Positions 1 to 62,169 of a stretch of 62,169 bases of DNA are shown here, in pieces (position 1 is the stretch's first letter; every line of letters begins with the position of its first letter). A program made the translations under genes and the position numbers. This DNA comes from a virus (taxonomy: Duplodnaviria; Caudoviricetes). The notes under the pieces are model-generated. The model made no database searches and was not told the origin of the DNA. It was given only the letters and a program-made list of their open reading frames with translations. The stretch spans positions 1 through 62,169 of the IMG/VR virus record IMGVR_UViG_3300031696_000001; one strand, given 5' to 3'.

Positions 1-86
1 ATATAAATTCGTTTATAGATTCTTCTTAGCCTACCTCCTGACGCTCCGTTGTTCCAATTTTTAAAATTTAATGTAATTGTTTTCAT
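1..86 (-). CDS. small basic hypothetical protein, 5' part (MKTITLNFKNWNNGASGGRLRRIYKRIY...), probably continuing across the window junction
   Basis: ATG at 86. The frame stays open to base 1 and, if joined to the window end, reads ...ITKRNIINRAR-stop (39 aa). Confidence 0.4.
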   Translation of the reverse strand, partial: MKTITLNFKNWNNGASGGRLRRIYKRIY

Positions 87-99
87 AATTCTATTTCGC

Positions 100-236
100 C
101 TATAATTAGTGAGAGGGACTTTACTCTTAGTTAATTGTATTGGGGAGGTAACCACACCCCCCCTCTACTACTCAGGGCTGAAAAATTAAATGCTTTTAGG
201 TCTTACCCTTTATTTATTATTAATTATTTCCTGAGT
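100..236 (-). ncRNA. candidate structured intergenic RNA
   Basis: ACTCAGG/CCTGAGT inverted repeat (170-176, 230-236). GC-rich hairpin at 142-163 pairs fully only on the minus strand (G-U). Confidence 0.35.
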
Positions 237-254
237 GTTAATTTAAAGTTATGT

Positions 255-461
255 TTATGCTCTTGGCCCTGTGTCTGGTGATAATCCACCTGTTCGTGTT
301 TTACCTCCATACTGATCAGATTTTTCATTGACTTGTATTTTTACCCACACTTCTGCAAAGCGTATCAATTGTTCTTCAGTATACTCTTGCTTTCCTCCTG
401 GATCAAATATTGTATCCCATTCATTTAATTCATCAGAGTGTAAAAATTCTTTTGCTTTCAT
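255..461 (-). CDS. hypothetical protein
   Basis: 68-aa ORF in a tightly packed minus-strand operon. Confidence 0.65.
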   Translation of the reverse strand: MKAKEFLHSDELNEWDTIFDPGGKQEYTEEQLIRFAEVWVKIQVNEKSDQYGGKTRTGGLSPDTGPRA

Positions 462-467
462 AACTTA

Positions 468-851
468 TTATATTTCGTGTTCTTTTTTTATGTGTTCGCT
501 TGCTGGTCTGTTTCTATTATACTGGTCTACATTAAAGTTCTTGTCGTAGTTTCTCCTTTCTGCATCTAACTTATAATATAAGAATGCTTGGAAACCGTTA
601 AGGTGTGAGTCAGTAGGAAAGAAATATTTCCATCCCTTAGACATTCCTTTAGTTATATAATAACAAAAAGCAACCCCTATCTTTCCACTGCTCTTTTTAA
701 AATTAATCACAGCAGTATGATCTGAAGTTGGTATAACCTCATCCACTAAAAATGATTCGTTATTTCCATTTCCTTTTCTATTCTTGTGAGAGAATCTCTC
801 CGCTATTACTTTAGCGAATGTATGTAATTCTTTTGCTATTACTTTTTGCAT
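468..851 (-). CDS. hypothetical protein
   Basis: 127-aa ORF, operon packing. Confidence 0.8.
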   Translation of the reverse strand: MQKVIAKELHTFAKVIAERFSHKNRKGNGNNESFLVDEVIPTSDHTAVINFKKSSGKIGVAFCYYITKGMSKGWKYFFPTDSHLNGFQAFLYYKLDAERRNYDKNFNVDQYNRNRPASEHIKKEHEI

Positions 852-872
852 GGCCAGATAACTACTATGTTA

Positions 873-1124
873 TTATTCATATCGTTTTATAAAAATAGGA
901 GTTTTTTCTCCTACGTAAGATCCTACAGTATTGTAGTAAAAATGTTCAAGAGCATCTTCTTCTTCTATTCCGTCTTCTTCTACTAAACTTTTAATACATA
1001 AATCCATATCATATACAGCTACAGGATTTGATCCTTCTGTTATTCCTATTAAAGCTGACTCGTATCCATCAGCAAGAAGACATTCGTTATCACTCAATTG
1101 TTGCATTAATTCTTCATCTATCAT
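873..1124 (-). CDS. conserved phage hypothetical protein (acidic)
   Basis: LLADGYESALIG...AVYD...ALEHFYYNTVGSYVGEKTPIF resembles a common small phage family. Confidence 0.8.
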   Translation of the reverse strand: MIDEELMQQLSDNECLLADGYESALIGITEGSNPVAVYDMDLCIKSLVEEDGIEEEDALEHFYYNTVGSYVGEKTPIFIKRYE

Positions 1125-1465
1125 TTAATTCTTCTTTTATCTGTTACTATTCTATGGCAGTTAGCACACCTGACCTCACACTTGTCCATCTCTTTTGATA
1201 TTGCATTAATACAATAAGCTTTGTTTGACATATCAGAAATTGCCAGAATCTTATCTCCTTTAACGTGATCAAAATCTAATACTAAAGGGTTATTCTCTCC
1301 ACAATCTATACACTCTGATATTTCTTTTATAGACATTACAAACTCTCTATTTCTTAATCTCTGTATTTTGTTTCTTTTAAATGAACGGGCCTTAATTTCT
1401 TCTTTATTTTTTAAATAATGACGTCTTACTGCTGCTTTCTGATCTTTAGGATCTTTATAAGGCAT
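1121..1465 (-). CDS. HNH endonuclease
   Basis: CIDCG...LDFDHV...CEVRCANCH zinc/HNH motifs. Confidence 0.85.
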   Translation of the reverse strand: MPYKDPKDQKAAVRRHYLKNKEEIKARSFKRNKIQRLRNREFVMSIKEISECIDCGENNPLVLDFDHVKGDKILAISDMSNKAYCINAISKEMDKCEVRCANCHRIVTDKRRIK

Positions 1466-1473
1466 TTTTAATT

Positions 1474-1665
1474 TTACAGTTCATCCTCCATAGACTCAAT
1501 TATATCTTGCAATACTTTTATTAATTCTATACACCTGTCTTGTGCTTGATCATAATCTCTTTTCATCATATCCTCCTTCATATCATAGCCAAATCTATGT
1601 ATATTATCACAGGTAAATTCTATATGGGCTATCATCTTTGAATCTTTAGGAGATACTTTGGCCAT
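1474..1665 (-). CDS. hypothetical protein
   Basis: 63-aa ORF downstream of a promoter-like motif. Confidence 0.7.
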   Translation of the reverse strand: MAKVSPKDSKMIAHIEFTCDNIHRFGYDMKEDMMKRDYDQAQDRCIELIKVLQDIIESMEDEL

Positions 1666-1702
1666 TTGTCTTATTTAACTATTTTTGAACATTAATTATG
1701 GA

Positions 1703-1733
1703 CAAATTTAACAATTTATTTTTCTTTACCAAC
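1703..1733 (-). promoter_or_regulatory. Bacteroidota sigma-70-type promoter
   Basis: Minus strand GTTG-N19-TAAATTTG (-33/-7 boxes). Confidence 0.55.
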
Positions 1734-1748
1734 TATTTTAGATCTTTT

Positions 1749-1949
1749 TTAATTTAATTTTTTAAACTTCTCCTTAAATATCTTATCTATAGTTTCTTTA
1801 GATACATTAAAAAACCTTTCTACTTCAGTAACATTATTAGCTACCGAAAAAGATTTTAATATTTTATCTTTCTTTTCTTGGGTTAGACTGAGAAATGTTT
1901 TATTTTTCTTTGGTCCTCCACGTTTTATTTTAAGGCTTGGATGTGTCAT
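1749..1949 (-). CDS. hypothetical protein, possible HTH
   Basis: 66 aa; NVTEVERFFNVSKETIDKIF is HTH-like. Confidence 0.6.
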   Translation of the reverse strand: MTHPSLKIKRGGPKKNKTFLSLTQEKKDKILKSFSVANNVTEVERFFNVSKETIDKIFKEKFKKLN

Positions 1950-2263
1950 TTTATACTTAATTTTAAATTTAGTAGATCTAAATACTCATCCATAGATATA
2001 AGCTGTACATCTGCTAAAATAATATACTTTGAATCATCCTTTATTACTTCTAATGCAAAAGTAATTGGTTCTTCATCATCATCCACAATTACACCTCCTA
2101 AAACTGTAGATATTAATTTATTTGTAGGAACTGAATCTACATTTTGCTCAATAAACTTTGCAATTTTTATTCCAGTCCTAATATCCATGTCAGAAATACT
2201 TTCCATAAAGTCTTCTGCTACATCATAGCCCGCCTCCCTTATATACTTCTGTTCTGCACCCAT
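1946..2263 (-). CDS. hypothetical protein
   Basis: 105-aa ORF with overlapping start/stop coupling. Confidence 0.75.
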   Translation of the reverse strand: MGAEQKYIREAGYDVAEDFMESISDMDIRTGIKIAKFIEQNVDSVPTNKLISTVLGGVIVDDDEEPITFALEVIKDDSKYIILADVQLISMDEYLDLLNLKLSIK

Positions 2264-2471
2264 GTTTTTCTAATTCTTTTAATCTATACTCTTGTAATTT
2301 TGACAGTTTACCTGTTGGTCTTTTTACTTCTGAAAATAATACATCACAATTAGGAGGAATTGCAAGGAGATCGGGGATTCCATTCTTATTAGTCTTTATT
2401 AGCTTAAGAACATAGTATCCTTCCGACTCCAGTTGCTTAATCCTCTTTGCTTGTATTTGTTGTTCGGTCAT
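2223..2471 (-). CDS. VRR-NUC domain nuclease (Holliday junction resolvase-like)
   Basis: TEQQIQ...GIPDLLAI...FSEVKRPTGKLSKLQ; typical position next to an SF2 helicase. Confidence 0.9.
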   Translation of the reverse strand: MTEQQIQAKRIKQLESEGYYVLKLIKTNKNGIPDLLAIPPNCDVLFSEVKRPTGKLSKLQEYRLKELEKHGCRTEVYKGGGL

Positions 2472-2641
2472 TTCTTATGTGAACTCTCTGTTTGTCCGCA
2501 GTTAATACACCACCTCTCTTCATCTCCCATAAAATCATCATAAGTGTAAAACATATCGCATTTTTTTGGTTTGGTTAATACTTTAATAGTACCAACACTA
2601 CCTCCTTCTCCTTGTTCTTCTTTTTTTATTCCTTTTTTCAT
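2468..2641 (-). CDS. small hypothetical protein (57 aa, CxxC), below the ORF-track cutoff
   Basis: MKKGIKKEEQ...WCINCGQTESSHKK fills the gap and has an ATGA overlap with the VRR-NUC gene. Confidence 0.6.
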   Translation of the reverse strand: MKKGIKKEEQGEGGSVGTIKVLTKPKKCDMFYTYDDFMGDEERWCINCGQTESSHKK

Positions 2642-2650
2642 AATTATTAT

Positions 2651-3883
2651 TTACAAATTTATAAATTTTCTTCTAAAGTGTGTAAGGGTGTAGTCTTTCT
2701 TTTTTATTACAGCCTTGTATATATCACTCTCTATACCTCCTTTACTAAATATCCAATAGATATCATTCTTAAGTCTATCCTTAGTTGTCATCCGATCTCT
2801 ACTCTGCCAATATGATGTAGCACTAAAGTCAATATTGTAATATACTAAGGCATTAGCCTTTCGTAAACTAATACCTTCTCTTCCACTTACAATTTGAAGT
2901 GCTATATTTTTATCAGTGGTATTAAAACAATCTAACTCCGTACATATGTCATCTCCAAAAACTTCTTTAATAGCATTTAACTCTTCTTTAAATTTATAAA
3001 ATATACCTATTTTAAATCCTCTAAATGTTTTCTTTATAAACTCAGCTTTACTTAAATCAATTACCATAGAATTACCACTCTCAAACTTAATGGTTCCGCT
3101 ACATAGCTGATGTACCTTAGTCATTAGTTTAACTGACGTGTCAGCCAATATTACCTCAGAATCACCCTCTACTACTAAATCTCTTTTTAGTTTGCTTATA
3201 AGCTTTGTGGTGGATGATTTCATCTCAACCTCTAATACATGCTCATTGGTTTGTACAACAAACCCAGCGTCCTTCTGACTAAAGTTTATAGTATAAGGAG
3301 ACATAGCCTCAATAATTTTTTTACTTCCTTTTGAATAGTCATTGATATATAGACCTCCTATCTTTTTTTGAGTAACCTTTACATAGTCCTTAGCAAATTG
3401 ATAGAAATTTTTATAATGTGCAAAAGGATTATTGGGTATAAAAGAAATTTGATTATACATCTGAGAATAAGACTCTGGTGTTGGAGTCCCACTAAGTAAT
3501 ATTACATAAGGATTAGACCTAAATATAATGTTCTTTACTTTTTTAGTTCTACCACTTGGTTTTGGAAATGCTCCCATACCATGGGCCTCATCACAGATAA
3601 CTACATCCCATCCAGTCTGTCTAATTTTATGTAGAGACTCATAGTTTATAACCTCTAACTCAAACTGAGGCATTAGTAATTCAAAGTCATTAACAATACT
3701 TGATATTGCTTTCTTCTTTGTAATAAATAAAACTTTCTTAGCATCAATAAGATCACAAATTCCTAAACTTGTTAAAGTCTTTCCAGTCCTAACCTCCATA
3801 GCTAAGTAAAGAAATCTATGTTGTTTTATTATACCCACACCATCTGATATAATATGATTTTGGTACTCTCTAAACTCTATCAT
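2651..3883 (-). CDS. SF2 (SNF2-like) DNA helicase
   Basis: MEVRTGKT Walker A variant, DEAH, SGTP motif III, QSRDR motif VI. Confidence 0.9.
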   Translation of the reverse strand: MIEFREYQNHIISDGVGIIKQHRFLYLAMEVRTGKTLTSLGICDLIDAKKVLFITKKKAISSIVNDFELLMPQFELEVINYESLHKIRQTGWDVVICDEAHGMGAFPKPSGRTKKVKNIIFRSNPYVILLSGTPTPESYSQMYNQISFIPNNPFAHYKNFYQFAKDYVKVTQKKIGGLYINDYSKGSKKIIEAMSPYTINFSQKDAGFVVQTNEHVLEVEMKSSTTKLISKLKRDLVVEGDSEVILADTSVKLMTKVHQLCSGTIKFESGNSMVIDLSKAEFIKKTFRGFKIGIFYKFKEELNAIKEVFGDDICTELDCFNTTDKNIALQIVSGREGISLRKANALVYYNIDFSATSYWQSRDRMTTKDRLKNDIYWIFSKGGIESDIYKAVIKKKDYTLTHFRRKFINL

Positions 3884-6281
3884 TTGTATATTCTTGATGT
3901 TTTGATTTACTTATATAACTAATCCATTTACCTAACATATCTTTTCCTTGTAAAGGATTACAATCAAACTTATAATTTCCATAAGATATGAGCCATTTAC
4001 CAAACTTTATTCGGCTCACAGTCATTTTTGCTTTTGGACCATAGTCAGGATACTCATTAATAAAATCTAAATATAAATCATTTTGATAAATTCTTGTATC
4101 TAAACATAGCTTAGGGTTATCTATCCCATCAATTATTCCGCACCACTCAATAAATTCGTGAGATGTATCGGCAGATAGTACACGAGTCTTAAGATTTACA
4201 AATTCACTTTTTAACAAACCTTTTTCTAAATATAATTGTAAACACGTGATCATATAATTATCAAACTGACACCAATCATTATCATTCCATTCTCCAAACA
4301 TTAACTTACCGAACTCTACCAATGGAGTAAACTCTTTAGTATAAAATTGACTAAGTTCTAACTCCCACTTTCTACGAGCAAAAGAATTACCCTTTCCTTT
4401 TATAGCATAGTTAGTAGTGATAGCCACCTTTGGAGATTTACTAAATGGTATCTTAATAGAATCTTTATTTTTCTTTTCTAAAGTTAATCCTTCCGTAACC
4501 ACACTAAACAATCTCTCAAAGTCAAAGTGTTTTTTTACATCATCAAAACATAATATTTGAGTGTCAGCGGAAACTAATTGATAGGCAAATGATTTATCAA
4601 AGTTAAATGACTTACCATCTATCACTACTAACTTTTTCATTTGTGCTAACCCATTCATAAATAATCCCTTCCCTGTTCCTCCTTCAGGATTGTCAGATAT
4701 AACCTCATCATTTAGTATTGTAGCTGGACAATAGGATAAGTTTTTCCATCCATGTAATAAGTATCCAGTAGTAGATTCCATAGATAATGTTCTTTTAGCA
4801 TCCCCTCCCGATATATTATATATAAAGGTTTTAAAATCACAATCAGTAACATCACATACATCAAATACTCTATCAATAACATGATCCTTCCAAACATAAC
4901 CTCCTAAATCTAAATAATCAATAGGAATAATTTCATTTTTAGTTATCTTAACTGCACAATTAATGTAGTAAAGATATGCTGTGTTTTTAGTGTCAGCTAC
5001 AAAGTATACATTTATAGATCCAAGTAGAGTTAGAAATTCTTCTCTAAAATATTTTACACTTTCAGCAAAATAATTATATATACTCTTATCATCTATGTCT
5101 AAAAGAAAAGTTAATACAAAATCTTTTATTTCTTTTTCAGATGTATGGTCAATTAAATTGTTAGTTACCTTTACAAAAACATAACTTTTACTTCCCTCGG
5201 GACTAAACTTATAAAATCCATTATCTTCTAAGAATTGTTTAAAAGATATATGTATAATTTTTACAACTCCCTTCTCACTTTTTGTCCAAAACTTTTGTTC
5301 GTCTTGTTCTTCCTCTAACCTTTTTACTACATTATCTAAAACCTGATCCTCAACATCTAAGTTCTCTGCAATCTCAGATTTAATTTCAGAGGCAGTAGCC
5401 CCCTTTCTTAATTTTCTTTTAACATTATTTACCTTTTCCTCATCCTCATAATATTTAGTTCCAAAGTTTTGTACTTGCTTATATGCTGAATTAATAGTTC
5501 TTATTATTTCATTTTTTGGAAAATCTTTGCTTACAAAATTACCCATAACATACTCTGCTAAAGTTTTATTAATTCCAAAGTCATTAAACGCTGATGCCAA
5601 TATAAATACATTTTGATTTCTCTCTCCACTATTCAAACCATACTTTCTTTCCCACCACTTTAAAAGAATTTCTATAATCTTATTCTCATTAGTTATTGGT
5701 ATAGTCTGTACATCTTTATGCTTAACAACCTCTTGATACTCTTGCTCTATAACTTGATTAAAAATACTTGACTGCTCATTAATATATATTAACGGATCAT
5801 AGGATTCATAACATACTCTTGATACATTCTTACAAGATATATCAAAGTATTCACTATCATAATGATATTGTAAAGAATTAAAAAATTGTTTATGTGTTTC
5901 TTCTTCTGCTGGTATCTTAACTAATACCTTTAATCCTAAACCACTTGGTGATATAAAAACAGAAAATGTATATCTGTCTTTAGTTAGGGTTTCTTTTTTT
6001 TCCAACATATCTTTCTCTGAGGGAAAGTTATCAAAGTCTAAACACATAATTCCACTATGCTCAACTAAAGAAGAATCATTTCTTTTAGTAAATTTACCAC
6101 TAAAACATATAGCTGGTAATGATTGCTTTAATTTATTTCTTATTTCTTTATCCTTTTCTCCTCTTATTGACTTTACTATGTCTTGGGATGATCCTACTTG
6201 AATCCTTTCTAATATTCTTGATACGTCTCTATAGAAAGGTTGAGCAGTATCTTTAATATCTTTAAATATTGTTATTTCCAT
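3870..6281 (-). CDS. primase-helicase (VirE-N/BT4734-like N-terminus, PriCT, P-loop helicase)
   Basis: LPAICFSG, CLDFD, FISPSGLGLK, GERNQNVF, EGGTGKG Walker A, CFDD Walker B, TTNY. Confidence 0.88.
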   Translation of the reverse strand: MEITIFKDIKDTAQPFYRDVSRILERIQVGSSQDIVKSIRGEKDKEIRNKLKQSLPAICFSGKFTKRNDSSLVEHSGIMCLDFDNFPSEKDMLEKKETLTKDRYTFSVFISPSGLGLKVLVKIPAEEETHKQFFNSLQYHYDSEYFDISCKNVSRVCYESYDPLIYINEQSSIFNQVIEQEYQEVVKHKDVQTIPITNENKIIEILLKWWERKYGLNSGERNQNVFILASAFNDFGINKTLAEYVMGNFVSKDFPKNEIIRTINSAYKQVQNFGTKYYEDEEKVNNVKRKLRKGATASEIKSEIAENLDVEDQVLDNVVKRLEEEQDEQKFWTKSEKGVVKIIHISFKQFLEDNGFYKFSPEGSKSYVFVKVTNNLIDHTSEKEIKDFVLTFLLDIDDKSIYNYFAESVKYFREEFLTLLGSINVYFVADTKNTAYLYYINCAVKITKNEIIPIDYLDLGGYVWKDHVIDRVFDVCDVTDCDFKTFIYNISGGDAKRTLSMESTTGYLLHGWKNLSYCPATILNDEVISDNPEGGTGKGLFMNGLAQMKKLVVIDGKSFNFDKSFAYQLVSADTQILCFDDVKKHFDFERLFSVVTEGLTLEKKNKDSIKIPFSKSPKVAITTNYAIKGKGNSFARRKWELELSQFYTKEFTPLVEFGKLMFGEWNDNDWCQFDNYMITCLQLYLEKGLLKSEFVNLKTRVLSADTSHEFIEWCGIIDGIDNPKLCLDTRIYQNDLYLDFINEYPDYGPKAKMTVSRIKFGKWLISYGNYKFDCNPLQGKDMLGKWISYISKSKHQEYTNDRV

Positions 6282-6300
6282 TTTATTTGATTTATTATTT

Positions 6301-6468
6301 ATTATGTTAACTTTATGTTAACTTTTTTTTACTAACTACTACTTATATATTCTTTATTTATGACTATATGATAAGAAATATATATATATATATATAAAAG
6401 AAGTAAGTTTAGGTTTAGGCTTTATATAGAGAGTATATAAATTACAAGTAAAATCGTCATCTCATCAT
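6301..6468. repeat. origin-like element 1: inverted ATGAY pairs flanking an (AT)n tract
   Basis: ATGAC 6360 and ATGAT 6368; (AT)n 6378-6396; GTCAT 6456 and ATCAT 6464; tandem TATGTTAAC upstream; adjacent to the primase-helicase start. Confidence 0.6.
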
Positions 6469-6478
6469 TTTTAAGAGG

Positions 6479-6502
6479 AAAGAAAAGGGGCATGAAGCCC
6501 CT
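6479..6502 (-). terminator. intrinsic terminator after SSB
   Basis: AGGGGC-TTCAT-GCCCCT followed by TTTCTTT on the minus strand. Confidence 0.7.
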
Positions 6503-6525
6503 AATCTATTCTCTTGGGTTGAAAT

Positions 6526-6780
6526 TTAGAAAGGTAAATCTTCCTCAACTGCTGGTGCAGTTTCTTTCTTTGGCTCTGGTTTCCATGTGTCAACCGCTAC
6601 ATAATGAGTATTTCCGTACTCATCTACCGCCTTTTTTTCTTGTACAAGTAGTTTGATGTACTTCTTTCCGTTGTACTCAAACATGTGTTCTTGAGGTAAG
6701 TCTGTTAAACATACGCTACAAGCAACTTGGTTTCCATCAAATTTTGATGTTCCGTTTCCTACATAGATCTTTTCTGACAT
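6526..6780 (-). CDS. putative single-stranded DNA-binding protein
   Basis: Small beta-rich protein ending EEDLPF, next to recombination genes. Confidence 0.7.
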   Translation of the reverse strand: MSEKIYVGNGTSKFDGNQVACSVCLTDLPQEHMFEYNGKKYIKLLVQEKKAVDEYGNTHYVAVDTWKPEPKKETAPAVEEDLPF

Positions 6781-6901
6781 GATTTAATTTTTATAAATTA
6801 TTTTTTCCAACTGATTCATTGTAGCCTCCATGAGATTATCTCTTTCGGCTTGAGTATATAGATTGGTTGGAATTTCAATCCATACACTTTTTTTTGTTAC
6901 A

Positions 6902-7639
6902 TTAAAGTACTTCTTTAATGATATAATTTTCAATATCTTCTTTAGCATTTTTTCCATAAAATTTATTATACACTTCTATTGCTCTTTCTACTTTTTCCTT
7001 ACCATTCATTAGAAATGTTTGTGATGGATGGTATATGCCTAACTCAAATGTAGTCTTATCAACTACATAGAATACCATAGGCTTATCAAAGAATTGTTGG
7101 TATAGGTATGCTTGACTATCATAGTTATATTTCCTCGCACTATACTTAAAGTCCTTTATGTTTCCAGTAGTTTTAAGGTCAATTAACATATCTTTTCCTA
7201 CAATATCTGCTTTACCCTTCCACATCATACCCATAACCTCTTGTACTGCGGGTACTTCAAACTCATTAGCATCATCATAGATATCCTCAAAGAACTCTAA
7301 GTTATATTTCATTACAAGTACTGCACTATCTATTTTAGCTTTTTCTTTATCTAACATCATTAAAGTCCTACCATAACCAAGTATTTCTTCCTTGTACTTT
7401 TTAGAATTTCTACTTGTTACATCTATGCTTGTAAACTCTTCTGACACTAACTTCTCAGGCTCTAACATTGCAGTATGAAAATACCTACCGAGTAGCATTG
7501 GCATTGTAAAGTCTTTAGGCTTTCTAAATTCTTTAGGGTTATTAAGTAGGGTTATAATATCTGAATTAGATAAGTATTGTTTACCAAACTCCCCATAGTA
7601 ATGGTCATCATCTTTTAATTTTTCTAATATATCTTTCAT
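6902..7639 (-). CDS. PD-(D/E)XK exonuclease (RecE/exonuclease VIII-like)
   Basis: LSNSDI, GRYFHTAMLEP, KGKADIV, IDLKTT, YDSQAYLY. Confidence 0.85.
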   Translation of the reverse strand: MKDILEKLKDDDHYYGEFGKQYLSNSDIITLLNNPKEFRKPKDFTMPMLLGRYFHTAMLEPEKLVSEEFTSIDVTSRNSKKYKEEILGYGRTLMMLDKEKAKIDSAVLVMKYNLEFFEDIYDDANEFEVPAVQEVMGMMWKGKADIVGKDMLIDLKTTGNIKDFKYSARKYNYDSQAYLYQQFFDKPMVFYVVDKTTFELGIYHPSQTFLMNGKEKVERAIEVYNKFYGKNAKEDIENYIIKEVL

Positions 7640-7968
7640 AATTCTTTAAATAATTTTTCACCTTCAGTTCTTAATAATTCTAACTCATTTTCTTTATCTT
7701 GATCAAGTTTTTCAACCTTACTGAAATACCACTTAGCAAAGTTATCACACGCTGGTGGATCAGTAGATGCTACAACAGATATATTAATAGAATTATAATA
7801 TACATTAACAAGGAGTTGATTCTTATCTTTATTTTCTCCTATATTTTTATAATAATCTATTGTAACTGAAAACCCCTCTTCACTTATTATAGAAGAATCA
7901 TCATAATCTATCCAAGTTAATTTATCTAACTTAGTATTTATAAGTTCTTTAAGGTCTTTAAACTCCAT
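7636..7968 (-). CDS. hypothetical protein
   Basis: 110-aa ORF coupled to both neighbours. Confidence 0.75.
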   Translation of the reverse strand: MEFKDLKELINTKLDKLTWIDYDDSSIISEEGFSVTIDYYKNIGENKDKNQLLVNVYYNSINISVVASTDPPACDNFAKWYFSKVEKLDQDKENELELLRTEGEKLFKEL

Positions 7969-8573
7969 TACTTAATGTATTTAGATATTTCCTTTTTTAC
8001 CAATGGCTTTATCTTATACTTAACCTCTAAGTTCTTTACAATTTTAGGTAGTCCAAGATCCTTATTATCTCCTACATACTTTAATACCTTAGCAAAGTTT
8101 TCATCTCCAATATTTAATTCAACATGGGTTGGCTTACTTGGTACTGGAGTTTTACTTACTGCCATAGATGGCTTGATAGTTTGTACAATATCCTCTCCAA
8201 TCCATAAACTTAATCCTAATCCATGCATAGCAATTGCCTTTGCAGTTGATCGTTGGATTGCAGTATTCACATCCATTGAAGTTACCTTTTCAATTGCTAT
8301 TGAATTATTTCTATAATCCATAACTGGTAGGTAGTCTATATGCTCCATTCCCTCAATAATAATTCCTACCTTAACATAAGCAGTTTTACCATCAGTAAAA
8401 AAATTAAGTCCAGTATGCTCAGATTCATATACAACTCTTTGTGCAGTAGGGTGTTCTGATTTTATCATACTCCAAGCAGATGCCCAAGATAGATAACTAA
8501 ACTTTCCTTTCTTTTCTGTTTTATCCTTTACAGATATGGATGATAAATCCTTAAAAATGTTTTCGTTTTTCAT
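7968..8573 (-). CDS. Sak3/DUF1071-like single-strand annealing protein
   Basis: KGKFSYLSWASAW...LPVMDYRN...VNTAIQRSTAKAIAMHGLGL. Confidence 0.85.
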   Translation of the reverse strand: MKNENIFKDLSSISVKDKTEKKGKFSYLSWASAWSMIKSEHPTAQRVVYESEHTGLNFFTDGKTAYVKVGIIIEGMEHIDYLPVMDYRNNSIAIEKVTSMDVNTAIQRSTAKAIAMHGLGLSLWIGEDIVQTIKPSMAVSKTPVPSKPTHVELNIGDENFAKVLKYVGDNKDLGLPKIVKNLEVKYKIKPLVKKEISKYIK

Positions 8574-8576
8574 AAT

Positions 8577-8960
8577 TTAATTTAATTTATTTAATTGTTT
8601 TTGTCTTTTTGAATAATTAATAAGTAAGTTTTCTCTACTTGTTTTTAATTTTTGAATATGCTTATCATTCTTACGAGTATTTACCTCATTCCTTATTCTA
8701 TCCTCTATCATGTCTAATTTTCTCTTATAATTCATCATTGATAATCTTAAGCCTCCTTTGATCCATCCATGAATGAAAAATAAATCATACTCATCTTCAT
8801 TGCAGTCTTGGAAGTAATCTCCATTTCTACTACAATTTAGTATCTGAATATCAGAGTCAAATTTCTGAATCTTAACTCCATAATTTATAATACTATTTTG
8901 TGAGTGAATGGCTTTATAATCACTTAATGCTTGAGAATATATATCCTCTATACTATGCAT
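8577..8960 (-). CDS. hypothetical protein
   Basis: 127-aa ORF in operon. Confidence 0.75.
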   Translation of the reverse strand: MHSIEDIYSQALSDYKAIHSQNSIINYGVKIQKFDSDIQILNCSRNGDYFQDCNEDEYDLFFIHGWIKGGLRLSMMNYKRKLDMIEDRIRNEVNTRKNDKHIQKLKTSRENLLINYSKRQKQLNKLN

Positions 8961-9246
8961 CTTGTAATTTATTTACCACATCTTTAAAGTCTTGGTCGCT
9001 ATCAATAAGTTCTTTAGCTTTCTTATATCCATGTATGATAGTAGAGTGAGCAACTGAGTGTCCTTGTTCCTCCATGAATCTTTGGATGTATGAAATTCTA
9101 ATTGGTCTCTCCATACATAAATAGTATAGCATTTGTCTTGCATCTACTATCTCCCTCTTCTTTGTTTTATCAAACATCTGATCCATTGTCAGATGAAACT
9201 GCTTGGCTATTGCTATTGCATAACCATCAAAAATATCTTTTTTCAT
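8953..9246 (-). CDS. DnaA C-terminal (domain IV) HTH-like DNA-binding protein
   Basis: KKREIVDARQMLYYL...HSTIIHGYKK resembles DnaA domain IV. Confidence 0.75.
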   Translation of the reverse strand: MKKDIFDGYAIAIAKQFHLTMDQMFDKTKKREIVDARQMLYYLCMERPIRISYIQRFMEEQGHSVAHSTIIHGYKKAKELIDSDQDFKDVVNKLQDA

Positions 9247-9262
9247 ATTTAATTTAATTATA

Positions 9263-9340
9263 TAATATCAAGTGCAGTAGTCTAAATCTCGTTAGCCATT
9301 CTATTGATATTCCTTCCAATCCCTACTACACTTAATATTA
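9263..9340 (-). ncRNA. 18-bp stem with 42-nt loop in the 5' leader of the DnaA-like gene
   Basis: TAATATTAAGTGTAGTAG / CTACTGCACTTGATATTA pair at all 18 positions on the minus strand (2 G-U). Confidence 0.55.
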
Positions 9341-9355
9341 AATTTATTTAGGTGG

Positions 9356-9387
9356 CTAAGATAATACTTTAGTATTACTTTACCAAA
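9356..9387 (-). promoter_or_regulatory. Bacteroidota-type promoter for the replication/recombination operon
   Basis: TTTG-N20-TATCTTAG on the minus strand. Confidence 0.6.
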
Positions 9388-9398
9388 TTTTGTTCAAT

Positions 9399-9734
9399 TT
9401 ATTTTAAATTATTTAATTTATCTATCTCAAACCTAAGATGATTAATGGCTTTCTCAATGTCCTCAATGTGCTTAGCCTTATTATCCATCCCTTGTTCAAA
9501 TTTCTTTCCACACCTTAGTAAATAGCTGGTGGCAGTACCTATATTGTATGATAAATTCCAATCCTCAATTACTTTCCTTGCCTCATAACCATAGACCGAT
9601 CCAATGTAATAGTTTGGTATATTAATATTATCATTATCTGAAACTTTAATAGGTAAATCATTACTACCGAATTTAAATAATTCCTCTAAATTTTCTATTT
9701 GATCCTTAGTTCCTTTAAATTTTATTGTCTTCAT
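9399..9734 (-). CDS. DUF3310-like protein
   Basis: PNYYIG...YEARKVI...YNIGTATSYLLRCGKK...EDIEKAINHL. Confidence 0.75.
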   Translation of the reverse strand: MKTIKFKGTKDQIENLEELFKFGSNDLPIKVSDNDNINIPNYYIGSVYGYEARKVIEDWNLSYNIGTATSYLLRCGKKFEQGMDNKAKHIEDIEKAINHLRFEIDKLNNLK

Positions 9735-9850
9735 TTCTTTATTTTTTTAATGTAATCTGCCATTTGTTGTAGTTTTTGTATGATTTTTTTATTAGGATTT
9801 GGCTTTAATTTCTCTAATAATATCTTTTTATATATTTTAATTTTCTCCAT
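9731..9850 (-). CDS. small basic hypothetical protein (39 aa)
   Basis: MEKIKIYKKILL...; ATGA overlap with the next gene. Confidence 0.55.
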   Translation of the reverse strand: MEKIKIYKKILLEKLKPNPNKKIIQKLQQMADYIKKIKK

Positions 9851-9855
9851 TTTAT

Positions 9856-10224
9856 TTAATCTATTAAGTTAATTTCACTAATTTGCTCTACATATTCCCA
9901 GTACATTCCTATCTCGGAATGTGTCTGCCCATCTTCTCCAAGTCCTACACAAAATACAGTATCCTTACCGAAAGGATCTTTATTACATCCTTTAGAATCT
10001 TGTTTCTCTAACCAATTCATAATCTCTTTACACCAATCATCTGAATCGTACCATTGAATGTAATTGAATGTATAAAAGGTTTTATCATTTGGGTCTTCAT
10101 GTACATGTAGGTAATCTCCATCTGTTTTGTTTACGTCAATTTCATGTTTCCTTAGTATTTTATCAAATTCTTTTGACAAATCTCCAGTTTTTACTCCTAT
10201 AATTACTTTGCTTCTATATCCCAT
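9856..10224 (-). CDS. hypothetical phage protein
   Basis: MGYRSKVIIGV...VGLGEDG; 122 aa. Confidence 0.8.
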   Translation of the reverse strand: MGYRSKVIIGVKTGDLSKEFDKILRKHEIDVNKTDGDYLHVHEDPNDKTFYTFNYIQWYDSDDWCKEIMNWLEKQDSKGCNKDPFGKDTVFCVGLGEDGQTHSEIGMYWEYVEQISEINLID

Positions 10225-10235
10225 TTTATTTAATT

Positions 10236-10439
10236 TTAATTTATACTGGCTTGATGATAGTCATTATCATCATCATCATCATAATACCCTCTTACCGAAT
10301 TCTCTTCTCTCTCTATTGAAGCAAGACAATCTTCTAAGTCCCTTTTTTTATGGGTTTCGTTGTAATTCCCATACATCTCTATTTTCCTTGCCTTAATATT
10401 TTTCAACTCTTTATGTAATCCTTGTAATTTAGTTTGCAT
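10236..10439 (-). CDS. hypothetical protein (likely start MQTKLQ at 10439)
   Basis: The shorter start avoids overlap with the upstream gene. Confidence 0.6.
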   Translation of the reverse strand: MQTKLQGLHKELKNIKARKIEMYGNYNETHKKRDLEDCLASIEREENSVRGYYDDDDDNDYHQASIN

Positions 10440-10446
10440 AATATAT

Positions 10447-10725
10447 TTATAAGTGTCCTCCATATGAATGACCATCTTCATCAACGGGACATTGAAATCT
10501 CCATTCACTATCCATTTCAGTTTCATTCATTCCATCATAATCATCTACCCCACTTCCAAACTCTACTTTTGAGAATGTATACTTTGCATCCATTTGGTCA
10601 GCCCATAATTGCTCGTTATCATTTATCCAATCCATCATATCATCTTGTTCAACATCATTAGGAACTTCAATTTCTATCTCTGTAAACTTGTGGTACACAC
10701 TTCTTTGTTGTATTTTTACTATCAT
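10447..10725 (-). CDS. acidic hypothetical protein
   Basis: 92-aa ORF ending YGGHL. Confidence 0.75.
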   Translation of the reverse strand: MIVKIQQRSVYHKFTEIEIEVPNDVEQDDMMDWINDNEQLWADQMDAKYTFSKVEFGSGVDDYDGMNETEMDSEWRFQCPVDEDGHSYGGHL

Positions 10726-10726
10726 T

Positions 10727-10894
10727 TTATTTAGTTTCTACTGAACACATTATTACTACACTATCATCTAATTTAGATAATTCATTTTCAAACTCTTCAG
10801 CCATCATTTCAAAGTCATAAGTTATACTACCATCTTTATTTCTCATATAGTATGCTGGTACTATAATTTGGTTTACTGCAATTTCTCTTTCCAT
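10727..10894 (-). CDS. small hypothetical protein (55 aa)
   Basis: MEREIAVNQIIVPAYY...YDFEMMAEEFENEL fills the gap exactly. Confidence 0.65.
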   Translation of the reverse strand: MEREIAVNQIIVPAYYMRNKDGSITYDFEMMAEEFENELSKLDDSVVIMCSVETK

Positions 10895-11064
10895 TATTTT
10901 ATTTTTAGTCCATCGTTAATTTTAATAGCTTTCTTTAAGCTAAGTGTCCAGTCTTTGATAACATTATCAATATTTTTATCTATTGTAGCATTATGCTTAC
11001 CCTTAGATTTTTTAAGTTTCTCAATCTCTTGGATTAAGAATTCTTGTAATTTGTTATTTTTCAT
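10894..11064 (-). CDS. small hypothetical protein (56 aa)
   Basis: MKNNKLQEFL...; TAATG coupling to the next gene. Confidence 0.6.
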   Translation of the reverse strand: MKNNKLQEFLIQEIEKLKKSKGKHNATIDKNIDNVIKDWTLSLKKAIKINDGLKIK

Positions 11065-11069
11065 CTTAT

Positions 11070-11345
11070 TTATATTAAATTAATCATTACAGTACCAGCA
11101 TCATACCACTCAGAGTACCATCCTCTTTTCTTTAACTCTTCTTCCCATTTATTAAGTACTCCAAATACTCTGTTATTATGATCCTCAGAATAGTAGTCAT
11201 ATATTACCTCTCCTTTATACTCCTCCATAGATTCTCCACATAAGTGTATACCTCCAGTGCCTCCGCTAAAGTCTTCTGATGTACCTACAAACTCTTGATG
11301 TTTTGATAACCAATTCATCATTTGGTTTCTTTTTATTGCTTTCAT
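11070..11345 (-). CDS. hypothetical protein
   Basis: 91 aa, ...GWYSEWYDAGT. Confidence 0.8.
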   Translation of the reverse strand: MKAIKRNQMMNWLSKHQEFVGTSEDFSGGTGGIHLCGESMEEYKGEVIYDYYSEDHNNRVFGVLNKWEEELKKRGWYSEWYDAGTVMINLI

Positions 11346-11377
11346 TGTTTATTTAAATTTGATTATTAATTCGTTTG

Positions 11378-11409
11378 CAAAGATAAGTAATATATATTTA
11401 TTACACAAG
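11378..11409 (-). promoter_or_regulatory. Bacteroidota-type early promoter
   Basis: CTTG-N20-TATCTTTG on the minus strand. Confidence 0.7.
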
Positions 11410-11430
11410 TTTTATACAACTTATTTACAC

Positions 11431-11778
11431 TTATCGGTAGTCATCACAAAATAATTGCCATTCCATCCATCGCTCAATCTTTACCAGCTCTTTGATGGAT
11501 GTTAATTGCACATTTAATATTAATATTGATTTATCATTCTCTTTACTTATCTCATCACTATACTTTGGCATAATATCATCTCCATCATTGTTATACCAAA
11601 ACTCCCCAATAATTTCTCCACATATTGCCTCTATCTCAATTAAAGAATCATTGTAGTATCCTCCAGTACCTTTGTGCAATGCCTTTGAAATCTTATTAAC
11701 TATTGATTGCATCTCCTTAATTTGCTTATCTTGTTCTTGTGGTATCTCAACCTCGTATACATCGTTAAATACTTTCAT
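11431..11778 (-). CDS. hypothetical protein, paralogue of 12453..12782
   Basis: Shared QIKE..S...KI......TGGYYNDS(L/I)I motif. Confidence 0.8.
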   Translation of the reverse strand: MKVFNDVYEVEIPQEQDKQIKEMQSIVNKISKALHKGTGGYYNDSLIEIEAICGEIIGEFWYNNDGDDIMPKYSDEISKENDKSILILNVQLTSIKELVKIERWMEWQLFCDDYR

Positions 11779-11875
11779 TTTGTGTGCTTTAAATTTTAGG
11801 AATCAACTGTTGACTCCTTGTACCACCAAAACCTCACTACTTTCGTAGCAAGGCAAATGGTGTCCAACACACAAT
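11779..11875 (-). ncRNA. structured RNA motif copy A (GNRA hairpin, GGTA linker, RGGARTCAR/TTGATTCCT hairpin)
   Basis: Hairpins at 11824-11862 and 11798-11818; homologous to 13562-13655 with compensatory changes. Confidence 0.7.
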
Positions 11876-12160
11876 TTATCTATTTAAGGCATTCATTATA
11901 CCTTTACCTATTATCCTTTGTCTTTCTCTAAATTCAGAACAATCTATCTCTACCTTATCAAACCATTTTACATCCTTACTATTATCTAATTTGATGATGA
12001 CATCTCCATATTTATTTAGGATCTGTTGCTTGTACCTAATAAGACTATCTTTATCATACACTAATCTCATACTATCTCCTCCATTAGGCATATGTACTTG
12101 TCCTAAAAATATCTCCATTAACATATCATATGTTAACCATCTTAATTTCATTCTTATCAT
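11876..12160 (-). CDS. hypothetical protein
   Basis: 94-aa ORF. Confidence 0.75.
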   Translation of the reverse strand: MIRMKLRWLTYDMLMEIFLGQVHMPNGGDSMRLVYDKDSLIRYKQQILNKYGDVIIKLDNSKDVKWFDKVEIDCSEFRERQRIIGKGIMNALNR

Positions 12161-12165
12161 ATCTA

Positions 12166-12450
12166 TTATATTTCAGTTAATATTCCGTTAATCTCCTCAT
12201 ACTCATAGTCTTCAGGACATTCCCATTCAGTCCAATAGTAAATTTCATCATTGTAAGCCCATTCAAGTAGTCCATCATCATCTAATAAACTTAGAGGTAT
12301 ATCGTTTCCCTCTTCATCTTCAGCAGTCCAATCCTTACTCCTGAGTAGCTTAATTAAGTCCTTCTTATGCTTGATATATTCATTGTCATTGAATACATAA
12401 CCATCATTCATTCCCTCTCCCGTTACCGAGCAACATCTTGCATATTTCAT
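12166..12450 (-). CDS. hypothetical phage protein
   Basis: MKYARCCSVTGEGMNDGY...YYWTEWE. Confidence 0.8.
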   Translation of the reverse strand: MKYARCCSVTGEGMNDGYVFNDNEYIKHKKDLIKLLRSKDWTAEDEEGNDIPLSLLDDDGLLEWAYNDEIYYWTEWECPEDYEYEEINGILTEI

Positions 12451-12452
12451 AA

Positions 12453-12782
12453 TTATCTTTTTATTTCCTCCATTAGTAATTCAACCTTTACCATCTTAGT
12501 AATTGATGATAATGTTTCTTTTAAGTCCTTGATAGTAACCTTATTTTGAAGTCCTATCTCAACACTATAAACCATACTCTCCTCCTTTAAGTAGTATCCA
12601 TCAGCATCCATTATTCCATTTGCATAAGCAAACTCATCCCATATATAGCTTGAATCATCAGTACAGATTATACTATCATTATAGTAACCTCCCGTTGATT
12701 TACCTACTTGATTAGCAATCTTTCTCATTAAGGATGATACCTCCTTAATCTGTATCTGTTGAATTTGTGTATCTAATTTCAT
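12453..12782 (-). CDS. hypothetical protein, paralogue of 11431..11778
   Basis: Shared TGGYYNDS motif; lies directly downstream of the hammerhead. Confidence 0.8.
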   Translation of the reverse strand: MKLDTQIQQIQIKEVSSLMRKIANQVGKSTGGYYNDSIICTDDSSYIWDEFAYANGIMDADGYYLKEESMVYSVEIGLQNKVTIKDLKETLSSITKMVKVELLMEEIKR

Positions 12783-12808
12783 GTTGTTGGTGTTAATTGG
12801 TATCTTAT

Positions 12809-12863
12809 GATACTGACACTACTTGCGTAGTGTTTCGGCTAATAGAAGCCTCATCAGAGTATC
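12809..12863 (-). ncRNA. type I hammerhead ribozyme
   Basis: GAUACU-CUGAUGA-GGCU(UCUAUU)AGCC-GAA-ACACUAC(GCAA)GUAGUGU-C^AGUAUC: complete core, three perfect stems, GUC cleavage triplet. Confidence 0.93.
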
Positions 12864-12865
12864 TA

Positions 12866-13561
12866 TTATTTGTTATGATGGTGTATGTGAGTCTCTATCA
12901 AATCATCAGAGTATCTCTTGATTACCTCATTCCAATCTATAAGGTTTATATCATTTGCATTGAATTCATCCTCTCTAACTAATCTGAAGAATGTTTGTAA
13001 GATATCCTCTTTCCAATACTCAGTATTATCTAACACTAAACATAATCGGTAGGTTTGGATGTTTGTGTATCCGTTAACCTTTACACTATCCATAATTGAT
13101 TTACCAATTTCATCTCCATTCTCATCAATACAAGCATCATTCTGAGCATCTACCCAAGCATCTGATTGATATTTTTTAACATCAACTGCATCTCCATTCT
13201 CATCAAAATCTCCTAAGATATCCTCATCTCTGCAATCAGGACATATATCACAGAAATCATGTTCTTCTCTTGTCATGTCTTTATCACATACCTCACAAAT
13301 AGGTTCAAACTCCTCTCCAGCTATTCTCGGTAGGAAATGCTCATCCTCTGCATATATACCTTTGAAATCATGCAGTACATCCGTTAACCTATGCTCTAAG
13401 TTATTTACTACTGCTATTACCCATTCTGGGTTTAATTCTACTACTCTGCCTATTGCCGTCTTACTATCTACTCCAAAGTTTAACTGCCAATCTTGGCTAA
13501 GGAAAAAATTCATTGGCATAAGGAAATTTAATCTTGGTACTAACATCTCATCTCTTTTCAT
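12866..13561 (-). CDS. hypothetical protein with Cys cluster (likely start MKRDEML at 13561)
   Basis: CEVC...CDICPDC and two DENGD repeats. The ORF-track start at 13588 lies inside an RNA hairpin, while 13561 follows the TTAAARCACACAA leader. Confidence 0.75.
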   Translation of the reverse strand: MKRDEMLVPRLNFLMPMNFFLSQDWQLNFGVDSKTAIGRVVELNPEWVIAVVNNLEHRLTDVLHDFKGIYAEDEHFLPRIAGEEFEPICEVCDKDMTREEHDFCDICPDCRDEDILGDFDENGDAVDVKKYQSDAWVDAQNDACIDENGDEIGKSIMDSVKVNGYTNIQTYRLCLVLDNTEYWKEDILQTFFRLVREDEFNANDINLIDWNEVIKRYSDDLIETHIHHHNK

Positions 13562-13655
13562 CTTGTGTGTTTTAATGGTAGGAATCAATTGCTGATTCCC
13601 TCTACCTCGAATAACTCACATATCTCTATGCAAGTCGTTCGGTAGTGGTGTTAGG
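13562..13655 (-). ncRNA. structured RNA motif copy B
   Basis: Hairpins at 13602-13645 and 13580-13600; same layout as 11779-11875. Confidence 0.7.
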
Positions 13656-13868
13656 TTAGATAGTATCGTATCCTAACTCAGATAACCATTCGTTATAAAA
13701 TTTGTACATTTCCTCCTTAGTACGGTACATTATACCTGCTGAAGTAGGGTGATTGGATATACTCTGATAGTAAGTAATACATCCGTTACCATCTGACATC
13801 TTCTCCTTATAAAGATATATCTTGTATCCCTCGCAAACCTTGTCCATATGTAATGTGTGTAATAGCAT
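13656..13868 (-). CDS. hypothetical protein
   Basis: 70-aa ORF. Confidence 0.7.
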   Translation of the reverse strand: MLLHTLHMDKVCEGYKIYLYKEKMSDGNGCITYYQSISNHPTSAGIMYRTKEEMYKFYNEWLSELGYDTI

Positions 13869-13886
13869 AATTTATTCTCTTTTTTA

Positions 13887-14162
13887 TTAGTTATTTAGGT
13901 ATAATTCTGATTTCTCAATGTTCTTGATTTCATACTTAGGTAATTCATCTAAGTACATGGTGTAAACATCCCATATTGACTCGCACTTATCATTTATCTT
14001 ATCCCATTCCCTCCCTTCTTCCCCAATTAGATTGGAAATTATATCTCTTGCATCATTACAGGAATGATACTTGCTTAACCATGTTGTTGCCTTGTTTACA
14101 AGGGATTGATTCTTCTTGTTTACTGCTGTAATTGTCTCATCGTAGACTCTAATTTTACTCAT
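13887..14162 (-). CDS. hypothetical protein (first early gene)
   Basis: 91 aa, preceded by TTAAAGCACACAATT and a promoter. Confidence 0.8.
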   Translation of the reverse strand: MSKIRVYDETITAVNKKNQSLVNKATTWLSKYHSCNDARDIISNLIGEEGREWDKINDKCESIWDVYTMYLDELPKYEIKNIEKSELYLNN

Positions 14163-14202
14163 AATTGTGTGCTTTAAGTTAATGTTGTGTTTAAATTCTG
14201 TG

Positions 14203-14233
14203 CAAAGATAGTTTATTAAATTGGATAATCAAC
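14203..14233 (-). promoter_or_regulatory. Bacteroidota-type early promoter
   Basis: GTTG-N19-TATCTTTG on the minus strand. Confidence 0.7.
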
Positions 14234-14435
14234 TATAATTTCAAAAGAATTGTTGTTCCATATACTCAAGATACTGTAAGTGATTGATAATCAGCATACA
14301 TAAGATATCTTAATTTACCTGGTAAATTGGTGATATGTTTATGTGTTTGGGGTGTCGATGGGGTACTAAGAGACATCTCTTTGTCTCTATTAATTCTCTT
14401 TAAGTTTATAATGTGGGGAGTATTGGGGAATCCGT

Positions 14436-14460
14436 AGTCATTAAGGAGTCATTAAGGAGT
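14436..14460. repeat. tandem 11-bp repeat AGTCATTAAGG x2 plus AGT
   Basis: Read directly from the sequence. Confidence 0.9.
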
Positions 14461-14491
14461 AAGTAATGCGTGTAACGAGGGAACAGTAGGG

Positions 14492-14534
14492 GTGTGCATG
14501 GGGCTGAGACTGGCAGTGTGCATGGGGCTGAGAC
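14492..14534. repeat. 19-bp direct repeat GTGTGCATGGGGCTGAGAC x2 with 5-bp spacer
   Basis: Copies at 14492-14510 and 14516-14534. Confidence 0.9.
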
Positions 14535-14669
14535 AAAAAGACGGATTTAAATCAATGAAAATTTAGCTTTTCCAGAAAACTTTTGAAAAAAATATTCGTT
14601 TCCTGAGAGGGGGTGCTGTGCGTATGACATATAATAACCCTCAACCCCGAGACGTCTAAAAAAATTTTT

Positions 14670-14677
14670 TATCTTTG
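14670..14677 (+). promoter_or_regulatory. -7 promoter box TATCTTTG (first promoter of the plus arm)
   Basis: Matches TAnnTTTG, 14 nt before ATG 14692. Confidence 0.65.
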
Positions 14678-14691
14678 CTAAAATAAACACT

Positions 14692-14739
14692 ATGAAAAAG
14701 AAAACTAAAAAGAAAGTAAAAACAACAAAAGGATATTAA
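14692..14739 (+). CDS. 15-aa Lys-rich micropeptide MKKKTKKKVKTTKGY
   Basis: Lies between the promoter and the next ATG (1-nt gap). Confidence 0.45.
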   Translation: MKKKTKKKVKTTKGY

Positions 14740-14740
14740 T

Positions 14741-14968
14741 ATGAAAAAAATGACAAACCCATTTATAGGCTCTGACAATGTAGACGGCTTATATGTAAAG
14801 GACGGTAGACTAATGAATGAACGTGAGGACGGTGAGACTGGTATAGCACAGGCTTCTCGTTATAGAAAGCAAATGAAAAAACAATACAAGATTGATTGTA
14901 TAGCGGACGGTATTGAGCGTGCTGAGATGAGAAAAAAAATGGATCGTTTCGATAAATACGATTACTAA
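14741..14968 (+). CDS. hypothetical protein
   Basis: 75-aa ORF followed by a terminator. Confidence 0.75.
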   Translation: MKKMTNPFIGSDNVDGLYVKDGRLMNEREDGETGIAQASRYRKQMKKQYKIDCIADGIERAEMRKKMDRFDKYDY

Positions 14969-14992
14969 ATAATTTATTTGTTGACTGTTGAG

Positions 14993-15035
14993 AAGGGGTT
15001 GGATGCATTGATTTGATGTTCACCCCCTTTTTTTT
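14993..15035 (+). terminator. intrinsic terminator
   Basis: AAGGGG...CCCCCTT imperfect hairpin followed by a T-run. Confidence 0.55.
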
Positions 15036-15040
15036 ATATC

Positions 15041-15236
15041 CATGACAAGAACCTGTCATACTCATGATAGCTTAAAAACAAACTCGTCATAGCCTAACTA
15101 ATTGGTTTCTATTCTTTTATATTTATTTATGACAAGATGACAAGAATAAAGTAGTTATTCTATAAAGAAAAGTATAAAGAAGAGTAGTGTATATATATAT
15201 ATATAAATAGAAAACTTTTTTTTATCATATTGTCAT
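15041..15236. repeat. origin-like element 2: inverted ATGAY pairs flanking an (AT)n tract
   Basis: ATGAC 15129 and 15137; (AT)n ~15190-15205; ATCAT 15224 and GTCAT 15232; extra ATGAC/GTCAT at 15042-15090. Confidence 0.6.
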
Positions 15237-15277
15237 ATTATATTTTAAATATAATTCTTTACTTTATTTTATTTTAT

Positions 15278-15285
15278 TATCTTTG
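15278..15285 (+). promoter_or_regulatory. -7 box TATCTTTG upstream of groEL
   Basis: TTATTATCTTTGC. Confidence 0.65.
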
Positions 15286-15317
15286 CAGCAAATTAAATCA
15301 ATTTAAATTCTATTACA

Positions 15318-16898
15318 ATGCAAGAACAGGGATACGTACCTAAGGACCTTCACTTCGATGAGTCTGCTCGTGAAAAACTAATATCGGGAATCTCCAAAAT
15401 ATCTAATGCAGTTAAGAGTACTCTTGGGCCACAAGGGCAGACAGTGCTTATTGAATCTACAGAACATACTCAAGGATTAACAGTAACTAAAGATGGTGTT
15501 ACTGTAGCTAAGAGTATATTCCTTATTGATCCTGTAGAGAACTTAGCGGTTAGGATGATGAAGCAAGCTTCGGAGAAGACGGCTAACACCGCAGGTGATG
15601 GAACCACTACAGCAATTGTTTTGACTGAGGCATTAGTAAAGGCTGGTCAGAAGTATATTAGTAAAAAGGATAATACTATCCAGGTTGTTAGAGAGATTAG
15701 AGCTGCAGGGGATAAGCTATTAGAAAGAATTAAAAAAGAGTCAAGAGAGGTAACTGACGAAATGCTTGTAGATATTGCAACTATCTCTGCAAATAACGAC
15801 AAGGAGATTGGCGATATCATTGCTAAGGCATACAAAGAGGTTGGTAGAGATGGTATAGTTACTGTAGAGAGATCTCAAACTGATAAGACATATGCTGAGG
15901 TCACTAATGGTATAAAGGTTGATAGAGGGTATACTTCTACAATGTTCATTAATGACCAAAGAAAAGACGAGTGTATTTTGGAAGGGGTTAAGGTTCTCTT
16001 ATGCGATACTGAGATTACTAATATCCTGCAAATTGAGAATATACTTAAACCAATTATTAATTCTGGTGACAAATTACTGATCATAGGTAACTGTTCGACT
16101 AATGTTATTAATACTTTAGCTGCAAATGTGCAGCGTAATGGGTTAAAGTTCTGTAATATTATGGTACCATCCTTTGGATACAAGGCTCACGAGCTAATGC
16201 AAGACATCGCATTCTCTGTAGGAGCTAAATATTTTTCAGAACAAACAGGAGATGACTTATCTTTAATCAGAATGGAGGACTTAGGTATAGCTGATAAAGT
16301 TATAGTAGGTAAAGACTCTACCATTATTATTAAGGATGGTGAGATTACTAAGGAAATAGAGGATCGTGTAGAAGAGCTTAGAGTGCAGCAAACAACTTTA
16401 ACGGCAAAACATGAGCGTGAGTTTGTGAATGAGCGTATAGCGTCCTTAATTGGAGGTATAGGTTGTATTCAAGTAGGTGCTACATCAGACATTGAGCAAA
16501 AAGAAAAATTCGACAGAGTCGATGACTCTGTCTGTGCAGTGCGTTCTGCACTACAGGAAGGAATTGTAGCGGGAGGTGGGTTGTTATTATCTACTTTAGC
16601 TAAAGAGTTTAAGGGAGATAGTGCATGTGATAGAATATTAAAGGAAACTTTAGAAGCACCTATAGCACAGATATTAAAAAATGCAGGATTAGATGTTACT
16701 AAAATATATACTAAAGCATTAAAAGAAAATGAAGGTTATAATGTGGTTACTGGTGAATTTGGGGATATGTTTGAGATGGGTGTTATTGATCCTGCTAAGG
16801 TTACAATACAAGCCCTATCTAACGCAATCAGCGTTGCAACCACAATACTTACTACGAACGCTATTATTACTCATGCAAGAATTCATACCGATGCTTAA
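15318..16898 (+). CDS. groEL: phage-encoded chaperonin GroEL
   Basis: STLGPQG, VTKDGVTVAK, AGDGTTTA, GIVAGGG, GVIDPAKV; lacks the GGM tail. Confidence 0.96.
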   Translation: MQEQGYVPKDLHFDESAREKLISGISKISNAVKSTLGPQGQTVLIESTEHTQGLTVTKDGVTVAKSIFLIDPVENLAVRMMKQASEKTANTAGDGTTTAIVLTEALVKAGQKYISKKDNTIQVVREIRAAGDKLLERIKKESREVTDEMLVDIATISANNDKEIGDIIAKAYKEVGRDGIVTVERSQTDKTYAEVTNGIKVDRGYTSTMFINDQRKDECILEGVKVLLCDTEITNILQIENILKPIINSGDKLLIIGNCSTNVINTLAANVQRNGLKFCNIMVPSFGYKAHELMQDIAFSVGAKYFSEQTGDDLSLIRMEDLGIADKVIVGKDSTIIIKDGEITKEIEDRVEELRVQQTTLTAKHEREFVNERIASLIGGIGCIQVGATSDIEQKEKFDRVDDSVCAVRSALQEGIVAGGGLLLSTLAKEFKGDSACDRILKETLEAPIAQILKNAGLDVTKIYTKALKENEGYNVVTGEFGDMFEMGVIDPAKVTIQALSNAISVATTILTTNAIITHARIHTDA

Positions 16899-16983
16899 GT
16901 TTTTAAAAAGTTTATTTACTTTAAAGGAGAGTGGAAACCAAAGATTATTAAGAAAAATAAAAGAATATGAAACCAATAGGTAA
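16891..16983 (+). CDS. small hypothetical peptide (30 aa) between groEL and groES
   Basis: MLKFLKSLFTLK... overlaps both neighbours. Confidence 0.4.
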   Translation: MLKFLKSLFTLKESGNQRLLRKIKEYETNR

Positions 16984-17224
16984 GTACATTGTAATTAAAA
17001 TGATTAAAGAAGAGCTTAGAACTGAGTCTGGTCTTTTATTGTCTGCTCAAGATGCTTCAGAGTTTAGGTATAAAAAAGGAGAAGTAATTAAGGAAGGTAC
17101 TGATGTGAGTGTTATTACTACTGGAGATATAATTTACTATGATGCAGGAGCTGGTCATAATATGTTAATTGAAGAAAATCCTTACACCATTATTCAGGAG
17201 AGAGATGTCGTTGTTGTTTTATAA
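16967..17224 (+). CDS. groES: co-chaperonin GroES
   Basis: MKPIGKYIVI...TESGLLL...GEVIKEG...GDIIYY...IIQERDVV. Confidence 0.9.
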   Translation: MKPIGKYIVIKMIKEELRTESGLLLSAQDASEFRYKKGEVIKEGTDVSVITTGDIIYYDAGAGHNMLIEENPYTIIQERDVVVVL

Positions 17225-17663
17225 ATTCATTCATCTCTATAATCATATTTCTATAAACCTTATCCATATAAGAGGCATCATGTCTAAATAAAGGATTTGC
17301 CCTTGGTGTCTCACCAATCTCCTCTCCGTTAAGTTTCTTGTATATAGTATTTATAAGTCGCTTACCCTTATATGATAACTCATATAGAGTTGTTTCATTA
17401 CCCTGTCTCTTTCTCCAAACATGTATCCATCCTTCTTTAAGGAGCTCATGAAACCTGGACTCATCCCAAGACATACACTCTTCAAACTCTTTAAACTTTG
17501 TTTTATTGAATATTTGTTCGCTGTATAGAAAGAATAACATGTCTATAGCGGGAGTTCCGACTTTGTATTTGGCTTTAGCCCAATACCTTATCACCCTCCA
17601 GTACTTCATGTAATCATGAGAGGGTTGAACTCTATCGTAATTCTTACGTATTATATTAGCCAT
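17190..17663 (-). CDS. putative winged-helix DNA-binding regulator (likely start MANIIRK at 17663)
   Basis: Lone antisense gene in the late arm; RFHELLKEGWI...YELSYKGK resembles a MarR/wHTH wing. Confidence 0.65.
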   Translation of the reverse strand: MANIIRKNYDRVQPSHDYMKYWRVIRYWAKAKYKVGTPAIDMLFFLYSEQIFNKTKFKEFEECMSWDESRFHELLKEGWIHVWRKRQGNETTLYELSYKGKRLINTIYKKLNGEEIGETPRANPLFRHDASYMDKVYRNMIIEMNEFIKQQRHLSPE

Positions 17664-17676
17664 TAAATTTAATTTG

Positions 17677-17721
17677 TATCTTTGCAATACCAAAAGTAAT
17701 AAATAAATATTATTATCTTTG
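17677..17721. promoter_or_regulatory. overlapping divergent promoters
   Basis: Plus-strand TATCTTTG at 17677 and 17714; minus-strand TACTTTTG at 17691-17698. Confidence 0.55.
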
Positions 17722-17746
17722 TCAAAATATTAAAAAAAAATAAATC

Positions 17747-18151
17747 ATGGGAGTTAAAGTAAAACCAAGAGAAGGAGGTCCAAAAGTAAAAGTAAATTTA
17801 AATAGAAAAAAAACCATACCAATGGTTGGAGCCCCTGTTGTTAAGAAAAAGACTGTTGTTAAGAAAAAGACTGTGGTTAATAAAAAGCCTGTGGTTAAAA
17901 AAAAGCCTGTGGTTAAAAAAAAGCCTGTTCTTAAGAATAAAAACATTGTAGATACTAAGATGAAAAATGTAGTACCAATGGTTAAAAAGAAGGTGAGACA
18001 AAAAATAAAGAATATTAAAAATTCTACTCCTAAACAGTTAGTTAAAAAATCAATTAATGCCGTTACAAGTAAGGTTAAAAAATATTACATTAAACCAACC
18101 ATTCGTAGAGCAAAAGCTTTAAAGAGTTTATACGGAAGAATAACAAAATAA
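17747..18151 (+). CDS. Lys-rich histone-H1-like basic protein
   Basis: Six (P/T)VVKKK-type hexapeptide repeats. Confidence 0.7.
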   Translation: MGVKVKPREGGPKVKVNLNRKKTIPMVGAPVVKKKTVVKKKTVVNKKPVVKKKPVVKKKPVLKNKNIVDTKMKNVVPMVKKKVRQKIKNIKNSTPKQLVKKSINAVTSKVKKYYIKPTIRRAKALKSLYGRITK

Positions 18152-18351
18152 TGAAAAAGCAAGGTTATAACGCAAGACTTGATGACTCTTTAGGATCAAA
18201 GCATAAAGGATCACACTCACAGTCTATGAAGTCAAGAAGAAATGAGTCTAAGGCTATGTCTAAAAAGATGTATGGACATGAATACGGTGGAGACTATAGT
18301 ATGAAGTATGAAGGTACTAAGAAGGAAAATACTAAGAATATTAGAAAATAA
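18151..18351 (+). CDS. small basic protein
   Basis: MKKQGYNARLDDSLG...SMKSRRNESKAM. Confidence 0.75.
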   Translation: MKKQGYNARLDDSLGSKHKGSHSQSMKSRRNESKAMSKKMYGHEYGGDYSMKYEGTKKENTKNIRK

Positions 18352-18548
18352 TGGCTGGTAGAACTAAAAAGAAATTCCCACAAATTAAAAAGTCTAATGA
18401 AGGCAAGTTTACTAAGTGGGCAATGAATAACGGATTCAAAGATGCGTGTAGTGGTGCTTCTGCTGTAATGAAAAATACAAGTAATTATTCTAAGTCAGTA
18501 GTAGAAATGGCAAACTATGCTAAGAACTTTGGATGTAAAACAAAATAA
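18351..18548 (+). CDS. small basic protein
   Basis: IKKSNEGKFTKWA...MANYAKNF. Confidence 0.75.
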   Translation: MAGRTKKKFPQIKKSNEGKFTKWAMNNGFKDACSGASAVMKNTSNYSKSVVEMANYAKNFGCKTK

Positions 18549-18549
18549 T

Positions 18550-18648
18550 ATGATTAAAGAAATTAAATGTAAATGGAACTCGTTATTGAATATGTTAATG
18601 TTTGATACAGATAAATGCCCTTACAAAACCTGTACTTGTAAAAAGTAA
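18550..18648 (+). CDS. small Cys-rich peptide (32 aa)
   Basis: MIKEIKCKWN...CPYKTCTCKK fills the gap exactly. Confidence 0.5.
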   Translation: MIKEIKCKWNSLLNMLMFDTDKCPYKTCTCKK

Positions 18649-18650
18649 TT

Positions 18651-18833
18651 ATGAAAAGAACTCGAATAGAACCAAAATCAAAAGGCTTAGGAGATACTAT
18701 AGAAAGATTTACCAGAGCTACAGGAGTAAAAAAAGTAGTAGACACAGTAGTAGAGGCAACAGGCAGTAAGGGATGCGGTTGTGGTGCAAGAAAAGATAAT
18801 CTTAATAGAATGTTCCCTTACAAAAATAAATAA
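18651..18833 (+). CDS. conserved small phage protein
   Basis: SKGLGDTIERFTRATG...GCGCGARKDNLNRMFPY. Confidence 0.8.
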   Translation: MKRTRIEPKSKGLGDTIERFTRATGVKKVVDTVVEATGSKGCGCGARKDNLNRMFPYKNK

Positions 18834-18837
18834 AAAA

Positions 18838-19365
18838 ATGGCATATCAAAAATTACAAACCAGAGAAGCTTTAGCAGTAATAACATCAGATGATGTTCGT
18901 ATACCTGATCCTAACACAGTTGTTGTATTAGATACGGCTACAGGAGCTACAGTAGGTGCAGCTGCATTTAATGTTGCAAATACATTAACAGATGTAGGTA
19001 CTGAGTTTTTATCTGCAGGTATAAGCACAGGGGCTATTGTATATAACACTACAGCAGGAAAGGCATACCATGTTGTATCTGTGGATAGTAACACTCAGAT
19101 TACTTTATCTGGATCTACTGCAGGAGGTGCTACTGATTCATATAGTATTTATACTAAACCTACAATTGGATGTACTCTATTTGTTGGTACAACAGGTAAT
19201 GTTAGAGTTCAGATGGCACAACAAAATGGAAACACTTCAACAGCAGCAACACCAGCTAATGAGGCGGTAACCTACAAAAATATTGCAGACGGATCTTTCT
19301 TGCCAATACAGGTAGTTAGGGTAGATGATAATACTACCGCTACTGATATTATAGCAATGTGGTAA
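18838..19365 (+). CDS. putative virion structural protein (start MAYQKLQ at 18838)
   Basis: Thr/Ala/Gly-rich; C-terminus GSFLPIQVVRV...TTATDIIAMW. Confidence 0.7.
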   Translation: MAYQKLQTREALAVITSDDVRIPDPNTVVVLDTATGATVGAAAFNVANTLTDVGTEFLSAGISTGAIVYNTTAGKAYHVVSVDSNTQITLSGSTAGGATDSYSIYTKPTIGCTLFVGTTGNVRVQMAQQNGNTSTAATPANEAVTYKNIADGSFLPIQVVRVDDNTTATDIIAMW

Positions 19366-19435
19366 TATGAATTGGATACAAACAAGCACATTAATTGAAG
19401 AGATAATATATATTTCTACTTCTACCAAATAAAAA

Positions 19436-19591
19436 ATGACTAAAGAATTGAAAGATACAGTAGAAGTAATCGCTGCCAATGGAGGAGCGTTAGGATTAAC
19501 ATTAGTACAGTGTAATGAAATGCTTCAATTTATTTCACTTACACTCGCAATAGGATTTACACTTTATAAGTTTATTAAGAAAACAAAGTAA
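19436..19591 (+). CDS. putative holin (51 aa)
   Basis: Hydrophobic segments and basic C-terminus, directly upstream of the endolysin. Confidence 0.55.
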   Translation: MTKELKDTVEVIAANGGALGLTLVQCNEMLQFISLTLAIGFTLYKFIKKTK

Positions 19592-19593
19592 TC

Positions 19594-19959
19594 ATGAAAT
19601 ATTTTACCTTACAGGAATTTGATTCCTCTGATAAGCCAGGCTCAGGTAAATATATGGATGATGATTTCTTAGAGATGTTAGATTGTGCTCGTGAAGAAGC
19701 ACAGATTCCTTTTAAAATTAATAGTGGGTTTCGTACTGAAGCTAAGAATAATGATATCTATAAGGGTTTAGGTAAGGATCCAGTTAGATCTTCTCATTTA
19801 AAAGGATATGCAGCGGATATACACTGCACTAATTCAAAACACAGATCAATAATAGTTAGAGCTTTAATTAATGTCGGTTATACAAGATTGGGGATTGCAA
19901 AATCATTCATACATGTAGACAACGATCCTGATAAGTCTGACGCAATTTGGTTATATTAA
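19594..19959 (+). CDS. endolysin, peptidase M15 family
   Basis: INSGFR...SSHLKGYAADI...FIHVD zinc motif. Confidence 0.88.
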   Translation: MKYFTLQEFDSSDKPGSGKYMDDDFLEMLDCAREEAQIPFKINSGFRTEAKNNDIYKGLGKDPVRSSHLKGYAADIHCTNSKHRSIIVRALINVGYTRLGIAKSFIHVDNDPDKSDAIWLY

Positions 19960-19960
19960 T

Positions 19961-20215
19961 ATGGCAACTCCAAGAAAGGGAAAGGCTAAAGTAAAAATTA
20001 CCTCAACAGGTAAGAGGATTAGTTATGGTCAGGCAGGAAAAGCTAAAGGAGGTGGTCCGAGAGTTAAACCAGGAACGTCAAAAGGAGATGCTTATTGTGC
20101 AAGAAGCTATGGAATAAAAATGGGATTACCTATAGGTAAAAGAAATGATCCTAACACACCTAATAACTTATCTCGTAAGAGGTGGGGGTGTGTAGGTAAA
20201 AAATCAAGACGATGA
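19961..20215 (+). CDS. small basic protein
   Basis: ISYGQAG...GDAYCARS...NNLSRKRWGC. Confidence 0.75.
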   Translation: MATPRKGKAKVKITSTGKRISYGQAGKAKGGGPRVKPGTSKGDAYCARSYGIKMGLPIGKRNDPNTPNNLSRKRWGCVGKKSRR

Positions 20216-20619
20216 TAAAAAATATATTAGGAGGTTTGTTTGGTAAGGTTGTTGAGCATGCTGAAGGAATATTAGATGAGATTATTACTACAGATGAGGA
20301 GAGAGATAGAGCGAAGCTTGCTATAAAAAAAATTATGTTGGATGCCGAAAGAGAGGCTTTCAATAAAGAAGTAGAAGACCGAAAGGATGCAAGGTCATTA
20401 TATAAGGACGATGCTATTATTCAAAAAATATTAGCAGCACTTTTTACCTTAGGATACTTTGCACTTACCTACACTATGTTTAAGTATTTCGTTCTCCACG
20501 AAGTTATTTTATCTGAATATGAGATAGGATTTATATCTACTGTATTTGGGGCTATGTCCGCTAAGGTCAATACAATTATAGACTTTTTCTTTGGAGGTAG
20601 TAGTAAGCAAAATAAATAA
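20212..20619 (+). CDS. membrane protein, holin-of-3TMs-like
   Basis: N-terminal amphipathic helix, coiled segment, two TM helices, FFFGGSS. Confidence 0.65.
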   Translation: MIKNILGGLFGKVVEHAEGILDEIITTDEERDRAKLAIKKIMLDAEREAFNKEVEDRKDARSLYKDDAIIQKILAALFTLGYFALTYTMFKYFVLHEVILSEYEIGFISTVFGAMSAKVNTIIDFFFGGSSKQNK

Positions 20620-20640
20620 AACATATTCCAATCTTTTTAT

Positions 20641-20648
20641 TATCTTTG
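20641..20648 (+). promoter_or_regulatory. -7 box TATCTTTG
   Basis: TTTTTATTATCTTTGT upstream of 20681. Confidence 0.65.
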
Positions 20649-20680
20649 TAAAAAATTAATTATTAATAAAATCTATTAAA

Positions 20681-20935
20681 ATGAAAAAGATCGAAGAACA
20701 AGAGTTAGCACAATTACAAGAATTAAATAATGAATTTTCTAAATTAAAAACCAATTTAGGGGATTTAGAATTACAGAAGCATGGTATTTGCTTAAGAGTA
20801 GAAGGAATAAAAAGTGAATTTCAAATTTGCGAAAAATCTTTAATGGAAAAGTATGGTGATAACTCTGTAATTAACTTAGAGACTGGAGAGGTAAAAGAAA
20901 AAGAAGAAGAAGCTGAAGTAATAGAGAGTAAGTAA
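20681..20935 (+). CDS. coiled-coil hypothetical protein
   Basis: ...LMEKYGDNSVINLETGEV. Confidence 0.8.
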   Translation: MKKIEEQELAQLQELNNEFSKLKTNLGDLELQKHGICLRVEGIKSEFQICEKSLMEKYGDNSVINLETGEVKEKEEEAEVIESK

Positions 20936-20941
20936 AACTTA

Positions 20942-21697
20942 ATGAGAATTCAAACATACCCTATAGCTGCAGATATAAAAACTGGAGATAAGTGGATTGG
21001 AACTAAAGAAGGAACCAATGCTACTAAAAATTTCTCTGTTAAAGAAGTCATTGATTTTTTAAATGAAACTTCATCTGTTGATTCTCAAACTTTAAGGTAT
21101 AAGTTTCAATTTTTAAATTTATCTGGAGTAGGGCCTGATCTTGTAAGGGAAAAAGGAACAATATCTTTTAAGCCACAACTACCAGCACCTCCAGGTAAAA
21201 CAATATCGTTAAATTCTGATTTAGAGATTCTTCTTAGTAATTATTCTCTAAAGTATCTATCTCAGCCATTATCTCCAGACATATCTTCTTTTTATACTAA
21301 ATTAATTGATTCACGTGTTTTTTTAACTAATACAGAGGATATCACTCAATTTGGAGTTTATACTTGGGCTAATGCTGTTCAAAATGCAGCAGAACCTAAT
21401 TTTACTGACGTAAGTTTAACTAAAATACAAGGTCAAGGTGACCTTATAGCGGGTAAACAATATTTCATATCTTTGCTGCAATGGGATCCAGCTAATGATA
21501 CAGATAAAAATTTCGTTTTTGATCAAGCAATACCTTCTGCAGTATGGACGGTACAGCATAATTTAAATAAATTTTGTTCTGTTACAGTAGTAAATTCCTT
21601 TGATGAAACAGTTTTTGGCAACGTAGAATATATAGATAAAAATAATTTAACAATAACATTTGCATCTCCTTTTTCTGGAGAAGCATTTTGTAACTAA
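20942..21697 (+). CDS. putative tail/fibre-associated structural protein
   Basis: MRIQTYP...DKWIGT...TKNF N-terminus; C-terminal WTVQHNLN...FSGEAFCN module. Confidence 0.7.
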   Translation: MRIQTYPIAADIKTGDKWIGTKEGTNATKNFSVKEVIDFLNETSSVDSQTLRYKFQFLNLSGVGPDLVREKGTISFKPQLPAPPGKTISLNSDLEILLSNYSLKYLSQPLSPDISSFYTKLIDSRVFLTNTEDITQFGVYTWANAVQNAAEPNFTDVSLTKIQGQGDLIAGKQYFISLLQWDPANDTDKNFVFDQAIPSAVWTVQHNLNKFCSVTVVNSFDETVFGNVEYIDKNNLTITFASPFSGEAFCN

Positions 21698-21709
21698 CAA
21701 AAAAAGATA

Positions 21710-23605
21710 ATGGCAATTAAGTTTTTAGACAATTTAGACCTAACAGGACTACAAATAACCAAAGTAAGACTACAAAACTCAGCAGGTACTCCTGGAACAA
21801 ATCTTGGTGGAGGACAAATAGTATATGATTCAACTGCGGGTACTATAAAGTACTACGATGATGTAACTAATGCTTGGATTGAGTTAGATGGGGAAGGTTC
21901 TGGTGGTACAGTTACCTCTGTTGGTGGAGGTACCTCTACATTTGTTACCAATACAGTTACTAATGGTTCATCTAATGCAGTATTAACGTCTACATTAAGT
22001 GCTACTGGAACTCCAAATTCAACAACTTTCTTAAGAGGTGATAACAGTTGGGCAACTATCCCAGCAGCAATGAGTTTTTCTATCTCGGATGGATCTGCTT
22101 CTTATACTGTTACTCAAGGGGATACTGTTACGTTATCAAGTCCAAATAGTACAATATCTATAAGTGCAGCAGTAGCTGACACAATAAAGCTTGACTTAAC
22201 AGCTTCAGGAGTAACAGCAGGAGCTTATACTTCAGCAAATATTACAGTAGATACTTTTGGTAGAGTTACAGCAGCCTCTTCAAGTGGTGGAGGAACAATG
22301 ACATCATGGAAAATTGGTTCAACAAGTGGTGCTGATCAAACAGTTAGTAATGGTGAGGTAGTTGATGTTGTTGGTGGAACAGCAATATCAGGAACTATAG
22401 CTGGTACTCGAACTGTAACTCTTAATCATGATGCATTTGGTACAGCAGCAACATTCGCTTATCCATCTTCAGTTACAACTAATAGTACTGGTCACATAAC
22501 TTCTATAACTGCAGGTTCTGCTCCAGGGACAATGTCAAGTTTTACATTAACTGGTGATACTGGTACTTCTCAGACTGTAGGTAACGGACAAACGGTAAGT
22601 TTACTGGGTTCTGTAGGAATAGACACAGTGGTTAGTAATACAGATACTGTAACAGTTAACTTAGACTTAAACGAATTAGTTACAACATCAACATGGACTC
22701 AAGCTTCTGATTTTTTAACTGTAGTTGATGGAGGTAATAATAGAAAAATATTATCAGGTAATATCCCAATAAATGATTGGGGAACTGCTGATGGTAATAT
22801 TTCAATGGATGGAAATAAATTTACAGGGCTTGGAGCTGGTACTGCTGGTAGTGATTCAGTTAATTTATCACAAGTTCAAGCTTTAGTTGCAGGTGTTGGT
22901 GTATTCCAAGGAGCATATAATGCAACTACTAACTCTCCAGCATTAACTGGAAGTAGTAATGTGGCTCTTACAACAGGTGATTACTTTGTTGTATCAGTAG
23001 ACGGTACTAATGCAGTATTAGGAACACTTGAAGTTGGTGATTTAATATTTGCTAATAATAATATTGCAGCGAATTCTTCTCCAGCTATTGCTAATTATAC
23101 AGTAGTAATTCAAGACGCAAACATTGCAGGTGCAGGATCGACAGATGGAGGTACTGAAAAAGGTGTTGCTGGATTTGACTCTGCAAACTTTACTGTATCG
23201 GCTAATGGATGGGTTCAATTAGGAACTTCAGGCGTAACTGCTGGTGTTTACGGATCAGCTTCATCAGTTGGAAAATTCACTGTAGATGCTGAAGGGTTAA
23301 TAACATTAGCATCAAATCAAGCAATAGATATAGCAGCATCACAGGTTCAGAACTTTTGTACTGAGGTTGAATCATGTATCTCAACTGCTACAACTAAAAA
23401 CGGAATTCTTGGAGCTGGAACTTCCTTTCCAATTACTCATAATTTTGGAACAAGAGCGGTTCAGGTAGAGGTGTACTTAAATAGTGGTAATTACGATACT
23501 GTTTATGCAAGGGTAATAAGACAATCTGTAAATGCAATAACAATTACGGTAGCAGCGTCAGTAACGGCAAATACATTAGCATATAGTATAATTAAAGCAG
23601 CATAA
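21710..23605 (+). CDS. tail fibre-like protein
   Basis: G/T/S-rich; GVTAGAY...VDTFGRVT and FLRGD repeats. Confidence 0.75.
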   Translation: MAIKFLDNLDLTGLQITKVRLQNSAGTPGTNLGGGQIVYDSTAGTIKYYDDVTNAWIELDGEGSGGTVTSVGGGTSTFVTNTVTNGSSNAVLTSTLSATGTPNSTTFLRGDNSWATIPAAMSFSISDGSASYTVTQGDTVTLSSPNSTISISAAVADTIKLDLTASGVTAGAYTSANITVDTFGRVTAASSSGGGTMTSWKIGSTSGADQTVSNGEVVDVVGGTAISGTIAGTRTVTLNHDAFGTAATFAYPSSVTTNSTGHITSITAGSAPGTMSSFTLTGDTGTSQTVGNGQTVSLLGSVGIDTVVSNTDTVTVNLDLNELVTTSTWTQASDFLTVVDGGNNRKILSGNIPINDWGTADGNISMDGNKFTGLGAGTAGSDSVNLSQVQALVAGVGVFQGAYNATTNSPALTGSSNVALTTGDYFVVSVDGTNAVLGTLEVGDLIFANNNIAANSSPAIANYTVVIQDANIAGAGSTDGGTEKGVAGFDSANFTVSANGWVQLGTSGVTAGVYGSASSVGKFTVDAEGLITLASNQAIDIAASQVQNFCTEVESCISTATTKNGILGAGTSFPITHNFGTRAVQVEVYLNSGNYDTVYARVIRQSVNAITITVAASVTANTLAYSIIKAA

Positions 23606-23618
23606 ATAAATTTAAATA

Positions 23619-24698
23619 ATGGCAATAGTATTTAAGGATGATATTGAAGTGCCAGATATACAGGTTGGCGGATTAGCTTTAGGAACTTTAGCATTCTCAA
23701 GCGCTACAATTCCTACTAATAACAATCAAATAACCAATGGAGCTGGTTATGTAACTTCAAGCGGAAACACAACTATAGGTATTAATCAAAATAATACTCT
23801 TAACACTTCTACTGTATTTGCAACTTTAAACTTTACAAATGGTGTAGCTACATCTGCAACAACAAGAACTCTAACACTTGGAAACCTTGGATTTACAGGA
23901 GCAACTAATGCTAATTATATAACTAATAATAATCAGTTAAGTAACGGTGCTGGTTATACTACAAATACAGGAACAGTTACAGCAGTAACGGGTACATCTC
24001 CTGTTGTATCATCAGGAGGCACAACTCCAGCAATTTCAATGCCAGCTGCAACTTCATCAGCTAATGGTTACTTAACAAGTGCTGATTGGCAACTTTTTAA
24101 TAATAAGACTTCTAATGTAGGTACTATTACTAATGTTATTGCGGGATCAGGATTGAGTGGCGGAGGAACATCTGGTGCAGTTACACTAAACGCAACAGGT
24201 CCGTCAGGAGATAAAGGATCTTTTTATCCTACATCAACGCAATCAATTGGTTCTGGAGGTTCTGTGTTATCAAGAACAACATTATTATTACCAGGAAATA
24301 GTATTGTTGCTGTAAATATGTCATCTAATTCAAATGGAAATGAAATTACAGTTGATAATACACAAACTATAGAAATTAATTTAAATTTTGCAAGTATTGC
24401 AAGTACAAATCCTAATAGAATATTAGCCGCAGCTGTTGTTCAGAAACTAAATGATTCAGGAGAAAGGTGGGAAGATATACAAGGAACAGAGGTTTATAAT
24501 TATGATAGAGGAGTTGGTCAAGCCAGCTCATCATATGGGTATATATATGCGGGAAGTGGTTCAAGCACTGTTTTAGAAGATATAGAACAAGAAAGTTCTA
24601 AATTTAGGGTACAATTTTGGATAGAAGGTAGAGCTTCAACAGGAACGGGGATCACAACTGTTATTACTGGATGTCGACTATCAATAAAAGGAGTATAG
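23619..24698 (+). CDS. tail fibre-like protein
   Basis: TNNNQ(I/L)xNGAGY repeats; AGSGLSGGGTSGAVTLN. Confidence 0.75.
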   Translation: MAIVFKDDIEVPDIQVGGLALGTLAFSSATIPTNNNQITNGAGYVTSSGNTTIGINQNNTLNTSTVFATLNFTNGVATSATTRTLTLGNLGFTGATNANYITNNNQLSNGAGYTTNTGTVTAVTGTSPVVSSGGTTPAISMPAATSSANGYLTSADWQLFNNKTSNVGTITNVIAGSGLSGGGTSGAVTLNATGPSGDKGSFYPTSTQSIGSGGSVLSRTTLLLPGNSIVAVNMSSNSNGNEITVDNTQTIEINLNFASIASTNPNRILAAAVVQKLNDSGERWEDIQGTEVYNYDRGVGQASSSYGYIYAGSGSSTVLEDIEQESSKFRVQFWIEGRASTGTGITTVITGCRLSIKGV

Positions 24699-24713
24699 TA
24701 AATTTATTTTTAT

Positions 24714-24721
24714 TATCTTTG
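24714..24721 (+). promoter_or_regulatory. -7 box TATCTTTG
   Basis: TTTTTATTATCTTTGT, 14 nt before ATG. Confidence 0.65.
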
Positions 24722-24735
24722 TAAAAAACTAAGTA

Positions 24736-27498
24736 ATGGCAAAAATAGAAAATACCACCGTATATCCTACGGTACTTCCTGCATCAAATGACTTACTAAT
24801 TGCAACTGATGTTAGTAATGATAACGCAACCGTTACATTTTTAGTAAGTAGTTTAACAGGGGCTGGAGGAGTTGCTCAAGATTTACAATCAGTTTTAACT
24901 ACTGGTAATACCGCAGTAGAAGATATTAACCTTACGGGTAACATAATAGTTACAGGTATGGTTCAGCCTACTACTATAGGAGCTAATAATGGAGTGGGTA
25001 CGGCAGGGCAGGTTTTAAGTTCTACTGGTGCAGGATTACAGTGGATTGCTGCGGCTGGGGCTACTAATCAAAGCTTAGATCAAACGCTAACAGTAGGGAA
25101 TACATCTTCACAAAACATAATATTAAACAGTGGTATATTTACAGCAAATGGAGTAGGTAGTGGAGTAGCTATAAACTCTGCTGGAACTTTAACAAATGCA
25201 GGAGTTAGTACATTCACAGGTAATGTAAATATTAATTCTACAGACTTAATTTTTAACACTACAGGTCAAATAAGTGCTGGGGGATCAACAGGTACAGTAG
25301 GGCAATGGTTAGTATCTACAGGCACAGGATTAGAGTGGTCAAGTTCTATACCATCAGCATCTTGCTGCCCTTTACAGTCTACTTTACTTGGAGGAAATAC
25401 CGCTAATAATATTGGAATAATATTCACAGGAACAAGTACAACATCATTTACGGCTAACAATAGTATAACTTCATTAGGAACAAATTCTTGGGGAGGACAG
25501 AATACATTTAGTGGACCAATAATATTATCATCAACAGTTTCTGACGGTACTACTATTGGAACAGCTGGGCAGGTGTTATCATCAACAGGATCTGGAGTTT
25601 CATGGATTACACCAGCATCAAGTACAAACACATTACAACAAGTATTAGATGCGGGTAATACCGCTACAGGAACTAATGCACTTATAAATATAACAGGTTC
25701 TCTTACTGCTGGTACTATATTAGATACATCTTTATCTCCTGGAGGATCAGGTCAAATATTAAGCTCAACAGCAACTGGATTATCTTGGGTGAATATAGCT
25801 TGCTGTAATTTAGATAATACTCTATCAATGGGTAATACCTCTGCTCAAAGTATACTTTTAACAGGAACTTCAACTTTAACTGTACCAAAAGTTATCCCTG
25901 CAAGCATACAAGATACGGGAGGATCTATAGGAGCAAACGGTCAGGTTTTAGGAATTTTAGGAGGTGTTCTTTCATGGGTTTCTCCAGGTTTGGTAGATAC
26001 TACTTATACTTATGACGTGCCAAATGGAACAACTTCTCTAAGTTTATTAGATAGCAATGCGGGAGTTCAAGATATTAGCTTAACAGCAACAGCACCAGGC
26101 CTAACAATTACAAGAAATAGTTCGTCACAATTAACATTCAAAAATACTGGTACAACTTCTTTAATTGCAAATACTTCATTACTTAACACAACTGCAATTG
26201 TTGAGGGTTGTACAATTAATAATACAGCTGGATCCGCATCTACAATTACCTTATTAAGATATAATGGTGGTTCAAATATAGGTATGGTTCCTACAGGAGG
26301 AAATAATACAACATTCCTAAGGGGTGATGGTACATGGCAACCTGGAGCTGGTGGTGTAACATCATTAAATTTAACAACAGCAATACCCTCAGTAAATTCA
26401 TCTCCATTAGCACTTAATGCAACAACAGGAGCGGTTGTAATTACTCCTAAAACGTATGCTGGAGGTGGTTCTATAGGTTTTGTTCCACTTGGCGGAACTG
26501 CTACTACTTTTTTAAGGGGTGATGGTACATGGCAAGTAATTGGTGCAGGTGCAGGTGTAACTACTTTATCTTTAACTACAACTTCTGGACTAACATCACC
26601 TGTATCAGGTAGTATAGGTGGGGCTACATTAACTTTGAATTCAAATGTATTTGGTGGATCTAATCTTGTAGGATATGTTCCAGATTCATCAGCTTCAGAT
26701 CAAAGCACAACATTCTTAAGAGCAGATGGTAGTTGGGTAACCCCTGTAGGTTCGGGTGTTCAGTCCGTAACTCAGACTTTAGGAAATAATAATACTGCTC
26801 CATTGAATGCTTCAATTGCTGGTACTGTATTGAGTCTTCAAAACAATGTATTTAGTGGATCTAATTTTGTAGGATATGTTCCATCTTCAATAGCATCTTC
26901 ACAAACAACAACTTTCTTAAGGGCAGATGGTACATGGGCAACACCAGCAGGAGGAGCAGGAGGAGCAGGAGGATATATAGAAAGATTTACTTTTTCTGCT
27001 GTTAATACAAATTTTAATCAATCCTTTGGATTTCATTCTTTTGGTAATGTTCTGCAAAATGGATTTAATTCACTTAGAGCGGATACTCTTGTCTCAATTG
27101 GATCTCCAAATGCTCCAAATAATTGGAATGATATAGAATTAATAGGAGGTACAGTTTTTTCAAATGATTATACAGGTGAAGGTTCATGTGCAGCTGGCGC
27201 AGAGGGAAGTAAAGTATGTTCTGCTCATATTACAGGTGTTGCAAATAACGAACTTTCCCTTACTTTTGACTTATATAAACTTGATTTATGTAACGGAGAA
27301 GTTGCAACTGGAGTAGGTACAGTTACGGTACCAGTGGGAGGTGGTAAATTTTGTGCAGACTTTACTGCTCTTGGAGGAGGGGCTTTAAATATAAGTTTAA
27401 CACAAACACAAAGTCTTGTTTTTACTGTAAGGGGGGATAATGCGACTGTAAGTATACAAGGTTATGTTTCTATGCATATTGTACCTTTTGCAACATAA
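24736..27498 (+). CDS. long repetitive tail fibre
   Basis: Five L(Q/D)xxLxxGNT repeats, five GxxGQxLxxxGxxxxW repeats, four TTFLR(G/A)DG(T/S)W repeats. Confidence 0.8.
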   Translation: MAKIENTTVYPTVLPASNDLLIATDVSNDNATVTFLVSSLTGAGGVAQDLQSVLTTGNTAVEDINLTGNIIVTGMVQPTTIGANNGVGTAGQVLSSTGAGLQWIAAAGATNQSLDQTLTVGNTSSQNIILNSGIFTANGVGSGVAINSAGTLTNAGVSTFTGNVNINSTDLIFNTTGQISAGGSTGTVGQWLVSTGTGLEWSSSIPSASCCPLQSTLLGGNTANNIGIIFTGTSTTSFTANNSITSLGTNSWGGQNTFSGPIILSSTVSDGTTIGTAGQVLSSTGSGVSWITPASSTNTLQQVLDAGNTATGTNALINITGSLTAGTILDTSLSPGGSGQILSSTATGLSWVNIACCNLDNTLSMGNTSAQSILLTGTSTLTVPKVIPASIQDTGGSIGANGQVLGILGGVLSWVSPGLVDTTYTYDVPNGTTSLSLLDSNAGVQDISLTATAPGLTITRNSSSQLTFKNTGTTSLIANTSLLNTTAIVEGCTINNTAGSASTITLLRYNGGSNIGMVPTGGNNTTFLRGDGTWQPGAGGVTSLNLTTAIPSVNSSPLALNATTGAVVITPKTYAGGGSIGFVPLGGTATTFLRGDGTWQVIGAGAGVTTLSLTTTSGLTSPVSGSIGGATLTLNSNVFGGSNLVGYVPDSSASDQSTTFLRADGSWVTPVGSGVQSVTQTLGNNNTAPLNASIAGTVLSLQNNVFSGSNFVGYVPSSIASSQTTTFLRADGTWATPAGGAGGAGGYIERFTFSAVNTNFNQSFGFHSFGNVLQNGFNSLRADTLVSIGSPNAPNNWNDIELIGGTVFSNDYTGEGSCAAGAEGSKVCSAHITGVANNELSLTFDLYKLDLCNGEVATGVGTVTVPVGGGKFCADFTALGGGALNISLTQTQSLVFTVRGDNATVSIQGYVSMHIVPFAT

Positions 27499-27523
27499 AT
27501 AAAAATAAATTAAATTAAATGAA

Positions 27524-27742
27524 ATGGACATTAGAAAAATATCAATTGGCGCAGACTATAAGTCAGGCGCAATGCACTATATTGTAGGGCAAGACGTCTT
27601 AGGGGGGTCACATAAAATACATCTTATTCAGCATGTAGAGAGTTCATATAAAATATGGATTCAAAAAGGTGATGTTATTTATGTATGGAAAGAATTTTTA
27701 ACTACACTACCAATATCGTTAGAGTTTAATATAAACTTTTAA
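27524..27742 (+). CDS. conserved hypothetical protein
   Basis: IRKISIGADYKSGAMHYIVGQ. Confidence 0.8.
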   Translation: MDIRKISIGADYKSGAMHYIVGQDVLGGSHKIHLIQHVESSYKIWIQKGDVIYVWKEFLTTLPISLEFNINF

Positions 27743-28305
27743 TGAGGTCTCCATATAACTTTATTGTTACCCCCTTAAATAATAAGAGGTATGACAATAC
27801 AAAAGAAATAGGTAATACTGAATTTATTACAAGCGTTTCTGAAGAAGACCATATTGCATCTAATAGATTAGCTACAGTTATATCCTTACCTATAAATTAT
27901 AATGGACCTATAAAAAAAGGAGACACTTTATTAGTTCACCATAATGTATTTAAGTTTTATAATGACGTAAAGGGTAGGCGAAAAAGTGGACGTAGTTTTC
28001 TAAAAGACAATTTATTCTTAGTAGACCCTGATCAATTCTTTTTATATAAGCAAGATGATAATTGGAAGGCTTGGGGTAAATATTGTTTTATAAAACCAAT
28101 GTCTACTAAAGATTCTTATCTATTTAAAAATTGTAAAGAGGAGCCATTGTTTGGTACGGTAAAATATATTAATCAAGAACTATTAGATTTAGGAGTAAGC
28201 GTTGGAGATCAAATATCATTTACTCCAGAAAGTGAATATCCATTTACTGTGGATGATGAAAAACTATATAGAATGTTTACTAATAATATAACTATGGTAT
28301 TATGA
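27742..28305 (+). CDS. tandem GroES-like protein
   Basis: Two segments resembling the GroES beta-barrel (ATVISLP...IKKGDTLLV; GTVKY...VSVGDQISF). Confidence 0.55.
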   Translation: MRSPYNFIVTPLNNKRYDNTKEIGNTEFITSVSEEDHIASNRLATVISLPINYNGPIKKGDTLLVHHNVFKFYNDVKGRRKSGRSFLKDNLFLVDPDQFFLYKQDDNWKAWGKYCFIKPMSTKDSYLFKNCKEEPLFGTVKYINQELLDLGVSVGDQISFTPESEYPFTVDDEKLYRMFTNNITMVL

Positions 28306-28877
28306 TATATACTTTAGATAATTTTATAGATAAAGATTTATTTAAAATTGCTACTGATTATTTAAATAAAGGAGATTTTTTAAAACATACTGTAGGAGAA
28401 AAAGACTTTTACGTACAGGAATCTCCAGAGTCATTCGATAACTACGTTTTAAGGAAGTTAGGGCTAATGGAAGGTAAGTCATTAGAAAAGATATTAAGCT
28501 TCTTTAGAGTGTCTACAGATGAGTTAGACAACACTTGGCGTATACATTCGGATTTAAATATAAAAGGAGAAAAGCCAGATAGAGCAGCGGTTATTTATAT
28601 GTCTCCAAGAGAAAGGGAGGAGCTTCATGGTACAGCGTTTTGGGAACATGAGGTGTATGGTGATAGTTTACCTTCTCATATAACGGATGAAGAATATGAT
28701 AGAACTCTAAGAAAAGATTCAGAGGAATTAGATATGTGGAGATTAGTTTCTGTTTCTGGATATAAGCAAAACAGAATAATATCTTATCCTGCTAATTACT
28801 TTCATAGTAAGTATCCTAATAAGTCTTGGAAAGAAGGAAGACAGGTATATGTAATATTTTATAAATTTAAAAATTAA
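28302..28877 (+). CDS. 2OG-Fe(II) dioxygenase-like protein
   Basis: IHSD...GTAFW...NRIISY...FHS...RQVYVIF (HxD...H...R). Confidence 0.8.
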   Translation: MIYTLDNFIDKDLFKIATDYLNKGDFLKHTVGEKDFYVQESPESFDNYVLRKLGLMEGKSLEKILSFFRVSTDELDNTWRIHSDLNIKGEKPDRAAVIYMSPREREELHGTAFWEHEVYGDSLPSHITDEEYDRTLRKDSEELDMWRLVSVSGYKQNRIISYPANYFHSKYPNKSWKEGRQVYVIFYKFKN

Positions 28878-28880
28878 ATC

Positions 28881-29081
28881 ATGGGAGTGCAAAAAAACAT
28901 CGGACTATTAAAATCTAAGAACGATCAGGTAACAGAAAATTTAAAAATGTTAATTATTGAAGAGCAAAAAACAAGAGAGCTTGTTGTTGGCTGTTTAGAA
29001 TTATTAAAATTAATGCCAGGATATGATAAAGCATTAGAGCAATTAACAGAAAGAAATGAAGATGGACATAAGAGAGATTAA
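28881..29081 (+). CDS. hypothetical protein
   Basis: 66-aa ORF. Confidence 0.7.
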   Translation: MGVQKNIGLLKSKNDQVTENLKMLIIEEQKTRELVVGCLELLKLMPGYDKALEQLTERNEDGHKRD

Positions 29082-29340
29082 GATAAGTATAATAGAGGCT
29101 GGAGAAAAAGCAGTTAAGCAACTTGTAAAGGTTGCTAAGGCTGAAATTATAAAGGTTGATGCAGAAGATCCTTTAGCTGCTGATAAATTAAAGAATGCTG
29201 CAGCTACTAAGAAGTTAGCTATCTTTGATGCTTTTGAGATACTTAAAAGAATTGAAGAAGAAAAAGCGTTGTTAGATGGAAAGGTAGCTGATAAAAAAAC
29301 TAATACCCCAAAAGGATTTGCAGAGTCAAGATCAAAATAA
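29056..29340 (+). CDS. putative terminase small subunit
   Basis: Helical protein immediately upstream of and overlapping TerL; call is positional. Confidence 0.5.
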   Translation: MKMDIREIKISIIEAGEKAVKQLVKVAKAEIIKVDAEDPLAADKLKNAAATKKLAIFDAFEILKRIEEEKALLDGKVADKKTNTPKGFAESRSK

Positions 29341-31564
29341 ATTATATACTAAAGTAAATAAGCTCATTACAAACTCTGTTATAGTTAATAAGAACAGGGG
29401 TAGGACTTGGTTATATGGGTATAATGAAAAGTATGATGTGGTTGTTATATCAAAGACAGGTCAGATTGGATCTGTTATAGATATTAATGGGCTAAAGATT
29501 GCATTACCAAAACCCCCTAAAGATGTATATAAAAGAGATAATAAAAAAGAAGAACAATACTGGCACTCTACTCCAATACCAAAGGAATTAAATAGGATAA
29601 AATCTATATTTCAGTGGCATGATACTCCTGATATATTTAAGGATAAGTGGGTTGACTATATAGAATCAGAGTTTGATAAACGAGAACAGGGTTATTGGTT
29701 TATGAATAATGGGGTTCCCACTTATATAACAGGAACTCATTACATGTACCTTCAGTGGACTAAGATTGATGTCGGAAATCCCGACTTCAGAGAAGCTAAT
29801 AGAATTTTCTATTTATTTTGGGAGGCATGCAAAGCTGATAAAAGAAGTTTTGGTATGTGTTATTTAAAAATAAGACGTTCAGGATTTTCTTTTATGAGTT
29901 CTTGCGAGGGAGTTAATCAAGCTACTATTACTAAAGACTCAAGAATAGGTATACTTTCTAAAAGTGGAGCAGATGCTAAAAAAATGTTTACAGATAAAGT
30001 AGTACCTATATCTAATAATTATCCATTCTTTTTTAAACCTATACAGGATGGTATGGATAAACCTAAAACTGAATTAGCATATAGAGTTCCTGCGTCTAAG
30101 ATTACTAAAAAGAATATGTTTCATTTAACAGATGATGAGTTAGAGGGATTAGATACAACTATTGACTGGAAAAATACTGGAGACAATAGTTATGATGGTG
30201 AAAAATTACAATTACTCTTACATGATGAGAGTGGTAAATGGGAACGTCCAGATAACATACTTAATAACTGGCGTGTAACTAAAACATGTTTACGATTAGG
30301 GAGTAAAGTTATTGGTAAATGTATGATGGGATCAACATCAAATGCTTTAGATAAAGGTGGGAGAAATTTTAAATCTCTTTTTGATGATTCTCTTCCTTCT
30401 AAAAGAAATGCAAATGGTCAAACAAAAAGTGGATTGTATTGCTTATTTGTTCCTATGGAATGGAACTTTGAGGGATATATAGATGTGTATGGAATGCCTG
30501 TATTTAAAACTCCAAAAGTTCCCATAATGGGAATTGATGGGGAATTAATTACTATAGGAGCTATTAACTATTGGGAAAATGAAGTTGCATCTTTATCTCA
30601 AGATCCAGATGCGTTAAATGAATTTTATAGACAATTCCCTCGTACTGAGTCACATGCGTTTAGAGATGAAAGTAAGCAATCTATCTTTAACTTAACAAAA
30701 ATATATCAACAGGTAGATTACAATGATTCTTTAATAATAGATCATCACATTACAAGAGGATCTTTTTCTTGGGAAAACGGAATAAAAGATACTAAAGTAA
30801 TATGGTCTCCAAATAAGCATGGTAGATTTTTAGTGAGTTGGACTCCGCCTCCTGGTATGGATAATAAAGTTATAATGCAAAGAGGTAATAAAAAACCAGG
30901 GAACGAACATATTGGTTCATTTGGATGTGACTCTTATGATATTTCTGGAGTAGTTGTAGGTAAGGGGTCTAATGGAGCATTACATGGATTGACTAAATTT
31001 ACTATGGATCAAGCGCCAAGTAATCACTTTTTTTTAGAATATATTGCCAGACCACAAACTGCGGAGATATTTTTTGAAGAAGTTTTAATGGCATGTGTTT
31101 ATTATGGAATGCCAATACTTTGTGAAAATAATAAGCCCAGATTATTATATCACTTTAAGAATAGAGGTTATAGGGGGTATTCATTAAACCGACCAGATAA
31201 AGTATATACAAAATTATCTAAAACAGAAAAAGAATTAGGAGGTATTCCTAATACATCTGAAGACGTTAAACAATCACATGCTTCTGCGATTGAATCATAT
31301 ATTGAGAAGCATATAGGTATTGATTTTAATGGAGATTACAGAGAGGCTGGTGATATGGGAGTAATGTATTTTGGAAAAACTTTAGAGGATTGGGCAAAGT
31401 TTGATATAAGTAATAGAACTAAATTTGATGCCGCTATTAGTTCTGGATTAGCTATCATGGCTAATCAGAAGCATTTATATACACCATCTAAACAAAAATC
31501 AAAAATAAGTATTAACTTTGCAAGATATAATAATTCAAGCAATACAAGCAATATAATTACATGA
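29318..31564 (+). CDS. terL: terminase large subunit
   Basis: LKIRRSGFS Walker A variant, LLHDESGK Walker B, GSTSN, FGCDSYD nuclease, FDAAISSGL. Confidence 0.9.
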   Translation: MQSQDQNKLYTKVNKLITNSVIVNKNRGRTWLYGYNEKYDVVVISKTGQIGSVIDINGLKIALPKPPKDVYKRDNKKEEQYWHSTPIPKELNRIKSIFQWHDTPDIFKDKWVDYIESEFDKREQGYWFMNNGVPTYITGTHYMYLQWTKIDVGNPDFREANRIFYLFWEACKADKRSFGMCYLKIRRSGFSFMSSCEGVNQATITKDSRIGILSKSGADAKKMFTDKVVPISNNYPFFFKPIQDGMDKPKTELAYRVPASKITKKNMFHLTDDELEGLDTTIDWKNTGDNSYDGEKLQLLLHDESGKWERPDNILNNWRVTKTCLRLGSKVIGKCMMGSTSNALDKGGRNFKSLFDDSLPSKRNANGQTKSGLYCLFVPMEWNFEGYIDVYGMPVFKTPKVPIMGIDGELITIGAINYWENEVASLSQDPDALNEFYRQFPRTESHAFRDESKQSIFNLTKIYQQVDYNDSLIIDHHITRGSFSWENGIKDTKVIWSPNKHGRFLVSWTPPPGMDNKVIMQRGNKKPGNEHIGSFGCDSYDISGVVVGKGSNGALHGLTKFTMDQAPSNHFFLEYIARPQTAEIFFEEVLMACVYYGMPILCENNKPRLLYHFKNRGYRGYSLNRPDKVYTKLSKTEKELGGIPNTSEDVKQSHASAIESYIEKHIGIDFNGDYREAGDMGVMYFGKTLEDWAKFDISNRTKFDAAISSGLAIMANQKHLYTPSKQKSKISINFARYNNSSNTSNIIT

Positions 31565-33996
31565 AAGATGTTACAATAAAAATACAGTCTACTGCTTTCC
31601 CTGATCAATTTGCTTCTGACAAAGAAAAAGCTAAAATTGAATTTGGTTTAAAAGTAGGTCAAGCAATACAATATGAGTGGTTTAGAAAGGATGGTAATGG
31701 ATGTAGGTTTTATGATCAGTGGGGAGAATTTCATAGATTAAGATTATATGCACGTGGAGAACAATCAGTAGCTAAGTATAAAAATGAATTAGCTGTAGAT
31801 GGTGATTTATCTTATTTAAATTTAGATTGGACACCAGTACCTATAATACCTAAATTTGTAGATATAGTGGTTAATGGTATGTCTGATAGATTATTTAAAG
31901 TTAATTGTACTGCTATGGACGCTATGTCAGCTGAGAAGAGAAGTGAGTTTCAGGATATGGTACAAACTAATGTTGTAGCTCAAGACTTATTTAAACAAAT
32001 AGAAAAAGACTTTCAGATGGAGGTGTTTCAGGTTGATCCTAAGACACTACCAACAAGTGATGCTGAAATGGAATTATATATGCAGCTCAATTATAAGCCA
32101 GGGATTGAAATAGCAAATGAAATAGCAATAGATACAATGTTTCGGGAAAATCATTATTCTGATACAAGAAAAAGAATTGACCTTGATATTACTACTTTAG
32201 GTATAGGTATAGCTAAACATAGTTTTCAGAAAGGGGATGGTATTAAGGTTGAGTATGTTGATCCTGCTAATGTTGTTTATAGTTACACAGAAGACCCTTA
32301 TTTTAAAGATACATTCTATTGGGGAGAAATAAAAACTGTTCCTATTGGAGAGGTAGTTAAAATTGATCCAACTGTTACTCTTGAACAGATGGAAGAAATA
32401 TCTAAGTACAGCCAGTCTTGGTATGATTATTATAATAGTCAGGCAATGTATAATAACAGCATGTTTTCAAGAGATACTTGTACTCTTTTATATTTTAATT
32501 ATAAAAGCACAAACAGTTTTGTTTACAAGAAAAAACAAATGGCTGAAGGTACATTTAAAACTGTAGAAAAAGATGATGAGTTTAATCCTCCTCAAGAAAT
32601 GATGGATGAAGGGAATTTTGAAAGAGTAGAAAAAAGAATTGATGTTTGGTATGAAGGTGTTATGGTGATGGGAACAAACATTATGTTAGAATGGAAGATG
32701 ATGGAGAATATGGTTAGACCAAATTCTGCAAACCAATATGCAATGCCTAACTATGTAGCTTGTGCTCCAAGAATGTATAAAGGAAATTTAGAATCTTTAG
32801 TTAGAAGAATGATTCCTTTTGCTGATTTAATTCAAATAAGTCATTTGAAGATACAGCAAGTTGTAGCTAAAGTAGTTCCCGATGGAGTGTTTATAGATGC
32901 TGATGGATTAAATGAAATTGATTTAGGAACTGGTCAGGCATATAATCCTGAAGATGCTTTGCGATTATATTTTCAAACAGGTTCTGTTATTGGTAGAAGT
33001 TATACTCAAGATGGAGAATATAATAATGCTAAAGTACCAATTACTCAACTTACTTCTAATAGTGGTCAGAGTAAAATGCAAATGCTCATAGGGAATTATA
33101 ATCATTATTTAGGAATGTTAAGGCAGGTAACTGGGCTTAATGAAGCAAGAGATGCTTCTACTCCTGATCCAAATTCTTTAGTTGGAGTTCAGAAGTTAGC
33201 GGCTTTAAATTCTAATGTAGCAACACGACACATTTTACAATCAAGTCTTTATATAACTAAAACCTTAGCAGAATGCTTATCTATAAGAACAGCTGATGTT
33301 TTAGAGTATGCTGATTTTAGAGAGGAGTTTGCAATGCAAATAGGTAAATATAATTTAGGAATATTAGAAGATATTAAAAATCTTTATTTACATGACTTTG
33401 GTATATTTATAGAAATGAGTCCAGATGAAGAAGAAAAAGCTCAATTAGAAACTAATATTCAAATGGCCCTACAGCAAGGTGGGATTGACTTGGAGGATGC
33501 TATTGATATTAGAACTATCAATAATTTAAAAATGGCTAACCAGTTGTTAAAGGTTAAGCGTAAGCAAAGTGCTGCTGAGAAGAGAGAACAAGAACAACAA
33601 GCTCAAGCTATGCAAAATCAGCAACAACAACAACTTCAACAACAGGCTGCTCAAGCTGCAATGCAGCAAAGTCAACAGGAAATGCAGACTAAGATTCAAA
33701 TTAAACAGGCTGAGATAGCTTTTGAAATAGAAAAACAAAAGAATGAGGCGGATCTTAAGCGTCAATTAATGCAGGTTGAGTTTAATATGAATATGCAGTT
33801 AAGAGGAATGGATGAGCAGAAGATTGACGCAAGAGAAACTCAGAGAGAGGATGCAAAAGCAAAGCGTATAAGTCAGGCTGGAACTCAACAATCTAAAATG
33901 ATTACTCAGAGAAAAACAGGAGGAACACCTATAAATTTTGAATCTAATGAAGATAGTTTAGATGGTTTTGATTTAGCTGAATTCAACCCAAGATAG
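31561..33996 (+). CDS. portal protein
   Basis: 811 aa after TerL; PIIPKFVDIVVNGM; Gln-rich coiled-coil C-terminus. Confidence 0.85.
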   Translation: MKDVTIKIQSTAFPDQFASDKEKAKIEFGLKVGQAIQYEWFRKDGNGCRFYDQWGEFHRLRLYARGEQSVAKYKNELAVDGDLSYLNLDWTPVPIIPKFVDIVVNGMSDRLFKVNCTAMDAMSAEKRSEFQDMVQTNVVAQDLFKQIEKDFQMEVFQVDPKTLPTSDAEMELYMQLNYKPGIEIANEIAIDTMFRENHYSDTRKRIDLDITTLGIGIAKHSFQKGDGIKVEYVDPANVVYSYTEDPYFKDTFYWGEIKTVPIGEVVKIDPTVTLEQMEEISKYSQSWYDYYNSQAMYNNSMFSRDTCTLLYFNYKSTNSFVYKKKQMAEGTFKTVEKDDEFNPPQEMMDEGNFERVEKRIDVWYEGVMVMGTNIMLEWKMMENMVRPNSANQYAMPNYVACAPRMYKGNLESLVRRMIPFADLIQISHLKIQQVVAKVVPDGVFIDADGLNEIDLGTGQAYNPEDALRLYFQTGSVIGRSYTQDGEYNNAKVPITQLTSNSGQSKMQMLIGNYNHYLGMLRQVTGLNEARDASTPDPNSLVGVQKLAALNSNVATRHILQSSLYITKTLAECLSIRTADVLEYADFREEFAMQIGKYNLGILEDIKNLYLHDFGIFIEMSPDEEEKAQLETNIQMALQQGGIDLEDAIDIRTINNLKMANQLLKVKRKQSAAEKREQEQQAQAMQNQQQQQLQQQAAQAAMQQSQQEMQTKIQIKQAEIAFEIEKQKNEADLKRQLMQVEFNMNMQLRGMDEQKIDARETQREDAKAKRISQAGTQQSKMITQRKTGGTPINFESNEDSLDGFDLAEFNPR

Positions 33997-34023
33997 ACCT
34001 TAATGAAACAATAAAAATAGTAT

Positions 34024-34031
34024 TAACTTTG
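34024..34031 (+). promoter_or_regulatory. -7 box TAACTTTG
   Basis: Upstream of scaffold/MCP. Confidence 0.6.
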
Positions 34032-34051
34032 CACAAATTAAATTAAATAAA

Positions 34052-35158
34052 ATGGAAACAGAAGAAAAATTTATCGTCAAGGACGTTAGTGGGGTTGAAA
34101 AATCCAAAGTAGAGGTTGAAGAGCAGTTACTTAAAGAGCATGAAGAAAAATTTGATCCAGTAAGTAATGAGGATTCAATAGACAAGGTAGATATACCTGT
34201 AGAAGAAACTCCCGTATCAGAGTTAAATGATGCAGACGTTCTTTCTTATATTAAGAATAGGTATGATAAAGATATTGAATCAGTAGATCAGTTGTTTGAA
34301 ACGAAAGAATCAAATGAAGAATTACCTGAAGATGTATCTGCTTATTTTAAATATAAAAAAGAGACTGGTCGTAGTATTCAAGATTTTGTTAAATTACAAC
34401 AGAATTATGATGAAATGGACAGCAACAAATTGTTGTCTCAATATTATTCTCAAACTGAAGAAGGTTTAGATAGTGAGGATATAAAAGACTTAATGGAGGA
34501 TAAGTTTGGTTATGATGAAGATTTAGATGAGCCAAGTGATATTAAGAAAATTGAGAGGGCAAAGAAAAGAGAACTTGTAAAAGCTAAAAAGTTTTTAAAC
34601 GAACAGAAAGATAAATATAACATTCCTCTTGAGTCAAGCGGGAATGGATTATCTGGAGATCAATTAGAAGATTTTAATAGCTATAAAAGTTATGTAGAGG
34701 AATCTAACACTGCAAAAGAAGCACAGAAGAAAAGGTATGATTACTTTTTAAATAAGACTGATGAGGTCTTTAACGATGAGTTCAAAGGTTTTGAGTTCAA
34801 TATCGGAGATAAGAGTATAACCTTTAAACCTGGTGATAAAGATGAGTTGAAAAGTAAACAATCTAATGTGAATAATTTCGTGGATAAGTTCATGGATAAA
34901 GAATCAGGATTGATGAATGACGCTCAGGGATATCATAGAGCTATGTCAGTAGCTATGAATCTTGACAAATTTGCTGAATTCTTTTTTAATCAAGGGATGA
35001 CGGATACTATTGATAATGTTTCTAAAAAATCAAAAAACATTAATATGGATGTACGTCCCACCCCTCAGAATTTCAGTAAAGATGGATTGAAGATTAGAGC
35101 TGTAGGCGATTCGAGCAGTGGTAAAGGACTCAAAATTAGAAGTGCAAAAAAATTATAA
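34052..35158 (+). CDS. putative capsid scaffolding protein
   Basis: Acidic and helical, between portal and MCP. Confidence 0.65.
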   Translation: METEEKFIVKDVSGVEKSKVEVEEQLLKEHEEKFDPVSNEDSIDKVDIPVEETPVSELNDADVLSYIKNRYDKDIESVDQLFETKESNEELPEDVSAYFKYKKETGRSIQDFVKLQQNYDEMDSNKLLSQYYSQTEEGLDSEDIKDLMEDKFGYDEDLDEPSDIKKIERAKKRELVKAKKFLNEQKDKYNIPLESSGNGLSGDQLEDFNSYKSYVEESNTAKEAQKKRYDYFLNKTDEVFNDEFKGFEFNIGDKSITFKPGDKDELKSKQSNVNNFVDKFMDKESGLMNDAQGYHRAMSVAMNLDKFAEFFFNQGMTDTIDNVSKKSKNINMDVRPTPQNFSKDGLKIRAVGDSSSGKGLKIRSAKKL

Positions 35159-35175
35159 ATTAAAAAACAAAAAAA

Positions 35176-36627
35176 ATGCCAGTAATCACCCCCCCAGGCT
35201 TTGACTTGCAACCAAGTGGTCAGCAAGTAGCCTTAGCATCAAATTACATTACTAACTTTGATTTTCTTAATCAGTATCTTCCAGATACATATGAAAAAGA
35301 ATTTGAAAGATTTGGTAATAGAACAGTAGCATCATTCTTAAGAATGGTAGGTGCTGAAATGCCTTCAAACTCAGACCTTATCAAATGGGCTGAACAAGGA
35401 AGGTTACACACTAAATACACAGCATGTACAGCTCCAGGAGCTGTAGCAGCAGCTAATGATGTATTTACTATTCCAGGAGCACAAGTAAACCCAGGAGTTC
35501 CAGCATCAAGTGCTCCAGCAAATGGATTTACAGCTATTAGAGTAGGTCAAACAGTTATGATCTCTGATGAGACTGCAGGATCTGTATTAAGTAATAAAGG
35601 TATTGTAACAGCAGTAACATCAGTAGCACCATTTACAGTTTCAGTAGCATTCTATGAGGCAGCAGGTAAAGCTATGTTGCCAGCAGCTACAACAACTATA
35701 TTTATTTATGGTTCTGAATTCCAAAAAGGAACTGAAGGTATGGCTGGATCTATCGAAGCTCAAGACTTTATCTTTGAAAATTCTCCAATTATCATTAAGG
35801 ATACTTACGAAGTAAGTGGTTCTGACATGGCACAAATTGGATGGGTTGAGGTAACTACTGAGAATGGTGGTTCAGGATACTTATGGTACTTAAAATCTGA
35901 GCATGAAACAAGACTTCGTTTTGAAGACTATCTTGAGACTGCAATGGTTGAAGCAGTTCCAGCAGCAGCAGGTTCTGGTGCAGCAGCAATTTTACCAGGA
36001 GCTGTAGGAGGAATGGGTAATAAAGGTTCTGAAGGAGTATTCTTTGTAGTAAACAACAGAGGAAATGTTTGGAATGGAGGTAACCCAGTTGCTCTTGCAG
36101 GATTTGATAATGTAATCCAAAGATTAGATAAGCAAGGTGCTATTGAAGAAAATGTTATTTTCTGTAATAGACAATTCTCATTCGATATTGATGATATGTT
36201 AGCTGCACAAAACTCTTACGGAGCAGGTGGAACTTCATATGGTTTATTTGACAATGACGAAGAAATGGCTTTAAACTTAGGTTTCACAGGATTCCGTAGA
36301 GGTTATGATTTCTACAAGTCTGACTGGAAATACTTAAATGATCCTACAATGAGAGGTGGTTTAACAGGAGGTGCAATCAACGGACTTATGGTTCCAGCTG
36401 GTTCAACTACTGTATATGACCAAATCTTAGGTAAGAACGCTAAGAGACCATTCTTACATGTAAGATACAGAGCTTCTGAAACTGAAGATAGACGTTACAA
36501 AACTTGGATCACTGGTTCAGCTGGTGGAGCAAGAACATCTTCTTTAGATGCAATGACTGTTAATTTCTTATCTGAAAGAGCTGTATGTACTTTAGGTGCA
36601 AACAACTTCTTCTTATTTAGAGATTAA
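35176..36627 (+). CDS. major capsid protein
   Basis: Position, size, strongly biased codons, strong terminator; IKWAEQGRLH, FLSERAVCTLGANNF. Confidence 0.85.
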   Translation: MPVITPPGFDLQPSGQQVALASNYITNFDFLNQYLPDTYEKEFERFGNRTVASFLRMVGAEMPSNSDLIKWAEQGRLHTKYTACTAPGAVAAANDVFTIPGAQVNPGVPASSAPANGFTAIRVGQTVMISDETAGSVLSNKGIVTAVTSVAPFTVSVAFYEAAGKAMLPAATTTIFIYGSEFQKGTEGMAGSIEAQDFIFENSPIIIKDTYEVSGSDMAQIGWVEVTTENGGSGYLWYLKSEHETRLRFEDYLETAMVEAVPAAAGSGAAAILPGAVGGMGNKGSEGVFFVVNNRGNVWNGGNPVALAGFDNVIQRLDKQGAIEENVIFCNRQFSFDIDDMLAAQNSYGAGGTSYGLFDNDEEMALNLGFTGFRRGYDFYKSDWKYLNDPTMRGGLTGGAINGLMVPAGSTTVYDQILGKNAKRPFLHVRYRASETEDRRYKTWITGSAGGARTSSLDAMTVNFLSERAVCTLGANNFFLFRD

Positions 36628-36643
36628 TAAATAACAATAATTC

Positions 36644-36670
36644 GGGGAGGAGAAATCCTCCCCTTTTTTT
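36644..36670 (+). terminator. intrinsic terminator
   Basis: GGGGAGGA-GAAA-TCCTCCCC-T7. Confidence 0.92.
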
Positions 36671-36693
36671 AAATTTAATTAAATTATAATAAA

Positions 36694-37449
36694 ATGAAAA
36701 AAGCAACAACCGCTGTTTCAAGACAGTACAGATTAAAAAGAGACGTAGCACCATTATGTTTTATGTTAGCGTCAAACCACAATAAAAGATCCTCATTACT
36801 TTATTTTGATGAAGACACTAATACCAACAGACCACTTCGTTACGCAAGGAATCAGAAAAGCCCATTTGAAGATGAGCAAGATGGAAATGCTATTTTAGAG
36901 CCTGTTGTATTTGAAGATGGATTTTTAAATGTAGATAGATCAAATCAAGTTCTTCAAGAGTTTTTATCTTATCATCCAGGAAATGGAATGATATTTGAAG
37001 AAATAGATAATAAAAAAGATGCAGCTGCAGAGTTAGAGATTGAAGAATTAATTTTAGATGCTCAACTTTTAGCAAGAGATTTAGATATCAAAATGCTGGA
37101 GACGGTATCAAGAGTTCTTATAGGATCTGCAGCAGATAAACTAAGTACAGCAGAACTTAAAAGAGATATATTAGTTTTCTCAAGAAATTATCCTGAAGAA
37201 TTTATTGATGTATTAAATGATCCTGCATTACAAATGTATGATGATGTAGTTCAATTTTTTGGAGTAGGGTATCTTATTATGAAAAATCAAAATAGAGACG
37301 TGTACTTTAACTTGATAAAAAATAAAAGTAAAATGTTAACAGTACCTTATGGAGAAGACCCTACAGATATTGTTGCTTCTTACTTCCAAACAGATGATGG
37401 TGTAGAAACATATAAGCTATTATCTAATACAATGAAAAAAAAGAAATAA
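36694..37449 (+). CDS. conserved hypothetical protein downstream of MCP
   Basis: RPLRYARNQKSPFEDEQ. Confidence 0.8.
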   Translation: MKKATTAVSRQYRLKRDVAPLCFMLASNHNKRSSLLYFDEDTNTNRPLRYARNQKSPFEDEQDGNAILEPVVFEDGFLNVDRSNQVLQEFLSYHPGNGMIFEEIDNKKDAAAELEIEELILDAQLLARDLDIKMLETVSRVLIGSAADKLSTAELKRDILVFSRNYPEEFIDVLNDPALQMYDDVVQFFGVGYLIMKNQNRDVYFNLIKNKSKMLTVPYGEDPTDIVASYFQTDDGVETYKLLSNTMKKKK

Positions 37450-37471
37450 AAATTTCTAATTATAACTCAGA

Positions 37472-37502
37472 AAGAGCATCCTAATAAGGGTGCTTTTTTT
37501 TT
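37472..37502 (+). terminator. intrinsic terminator
   Basis: AGAGCATCCT-AATA-AGGGTGCT followed by a T-run. Confidence 0.85.
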
Positions 37503-37546
37503 GTTTATATTTGCACTTTATTAACCCATTAAAACCTTTTTATAAA

Positions 37547-37825
37547 ATGGAAAAATTTATCAAAGTTACAAATGCTCCTATTACTAATGCATTAATTAGT
37601 CTTAGCGGAGTAAAATCAATCGGTACAACATCTGCAACTGCAACAACAGTTGTGATCAAGTACATGGATGGAACAGCTACTACAGTAACAACTGCAGCAC
37701 AAGTTGCTCACAATGTTTATAATGCTATTGTTATTGCTCATGAAGCTGCTTTAGTTACAAGTTGGACAAGACCAATGTATTCTATTGCATTGCCTAAAGC
37801 TGTAACAAGTATTGTAAATGCTTAA
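37547..37825 (+). CDS. small virion protein, possibly capsid decoration (start MEKFIKV at 37547)
   Basis: Own promoter (TATATTTG 37506-37513) and terminator; Ala/Thr-rich. Confidence 0.65.
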   Translation: MEKFIKVTNAPITNALISLSGVKSIGTTSATATTVVIKYMDGTATTVTTAAQVAHNVYNAIVIAHEAALVTSWTRPMYSIALPKAVTSIVNA

Positions 37826-37852
37826 TTAGTTTAAGTATATCAGTAAATAAAG

Positions 37853-37887
37853 AGAGGTCTACAAATAAAGTGGGCCTCTTTTTTTTT
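37853..37887 (+). terminator. intrinsic terminator
   Basis: AGAGGTCTAC-loop-GTGGGCCTCT followed by a T-run. Confidence 0.85.
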
Positions 37888-37889
37888 AT

Positions 37890-37897
37890 TATCTTTG
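37890..37897 (+). promoter_or_regulatory. -7 box TATCTTTG for the tail operon
   Basis: Abuts the terminator T-run. Confidence 0.65.
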
Positions 37898-37915
37898 TAA
37901 AAATGTTTAAATAAT

Positions 37916-38869
37916 ATGGCTGCATCAATAAACGAAGTAAGAAATACTGTATTAGCAATAGCGAATAAAAATAACTACGGATATATATCTCCTCAGGACT
38001 TTAACCTTTATGCTAAACAAGCTCAAATGGATATGTTTGAGGATTACTTTTATTCATATAATAATTGGATTAATAGAGAAAATGGAAGAACTTCAGGAAC
38101 AGGATATGCAAATATAACCAAGGGGTTAGTTGAGGTAATAGATGGGTTTTCAACTCAAGTTTTTTTAGCTCAAAATATTTCTAATACTTTCTCTTTACCT
38201 AATGATTTTTATTTAATTAATAAATTATTTTATTATTCTACCCCTTTATTTACAGGAACCGCAACAACTGTACTTGCTAATTCATTGGTAGATTTTAATG
38301 CTGTAGGATGGAATACAATACCAGCATCATCTCCAACACCTAAAATAGGATCGTTAATAGTAAACACAACTACCTTAAAACAAGCTTATGTTACTGGAGT
38401 TGTAAGTACAACTCAAATAACTTTAAGTGATAATATATTTAATGTTATTGGAGAATCTTATATAATATATTCTAACACTAATATTAGGGAGGTGGAACGA
38501 GTAAGTCAAAATAAAATATTTTTGTTAACTAATTCTATGTTAACAGCACCAACTAAAACTTATCCAGCATATGTATTAGGTGGTAATATAGTTACTATAT
38601 ATCCTTCTACAATTTTAAATGCTGGAGATATACAAGCTCAATATGTAAGGTATCCACTTTCTCCAAGATGGACATACTTAAATTTAGAATTAGGAGAGCC
38701 ACAATTTGATCCAACACAATCTGACTTTCAAGAGTTTGAATTACCAGATTCTGATGAGCCTACGTTAATAGCAAAAATTTGTCAGTATGTAGGAATAGAA
38801 ATTAGAGAGGCTGATGTTTATAATTTTGGGGCAACTGAAGAAGGTAACGATACACAAGAAACAAGTTAA
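37916..38869 (+). CDS. head-tail adaptor / ring protein
   Basis: INEVRNTVLAIANKNNYGYISPQDFNLYAKQAQ resembles crAss-type ring proteins. Confidence 0.65.
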   Translation: MAASINEVRNTVLAIANKNNYGYISPQDFNLYAKQAQMDMFEDYFYSYNNWINRENGRTSGTGYANITKGLVEVIDGFSTQVFLAQNISNTFSLPNDFYLINKLFYYSTPLFTGTATTVLANSLVDFNAVGWNTIPASSPTPKIGSLIVNTTTLKQAYVTGVVSTTQITLSDNIFNVIGESYIIYSNTNIREVERVSQNKIFLLTNSMLTAPTKTYPAYVLGGNIVTIYPSTILNAGDIQAQYVRYPLSPRWTYLNLELGEPQFDPTQSDFQEFELPDSDEPTLIAKICQYVGIEIREADVYNFGATEEGNDTQETS

Positions 38870-38871
38870 CT

Positions 38872-39792
38872 ATGGCATATATTACAGATTATCAATACTA
38901 TGAAAACGGAGGAGTTATTCCTGAAGACGCTAACTGGGGTTCTTATCAATATGTAACATTAGAAAATATTGTAAATAATTTTATGTTAATGTATCAAGGT
39001 AATAATGAAATTATAAATAATATAAATCGTTATCAAGTTATATTTCATGCAAAGAGAGGAATTCAAGAATTGAATTACGATGCAATGAAAGAAATAAAAA
39101 TATTAGAATTACAAGTTTGTGATCAGTTAAGATTTGTGTTACCACCAGATTATGTTAATTGGGTAAGGATATCAGAAATGAGAGATGGAATGTTATTTCC
39201 TTTAACAGAAAATATTCAAACCAATTGGAGTGGAGCTTATTTGCAAGATCATGACTGTAAAGTATTATTTGATATAGATGGAAATGTTATTAAACCTCAT
39301 GATTCTTTCTTTGATATAGAAAGGTTGGCTGGTAAACAACAAAACATGTATTTAGGTAGTGGTCCTTATAATGGTCAGATGGGATGGAATGTAGATGGTA
39401 ATTGGTGTTTTGATTATAATGTGCAAGGACGATTCGGATTAAATACAGAAACTGCAAATGTAAATCCTACTTTTAGTATTAATAAAAAAGGAGGTGTAAT
39501 TAATTTTACATCAGTAATGTCAGGTAAGTATGTGGTATTAGAATATGTTTCTGATGGAATGGAAAATGGTGATGATTCAAACGTGAGTGTAAATAAAATG
39601 TTTGAAGATTTTATATATGCATATATTAAATACGCTATTTTAAATAGTAGACATGGAGCTCAAGAATATATTATCAATAGAGCAAGAAAAGATAAATCAT
39701 CTTTATTAAGAAATGCTAAAATAAGATTAAGTAATATACACCCAGGGAGGCTTCTAATGAATATGAGGGGTCAGAATAAATTGATAAAATAA
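38872..39792 (+). CDS. tail tubular / ring protein
   Basis: FHAKRGIQELNYD, LPPDYVNWVRIS, LEYVSDG, LRNAKIRLS. Confidence 0.65.
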   Translation: MAYITDYQYYENGGVIPEDANWGSYQYVTLENIVNNFMLMYQGNNEIINNINRYQVIFHAKRGIQELNYDAMKEIKILELQVCDQLRFVLPPDYVNWVRISEMRDGMLFPLTENIQTNWSGAYLQDHDCKVLFDIDGNVIKPHDSFFDIERLAGKQQNMYLGSGPYNGQMGWNVDGNWCFDYNVQGRFGLNTETANVNPTFSINKKGGVINFTSVMSGKYVVLEYVSDGMENGDDSNVSVNKMFEDFIYAYIKYAILNSRHGAQEYIINRARKDKSSLLRNAKIRLSNIHPGRLLMNMRGQNKLIK

Positions 39793-39793
39793 T

Positions 39794-42700
39794 ATGGCAC
39801 AATCACGTACTGATTTCATAGCTGGGAAGATGAATAAAACGGTGGACGAAAGGTTAGTTCCACAAGGAGAATATGTAGACGCTTTAAATGTTAGGTTAGG
39901 ATCTACTGAGGGTACTGAAATAGGCGCTGTAGAGAACTCTAAGGGAAATACTCTTCTTGCAGATGTTCAGTATGGTGGATCCACCTTAAGTCCTGCAGCA
40001 AGGACTATAGGAGTTTATGAGGATGGGGTTAATGAGACTCTATACTGGTTTATAAATGATCCTTCTAATGCAAACTCTGTAGTAACGGGAAAAGTAGATT
40101 TAATAGTTTCTTATAATACAAACACTTCTACTTTAATATATCATGTTATTAGTACATCTGTTTTAAATTTTGATAAAGAGTTTTTAATAACAGGAGTTAG
40201 TAAAATAGAAAATCTTTTATTTTTTACTGATGATTTAAATCCTCCAAGAGTTATAAATGTACAAAAATCACCACCAGGATATTTACAGCCTTTTGCAAAT
40301 ATAGATCTGTTAGTAGAAGAAGATATTAGTGTAATTGTAAAACCACCAGGTTATGAATATTACGATCCTCTTACACAAGTTGCTCCTTTAGGAACACCTC
40401 ATGTAGAATTACTTGATATTCTACCACCAGATCAAGATAACCCTTTATACCCTAATCAAATTACTGTTGGAGGGGAACAGAATTATATAAAAACAAGATT
40501 TTTATCTTTTGCATACAGATATAGATATGAGGATGGTGGGTATAGTGCTATATCTTTATTTTCACTTCCAGCATTTCAACCCGAATCATTTCAATTTAGT
40601 ATTCAAAACTATTTAAATGCTGGTATGTTTAATAGGTACAATGCCTGTAATGTTACCTTTTCTACAGGACCGAAACAGGTAGTAGAAGTAGATTTACTTT
40701 ATAAGCAGACAACAAGTAATGTTATATATGTAATTAAAAGATATAACAAGGTAGATGAAGGATGGTCAAATAATGACTTTCACACAATTCTATTTGATAA
40801 CAGTGAAATATATACGACATTAGGGTCAGATGAATTATTAAGATTATATGATAATGTACCAAGAATTGCTAAGGCTCAAACTATTCAAGGTAATAGATTG
40901 ATTTATGGTAATTATGTAGATGGGTATGATATTAAAGATGCTCCAGGTGGAAATGAAATAAGGATAGAATATAATACACAACCTTTTTCAGAAGATATTG
41001 CAGGAGAAAAAATAGGTGATGCTGGAGCTACTAATCCTATCGTTTCTTCTTCACCCTATACTATATCAGGTACTTCAGTTTCAGGACAAGATTCTGTACT
41101 TACATGGGATCTTTCAGCGGCTAATATTGCAGGTGGAATTCCAATAGGAACAGTGTTTAATTTTAGATTTGAAATAGCTACAACTACTACAATAAGTGGA
41201 TTTAATCAGCAATCTCCATTTACTATAAGCATGACATTTACTGCAGATCAAGTTTATGCAGATGCTACCGCTATGTGTGCTTCTCAAGAATTTAGAAATA
41301 GAATAGGAGGGTCTATAGGTCAAAATCAAGGAATAATGTCAGACCTTTATCCTTGTAATAATTCTGATTCAGGAGCTACATTATCAGATAAATTTTATGG
41401 AGAGGCAGCAGAAATAATTACAGGAACTGCTTTTGAATTAGTTAATGGTGGTAGAGACGCTGCAGACGCATGTACTCCATCAATATTTCCTGCGCCATGT
41501 AATACTACTATTATGGGTTCTGGAACAACTTCCTGTGGTCCTAATCCACCAAATACAATTCTATGCTCTACTGGTGTATTAACAGATGATACTGCTGGTG
41601 TAGATTTTACTGATCCACTTCAATTTCCACCAAATGGTATTGCTGTAGGAGATATAGTTAAAGACAATACAACAGGGTTTACTGCAGAAGCTATAGCTCC
41701 AATAGGTACTAATACTTTGGTTTTAATAAATACTGTATCTGGATTTACACCTAATGGGTTAGATGATGCTGTAGCATTATTAGAGGTGTCAGGCGCTGAC
41801 TATCAAGTATTTTCAGGAGGGGCAGGAACAGCTTCTTGTTCTCCACAGGGGTTTACATATATTTCTGATGCAACTACTACTCCAGATGGATTTAGTATTG
41901 CTCTTCCTTCTACTCAATATTATGATGGAACAACTTCAGAATATATATACTATTATTTTGTACCCTACGGATGTACAGCTGGATACTTTCTAACCTCTGA
42001 TCAAGGTAGTTTACACTCTAATAGAGATTATGAGACAGGGATTGTTTATATGGATGATCAAGGTAGAGCGTCTACTGTATTAGTAAGTAATGAGAATACC
42101 ACATTTTTTGATCCTCAGACATCTGTTTTAAAAAATAAAATAAAAGTAACTCTTGATAATAAACCTCCATACTGGGCTACAAAATATAAGTTTGTAGTTA
42201 AACCAAGTGAGGGTACTTATTTTACTATATTCTCTAATATATTTTACCCTCAAGATGGTTCTGGAAAAGATCCATCTAATGTAGATAATGCTAACGACCC
42301 AAGTTTAGTATGGTTTAAGTTGGATGGTAATAATCAGAATTTAGTAAAAGTAGGTGATGAGCTTATAGTAAAAGTAGATACAGCAGGGCCTGTTTTAGAT
42401 GAAGAGAAAACTACGGTGTTAGCAATTGAATCTTTTAGTTCTCAAGGTATTACAAAAAATTCTTTAAAAGGATTATACATGTTACTTAAGCCAGGAGGAT
42501 GGACTATTGAATCTACTAAACAAAATTACTTTAGAGGAGCAAAAAATAAAGATGCTGATGATAAAGGAAATTTTACAAAAGGATGTATTGATAATTATTC
42601 TCTTAATGTGGATGAATCATCAACAGTAAATCCTAAAGTACCTTATGATATTCCTGCTGGATCAAGTATTAGGATAAAAATTAGTAACTGGCGTGGTGGT

Positions 42701-45034
42701 GGTGGTGGTAATTGTGATAGTAAAAAATTAAAATATGACAAAAGTTTTGTGTCAACAACTGACTACCCAGATTTTCATGCATGGTCAGTAGGTGATGATT
42801 TACAAAGCCAAATGAATAAAGCTAATTCTTCTACAGCTTATGAGATGAACATTAAATTTAATCCTGCTCTTGCTGGTGGTGGATGTGTTTCTACTCAATT
42901 TACAGCTGTGTGTAAGGTAAGAAAATCTGGTAATGGAGGAATGTATTTTGTAAACTCCTGTGGTATACCAAGATGTTGGGAATGGACAGAATATTATAAT
43001 GGTCACTGTCAGACTCTTATTGAAGTAACAAGAGGAGGTTCATTATTAGTGTGGGAGACAGTTCCTTTAGATGCTGATCCAAATTTATTTTATGATGCTT
43101 CAGATTTATTAGATATTAAATCTGCTACTCCAGGTGGTACTCGAAACCACATGGCTGATAGAACTTTTGTACCAGGGCCTAATACATATACTTTTGATGA
43201 TGGAGGGCAAAATCAAAATATAGATTTAGGAGTTCCTTTAATTACAAACTTAGATTTTATAAACTGTTTTACATTTGGGAATGGAGTAGAAAGTTTTAGA
43301 ATTAATGATAGCCCTTCAGGAAAAACATTTAGTTTAGGAGAAAGAGTTTTAGCTGTTTCTAATCAAGATTTTAAAGAGGCAGATCGTTTTGCTGGAATGA
43401 CATATAGCGGAGTATATAGTGATTCTAATAATTCTAATAATTTAAATGAATTTAACTTAGGATTAGTTAATTATAAAGACTTAGAAACTTCATTTGGACC
43501 TATACAAATATTACATTCCAGAGAGACTGATATACTTACTTTACAAGAAGATAGAATATCTTATGTATTAGCAAAAAAGAATGTTATTACTGATTCTACT
43601 GGCGGAGGAGCTATTTCCTCTGTGCCTGAAGTTTTAGGAACGCAAATTGCAAGAATAGAAGAATTTGGTATTAGTTTTAATCCTGAAAGTTTTTCTGCTT
43701 GGGGAGAACAAATATTTTTTACAGATACTAAAAGAGGATCCGTTATTAATTTAAGAGGGTCAGATAGAGGTAATGATAAAATTGAAATTGTTTCTCGTTA
43801 TGGTATGAACTCATGGTTTAGAGATAGATTTAACGCTACCCTAACAAGCCAAAAATTAGGTGCTTACGACCCTTACATGAATGAGTATGTATTAACTATA
43901 AATAATGAATCAGTTCCAAGACCAAAATCTAAACTTCCTTGTGGTACTACTATTAGTCAATTAGGTAATTCTGGAACTCTTACTTATGATGTTGATTTAG
44001 GATTAAATATAGGAGATATTAATATTCCTTATACTGTAACTTTAGGTAGTATTACTATTAATGTAACTTGGAATGGAGTGGTTTATAGTTCAGGAGTTTT
44101 AACACCAGCATCAACTTCAACTTTTAGTTTTGCAAAAACAACTAACGCTCCAACAATTGCAGAAGTAGAGATTGTAGCTTCAGTAGCAAGTACTTATGAC
44201 ATTGAAGTAGAGTGTGCTCCTGAAATTCCTGTAACAATTATACAGGTAGTGGTTAACTCACCTAATTATGATACCCAAACTATACACACTAATTATAGCT
44301 GTACTGATGGTTCATATATTAGTCCCTTTACAGGAATATCTCCTTCAATATTAGTTATACCTCAACCTTCTGAATATCTAATAAGTAATGGGTTTAGAGG
44401 TGTAGGTAATTTTCCATATGATGGTTGGGATGTAACACTTAGAACTGAACAAATAAATCCTGATAATTTTAATTTTGATCCAAATATTCATAAGCTTAAA
44501 ATATTATCTTCTAATACCCTATACACTAATAGTAATGCAGATATAAATGCATTGTTAGCGGCTTCAAGTGTAGCGGGTGGTGGTGTATATACTAATCCAT
44601 CAGCTGGAATATTTCAAGCAACTGAGACAGCATTTAGTATGCCACTTGGTAATCTATATGTATATTTAGTTTGGGAGTTTGTTTTTGAAAATAGTCAAAC
44701 AGTATGTTACTGTTCTACAAGTGCACAAGATGCGTGTTGTGACTGTATACTGCCATGTGAAACAGCTTACTTTAGTCCTCAAGTGCAAGGTCAAACTGGA
44801 GTCTGTAGTGTAAATATTAATAGTCCAGGAAATCTTGGTCAATTAGGATTTAATGGAACAGGATCAATACCTACAATAGGAGATATTGTATTTGATTCAA
44901 GTAATTGTGATAATGGTAATTATTTAGCTAATGGTTTTTATGTTGTAACTCCTGGTTCAACAGCTACAGTTCCTAAAAATTGGATTCAAATAGGTGTTAA
45001 TGGTGAAGTAATAGGTTCAGGAGTATGTCCTTAA
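39794..45034 (+). CDS. tail stabilisation/muzzle protein, N-terminal part with insertions
   Basis: GKMNKTVDERLVPQGEYVDALNV, LFFTDDLNPPR, FAYRYRYEDG, GNRLIYGNY, FGISFNPESF. Confidence 0.75.
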   Translation: MAQSRTDFIAGKMNKTVDERLVPQGEYVDALNVRLGSTEGTEIGAVENSKGNTLLADVQYGGSTLSPAARTIGVYEDGVNETLYWFINDPSNANSVVTGKVDLIVSYNTNTSTLIYHVISTSVLNFDKEFLITGVSKIENLLFFTDDLNPPRVINVQKSPPGYLQPFANIDLLVEEDISVIVKPPGYEYYDPLTQVAPLGTPHVELLDILPPDQDNPLYPNQITVGGEQNYIKTRFLSFAYRYRYEDGGYSAISLFSLPAFQPESFQFSIQNYLNAGMFNRYNACNVTFSTGPKQVVEVDLLYKQTTSNVIYVIKRYNKVDEGWSNNDFHTILFDNSEIYTTLGSDELLRLYDNVPRIAKAQTIQGNRLIYGNYVDGYDIKDAPGGNEIRIEYNTQPFSEDIAGEKIGDAGATNPIVSSSPYTISGTSVSGQDSVLTWDLSAANIAGGIPIGTVFNFRFEIATTTTISGFNQQSPFTISMTFTADQVYADATAMCASQEFRNRIGGSIGQNQGIMSDLYPCNNSDSGATLSDKFYGEAAEIITGTAFELVNGGRDAADACTPSIFPAPCNTTIMGSGTTSCGPNPPNTILCSTGVLTDDTAGVDFTDPLQFPPNGIAVGDIVKDNTTGFTAEAIAPIGTNTLVLINTVSGFTPNGLDDAVALLEVSGADYQVFSGGAGTASCSPQGFTYISDATTTPDGFSIALPSTQYYDGTTSEYIYYYFVPYGCTAGYFLTSDQGSLHSNRDYETGIVYMDDQGRASTVLVSNENTTFFDPQTSVLKNKIKVTLDNKPPYWATKYKFVVKPSEGTYFTIFSNIFYPQDGSGKDPSNVDNANDPSLVWFKLDGNNQNLVKVGDELIVKVDTAGPVLDEEKTTVLAIESFSSQGITKNSLKGLYMLLKPGGWTIESTKQNYFRGAKNKDADDKGNFTKGCIDNYSLNVDESSTVNPKVPYDIPAGSSIRIKISNWRGGGGGNCDSKKLKYDKSFVSTTDYPDFHAWSVGDDLQSQMNKANSSTAYEMNIKFNPALAGGGCVSTQFTAVCKVRKSGNGGMYFVNSCGIPRCWEWTEYYNGHCQTLIEVTRGGSLLVWETVPLDADPNLFYDASDLLDIKSATPGGTRNHMADRTFVPGPNTYTFDDGGQNQNIDLGVPLITNLDFINCFTFGNGVESFRINDSPSGKTFSLGERVLAVSNQDFKEADRFAGMTYSGVYSDSNNSNNLNEFNLGLVNYKDLETSFGPIQILHSRETDILTLQEDRISYVLAKKNVITDSTGGGAISSVPEVLGTQIARIEEFGISFNPESFSAWGEQIFFTDTKRGSVINLRGSDRGNDKIEIVSRYGMNSWFRDRFNATLTSQKLGAYDPYMNEYVLTINNESVPRPKSKLPCGTTISQLGNSGTLTYDVDLGLNIGDINIPYTVTLGSITINVTWNGVVYSSGVLTPASTSTFSFAKTTNAPTIAEVEIVASVASTYDIEVECAPEIPVTIIQVVVNSPNYDTQTIHTNYSCTDGSYISPFTGISPSILVIPQPSEYLISNGFRGVGNFPYDGWDVTLRTEQINPDNFNFDPNIHKLKILSSNTLYTNSNADINALLAASSVAGGGVYTNPSAGIFQATETAFSMPLGNLYVYLVWEFVFENSQTVCYCSTSAQDACCDCILPCETAYFSPQVQGQTGVCSVNINSPGNLGQLGFNGTGSIPTIGDIVFDSSNCDNGNYLANGFYVVTPGSTATVPKNWIQIGVNGEVIGSGVCP

Positions 45035-45060
45035 TAAATAATAAAATAAAATAAAATAAA

Positions 45061-47586
45061 ATGTCAAATCCTTCGTGTAATAATCAAACTCAAGTATATT
45101 GGAACGGAACTTCTTTCTTTTCAGCTACTGCATTTTTTAGTGATTCTACTCTTACAACTCCATCACCTGACGGGTGGTATGCTTTTGGTGGTATGATTAG
45201 GCAAATTTTAAACGGTGTTTTATTAAGTGCTGTTCCTTGTGATTCATGTGTAATCCCTTGTGGTGATCCCTTTATGTTTAATGGTGGAGGAACTGGTAAG
45301 TATATAATTAATTTTGGTATGGGGCTTACTTCAGGTGCGGCTGTTATTACTTTTAATACTGGTATTAGTGAAACAACTTGGTTTCCTGTTCCAGATCAGT
45401 GCACATGGACTTATGACGGTGTTAGTGCTTCTGAATACAGCTCTTTAACAGGCGGTTATATGAAAGGACTTATCGGAGGTCCAGATGGAACTAACCCTAA
45501 TAACTCTGGACTTAAGTTTTGTCTTTACCAACAAAATCCTGCAGGGCTAACGACTGTAAACTTAGGTACTGGAGGATTACAGTCAGTTGGAGAGGAGTAC
45601 CCTTATGATATATCTTTAAATAATTTTCCTTCTTCTGGGCCTATAGTCAATTTAGGAAGTCAAGTTGGACCTATTGGATGGACAGGATTAACTAATAATG
45701 CAGGGGCATATCAATCTACATTATTAAATTGGAATTGCGCAGATAAAACAACAGTGAATTGCGGTGGTGGAAATAGTAGTGTAGGAGGAGTAAATACTGG
45801 TATGTTAGGCGTCCCTTCAAGTCCTTATAATGATAGCCTTCCTTTAGCTCCAAACTTACAATCATTTTCTCCAGGAGGAAATACTCAGTGGAATGCTCAA
45901 GGAAATGAAACACGTAATAGTGTAATGGTAGTACCATCTCCACCCAATACAACTTCTAATGTATTAACAATATCTATTGTTGGTCCTTGCTCCAGCACAT
46001 GGTGGGCAATTGATGTTAAATGTCCAGAGCCATTAACAAAAATACCATGCTCAACAACATTTGGTGATTTAGAAGAGCCTTCAATTGGGCAATTAAAAAC
46101 ACCGCTTGCGGATGTTTGTGCTTATCCATTAAACAGATTTATTTATCATGTTCCCGTAGATGCTTGGGGTAATGCTAACCCTAATTCTATTTATCATGTG
46201 CCTGGAGATCTTTTTCCTTTAGCCTCTAATTTTGATCCAATTACTGGCCTTCCTTTAGGTCAGCCAAAGGGAGTTTTAGGATTGGGAGATTGGGTGTTTG
46301 AAGATGAAAACGGAGTAACTCCTGTAGCTGTTGGTGTTTATAAAACTCAGTTTGATGCATTAGATGGTTTAGGTCTTCGTAGTTGGGCGGTACAAGTTGG
46401 ACCCAGAGAATATAAAGACATGGGTTTATCTAATGTAATAGGAGGATTAGTTGCATCGCCTCCTGAAGATTATGTTGATCAAGTTTGGGCTCCAGATTGG
46501 GCAGGAGGAATTACAGCTGCAGATGTGCAACTTACTGGAGCGAGAGTACCTGGCATAGTTAGATCAATTACTCCTTGTGATCCAATTGACTCTTTTGATT
46601 GTGATCCTACAACTGGAAATTGTTCGGATCCAGGTACAGGTTTAGGTCAGTACCTTACATTATCTGATTGTAATGCTAATTGTAATCCACCTCAATCTTG
46701 GGATTGTGTTGGAGGAAACTGTGTAGATCCAGGTACAGGTTTAGGCCAGTACTCTACATTATCTGCTTGTAATGCTGTTTGTAATCCTATAGCTCCTTGT
46801 AGTGGATCTTTTGCTACACCAATATTACCTGTAGGGCAATATAATATAGATATGGATGCAGGTTCAACAACGGGAGCAGTTATTATTCGTTTTGAGCCAT
46901 ACCAAGTTCCTGATAGATGCACATGGACGTATGATGGCGTTAGTGCATCGGAATATAGTTCTCCTACTGTTGGGTATCTACAAGGATTAATAGGGTCAGA
47001 GGATGGTGGTGGAGTAAATGGTTGTGGACAACCAAGTGGATCAAATCCAATGATTACAAATGCAGATGGTTCAGATGGAGTGCAGTTTGCTGGTACTATT
47101 TCAAATTGGGATCCTATTACAAGTACGTTTATTTCAACAGGGAGTTCAGTAAATATGGGTCCTTATACTAATCAGGCTGCTGGAGGCGTTACTCTTACAG
47201 CAGACGCTGCAGGGCCTGGATATAGTATGATGGTAGTACCAAAACCTAATGCAACTCCATCTTTAATGTCATTTCAGATGGATGGTCCTTGTGGTTCAAC
47301 TATATTTAATTTTGAAGCAAATTGCCCTGTTGAATTATCTTTAAAAAATCGTGGTGTTTTAGGCGGTATATGCCAAGCTTATACTACTGATTTTTATACA
47401 GCATCTCCACATACAACTGATGGATTAAGCCAATTCAATTTACAGGTTCATGACTGGGTGTTTGAAGATATAAACGGTGTAACTCCTTTACCTGCAGGTG
47501 ATTATCCTGCAAGATTCCCAGGAGGTCCACATAAAATAATGACGGTATCAAGTAATGGAGTTATAACTGCACTTGTAGGATGCTAA
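45061..47586 (+). CDS. Cys/Pro/Gly-rich virion appendage protein with internal duplications
   Basis: Duplicated VPDxCTWTYDGVSASEYSS domain; tandem CxDPGTGLGQYxTLSxCNAxC. Confidence 0.7.
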   Translation: MSNPSCNNQTQVYWNGTSFFSATAFFSDSTLTTPSPDGWYAFGGMIRQILNGVLLSAVPCDSCVIPCGDPFMFNGGGTGKYIINFGMGLTSGAAVITFNTGISETTWFPVPDQCTWTYDGVSASEYSSLTGGYMKGLIGGPDGTNPNNSGLKFCLYQQNPAGLTTVNLGTGGLQSVGEEYPYDISLNNFPSSGPIVNLGSQVGPIGWTGLTNNAGAYQSTLLNWNCADKTTVNCGGGNSSVGGVNTGMLGVPSSPYNDSLPLAPNLQSFSPGGNTQWNAQGNETRNSVMVVPSPPNTTSNVLTISIVGPCSSTWWAIDVKCPEPLTKIPCSTTFGDLEEPSIGQLKTPLADVCAYPLNRFIYHVPVDAWGNANPNSIYHVPGDLFPLASNFDPITGLPLGQPKGVLGLGDWVFEDENGVTPVAVGVYKTQFDALDGLGLRSWAVQVGPREYKDMGLSNVIGGLVASPPEDYVDQVWAPDWAGGITAADVQLTGARVPGIVRSITPCDPIDSFDCDPTTGNCSDPGTGLGQYLTLSDCNANCNPPQSWDCVGGNCVDPGTGLGQYSTLSACNAVCNPIAPCSGSFATPILPVGQYNIDMDAGSTTGAVIIRFEPYQVPDRCTWTYDGVSASEYSSPTVGYLQGLIGSEDGGGVNGCGQPSGSNPMITNADGSDGVQFAGTISNWDPITSTFISTGSSVNMGPYTNQAAGGVTLTADAAGPGYSMMVVPKPNATPSLMSFQMDGPCGSTIFNFEANCPVELSLKNRGVLGGICQAYTTDFYTASPHTTDGLSQFNLQVHDWVFEDINGVTPLPAGDYPARFPGGPHKIMTVSSNGVITALVGC

Positions 47587-47599
47587 TAAATAAATAAAT

Positions 47600-48439
47600 A
47601 TGCCAAAACAATATTATCCACCAACAACATTAACATATAGCCCTGACGTACAGGGGTGGCCATCCTTCTATTCTTACTTAGCAGATTACATGGTAGGTAT
47701 GAATGGGTTTTTTTATACATGGGCGGGAGGTCAATTATATAGACACAATACAAATGTATTGCGCAATAACTATTATGGAGTACAGTATAACTCTACAATA
47801 ACTTCTGTGTTTAATGAGGCTGCTATGACTATTAAATTATTTAAGACTATGTCTTATGAGTCTGATGATAAATGGGAATGTACTTCTTTGTTTACAGACT
47901 TAAGTCAAGGGTCAATGCTGTCTACTTATTTTGTACAAAAAGAAGGAGAGTGGTTTACATTTTTAAGAGAAAATGATGGATCAGTAAACTTTAAAGCAAG
48001 ATCATCAGCTGGTATAGGGACTATACTTAGTGCTACTGGACCTATAGGTGCTATTGTTGTGACGTTTGACTTAGATGATTTAGGAAGTATAATTAGTGTA
48101 GGAGATATAGCTTATCAAGTACTACCTTCCATAGTAGTTCCTACTCCTTTAAATCCATATCCTCCAGCTGGAGCTCCTACTTTGATAGGTCCTATTGATA
48201 ATATTGTTAGAAAAAAGACAACAAATATTGCTACAGGGGTAGTTACTCTACCATCTATTACTATAAATTCTGCAGGTGTTGTTCCACTTGTTGGAAACTT
48301 TTGTTTAGGACTAAAAAATTCAGTTGCAGAGTCTCATGGTGCAAGAGGATATTACTTACATTTTACACTTGAAAATACCAATACTGATACTGTTGAATTA
48401 TTTTCAGTCGGTAGTAGTGTAATGAAAAGTTTTCCGTAG
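47600..48439 (+). CDS. tail stabilisation/muzzle protein, C-terminal part
   Basis: TLTYS...GWPSFYSY...NNYYGVQY...KLFKT...KEGEWF...RGYY...ELFSVGS. Confidence 0.65.
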   Translation: MPKQYYPPTTLTYSPDVQGWPSFYSYLADYMVGMNGFFYTWAGGQLYRHNTNVLRNNYYGVQYNSTITSVFNEAAMTIKLFKTMSYESDDKWECTSLFTDLSQGSMLSTYFVQKEGEWFTFLRENDGSVNFKARSSAGIGTILSATGPIGAIVVTFDLDDLGSIISVGDIAYQVLPSIVVPTPLNPYPPAGAPTLIGPIDNIVRKKTTNIATGVVTLPSITINSAGVVPLVGNFCLGLKNSVAESHGARGYYLHFTLENTNTDTVELFSVGSSVMKSFP

Positions 48440-48447
48440 AATTTTAC

Positions 48448-48455
48448 TATCTTTG
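48448..48455 (+). promoter_or_regulatory. -7 box TATCTTTG, 5 nt before ATG
   Basis: Matches TAnnTTTG. Confidence 0.6.
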
Positions 48456-48460
48456 CATAA

Positions 48461-48871
48461 ATGAAATTAAATATACAACCACTAAAAAAAACAGACTATG
48501 AAGATATTCTGTGTGGTTGGTGGAGAGATTGGAAATGGACACCTCCTTCTAAAGACTTTTTACCTGAAGATGGGATGGGTGGTTTTATGGTTTATGATGG
48601 TGATATTCCAGTATGTGCAGGCTTTATGTATGTAACTAATTCAAAAGCAGTATGGTGTGACTGGATTATATCTAATAGATTTTATTTAGATAGACAAAAC
48701 AGGAAGGATGGCTTAGAATTATTAGTTCAAACTATAAGTGATAAGGCTGAAGGATTAGGAAAAAAATATATATATGCATTAATAAAAAATAAACCTTTAG
48801 TTAATGTATATAAAAAAGTAGGTTTTATTGAAGGGAGTACCTACACCCATGAAATGATTAAAAAAATATAA
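48461..48871 (+). CDS. GNAT-fold acetyltransferase-like protein
   Basis: PVCAGFMY...LVNVYKKVGF; precedes internal virion genes, as in many podoviruses. Confidence 0.65.
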   Translation: MKLNIQPLKKTDYEDILCGWWRDWKWTPPSKDFLPEDGMGGFMVYDGDIPVCAGFMYVTNSKAVWCDWIISNRFYLDRQNRKDGLELLVQTISDKAEGLGKKYIYALIKNKPLVNVYKKVGFIEGSTYTHEMIKKI

Positions 48872-48872
48872 T

Positions 48873-49562
48873 ATGGCAGCAGTAACAGCAGCAGTAATAG
48901 GAATAGTAGGTTCGGGAGTTTCAGCAGTGCAATCTTTTTCAGCAGCAGCCGATGCAAAAGAAGCATCTACTCAAGCAAATGAAGCAGCAGCAGAGGCAAT
49001 GGCAGACGCTAAACGAAAAGCAGAGAAAGATGAATACTCAGGATTAGCAATTCCCTTAGATGCCTATGAAGCAGAGTTTGAAAATAACTTACAAACTCAA
49101 ACTCAATCTGTAGAAGCTCTTCAAGAAGGTGATGCAAGAGGTTTAGCGGCAGGGGTTGGAGCAATAGGTGCTCAAGCTACAAATGCGGCAGAAGGAACAC
49201 GTATCGAAATGGGTGAGGAAATTTCAGACTTAAATATGATGAAGGCTCAATCTAAAGATTCTATAAACCAACAACTTATTGAGATGGATGTGGCTAATGC
49301 CAGGGAGCAAAACCAAAGAAGAGCAGATTCGGATGCATTTAGAGCACAAAGTATAAACTCTGGAATTAATTCTGTTACAAGTGGTTTACAATCAGCAGCG
49401 GATTTAGTTCCATTATATAAAAATAATAAAAATTTCCAGGCAGATAGTAAAACTTTTAAAAATGCAGATGGAACGCCTGCTAAATTAATGAGTGAAAGAC
49501 AAAATAAAAAAGATTTTAACTTTTACCAACAAGGAAAAACATTTGGGACTCCAATAAAATAA
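48873..49562 (+). CDS. internal virion (ejection) protein
   Basis: Ala/Gln-rich helical protein with hydrophobic N-terminus. Confidence 0.65.
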   Translation: MAAVTAAVIGIVGSGVSAVQSFSAAADAKEASTQANEAAAEAMADAKRKAEKDEYSGLAIPLDAYEAEFENNLQTQTQSVEALQEGDARGLAAGVGAIGAQATNAAEGTRIEMGEEISDLNMMKAQSKDSINQQLIEMDVANAREQNQRRADSDAFRAQSINSGINSVTSGLQSAADLVPLYKNNKNFQADSKTFKNADGTPAKLMSERQNKKDFNFYQQGKTFGTPIK

Positions 49563-49577
49563 TAATAAGATATAAAC

Positions 49578-51491
49578 ATGGCAATACCAAGTAAAAGAAA
49601 TATAGACTTTGATGTTTACGAAAGGCAAGACCCCACAACACAGGTAGATTGGGGTGCACAAGCTACTAAAATTACAAAAAAATTTGAAGGAATTCGTGAT
49701 GAAAGACAGGGGAGAAAAGATCTTTTAGAAAAAAACATTGAAGAGCAGAGGGTAGCTCTTAATGATATTGGTGAATATGATTCTCAAAACCTACGGCAAC
49801 TTGCTTTAAAATCATCTCAACAAAGTGCTGATATGCTTACCAGAAAGGCAGAATTAATGAGGAATGGTAAAATTAAACCTAATGAATTGATGCAATTTAA
49901 ATCTAATCAAAGTGCTGGTTGGACTCTATTTAAAAAAAATGCAGAAAATTGGAATGGAAAGTTTGTAGAATATACAGAAAGAATGAATGCCGTACCGCCT
50001 CTAAGTTCTAAGTTAGAACAGCAATTAGCTCAATCTTTAGCGGGGTTTGGTAATTTAGAAAATATGTCTTATCTTGCTGATGATGATGGTAATATGTCTT
50101 ATGTTAGAACAGATGAAGAGGGAAATATTCTTCCAGGGGAATCTATGAGTGCTAACGAACTAACAAACCTTTTAAATCAAAAGATTGATAACTACGATTC
50201 TGTAGCTGCAGCAAAGAAGGCGGGAGAGGAAATTGGTACTATAGTTAATGATACTCTTACTCAAAATGGTATAAGAGTTGATATTGAATCTTTACAAAAG
50301 AGTAAAGCAACGGCTGACTTTTTAGGATCAGAAGAAGCTGCAAAAGTATTAAGAACATTCGCTGAAACAATGACTGCAGTTCCTCAAAACTTAGCGGTTA
50401 TGATGACACAAAATGTTAAGATTCCTAATACTGATACAGTATATGAAGGAGATTATGGTGGAGAATTACATGATGCTTGGGCTAAAGAAAATTCTGGTAA
50501 GGATCAAAGCTTAAACCCTTATATAGCAATGAGGATGAAAAGCGGTACTTATGTACCAGATGTTACTAAAGAGCAAGAAGCTGTAGCTACCGAGTATGCT
50601 GAAGGTTTAATAAGATATACTCTTAACATTAAGAAAACTATAAAAACTTCGAACAGTCAGGTAAGAGGTAAAACTGGAGCTGAATATGAAGAAGAAAAGG
50701 ATAATAAAGAAATACGTAGTACAGGTGTTCTTTTAAATGAATATGTGACTGGGGATATAAATACAGCTAATGCTGCTGGTAATGCTATTGTATTAAAATA
50801 TAATAAAGAAAAAGATAAGGATTCTCCAGTTATGGAGAGCTTTAGAAGAGTAGATAGGAAAGCAACTCAATTGGATGTGGATAAAGGTTATGCTGATGAA
50901 GTAGGGCAGGATATTATAGGATCTTATGAAATAAAAATTAAGGATATGATTCTTGATCCACTGGATGCTTATGATGATGATGGCAACCAACTTAGTGTTG
51001 AAAATGCTATAACAACATTATGGAAAGAAGCAGGTTTAAAAGGTGAACCAACTGATTATTTGAATGATAAAGATAATGAAATCGGAGGGTCTTTAGGTTC
51101 TGGTAATGCTGGGGGTAAGGGTAAACGAAAGGAAAGTAAGTATAATCGAACTCCAGTAGATCCAGCAACGGGAGAAAGAATAGAAATGGAGGATTGGAAT
51201 ACTATAGCATCAAAACATAGCGGAAGAAAGATACGGCATCTAAAACTAAAATTTGACGATTTAATAGCCTCAAGAGGATTTCTGCCACCCGCTTTAAAAG
51301 ATTCTGTTAAATCAATAGAATCAGTGGATGGTCAATTAGTTATCACTATTGGGAAAAGTGAGATTAAAATAGATGATTATGAGAATGTAATAGGTAGTAA
51401 GAATAGGATTTTAATTCAAAAAATACAGGATACTATTGAAAAAGAAAATAAAAGATATAACAAAGGAGGTGGTGGAGGCGAATTAGATTAA
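49578..51491 (+). CDS. internal virion (cargo) protein
   Basis: 637 aa, helical, between the small and giant cargo genes. Confidence 0.6.
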   Translation: MAIPSKRNIDFDVYERQDPTTQVDWGAQATKITKKFEGIRDERQGRKDLLEKNIEEQRVALNDIGEYDSQNLRQLALKSSQQSADMLTRKAELMRNGKIKPNELMQFKSNQSAGWTLFKKNAENWNGKFVEYTERMNAVPPLSSKLEQQLAQSLAGFGNLENMSYLADDDGNMSYVRTDEEGNILPGESMSANELTNLLNQKIDNYDSVAAAKKAGEEIGTIVNDTLTQNGIRVDIESLQKSKATADFLGSEEAAKVLRTFAETMTAVPQNLAVMMTQNVKIPNTDTVYEGDYGGELHDAWAKENSGKDQSLNPYIAMRMKSGTYVPDVTKEQEAVATEYAEGLIRYTLNIKKTIKTSNSQVRGKTGAEYEEEKDNKEIRSTGVLLNEYVTGDINTANAAGNAIVLKYNKEKDKDSPVMESFRRVDRKATQLDVDKGYADEVGQDIIGSYEIKIKDMILDPLDAYDDDGNQLSVENAITTLWKEAGLKGEPTDYLNDKDNEIGGSLGSGNAGGKGKRKESKYNRTPVDPATGERIEMEDWNTIASKHSGRKIRHLKLKFDDLIASRGFLPPALKDSVKSIESVDGQLVITIGKSEIKIDDYENVIGSKNRILIQKIQDTIEKENKRYNKGGGGGELD

Positions 51492-51501
51492 ATAAATAAA
51501 T

Positions 51502-54500
51502 ATGGATAATTTAGAAAAATTATATAACGTTTTAAAAAGGGATGGGTTTATTACTAAATCTTTTGATGAATTCGTTGATCAAGCAACTCAGGATTCTGAC
51601 TATCAGGATAAAATATTTAATGTAGTAAGTCGTGAAGATTTGTTTACTGGAAGTCCAGATGAGTTTTCAAAAAAATATTTTTCAGAACTTGCTACATCTC
51701 CTGTTGAAGAGGTAAAAAAAAAAGACGATTCTCAACCTACTGGGGAAGAGGAAGTTATGGTATCCGATACAGAAGTGGTGGACGAGCGTGGATCATCGGA
51801 GCCTTCTGTTCAGATAAATTCTGAAGAAGAAATTGTTGATCCTGAAACTTTAGGTGAAATAGAACAAATTCAAGAAGTTCCAAATAGATTTGGAGCGGAC
51901 ACTCCCAAAGAAGAGATGTTTCTACATGATGATGAAATTGCTATTGGCGTTCAGCCAGGTGAGGAAGATACTACTATTGAAGAAATATTTGGTAAAAATG
52001 AATTCACTGATTTCTTTGGTGATATGTGGAGAGCTGGAGCTCAAGGGCAAGCTCAAGGAGGGACTGTAGATGAATCATTAGAACTTTTAATGAAAGGAGG
52101 AAATGCTTCTCAGAATGATATAGAAGAATTCTTAATTTCATATCAAGCAATGCAAAGGGCTGGTGTATCTGATGAAATGAATGCCTTCAATAAAATATAC
52201 CAAAAAGATGGCGGAGGTATATTAGGTTTTATAAAAGGAGTTGCCGCTAACCCAACCGTTGTACCTCAATTATTTATCTCATCTGTAAGTGCTATGGTAA
52301 ACCCTACTGTACTTGCAGCGGCTACAGCAGGTGCTGTAGCGGGTAGTGTTATTCCAGGAGCGGGTACTATAGCTGGTGGAATGTTTGCAGCAGGTACTAC
52401 ATTAGAAACAGCCCTTACATTTGGTGAGCTTTTAGAGGAGGCTCTTGATGGTGAGCCAATGACAAACGCTAACATTCGTTCTGTACTTGAAGATGCTGAA
52501 AAAATGAGTAGTATAAGAATGAAAGCACTGGGGCGTGGTTTAGCTATTGGTGCTATTGATGGTTTAACAGGTGGTCTTGCAACTAAGTTAACTACAAGTG
52601 TTGCTAAGGCTACATCAAAAGCTGGTAAAACTGTATCTCGATTAACAGCTGCAACAGCTGGCGGTACACTTGAGGCTGTAGGTGGATCAACAGGTGAAGT
52701 TGTTGGTAGATTAGTTGCGGGTCAAGAAATGGATGTTGCTGAAATATTATTTGAAGGTGTTGCTGGTACTGCTACAGCTCCGATTACTGTAGGTGCTGGA
52801 TTACTTAATGCTGCAAGAAAACCTCCCGTTTATGAAATGAATAAAGGCCCTGCTACAAGAGCAGATATAATAGAGCTTTTAGAAAGTGATGATACTGATG
52901 CTATATTAGATGCTGAAGTTAGTGTTGAAAATGATCCTGAATTAAGTAAACAAGTTGAGGCTGCTAAGAAAAAAATATTAGATAAAAAAGTTTTAAATAG
53001 AGATTTAAAAGATGCTGGTATTACAGATCAAAATGCTATAGATGAAATGACTGCTTTAGAAGAAGAGGCAGAAGCTTTAAAGGGAAATAATACAAGAGCA
53101 GGGAAGAGAAGATTAGCTGAAATTAATCAACGTATTGATGATATACTTGATACGGCAGCAGTAGAACAAGAGGTTGAGGTTACAATCGAAGATAAAGTAA
53201 CTACAGAGTCTGAAAGATTAGCGGCATTAGAAGAAACTTTAGAGGGTAAAGATTTAGAAGTATTGCAACTGATGAGGGATAAAAATAAGAGTCAGGATAT
53301 GATTGATAATCATATTAAAAATAAAGCTAAAAATACTGGTAAAGGAAATCAACTATCAACAAAATTTAAAGCCGAAGACACATTACTAAATCCTGAAGGA
53401 AAATCATTTGCTGAATTAGTATCAGCTTATTCTTTAATATTTGAAGGTAAAAACCTACCAGTAAAAACAATACAAGATATATTAGCGGATACTCCTGATT
53501 TAAGAGATTTAAATTTAGGAAATACTAATAGGTTTTATCCTCTTCAACAAGCTATTCTAAATTTTGAATCTTATCAAAATAAAAAAAATAACCAAAAAAC
53601 TAAACAAGATGCCATTCAAGAGGTAAGCGTAGAAGAACAAGAGGTTGAAATACAAAAAGAGAGGGATGATTATGAAAAAAAATATTTTACCCTTGATGAA
53701 GAAAATCAAAAAAATAAAGATAAAGGAGAGACTTATTCATACTCTGCAGAAAACCTTAACGAAGGATTTACTTTAGAAGAAGCTCAGGAAGCAAAAAGGG
53801 TAATGGAAGCTAAACATGATAATTTATTAAAAACTAAAACTGAACAAAATGCCATTCAAGAGTCAAGCACAGAGAGCGTGGATGTACAAGAACCTACCGA
53901 AAGTAGCACAGAAGTGGGAGACGGAAACACCCAAAGGAACGCTACCCAAGAAAGTATCGAGAGTGAAGCAGATACTGAAACGCAATCGCAAGAGGAAGTA
54001 GAAACGGTTACTGAAAATAGTGATGGAACTTTAAGTATACCTAATCCAAAAACAGGAAAGGTTGCTAAGTTAAAAGGTAAAAAGATAGGGGAAACATCAA
54101 ATCTTTATATTTCAGATATGATATCTGAAAACATAGATCCTTCATATGAAGGTAATACAGAAGCTAAAACTAAGCAAGAGAATTATATAACAAAAATTGC
54201 AATTAAAGCAGCTAAATCTATTGCTAAGTTATTGCCTAATACAAATATAATATTACATAGTACAGAGGCTTCATATAATAAGGGAGCTGGTCAAGTATCT
54301 CAAATATATACAAGAAAAAAGGGATCACGTGGGGTTTTTAAGCCAACCACAAACGATATTCATATTAATATGACTCATGCTAATGCCAAGACAATAGCAC
54401 ATGAAATATTTCATGCTTTACTTTATAATAAGTTTAAGAGTGATGAGAGGATAGGTATTGTTACTTATAAAATGGTTGAGTCTATTAAGAAAAAAATTAC

Positions 54501-57500
54501 AGATCCAAAATTAAAGAAACAACTACAGAAATTTAGTGATAATTATACTGAAACTCCACAGTTTCAAGATGAAGAATATCTTGCTGAATTAATTGGTACT
54601 CTTGCAGATAATTATAAATCATTAAAAAGGCCTGAAAAAACTATAGTTCAGAAGTGGTTAAATAAATTAAAGAATATAATGGGTATGGAGGCAGAGGTAA
54701 TAGATACTGATGCTGATACATTAGATTTATTAGCTACTATTGCTGAGAATATTAAGGAAGGTAAAGAAATTACAGAGTCTGATATTTCTCAATTAGATAC
54801 GTTTGAACAAGGAGAAGGCGGTGAAGTAGGTGTTTTAAACTTTTCAGATAAAGAATCTAAAATAAACCCAGCCCCAAAAGTCGAGTCAGATAGTAGGCCA
54901 TTTTCAAGCCTTATAAAAAATAAAGATATTAGTGACTTTGATGGTCAAAACTTTGTTACCAATATGTATGACTTTACTACAGCTGGTATAGTTGATATTG
55001 GTAATGGTATTACTTTACAGTTGGAGGGCGGTAAAAGTTATGTTCCATTAATGATGAGTAGAAAAGGGTTAAAAATAGGTGATGTATCAAATCTTGCTGC
55101 CTTTAACACTAAGTCTCAAGCTGAAGGGTTTATTAGAAACTCACAAGAGGGTAACGCTAAACTATTTATGCCTCACTCTGGAACATTAGAAGGGTCTTGG
55201 CAGTTCCAACAATCTATATTTGAACAGATTATTAAAGTTATTTTAGACAATAAGATTGTAACAAACAAAGAATTAATATCATCTCTTAGTAAGGGTCTTG
55301 TAAATAAAAAGGGAAAAGAAATAAAAGAGTGGAGAATATTTAAGGAAAATTACAAGAAGGCTACAGGTAAAGACATAAATAACCTTGATTCTTTTGTTAA
55401 AGATCCGTTGCAATTAGTTAAATTATTAGATATTGAAAACAACTACTCTCCAGATTTAAGAAAAAGATTTAACTCATTGGTAATCTCTATCAAAAAATTT
55501 AAAGATGCGACTGGAGTAACAAGTAAAACAGACTTTGCTTTAAAGATAATGGATCCTCTTAATGAAGGTATAGAAGCGTTTGATCTTATGTCCGTTATAG
55601 AGTTTGATAATACAACTTTTGAAATAAGTAAGCCTAAAAAAGGAGATGTTGATTATCATCCATCTTTTGCGTGGACTATTAAAGCAAAAATCAAAGGTAT
55701 ATACCAACCAACTAATTTTCAGAAGTCTTATGATATAACTGATTCATATGTTAAATATAATCAAGAGGGACCTTCAAAATCTACAAGAGATAATAAGTTA
55801 GAAAGAGAATATGGATTAGCGTTAAAAGGAAAAAAGATTAACGATAAAGGAAAGGTTGTAAAGCGAAGTAAATCAGAGATTGGGGGTGAATTTTATGAGG
55901 GAACATACCCAGAGTTTCAAGAATATAAGTTTCAAGTATCTAACGTAGCAAGTAGTGCAGGGTCTATACCAAAGGTAGCTAAAGTAAATAATACAACTGA
56001 TAAAGCACAGAAACTAACAACTGAAGAGGTATATTCTGAAATAGGAATGACTACTGATGAGGTTAAGGCTTGGAAAAAGGATAACAATAAAAGTATTAAA
56101 ATGCCTCATCCTAAGGCAGCTCTTGAGGCAGCTAATAGTTACTCTAATGGAGATATAACTCTTAATGAATACAATGAAATTATTCAAAAAGAAATGCCTA
56201 TTACTCCTTACACTAAGGTTCCAAAGCCTGCTACTATAAAGGATGTAGTTTTAGCATTACAGCCTAATAAAGTTCAGAAAGGAATTATAGGATTAACAAC
56301 AGAAATTAAGGATGGAGAAAAAGTATCATCTCGTTTAGATATACCATCATATCAATCTCATGGTATATATGTAGATACTATTCATGGTCCTAAAGGTAAA
56401 GGAGTACTTGGATACGGGCAGACAGCTGTTCTTAAAAATGTAGAATTTACAAGTAATGCTAAAAAAGCATTAGGGGTAGCTAAAGGTACTCAATCAAAAT
56501 CACCATTTGCCGTTATGGATGGGTCGTATGTTAATGAAAGTACAGAGAGTGCAACTAAGAGAGCTCAAGAAGCTCTTAATAGTAATGAGTGGGTTCAGGT
56601 AGGATTTAATCCTTATCGTCAAGCATCATTCTATAATAAAGCAGATAGCAGGCCTGTTACATCAGCTGCTGAAATTATACAAGTTGGACCATTAGTAATG
56701 GCTAAAGGAGTGAAGTATGGTAAGCCTTTAAAAATATCACCAGATGGAAATGAAAGATTTCAATTAGTGGATGATTATTCTGTAAAAGAAACAGGTCAAG
56801 GAGAGTTTACATTAATGAAGGGAATTAGAAGGGCGGGAGAGATGTCTATTGCTGAATTACAATCTGATAAACCAAGTGTATCCCAAGTGTACATCAAAAA
56901 ATTTGATCAAGGGAAAGGATTAGCTCCTGATATGTATAGAGAGATAGCTAATATATTAGCTCTTAAAGGAAAAATATTAACATCTTCTAAGTTCACTAAT
57001 AATGCTTCACAAGGAGTATGGAAAAGATTAGTTAAAGATGGTGATGCAATAGTTATAGGCAGTCGTATTGATGCTGAGGGTAAAAAAAGAGATCTATATT
57101 CTATGCTTCCTACAGATCCTTTATTAGAAGGAGTATCTAATGAACGTGAGCAAAAAACAACTCCTGATAGTATTGAGGGATATAATAGAATGATTAAGGA
57201 GGTTGAAAATATTATATCTAAATCTGAAAAACGTGGGGTAAAGTTTAATGATATTTCTAAGAATGTAATTAATTACATCCAAGGATCTAAGGTTTATGAA
57301 ATAGCTACTGACATCCAGCGTGAGGATATTATAAGGGATGTGAGAGCAAAATTTGGTATAAAAGAAAAAGCAGCTCCATCAGTAAAGAATGTAATAGGTA
57401 AGGCAATGTCTGTTCTTTTTGGAGAAACAAAAGAAATAAAAAAGTTTACTGTAACAGAGAAACAATTATTAATACAAAGACTTAAGCAATTAAACGAAGG

Positions 57501-60500
57501 AGCTAAAACAGCTAAGAAATCTTTTATGAAGGCCAGTAAAGAACTTGCAGATGGTGTATCTGAAATGGTTTCTATTGGTAAAATATCTACCAAACAAGCT
57601 GCTGCTGTTATAAAAAGATTCAGTAAGGTTAATATGTTTAATGAGGCATCTATAGAAAGATTTGTAGACTATATGGCTAAAGTATTTGCTAATGCTGAAT
57701 ACGCTGAACAGATTGCATTTGCAAGAAAGAAAGTTAAACAGGCTAATAAAAACATCAGAACAAAACTTGGTATAGCAACTGACTTAATTAATCCACTACA
57801 AAGATTATTTAGTATTGATCCAACATTAATTCCTGACAGTGTATTTAAAAAATACCTATCACTTGTAGAGGTGTTTGGGGAAAGAGCAACAGTTCTTACA
57901 TTAGAGCAAAAGCAAGAAACTCTTAAGGAAGTTCAAGATGTACTTGATAAAATAAATGAGGAGCAAAGTCAAGCTGAGGAGATGGCTTTGATATTTGCTG
58001 ATTATAAAAATAAAGTATTCAACGATGATGGTAAACTAAACTACGCTGAGACTATTAAAGCTATGTTAGAAGACGGAAAAATTGATGAAGACTCCGCAGC
58101 TATTATGCGTAAGTATAAGAGTGATATTTTACCTCAAATTGATGCAGTAGAAAAAACTGATGAGCAAATTCAAGAAGAAAAGGATGAGGTTATAGAGGAG
58201 TTTAATAATATAATTATGGATGTCTCTAATCTTCCAAGTCAAGATGAAAGAAATTTAGCTCGTAGATTAAATAAGTTAATAGATACAGTGGCTCTTGATA
58301 AGCTTAATCTTACTCAACTTAAGAACTTACTTAAGGTTATTGATAATATTAATAATGGATACTTGCCTCACTATTCTCAGTTGTTAGTAGAACAAATGAA
58401 TTCAATAAACGATTCAGAAAAATTAACTGACGCTATAGGTAACGCAAAACCATTACTAATTTCTAAATTTATAGCTAAGATTAAAACACTTTTAACAAAA
58501 AAGAAAGATGCTTATTTAGAGATGATAAGAAGAAATCCTTTATATAATATAGACCAATTATTTGGTAATTGGAAAGGGAAAGAAATTTTTGATTCTTTAT
58601 TTTCTAAGGTTGCCGAGGGAGTAGCGACTTATAATTCTGAGTACAATAAAATTCAGAAAAAAATAGAAAAATCTATTAATGATGTATCTAAGTCATTTAA
58701 AGGTAATCCAGCTAAAACATTAGAATCATCATTTAAACAAATGGCTTATATGATTCAGTTAGAGTTTCAATCTAATCCAGATAGCAAACAAGTTAATCCT
58801 GCATCTGAGTATATGAAAAAGACTATAAAAGCTATAAGAGATGGGAAATCTGCTTTATACACAGAGAATGATGCTCAAGTTCTTGAGAAAATACTAAAAG
58901 ACTTTAGTGATAAAGACGGAAATATTAGTTTAGAAAAGTTAGATAAATCATTTAATAATGCTGAAAAAAACTCTATAAAAACTGTTAGAGAAATAAACCA
59001 ATCTCTTTTACCTGTAGCTGAATACACATCAGCTATTATAAGAGGAGATAAAATAAACCCACTAACAAATTACATTCACTTACCTGTAATGAATGAATCA
59101 AAGCCTATAGATGTTACAGCTGATGTTGTTAGAAGTTTTGGTGAATCTCTTAATCCATCTACAAAAGCAAAGTCTTTAATAGAAAGAACTGGGAAGGTTT
59201 CTCCTATCAATTTTAATATATATTCATCGGTTCAAAAAGGATCTAAAATGGTATTGATGGATAGACACCTAACAGAACCTATTAGAACAGCAAGACGTAC
59301 TCTTAATAGGACAGAATCTACATTAGAAACAGAAAATGGAGGAACAATTCCAGTAGAACAAAGAAAGGTGTTTAATGCTATTAAGGCTGCTTTTTTAGAA
59401 TCTTCAGATAATCTTTTACAAAATACATTTACAGAAACTACTATAGCTGATGATGTTGTTAATTATATTAGTAAGCAAGGATATAGATCTGTTCTTGCTG
59501 GTACCCCCAGATTTATGGCTGAACTTACTTCTAATATAGGATTTGCATTAATGATTAATCCTAAGGCATTTAAAACAGGTATTAATAATAGAGGGTTTAT
59601 TTTATCTGCTGAAGCTCCATCTGTAATGCAGAATGTAGGTAGTAAGCAAACAGGCAGAATATTTTCTGGAGATACATTATCTGGTAAAATGATAGACACT
59701 AATATACTTAACCAAAGTGCAGGTACAGAAAATGGCAGAACCAGGGGGATTATAGCTAATAAGATTCAACAAATATATAATCTATCATTAAAGAAATATA
59801 TAAACTTTGTAGAGTTAACTGCTGACGCTTTAATATCTACTCCTGATAAATTAGTAATGAGGCCTATATGGTTTGGGGATTTTGCTAATGTATTTAAGGC
59901 TGAGGCAGGTGTTGAGGTGGACTTCAATAAGATAGCTGCTAATGATGAGGCTTATATGAAAGAGTATTCTGAAGCAATACAGAAGGCTAAAGATGCTGCC
60001 GATGAAACATCTGTTAAGACTGGAGCAACTGATAATCCATTTATGAATGTACTAAAAGGTAAATCAAAACCTAATCAAACAGCTTTTCTTAGAGCTTTCA
60101 ATAACTTTAATGGTTTTATGATGAATTTTTTACTATTTGAATATGTGACAGCAAGAACAGGTCTTTATGCCGCTATGGGTAATGGTACTATTACAAAAAA
60201 GCAAGGGATAGCAACTTTAGCTGCAGTAACAACTCGTATGATAACATATACTCTACTAACTCAAATGCTTGGGTCTGGGTTAATCGGACTTCTGTTTGGT
60301 AGTGATGAGGAAGAAGAAAAAAAATCTATAGGAAAACAGATTGGACAAGCTATTTCTTCTGCATTCACATCATTATTAATTGGAAGAGACTTTGGAAATG
60401 CTGTTAAATCAATACTAAATCAAGGAGTTGAAGTGTTTAACGAAGAGTATCTTGACTTTCTAAGAGAAGGTGAGTATGATCCGTATAAAGATAGTATTCA

Positions 60501-60885
60501 GTACACTATAGTTCCTAAGAAAGCTAAGGAAGATTTTAGAGGTACAGGTATTGGCGATATTCTTCTTAGACTTACAGGGTCATTTGGTCCTGCTTTAAAG
60601 ACACTTGATTTAATAACTAAAAAATATACAGAGAGTGTTAAAAAAACACCAGCTGCTCGAATGAGACAGGTTAAAGAGATAACTCAAAGAATACCATTAG
60701 AGGTATTTGGTCACTTAGGATTAATTCCTCTATATAAAGACATTAGAAAAGTAGTTATGAAAAAACTTTATAAAGATCTCAGAAACTCAGATAAAAAAGT
60801 TTCTAAAAAATCTAAATCTAAATCTAAATCAAAAACATATGATAGTGATATGTTTGATGATTCATCTGGAATGTTTGATGATTAA
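51502..60885 (+). CDS. giant internal virion / polyvalent cargo protein
   Basis: 3127 aa; Gly/Ala hydrophobic segment, HEIFH...EEYLAE zincin motif, QGKGLAPDMY GNAT-like motif. Confidence 0.75.
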   Translation: MDNLEKLYNVLKRDGFITKSFDEFVDQATQDSDYQDKIFNVVSREDLFTGSPDEFSKKYFSELATSPVEEVKKKDDSQPTGEEEVMVSDTEVVDERGSSEPSVQINSEEEIVDPETLGEIEQIQEVPNRFGADTPKEEMFLHDDEIAIGVQPGEEDTTIEEIFGKNEFTDFFGDMWRAGAQGQAQGGTVDESLELLMKGGNASQNDIEEFLISYQAMQRAGVSDEMNAFNKIYQKDGGGILGFIKGVAANPTVVPQLFISSVSAMVNPTVLAAATAGAVAGSVIPGAGTIAGGMFAAGTTLETALTFGELLEEALDGEPMTNANIRSVLEDAEKMSSIRMKALGRGLAIGAIDGLTGGLATKLTTSVAKATSKAGKTVSRLTAATAGGTLEAVGGSTGEVVGRLVAGQEMDVAEILFEGVAGTATAPITVGAGLLNAARKPPVYEMNKGPATRADIIELLESDDTDAILDAEVSVENDPELSKQVEAAKKKILDKKVLNRDLKDAGITDQNAIDEMTALEEEAEALKGNNTRAGKRRLAEINQRIDDILDTAAVEQEVEVTIEDKVTTESERLAALEETLEGKDLEVLQLMRDKNKSQDMIDNHIKNKAKNTGKGNQLSTKFKAEDTLLNPEGKSFAELVSAYSLIFEGKNLPVKTIQDILADTPDLRDLNLGNTNRFYPLQQAILNFESYQNKKNNQKTKQDAIQEVSVEEQEVEIQKERDDYEKKYFTLDEENQKNKDKGETYSYSAENLNEGFTLEEAQEAKRVMEAKHDNLLKTKTEQNAIQESSTESVDVQEPTESSTEVGDGNTQRNATQESIESEADTETQSQEEVETVTENSDGTLSIPNPKTGKVAKLKGKKIGETSNLYISDMISENIDPSYEGNTEAKTKQENYITKIAIKAAKSIAKLLPNTNIILHSTEASYNKGAGQVSQIYTRKKGSRGVFKPTTNDIHINMTHANAKTIAHEIFHALLYNKFKSDERIGIVTYKMVESIKKKITDPKLKKQLQKFSDNYTETPQFQDEEYLAELIGTLADNYKSLKRPEKTIVQKWLNKLKNIMGMEAEVIDTDADTLDLLATIAENIKEGKEITESDISQLDTFEQGEGGEVGVLNFSDKESKINPAPKVESDSRPFSSLIKNKDISDFDGQNFVTNMYDFTTAGIVDIGNGITLQLEGGKSYVPLMMSRKGLKIGDVSNLAAFNTKSQAEGFIRNSQEGNAKLFMPHSGTLEGSWQFQQSIFEQIIKVILDNKIVTNKELISSLSKGLVNKKGKEIKEWRIFKENYKKATGKDINNLDSFVKDPLQLVKLLDIENNYSPDLRKRFNSLVISIKKFKDATGVTSKTDFALKIMDPLNEGIEAFDLMSVIEFDNTTFEISKPKKGDVDYHPSFAWTIKAKIKGIYQPTNFQKSYDITDSYVKYNQEGPSKSTRDNKLEREYGLALKGKKINDKGKVVKRSKSEIGGEFYEGTYPEFQEYKFQVSNVASSAGSIPKVAKVNNTTDKAQKLTTEEVYSEIGMTTDEVKAWKKDNNKSIKMPHPKAALEAANSYSNGDITLNEYNEIIQKEMPITPYTKVPKPATIKDVVLALQPNKVQKGIIGLTTEIKDGEKVSSRLDIPSYQSHGIYVDTIHGPKGKGVLGYGQTAVLKNVEFTSNAKKALGVAKGTQSKSPFAVMDGSYVNESTESATKRAQEALNSNEWVQVGFNPYRQASFYNKADSRPVTSAAEIIQVGPLVMAKGVKYGKPLKISPDGNERFQLVDDYSVKETGQGEFTLMKGIRRAGEMSIAELQSDKPSVSQVYIKKFDQGKGLAPDMYREIANILALKGKILTSSKFTNNASQGVWKRLVKDGDAIVIGSRIDAEGKKRDLYSMLPTDPLLEGVSNEREQKTTPDSIEGYNRMIKEVENIISKSEKRGVKFNDISKNVINYIQGSKVYEIATDIQREDIIRDVRAKFGIKEKAAPSVKNVIGKAMSVLFGETKEIKKFTVTEKQLLIQRLKQLNEGAKTAKKSFMKASKELADGVSEMVSIGKISTKQAAAVIKRFSKVNMFNEASIERFVDYMAKVFANAEYAEQIAFARKKVKQANKNIRTKLGIATDLINPLQRLFSIDPTLIPDSVFKKYLSLVEVFGERATVLTLEQKQETLKEVQDVLDKINEEQSQAEEMALIFADYKNKVFNDDGKLNYAETIKAMLEDGKIDEDSAAIMRKYKSDILPQIDAVEKTDEQIQEEKDEVIEEFNNIIMDVSNLPSQDERNLARRLNKLIDTVALDKLNLTQLKNLLKVIDNINNGYLPHYSQLLVEQMNSINDSEKLTDAIGNAKPLLISKFIAKIKTLLTKKKDAYLEMIRRNPLYNIDQLFGNWKGKEIFDSLFSKVAEGVATYNSEYNKIQKKIEKSINDVSKSFKGNPAKTLESSFKQMAYMIQLEFQSNPDSKQVNPASEYMKKTIKAIRDGKSALYTENDAQVLEKILKDFSDKDGNISLEKLDKSFNNAEKNSIKTVREINQSLLPVAEYTSAIIRGDKINPLTNYIHLPVMNESKPIDVTADVVRSFGESLNPSTKAKSLIERTGKVSPINFNIYSSVQKGSKMVLMDRHLTEPIRTARRTLNRTESTLETENGGTIPVEQRKVFNAIKAAFLESSDNLLQNTFTETTIADDVVNYISKQGYRSVLAGTPRFMAELTSNIGFALMINPKAFKTGINNRGFILSAEAPSVMQNVGSKQTGRIFSGDTLSGKMIDTNILNQSAGTENGRTRGIIANKIQQIYNLSLKKYINFVELTADALISTPDKLVMRPIWFGDFANVFKAEAGVEVDFNKIAANDEAYMKEYSEAIQKAKDAADETSVKTGATDNPFMNVLKGKSKPNQTAFLRAFNNFNGFMMNFLLFEYVTARTGLYAAMGNGTITKKQGIATLAAVTTRMITYTLLTQMLGSGLIGLLFGSDEEEEKKSIGKQIGQAISSAFTSLLIGRDFGNAVKSILNQGVEVFNEEYLDFLREGEYDPYKDSIQYTIVPKKAKEDFRGTGIGDILLRLTGSFGPALKTLDLITKKYTESVKKTPAARMRQVKEITQRIPLEVFGHLGLIPLYKDIRKVVMKKLYKDLRNSDKKVSKKSKSKSKSKTYDSDMFDDSSGMFDD
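53849..54001 (+). CDS. nested (+1 frame) 50-aa basic protein MPFKSQAQRAWMYKNLPKVAQKWETETPKG...
   Basis: Open frame with an A-rich start context; resembles small phage proteins of the MPFKSxAQRxxM...AxxW type. Confidence 0.65.
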   Translation: MPFKSQAQRAWMYKNLPKVAQKWETETPKGTLPKKVSRVKQILKRNRKRK

Positions 60886-61303
60886 AAATTATTTTAAATA
60901 TCTATTTAAAATATTAAAGTATTATGATGTGCAACCTTTACTATTATTTTGGTGCGTATCTGATATATTAAACAATCAAGTTCTTTGGACGGACTATAAG
61001 TATTGGTTTGATTTAGGTCAGCCTAATACATATTATTTATATTGTGCTTACTTGGTGGTTAGTTTAGGAGTTTTTTTATCTATGTATTCTATTAAGAGAT
61101 GTAGTTATTTTGTATCGGCTTATCTAATATTAACTTTATTTGCTACTGTTAGATATGTAGTTAGTTTAGTTTCTAATCCTGAATCTACATTTGACTTATC
61201 TGTATTAAGAGCATTAATAATTACATTCTTTTATTTATTAATATGGGTTTGGATATGGGTTAAATTACAAAGAGAAATGTTAGATAGAAAAATGAAAAAA
61301 TAA
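60878..61303 (+). CDS. multi-pass membrane protein (likely start 60878)
   Basis: About four hydrophobic helices. Confidence 0.7.
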   Translation: MIKNYFKYLFKILKYYDVQPLLLFWCVSDILNNQVLWTDYKYWFDLGQPNTYYLYCAYLVVSLGVFLSMYSIKRCSYFVSAYLILTLFATVRYVVSLVSNPESTFDLSVLRALIITFFYLLIWVWIWVKLQREMLDRKMKK

Positions 61304-61590
61304 TGGATCAAAATTTAATGACAATAATAACATCATTAATTGCCGTACTATTTGGTGGTGGTGCTTGGAAATTTTATGAGTTTATAATAAAGAAAAAGGC
61401 TGGAGATAAAAAAAGCATTAGATCAGAACAGACTATGTATAGGGATGATCTTATTTCAAGAGTAGAAAGATTAGAAAAAGACAAAGATAATTGTAGTGAT
61501 AAGCTAATGGATATAAGCCAGAAACTTGCAGCTTTAACCGTAGAACTTGAATTTATAAAGAAAGAAAATGAAAGACTAAAATATAAATAA
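61303..61590 (+). CDS. membrane-anchored coiled-coil protein (holin/spanin-like)
   Basis: N-terminal TM (LFGGGAWKFY) then coiled coil. Confidence 0.65.
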   Translation: MDQNLMTIITSLIAVLFGGGAWKFYEFIIKKKAGDKKSIRSEQTMYRDDLISRVERLEKDKDNCSDKLMDISQKLAALTVELEFIKKENERLKYK

Positions 61591-61591
61591 T

Positions 61592-61828
61592 ATGAAAAAC
61601 TTTAACGAAGACTTGTGTATGAGGAATAGTTATGAATTGCTTTTAGGGAAGAAGACAATAGATCAATTAGTTGATAACAATGATAACTTATATTTAATCT
61701 TCAGTCCTGAGTACAAGCTGGTTATAATGGAGGATGATGTATATGATTCTCTTATTGATTACTTTATTTATACTGAGGAGTATGAGAAGTGTGCGGAGAT
61801 ACTGAACCTTAAGAACTCTTTGGTTTAG
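61592..61828 (+). CDS. hypothetical protein with UVR-like C-terminal motif
   Basis: YFIYTEEYEKCAEIL. Confidence 0.7.
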   Translation: MKNFNEDLCMRNSYELLLGKKTIDQLVDNNDNLYLIFSPEYKLVIMEDDVYDSLIDYFIYTEEYEKCAEILNLKNSLV

Positions 61829-61934
61829 ATTTTTTATTATATTTTCTTGATATCTTATCTTCTATATATCTTATAAATATAATCATAAAGGCTATAAACA
61901 ATACTAAAAAGGCTATTAAGTTTAGATACATCAT
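61809..61934 (-). CDS. small membrane protein (41 aa)
   Basis: MMYLNLIAFLVLFIAFMIIFI then a basic tail; ATGA overlap. Confidence 0.55.
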   Translation of the reverse strand: MMYLNLIAFLVLFIAFMIIFIRYIEDKISRKYNKKSKPKSS

Positions 61935-62107
61935 TCTGATAAAAGTCTTAGTAGTTGGCTGCTTGTGTAAATACGGTCCTCCCCGTCATAATTTTCATAG
62001 ATCATAGTAAAATTATCATCCTTCCAAGTCCATAAAGACCTAACATTCTTTTTGATATTATCTTTTAATATCCATTTAATTGTTTTGTATGTTCTTTTTT
62101 CTTCCAT
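61931..62107 (-). CDS. small hypothetical protein (58 aa)
   Basis: MEEKRTYKTIKWILKDNIKKNVRSLWTWKDDNFT... Confidence 0.65.
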   Translation of the reverse strand: MEEKRTYKTIKWILKDNIKKNVRSLWTWKDDNFTMIYENYDGEDRIYTSSQLLRLLSE

Positions 62108-62169
62108 AGTTTAATATCCAAATTCTTTGCAGCGTTCATCTTGCTCTGTTAATTATATTTCTTTTAGTT

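What the first reader, a model, noticed from the sequence alone, without database searches (positions are those of the whole stretch)
53849..54001. Overprinted small basic gene inside the giant cargo gene
Seen: in the +1 frame, MPFKSQAQRAWMYKNLPKVAQKWETETPKGTLPKKVSRVKQILKRNRKRK-stop (50 aa), after an A-rich start context (TTATTAAAAACTAAAACTGAACAAA). The main frame here is a low-complexity acidic linker with atypical codons. The peptide resembles small stand-alone phage proteins beginning MPFKSxAQR (from memory, not searched). Inference: true dual coding, a basic peptide encoded over an acidic linker.
Basis: partly seen in the sequence, partly recalled or inferred. Interest (0 to 1): 0.7.

Follow-up and report, generated by a model that had tools for sequence, protein, structure and literature searches.

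The report
Small basic gene nested inside giant phage gene
A 50-residue, very basic protein of a widespread but unstudied phage family is encoded in a second reading frame inside a 3127-residue virion gene of a marine phage, and relatives keep it there, in another structural gene, or as a separate gene.

Summary
Its length alone is unremarkable, because half of the shuffled genes give one as long. Homology makes the case.

- **Family:** the peptide belongs to about 3900 clusters that carry an N-terminal MPFKSxAQ domain. No Pfam model covers it, and the link to phrog_1375 (unknown function) is weak.
- **Independent sample:** 67 relatives were picked by another part of the giant gene. In 46 the ORF sits in the same +1 frame with an ATG start.
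- **Other locations:** some relatives have it directly after the giant gene's stop codon. Others have it nested, again +1, in the gene between portal and capsid. There is one copy per genome.
- **Selection:** inside the overlap the giant frame's third codon position varies least. Stand-alone copies keep the peptide, but their host-equivalent frame is full of stops.
- **Cultured example:** Flavobacterium phage elemoF carries it without annotation.

So this is true dual coding, but the small gene is the older partner. Its function (a virion-associated, nucleic-acid-binding protein) is inferred, not shown.

The parts
53849..54001 (+). Nested small gene: 50 codons plus stop. The protein has 16 K+R and 2 D+E. 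It is predicted to form an N-terminal helical hairpin (residues 6-15 and 17-26) followed by an extended basic tail.
   Evidence: AF2 with a 90-sequence alignment, mean pLDDT 85.7. Homologues. Conserved in the same frame in 46 of 67 independently sampled relatives.
53824..53848 (+). A-rich leader before the ATG, the likely translation initiation region of the nested gene. It lies inside the giant gene's coding sequence.
   Evidence: 70% A over -20..-1, in the top 0.8% of 133 out-of-frame ATGs in the giant gene. In 29 unique leaders from relatives, A is 62-100% at 9 of the 10 positions -14..-5; the exception is -10, 28% A. The last 13-20 bases of the leader travel with the module between host genes. 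They are unpaired in the minimum-energy fold; z = +1.54. No Shine-Dalgarno-like run is visible. Function as an initiation site is inferred.
51502..60885 (+). Host gene: 3127-aa giant protein, the last large gene of the structural module. HExxH motif at residue 967 (54400-54414).
   Evidence: phrog_32588 (unknown function) over residues 2335-3120, E 9.3e-139. The C-terminal part is 24.5-24.9% identical to the 'structural protein' of 68 Flavobacterium elemo phage records. Module order is terminase, portal, 368-aa protein, virion structural proteins.
53848..54003 (+). Codons 783-834 of the giant gene: the acidic linker read over the small gene (15 D+E, 1 K+R). This is a GC island: bases 53849-54001 are 47.7% GC against 32.7% for the whole gene.
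   Evidence: This frame stays open across the small gene in all 46 embedded relatives. The third frame has stops in 30 of 37.
53596..53628 (+). Decayed partial second copy of the module: the same leader, then ATGCCATTCAAGAG, then TAA. It reads MPFKR-stop at 53609-53626 in the +1 frame. The giant frame stays open across it.
   Evidence: Local alignment of 33 bases with 29 identical to 53835-53867. blastn also paired this stretch with the module start of scaffold-position hosts. No such remnant was found in the other 67 loci.
34052..35158 (+). 368-aa gene between portal (31561-33996) and a virion structural protein (35176-36627), i.e. the scaffold position. It is the alternative host of the module in relatives but is empty here.
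   Evidence: phrog_16786, unknown function. It is 34-41% identical to the 369-419-aa hosts of L150, L151, L153-L157, L041, L076 and L081. In alignment A3 the window's protein lacks the DA[IV]QE... segment.

Best explanation
**What it is.** 53849-54001 is a real protein-coding gene nested out of frame (+1) in the acidic linker of the giant virion gene.

**How it is made (inferred).** Ribosomes start at its own ATG, which sits behind an A-rich, unstructured leader. This fits hosts that do not use Shine-Dalgarno sites. The cultured relatives infect Flavobacterium.

**The product.** A 50-residue protein with an N-terminal two-helix hairpin (the conserved MPFKSxAQ domain) and a strongly basic tail.

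**How the arrangement arose.** The gene is the older partner. It belongs to a widespread phage family that normally stands alone or forms the N-terminus of longer proteins. In this phage group a module of roughly 110-150 bp (the gene plus the last 13-20 bases of its leader) is read through by a host structural gene. The host is the giant gene, or in one clade the gene between portal and capsid. In other relatives the gene sits directly after the giant gene's stop codon.

**Selection.** Both frames are maintained. The small frame dominates the substitution pattern, and the host frame is kept free of stops by codon choice.

**Function (inferred from charge, position and fusion partners).** A late protein linked to the virion or its assembly. 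The hairpin would dock on a head or cargo component and the tail would bind nucleic acid.

**Confidence.** The figure of 0.85 is for the nested gene being a functional coding gene. The proposed function is held at roughly one in three.
For: **Homology**
- 39 small proteins reach E <= 1, the best at 1.2e-9.
- 491 loci in viral contigs were confirmed by tblastn.
- A profile finds 3948 cluster representatives at E <= 1e-3 and 512 at <= 1e-10. In 132 of the best 150 the domain starts at residue 1.

**Independent sample**
- 67 loci were picked with residues 230-420 of the giant protein.
- 46 have the ORF nested at offset 1 with an ATG start.
- 1 has it 4 nt after the giant gene's stop.
- 1 has a broken giant frame.
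- 19 have none, of which 3 are truncated.

**Other locations**
- Of 15 whole records searched because the giant gene lacked the ORF, 7 carry it at offset 1 in the scaffold-position gene.
- 10 of 10 genomes checked have exactly one copy.

**Selection**
- Entropy at small-frame positions 1/2/3 is 0.826/0.629/0.981 bits. The giant frame's third position is therefore the least variable.
- In the non-overlapping part of the giant gene, positions 1/2/3 give 1.119/0.879/1.421.
- Changes synonymous in the small frame but non-synonymous in the giant frame: 34 of 40 possible were seen. The reverse class: 26 of 54.
- Mean pairwise amino-acid identity is 0.617 in the small frame and 0.449 in the giant frame.
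- 11 of 11 stand-alone copies have 1-11 stops in the host-equivalent frame yet keep the peptide and a net charge of +10 to +17.

**Start site**
- The leader is A-rich and conserved.

**Cultured phage**
- NC_055853.1 has a 42-aa copy at 52379-52507, offset 1 in its giant CDS (48718-59802). It is not annotated there.
Against: - No direct evidence of translation exists. The region appears only in contigs of four RNA libraries from two studies. That does not show transcription, let alone a separate product.
- ORF length is not significant on its own.
- Two near-complete relatives (100% and 95% complete) have no detectable copy, so the gene is dispensable or replaceable.
- The function is unsupported by any characterised homologue. 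There is no Pfam family, no related solved structure, and phrog_1375 is 'unknown function'; the window's own peptide reaches it only at E 0.25.
- One fusion partner is an IF3 C-terminal domain, which points to translation rather than the virion.
- Contexts of the wider family are mixed.
- An acidic host frame shifted by one base tends to read as basic, so the tail's charge in the embedded copies alone would not be evidence.
- Many loci are near-duplicates: 38 unique cores among 46 loci (45 relatives plus the window).
Confidence: 0.85

Rival explanations
1. Fossil. The module is a swallowed small gene that is no longer expressed. The peptide-like frame survives only because the DNA is young or is constrained by the giant protein's linker.
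For: There is no expression data for the small frame. Two near-complete relatives lack it. The window itself holds a dead partial copy at 53596-53628, so decay does happen.
Against: The ORF is intact with an ATG start in 46 of 46 embedded copies, at a mean nucleotide identity of only 0.68 over the core. Variability follows the small frame, with the giant frame's third position least variable. The synonymous-in-small class is enriched, 34/40 against 26/54. The dead copy shows what relaxed selection looks like: a stop after five codons.
Confidence: 0.07
2. Frameshift product. Ribosomes translating the giant gene slip into the +1 frame and make a truncated N-terminal fragment with a basic C-terminus. 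There is no independent small protein.
For: It would use the same open frame. Frameshift products are common in phage structural genes (general knowledge, recalled).
Against: In 80 loci the small frame is closed 0-25 codons upstream of the ATG in the nested copies and the copies directly after a giant gene; the widest gaps, 34-56 codons, are L049, L079 and L080. It is closed directly before the ATG in several. The window has 6 open codons upstream. The ATG and the M-P-F-K-S start are kept exactly as in stand-alone genes, where M is residue 1.
Confidence: 0.03
3. The conserved entity is a nucleic-acid signal (RNA structure, promoter or packaging site), not a protein.
For: The module is a compositional island: 47.7% GC against 32.7% for the gene.
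Against: There is no Rfam match at E <= 1. The fold is weaker than that of shuffles: z = +1.54, and 191 of 200 shuffles fold at least as well. Conservation has three-base periodicity in the small frame. Homologues in unrelated phages share the peptide, not the DNA.
Confidence: 0.02
4. It is a real nested gene, but the product works in translation or RNA binding during infection (a small ribosome or RNA binder) and is not in the virion.
For: One family member is the domain fused to IF3_C, E 1.5e-40. The tail is extremely basic. No family member is annotated as a virion protein.
Against: In this phage group the gene is always inside or directly behind late structural genes. Other fusion partners are InPase and DUF5661. 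[quoted passage not shown] The single IF3_C fusion could be an assembly or gene-call chimera.
Confidence: 0.15

Closest known systems
Two-component spanin genes (lambda Rz/Rz1 type)
   Same: A small gene lies wholly inside a larger phage gene in the +1 frame. The same pair of genes occurs in related phages in embedded, adjoining or separate layouts. Those three layouts are named in the title and abstract listing of PMC6139136; the lambda details are recalled.
   Different: There is no homology. The small protein here has no cysteine, so it cannot have a lipobox. It is a basic soluble peptide. The hosts are virion or assembly genes, not lysis genes. The module sits in either of two unrelated host genes.
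Overprinted genes of small viruses (Microviridae E, K; many RNA viruses)
   Same: Two proteins come from one stretch of DNA in different frames. One frame is ordered and the other is low-complexity, and codon usage is skewed in the overlap (general knowledge; PMC3494269 and PMC6195259 were seen only as listings).
   Different: There the new gene arises de novo inside an old one. Here the nested gene is the old, widespread one, and the novelty is the host's linker reading. The genome is a 62-kb tailed phage under no obvious size pressure.
phrog_1375 (PHROGs, unknown function)
   Same: 11 of 36 relatives of the peptide match it at E <= 0.01, the best at 3.6e-5.
   Different: The window's own peptide reaches only E 0.25 and the L001 copy does not match at all. 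The family has no function attached.
Small basic internal proteins of virions (T4 internal proteins with their capsid-targeting leader; adenovirus core proteins VII and mu)
   Same: A functional analogy only, and recalled: short, very basic proteins made late, carried inside the capsid with the DNA, with an N-terminal part used for targeting.
   Different: No sequence or fold similarity was found. Packaging of this protein is not shown.
Pfam DUF3008 (PF11450)
   Same: It was the nearest Pfam-bearing cluster in the language-model search, with score 0.86 and the family on 15% of members. These are also small phage proteins.
   Different: 0 of 90 family members match it at E <= 1, and the window's peptide does not match at E <= 10.

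Membership tests
Unnamed MPFKSxAQ N-terminal domain family of phage proteins | Significant sequence similarity to family members found independently of the window | tested here: met
   phmmer E-values from 1.2e-9. tblastn identities of 53-86% in 80 loci. A profile finds 3948 representatives.
Unnamed MPFKSxAQ N-terminal domain family of phage proteins | The domain begins at residue 1 with M-P-F-K-S, followed by the conserved Q8, P17, W23, L32 and P33 | tested here: met
   M1, P2, S5, Q8, W23 and L32 are invariant, and F3, K4, A7, P17 and P33 are at least 90% conserved, in 36 sequences. The window's peptide has all of them.
Unnamed MPFKSxAQ N-terminal domain family of phage proteins | Existence as an independent gene without an overlapping host frame | tested here: met
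   13 of 80 loci are stand-alone. In 11 of 11 unique copies the host-equivalent frame has 1-11 stops.
phrog_1375 | Match to the family HMM | tested here: inconclusive
   Window peptide E 0.25. 11 of 36 relatives match at <= 0.01.
Pfam DUF3008 (PF11450) | Match to the family HMM | tested here: not met
   No match for the peptide at E <= 10, nor for any of 90 relatives at E <= 1.
Nested out-of-frame gene pair (functional dual coding) | The ORF lies wholly inside another gene, in another frame, and is conserved there in relatives | tested here: met
   Offset 1 in the window, in 46 of 67 independently sampled loci, and in a cultured phage.
Nested out-of-frame gene pair (functional dual coding) | Purifying selection on the nested frame that the host frame does not explain | tested here: met
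   Codon-position variability, variant classes and stand-alone copies.
Nested out-of-frame gene pair (functional dual coding) | A separate protein product is made | not testable with these tools
   Only contigs from RNA libraries cover the region. No proteomic or ribosome-profiling data were available.
Spanin o-component (Rz1-like) | Signal peptide with a lipobox cysteine | tested here: not met
   The 50-aa sequence has no cysteine and no hydrophobic leader.
Programmed frameshift product | The alternative frame is open from a shift site inside the upstream coding region | tested here: not met
   In-frame stops lie 0-25 codons before the conserved ATG in the nested copies and the copies directly after a giant gene (34-56 in L049, L079 and L080); the window has 6.
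Packaged giant 'polyvalent'/cargo protein (the host gene) | Giant multidomain protein in the portal-terminase late module with a metallopeptidase-like motif | tested here: inconclusive
   The gene lies in the structural module, has HExxH at residue 967, and is homologous to an elemo phage 'structural protein'. No peptidase or effector HMM matched. Packaging is not shown.

The most novel reading that the evidence does not exclude
A pre-existing small virion gene, with its own start signal, has been swallowed by two different structural genes and relocates among three sites as a dual-coding cassette of about 150 bp. The sites are inside the giant gene, inside the scaffold-position gene, and behind the giant gene. 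This is overprinting in reverse: big genes grow across a small one. In addition, its N-terminal hairpin would be a general tag that loads proteins into phage heads. Here the load is a DNA-binding basic tail; elsewhere it is enzymes such as InPase.
Probability: 0.2. Interest if true: 0.85.

Novelty: new variant of a known kind. Interest (0 to 1): 0.7.

Why it matters
- **Missed annotation.** Gene callers forbid nested genes. This one is absent from the annotation of both GenBank/RefSeq records examined (MW202828.1 and NC_055853.1), although it is conserved across a large group of marine Flavobacteriia-type podophages. The window's own sequence is held by 14 DNA runs from 13 studies.
- **A clean natural example.** An old gene is overlapped by a newer host-gene frame, and all three layouts (nested in host A, nested in host B, separate) are available for comparison. 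That makes codon-level constraints of dual coding measurable.
- **A tractable family.** It points to a family of about 3900 clusters with an invariant N-terminus and no known function. A cultured system (Flavobacterium sp. BAL314 and the elemo phages) is available to study it.
- **Why proteomics may have missed it.** By eye, its tryptic peptides are 7 residues or shorter, so standard virion proteomics would probably miss it.

Tried and rejected
- **ORF length as evidence:** rejected. 51-52% of shuffles give 50 aa or more.
- **Pfam:** none for the peptide, the L001 copy or 90 relatives.
- **PHROGs:** one weak hit for the window's peptide, phrog_1375 at E 0.25, and no hit for the L001 copy.
- **blastn:** 2 kb around the ORF against phages gave no match.
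- **tblastn of the giant N-terminal domain against phages:** no match.
- **tblastn of P0043 against phages:** no match.
- **tblastn of P0001 against phages:** only E >= 3 hits. The best one proved real only after inspection; the Mycobacterium and other hits were not followed.
- **PDB sequence search:** only chance-level hits at E >= 0.16.
- **Foldseek against PDB:** nothing at E <= 0.001.
- **Foldseek against BFVD:** only uncharacterised phage proteins.
- **ESM Atlas:** viral 'hypothetical protein' clusters plus a DUF3008 lead that failed the HMM test.
- **Complex prediction of the peptide with the window's 368-aa scaffold-position protein:** verdict 'no answer', score 0.00. This is not evidence either way.
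- **Rfam and RNA folding:** nothing.
- **RNA-library contigs:** they cover the region but cannot show transcription, strand or ends. Parts without cover mean nothing.
- **Contexts of stand-alone copies in unrelated phages (L022, L052, L053):** mixed. Neighbours included a glycosyltransferase, HNH, tail sheath 2 kb away, and large terminase. No clear functional signal.
- **Second ATGCC.TTYAAR matches in L029, L099 and L103:** they look like chance.
- **Literature searches:** MPFKS; overprinted/embedded phage genes; polyvalent proteins; elemo/Elemovirus; spanin layouts; overlapping genes in tailed phages. None describes this gene or arrangement. Only PMC5512222 was read in passages; the others were seen as listings. 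Its external supplementary files, which list the domains found, were not seen and might name this N-terminal domain.
- **Not searched:** L104's record was not searched for a second-site copy.
Full report
**Observation.** The window is a complete 62,169-base virus record. It lies inside ORF 51502-60885 (3127 aa) at offset 1.

The quoted A-rich leader is there. The giant frame over the overlap is acidic, with 15 D+E and 1 K+R in 52 codons. It also uses unusual codons: GC3 0.38 against 0.18, and mean relative synonymous frequency 0.40 against 0.53.

The ORF's length proves nothing. Half of 2000 synonymous-codon shuffles of the giant gene contain an alternative-frame ATG ORF of 50 aa or more.

**Homology.** Pfam has no model for the peptide. 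PHROGs gives only phrog_1375 at E 0.25.

The large protein collection holds 39 small proteins (41-65 aa) at E <= 1, the best at 1.2e-9. Most are unnamed; four carry only a 'hypothetical protein' or blank label. A scan of viral contigs found 598 pattern matches, of which 491 were confirmed and the best 80 kept.

A profile of 36 diverse members (A1) finds 3948 cluster representatives at E <= 1e-3 and 512 at <= 1e-10. In 132 of the best 150 the match starts at residue 1, in proteins of 45-761 aa.

Twenty of the longer members were scanned against Pfam:
- three had clear C-terminal domains: InPase with a glycine zipper, DUF5661, and IF3_C;
- one had weak AAA hits;
- sixteen had nothing;
- no Pfam model covers the N-terminal domain itself.

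Eleven of the 36 relatives match phrog_1375, the best at 3.6e-5. So the remembered resemblance is real, and the family is large, old and uncharacterised.

**Is the frame kept in relatives?** The 80 loci found with the peptide fall into these classes:

| Layout | Loci |
|---|---|
| Nested at offset 1 in an open frame of 800 aa or more | 58 |
| Nested at offset 1 in a frame of about 400 aa | 3 |
| Directly after the stop of a frame of 800 aa or more | 10 |
| Otherwise stand-alone | 3 |
| N-terminus of a 201-224-aa protein | 5 |
| Inside a 316-aa frame at offset 2 (L053) | 1 |

That sample is biased, because it was selected for the peptide. I therefore drew a second sample using residues 230-420 of the giant protein, which is independent of the peptide. 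It gave 67 loci. An HMM of the peptide run against all six frames gave:
- 46 loci with the ORF nested at offset 1, each starting with ATG. Two of these are cut by the end of the locus;
- L092, with the gene starting 4 nt after the giant gene's stop;
- L112, with the giant frame broken just upstream;
- 19 loci without it, of which 3 have less than 1.4 kb of downstream sequence.

Of the 16 informative negatives, I searched 15 whole records. Seven carry one copy elsewhere. In all seven, and in L041, L076 and L081, the copy is nested at offset 1 in the acidic N-terminal part (starting at host residue 33-62) of a 369-419-aa protein.

That protein is 34-41% identical to the window's ORF 34052-35158. 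This ORF lies between the portal and a virion structural protein, and in the window it lacks the module (A3).

The other eight records have no copy. Six are 43-87% complete. Two are 95% and 100% complete.

Ten of ten genomes checked, five with the nested copy and five with the stand-alone copy, have exactly one copy, as does the window.

On a tree of the giant gene's N-terminal domain, the scaffold-position state falls in one well-supported clade: 7 of 8 rows, SH-aLRT 95. The giant-nested state (47 rows) is spread over the rest.

**Selection.** I used 37 unique nested copies without indels in the first 30 codons. Mean column entropy at small-frame codon positions 1/2/3 is 0.826/0.629/0.981 bits. 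The giant frame's third position is therefore the least variable.

Across 140 gap-free codons of the non-overlapping part of the same giant genes, positions 1/2/3 give 1.119/0.879/1.421 bits, the normal pattern.

Other measures agree:
- Mean pairwise amino-acid identity is 0.617 in the small frame and 0.449 in the giant frame, at 0.681 nucleotide identity.
- Of single-base changes from the consensus that are synonymous in the small frame but not in the giant frame, 34 of 40 possible are observed.
- Of the reverse class, 26 of 54 are observed.
- Of changes non-synonymous in both frames, 83 of 164 are observed.
- The third frame has stops in 30 of 37 copies.

The giant frame has none in the 46 nested copies. 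In 11 unique stand-alone copies the frame equivalent to the host's contains 1-11 stops. An example is TTT AAA for Phe-Lys where nested copies use TTC AAG or TTC AAA. Yet the peptide and its net charge of +10 to +17 are kept.

Two conclusions follow. The peptide is what selection sees. In nested copies codon choice is additionally constrained to keep the host frame open, and that is dual coding.

The basic tail is a property of the family. It is not a by-product of an acidic host frame.

**The module.** Nucleotide similarity between giant-nested and scaffold-nested copies is confined to about -20 to +130 relative to the ATG, at 68-93% identity. The flanks are unrelated. Two examples are L001 against L150 at 82.5% over 126 nt, and the window against L041 at 81.3% over 107 nt. 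What is shared is the gene plus the end of its leader.

Because only one of the two alternative frames of the gene is open, any viable insertion must be at offset 1. This explains the constant frame.

The window also holds a decayed partial second copy at 53596-53628. It has the same leader and first 14 bases, then TAA. No such remnant was seen in the other sampled loci.

The stand-alone copies behind giant genes sit after the homologue of the window's giant C-terminus: L037 and L070 are 45-47% identical to residues about 1900-3093. The move to an internal linker was therefore a relocation. It was not a simple fusion of two neighbouring genes.

Since the family is far wider than this phage group and the host-frame reading is confined to it, I infer that the small gene is the older partner.

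**Expression signals.** The window's leader is 70% A over -20..-1. In 29 unique leaders, A reaches 62-100% at 9 of the 10 positions -14..-5; the exception is -10 at 28% A, mostly G.

The RNA around the start is no more structured than shuffles (z = +1.54), and the leader is unpaired in the minimum-energy fold. No Rfam family matches.

Cultured relatives infect Flavobacterium. That Bacteroidota start translation at A-rich, Shine-Dalgarno-less leaders is my recollection, not a result here.

Contigs from four RNA libraries of two studies cover the ORF; one spans 53509-53997 with no differences. This does not show transcription.

**Structure and function.** AlphaFold2 with 90 sequences gives a helical hairpin (residues 6-15 and 17-26) and an extended tail, at mean pLDDT 85.7. 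Foldseek finds only uncharacterised phage proteins of the same family and nothing in the PDB.

Three observations bear on function:
- the charge (16 K+R in 50 residues);
- the constant placement inside or right behind late structural genes;

From these I infer a virion- or assembly-linked protein whose hairpin docks on a head component and whose tail binds nucleic acid. I hold this at roughly one in three.

The IF3_C fusion keeps a translation- or RNA-binding role alive. The complex prediction with the scaffold-position protein gave no verdict.

**Comparison and novelty.** The nearest known arrangement is the two-component spanin gene pair, which also occurs embedded, overlapped or separated (PMC6139136, listing and abstract). 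There is no homology and no lipobox here, and the hosts are virion genes.

Unlike classic overprinting, the nested gene is the old one. The gene is not annotated in MW202828.1 or in the RefSeq record of the cultured phage vB_FspP_elemoF_6-3D. There a 42-aa copy lies at 52379-52507, offset 1 in the giant CDS 48718-59802. My seven literature searches found no description of it.

I rate it a new variant of a known kind, with interest 0.7. Confidence that this is a functional nested coding gene is 0.85. Confidence in the proposed function is much lower.

Noticed in passing
window 53596-53628 (+): A decayed partial duplicate of the nested gene's leader and first codons. It reads MPFKR-stop in the +1 frame at 53609-53626, about 240 nt upstream of the intact copy. 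The giant frame stays open through it.
   Followed up: partly
window 54400-54414 (giant protein residue 967): An HExxH motif (AHEIFH) about 130 residues after the nested gene. L001's giant protein has similar HEFGH motifs. No peptidase HMM matched, so a metallopeptidase domain is only a guess.
   Followed up: no
P0047 (128 aa): A family member in which the MPFKS domain is fused to a full IF3 C-terminal domain (PF00707, E 1.5e-40). It is either a real phage IF3-like chimera or an assembly artefact.
   Followed up: partly
L112 (about 7371), L028, L030: In three relatives the giant frame is interrupted close to the nested gene, while near-identical relatives (for example L143) are intact. These could be sequencing errors or real splits of the giant gene at the module.
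   Followed up: no
L001 6001-6132; L133; L150, L151, L155, L156; L159 1501-1629: A sub-type of the peptide has a two-residue insertion and two cysteines (KACY...KWDCKKW). It occurs both in giant-nested and in scaffold-nested copies, and in the cultured elemo phage. Peptide type therefore does not track location, which hints at exchange of the module between lineages.
   Followed up: partly
window 53849-53888, RNA run X16 record 5: A 692-nt contig from an RNA library matches only the first 40 nt of the nested gene and then continues with unrelated, GC-rich sequence on both sides. It is probably the homologous gene of a different phage.
   Followed up: no
window 60839-61303 (+): The next ORF (154 aa, no PHROG match) starts 47 nt before the giant gene's stop, in another frame. 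This is an ordinary end overlap and was not examined further.
   Followed up: no
L152 5001-5219 (Streptomyces phage FlowerPower gene 48): A 72-aa hypothetical protein with the same N-terminal domain (70% identity over 27 residues). It lies between a gene annotated 'peptidase' and the holin, at the end of the late region of an actinophage.
   Followed up: no
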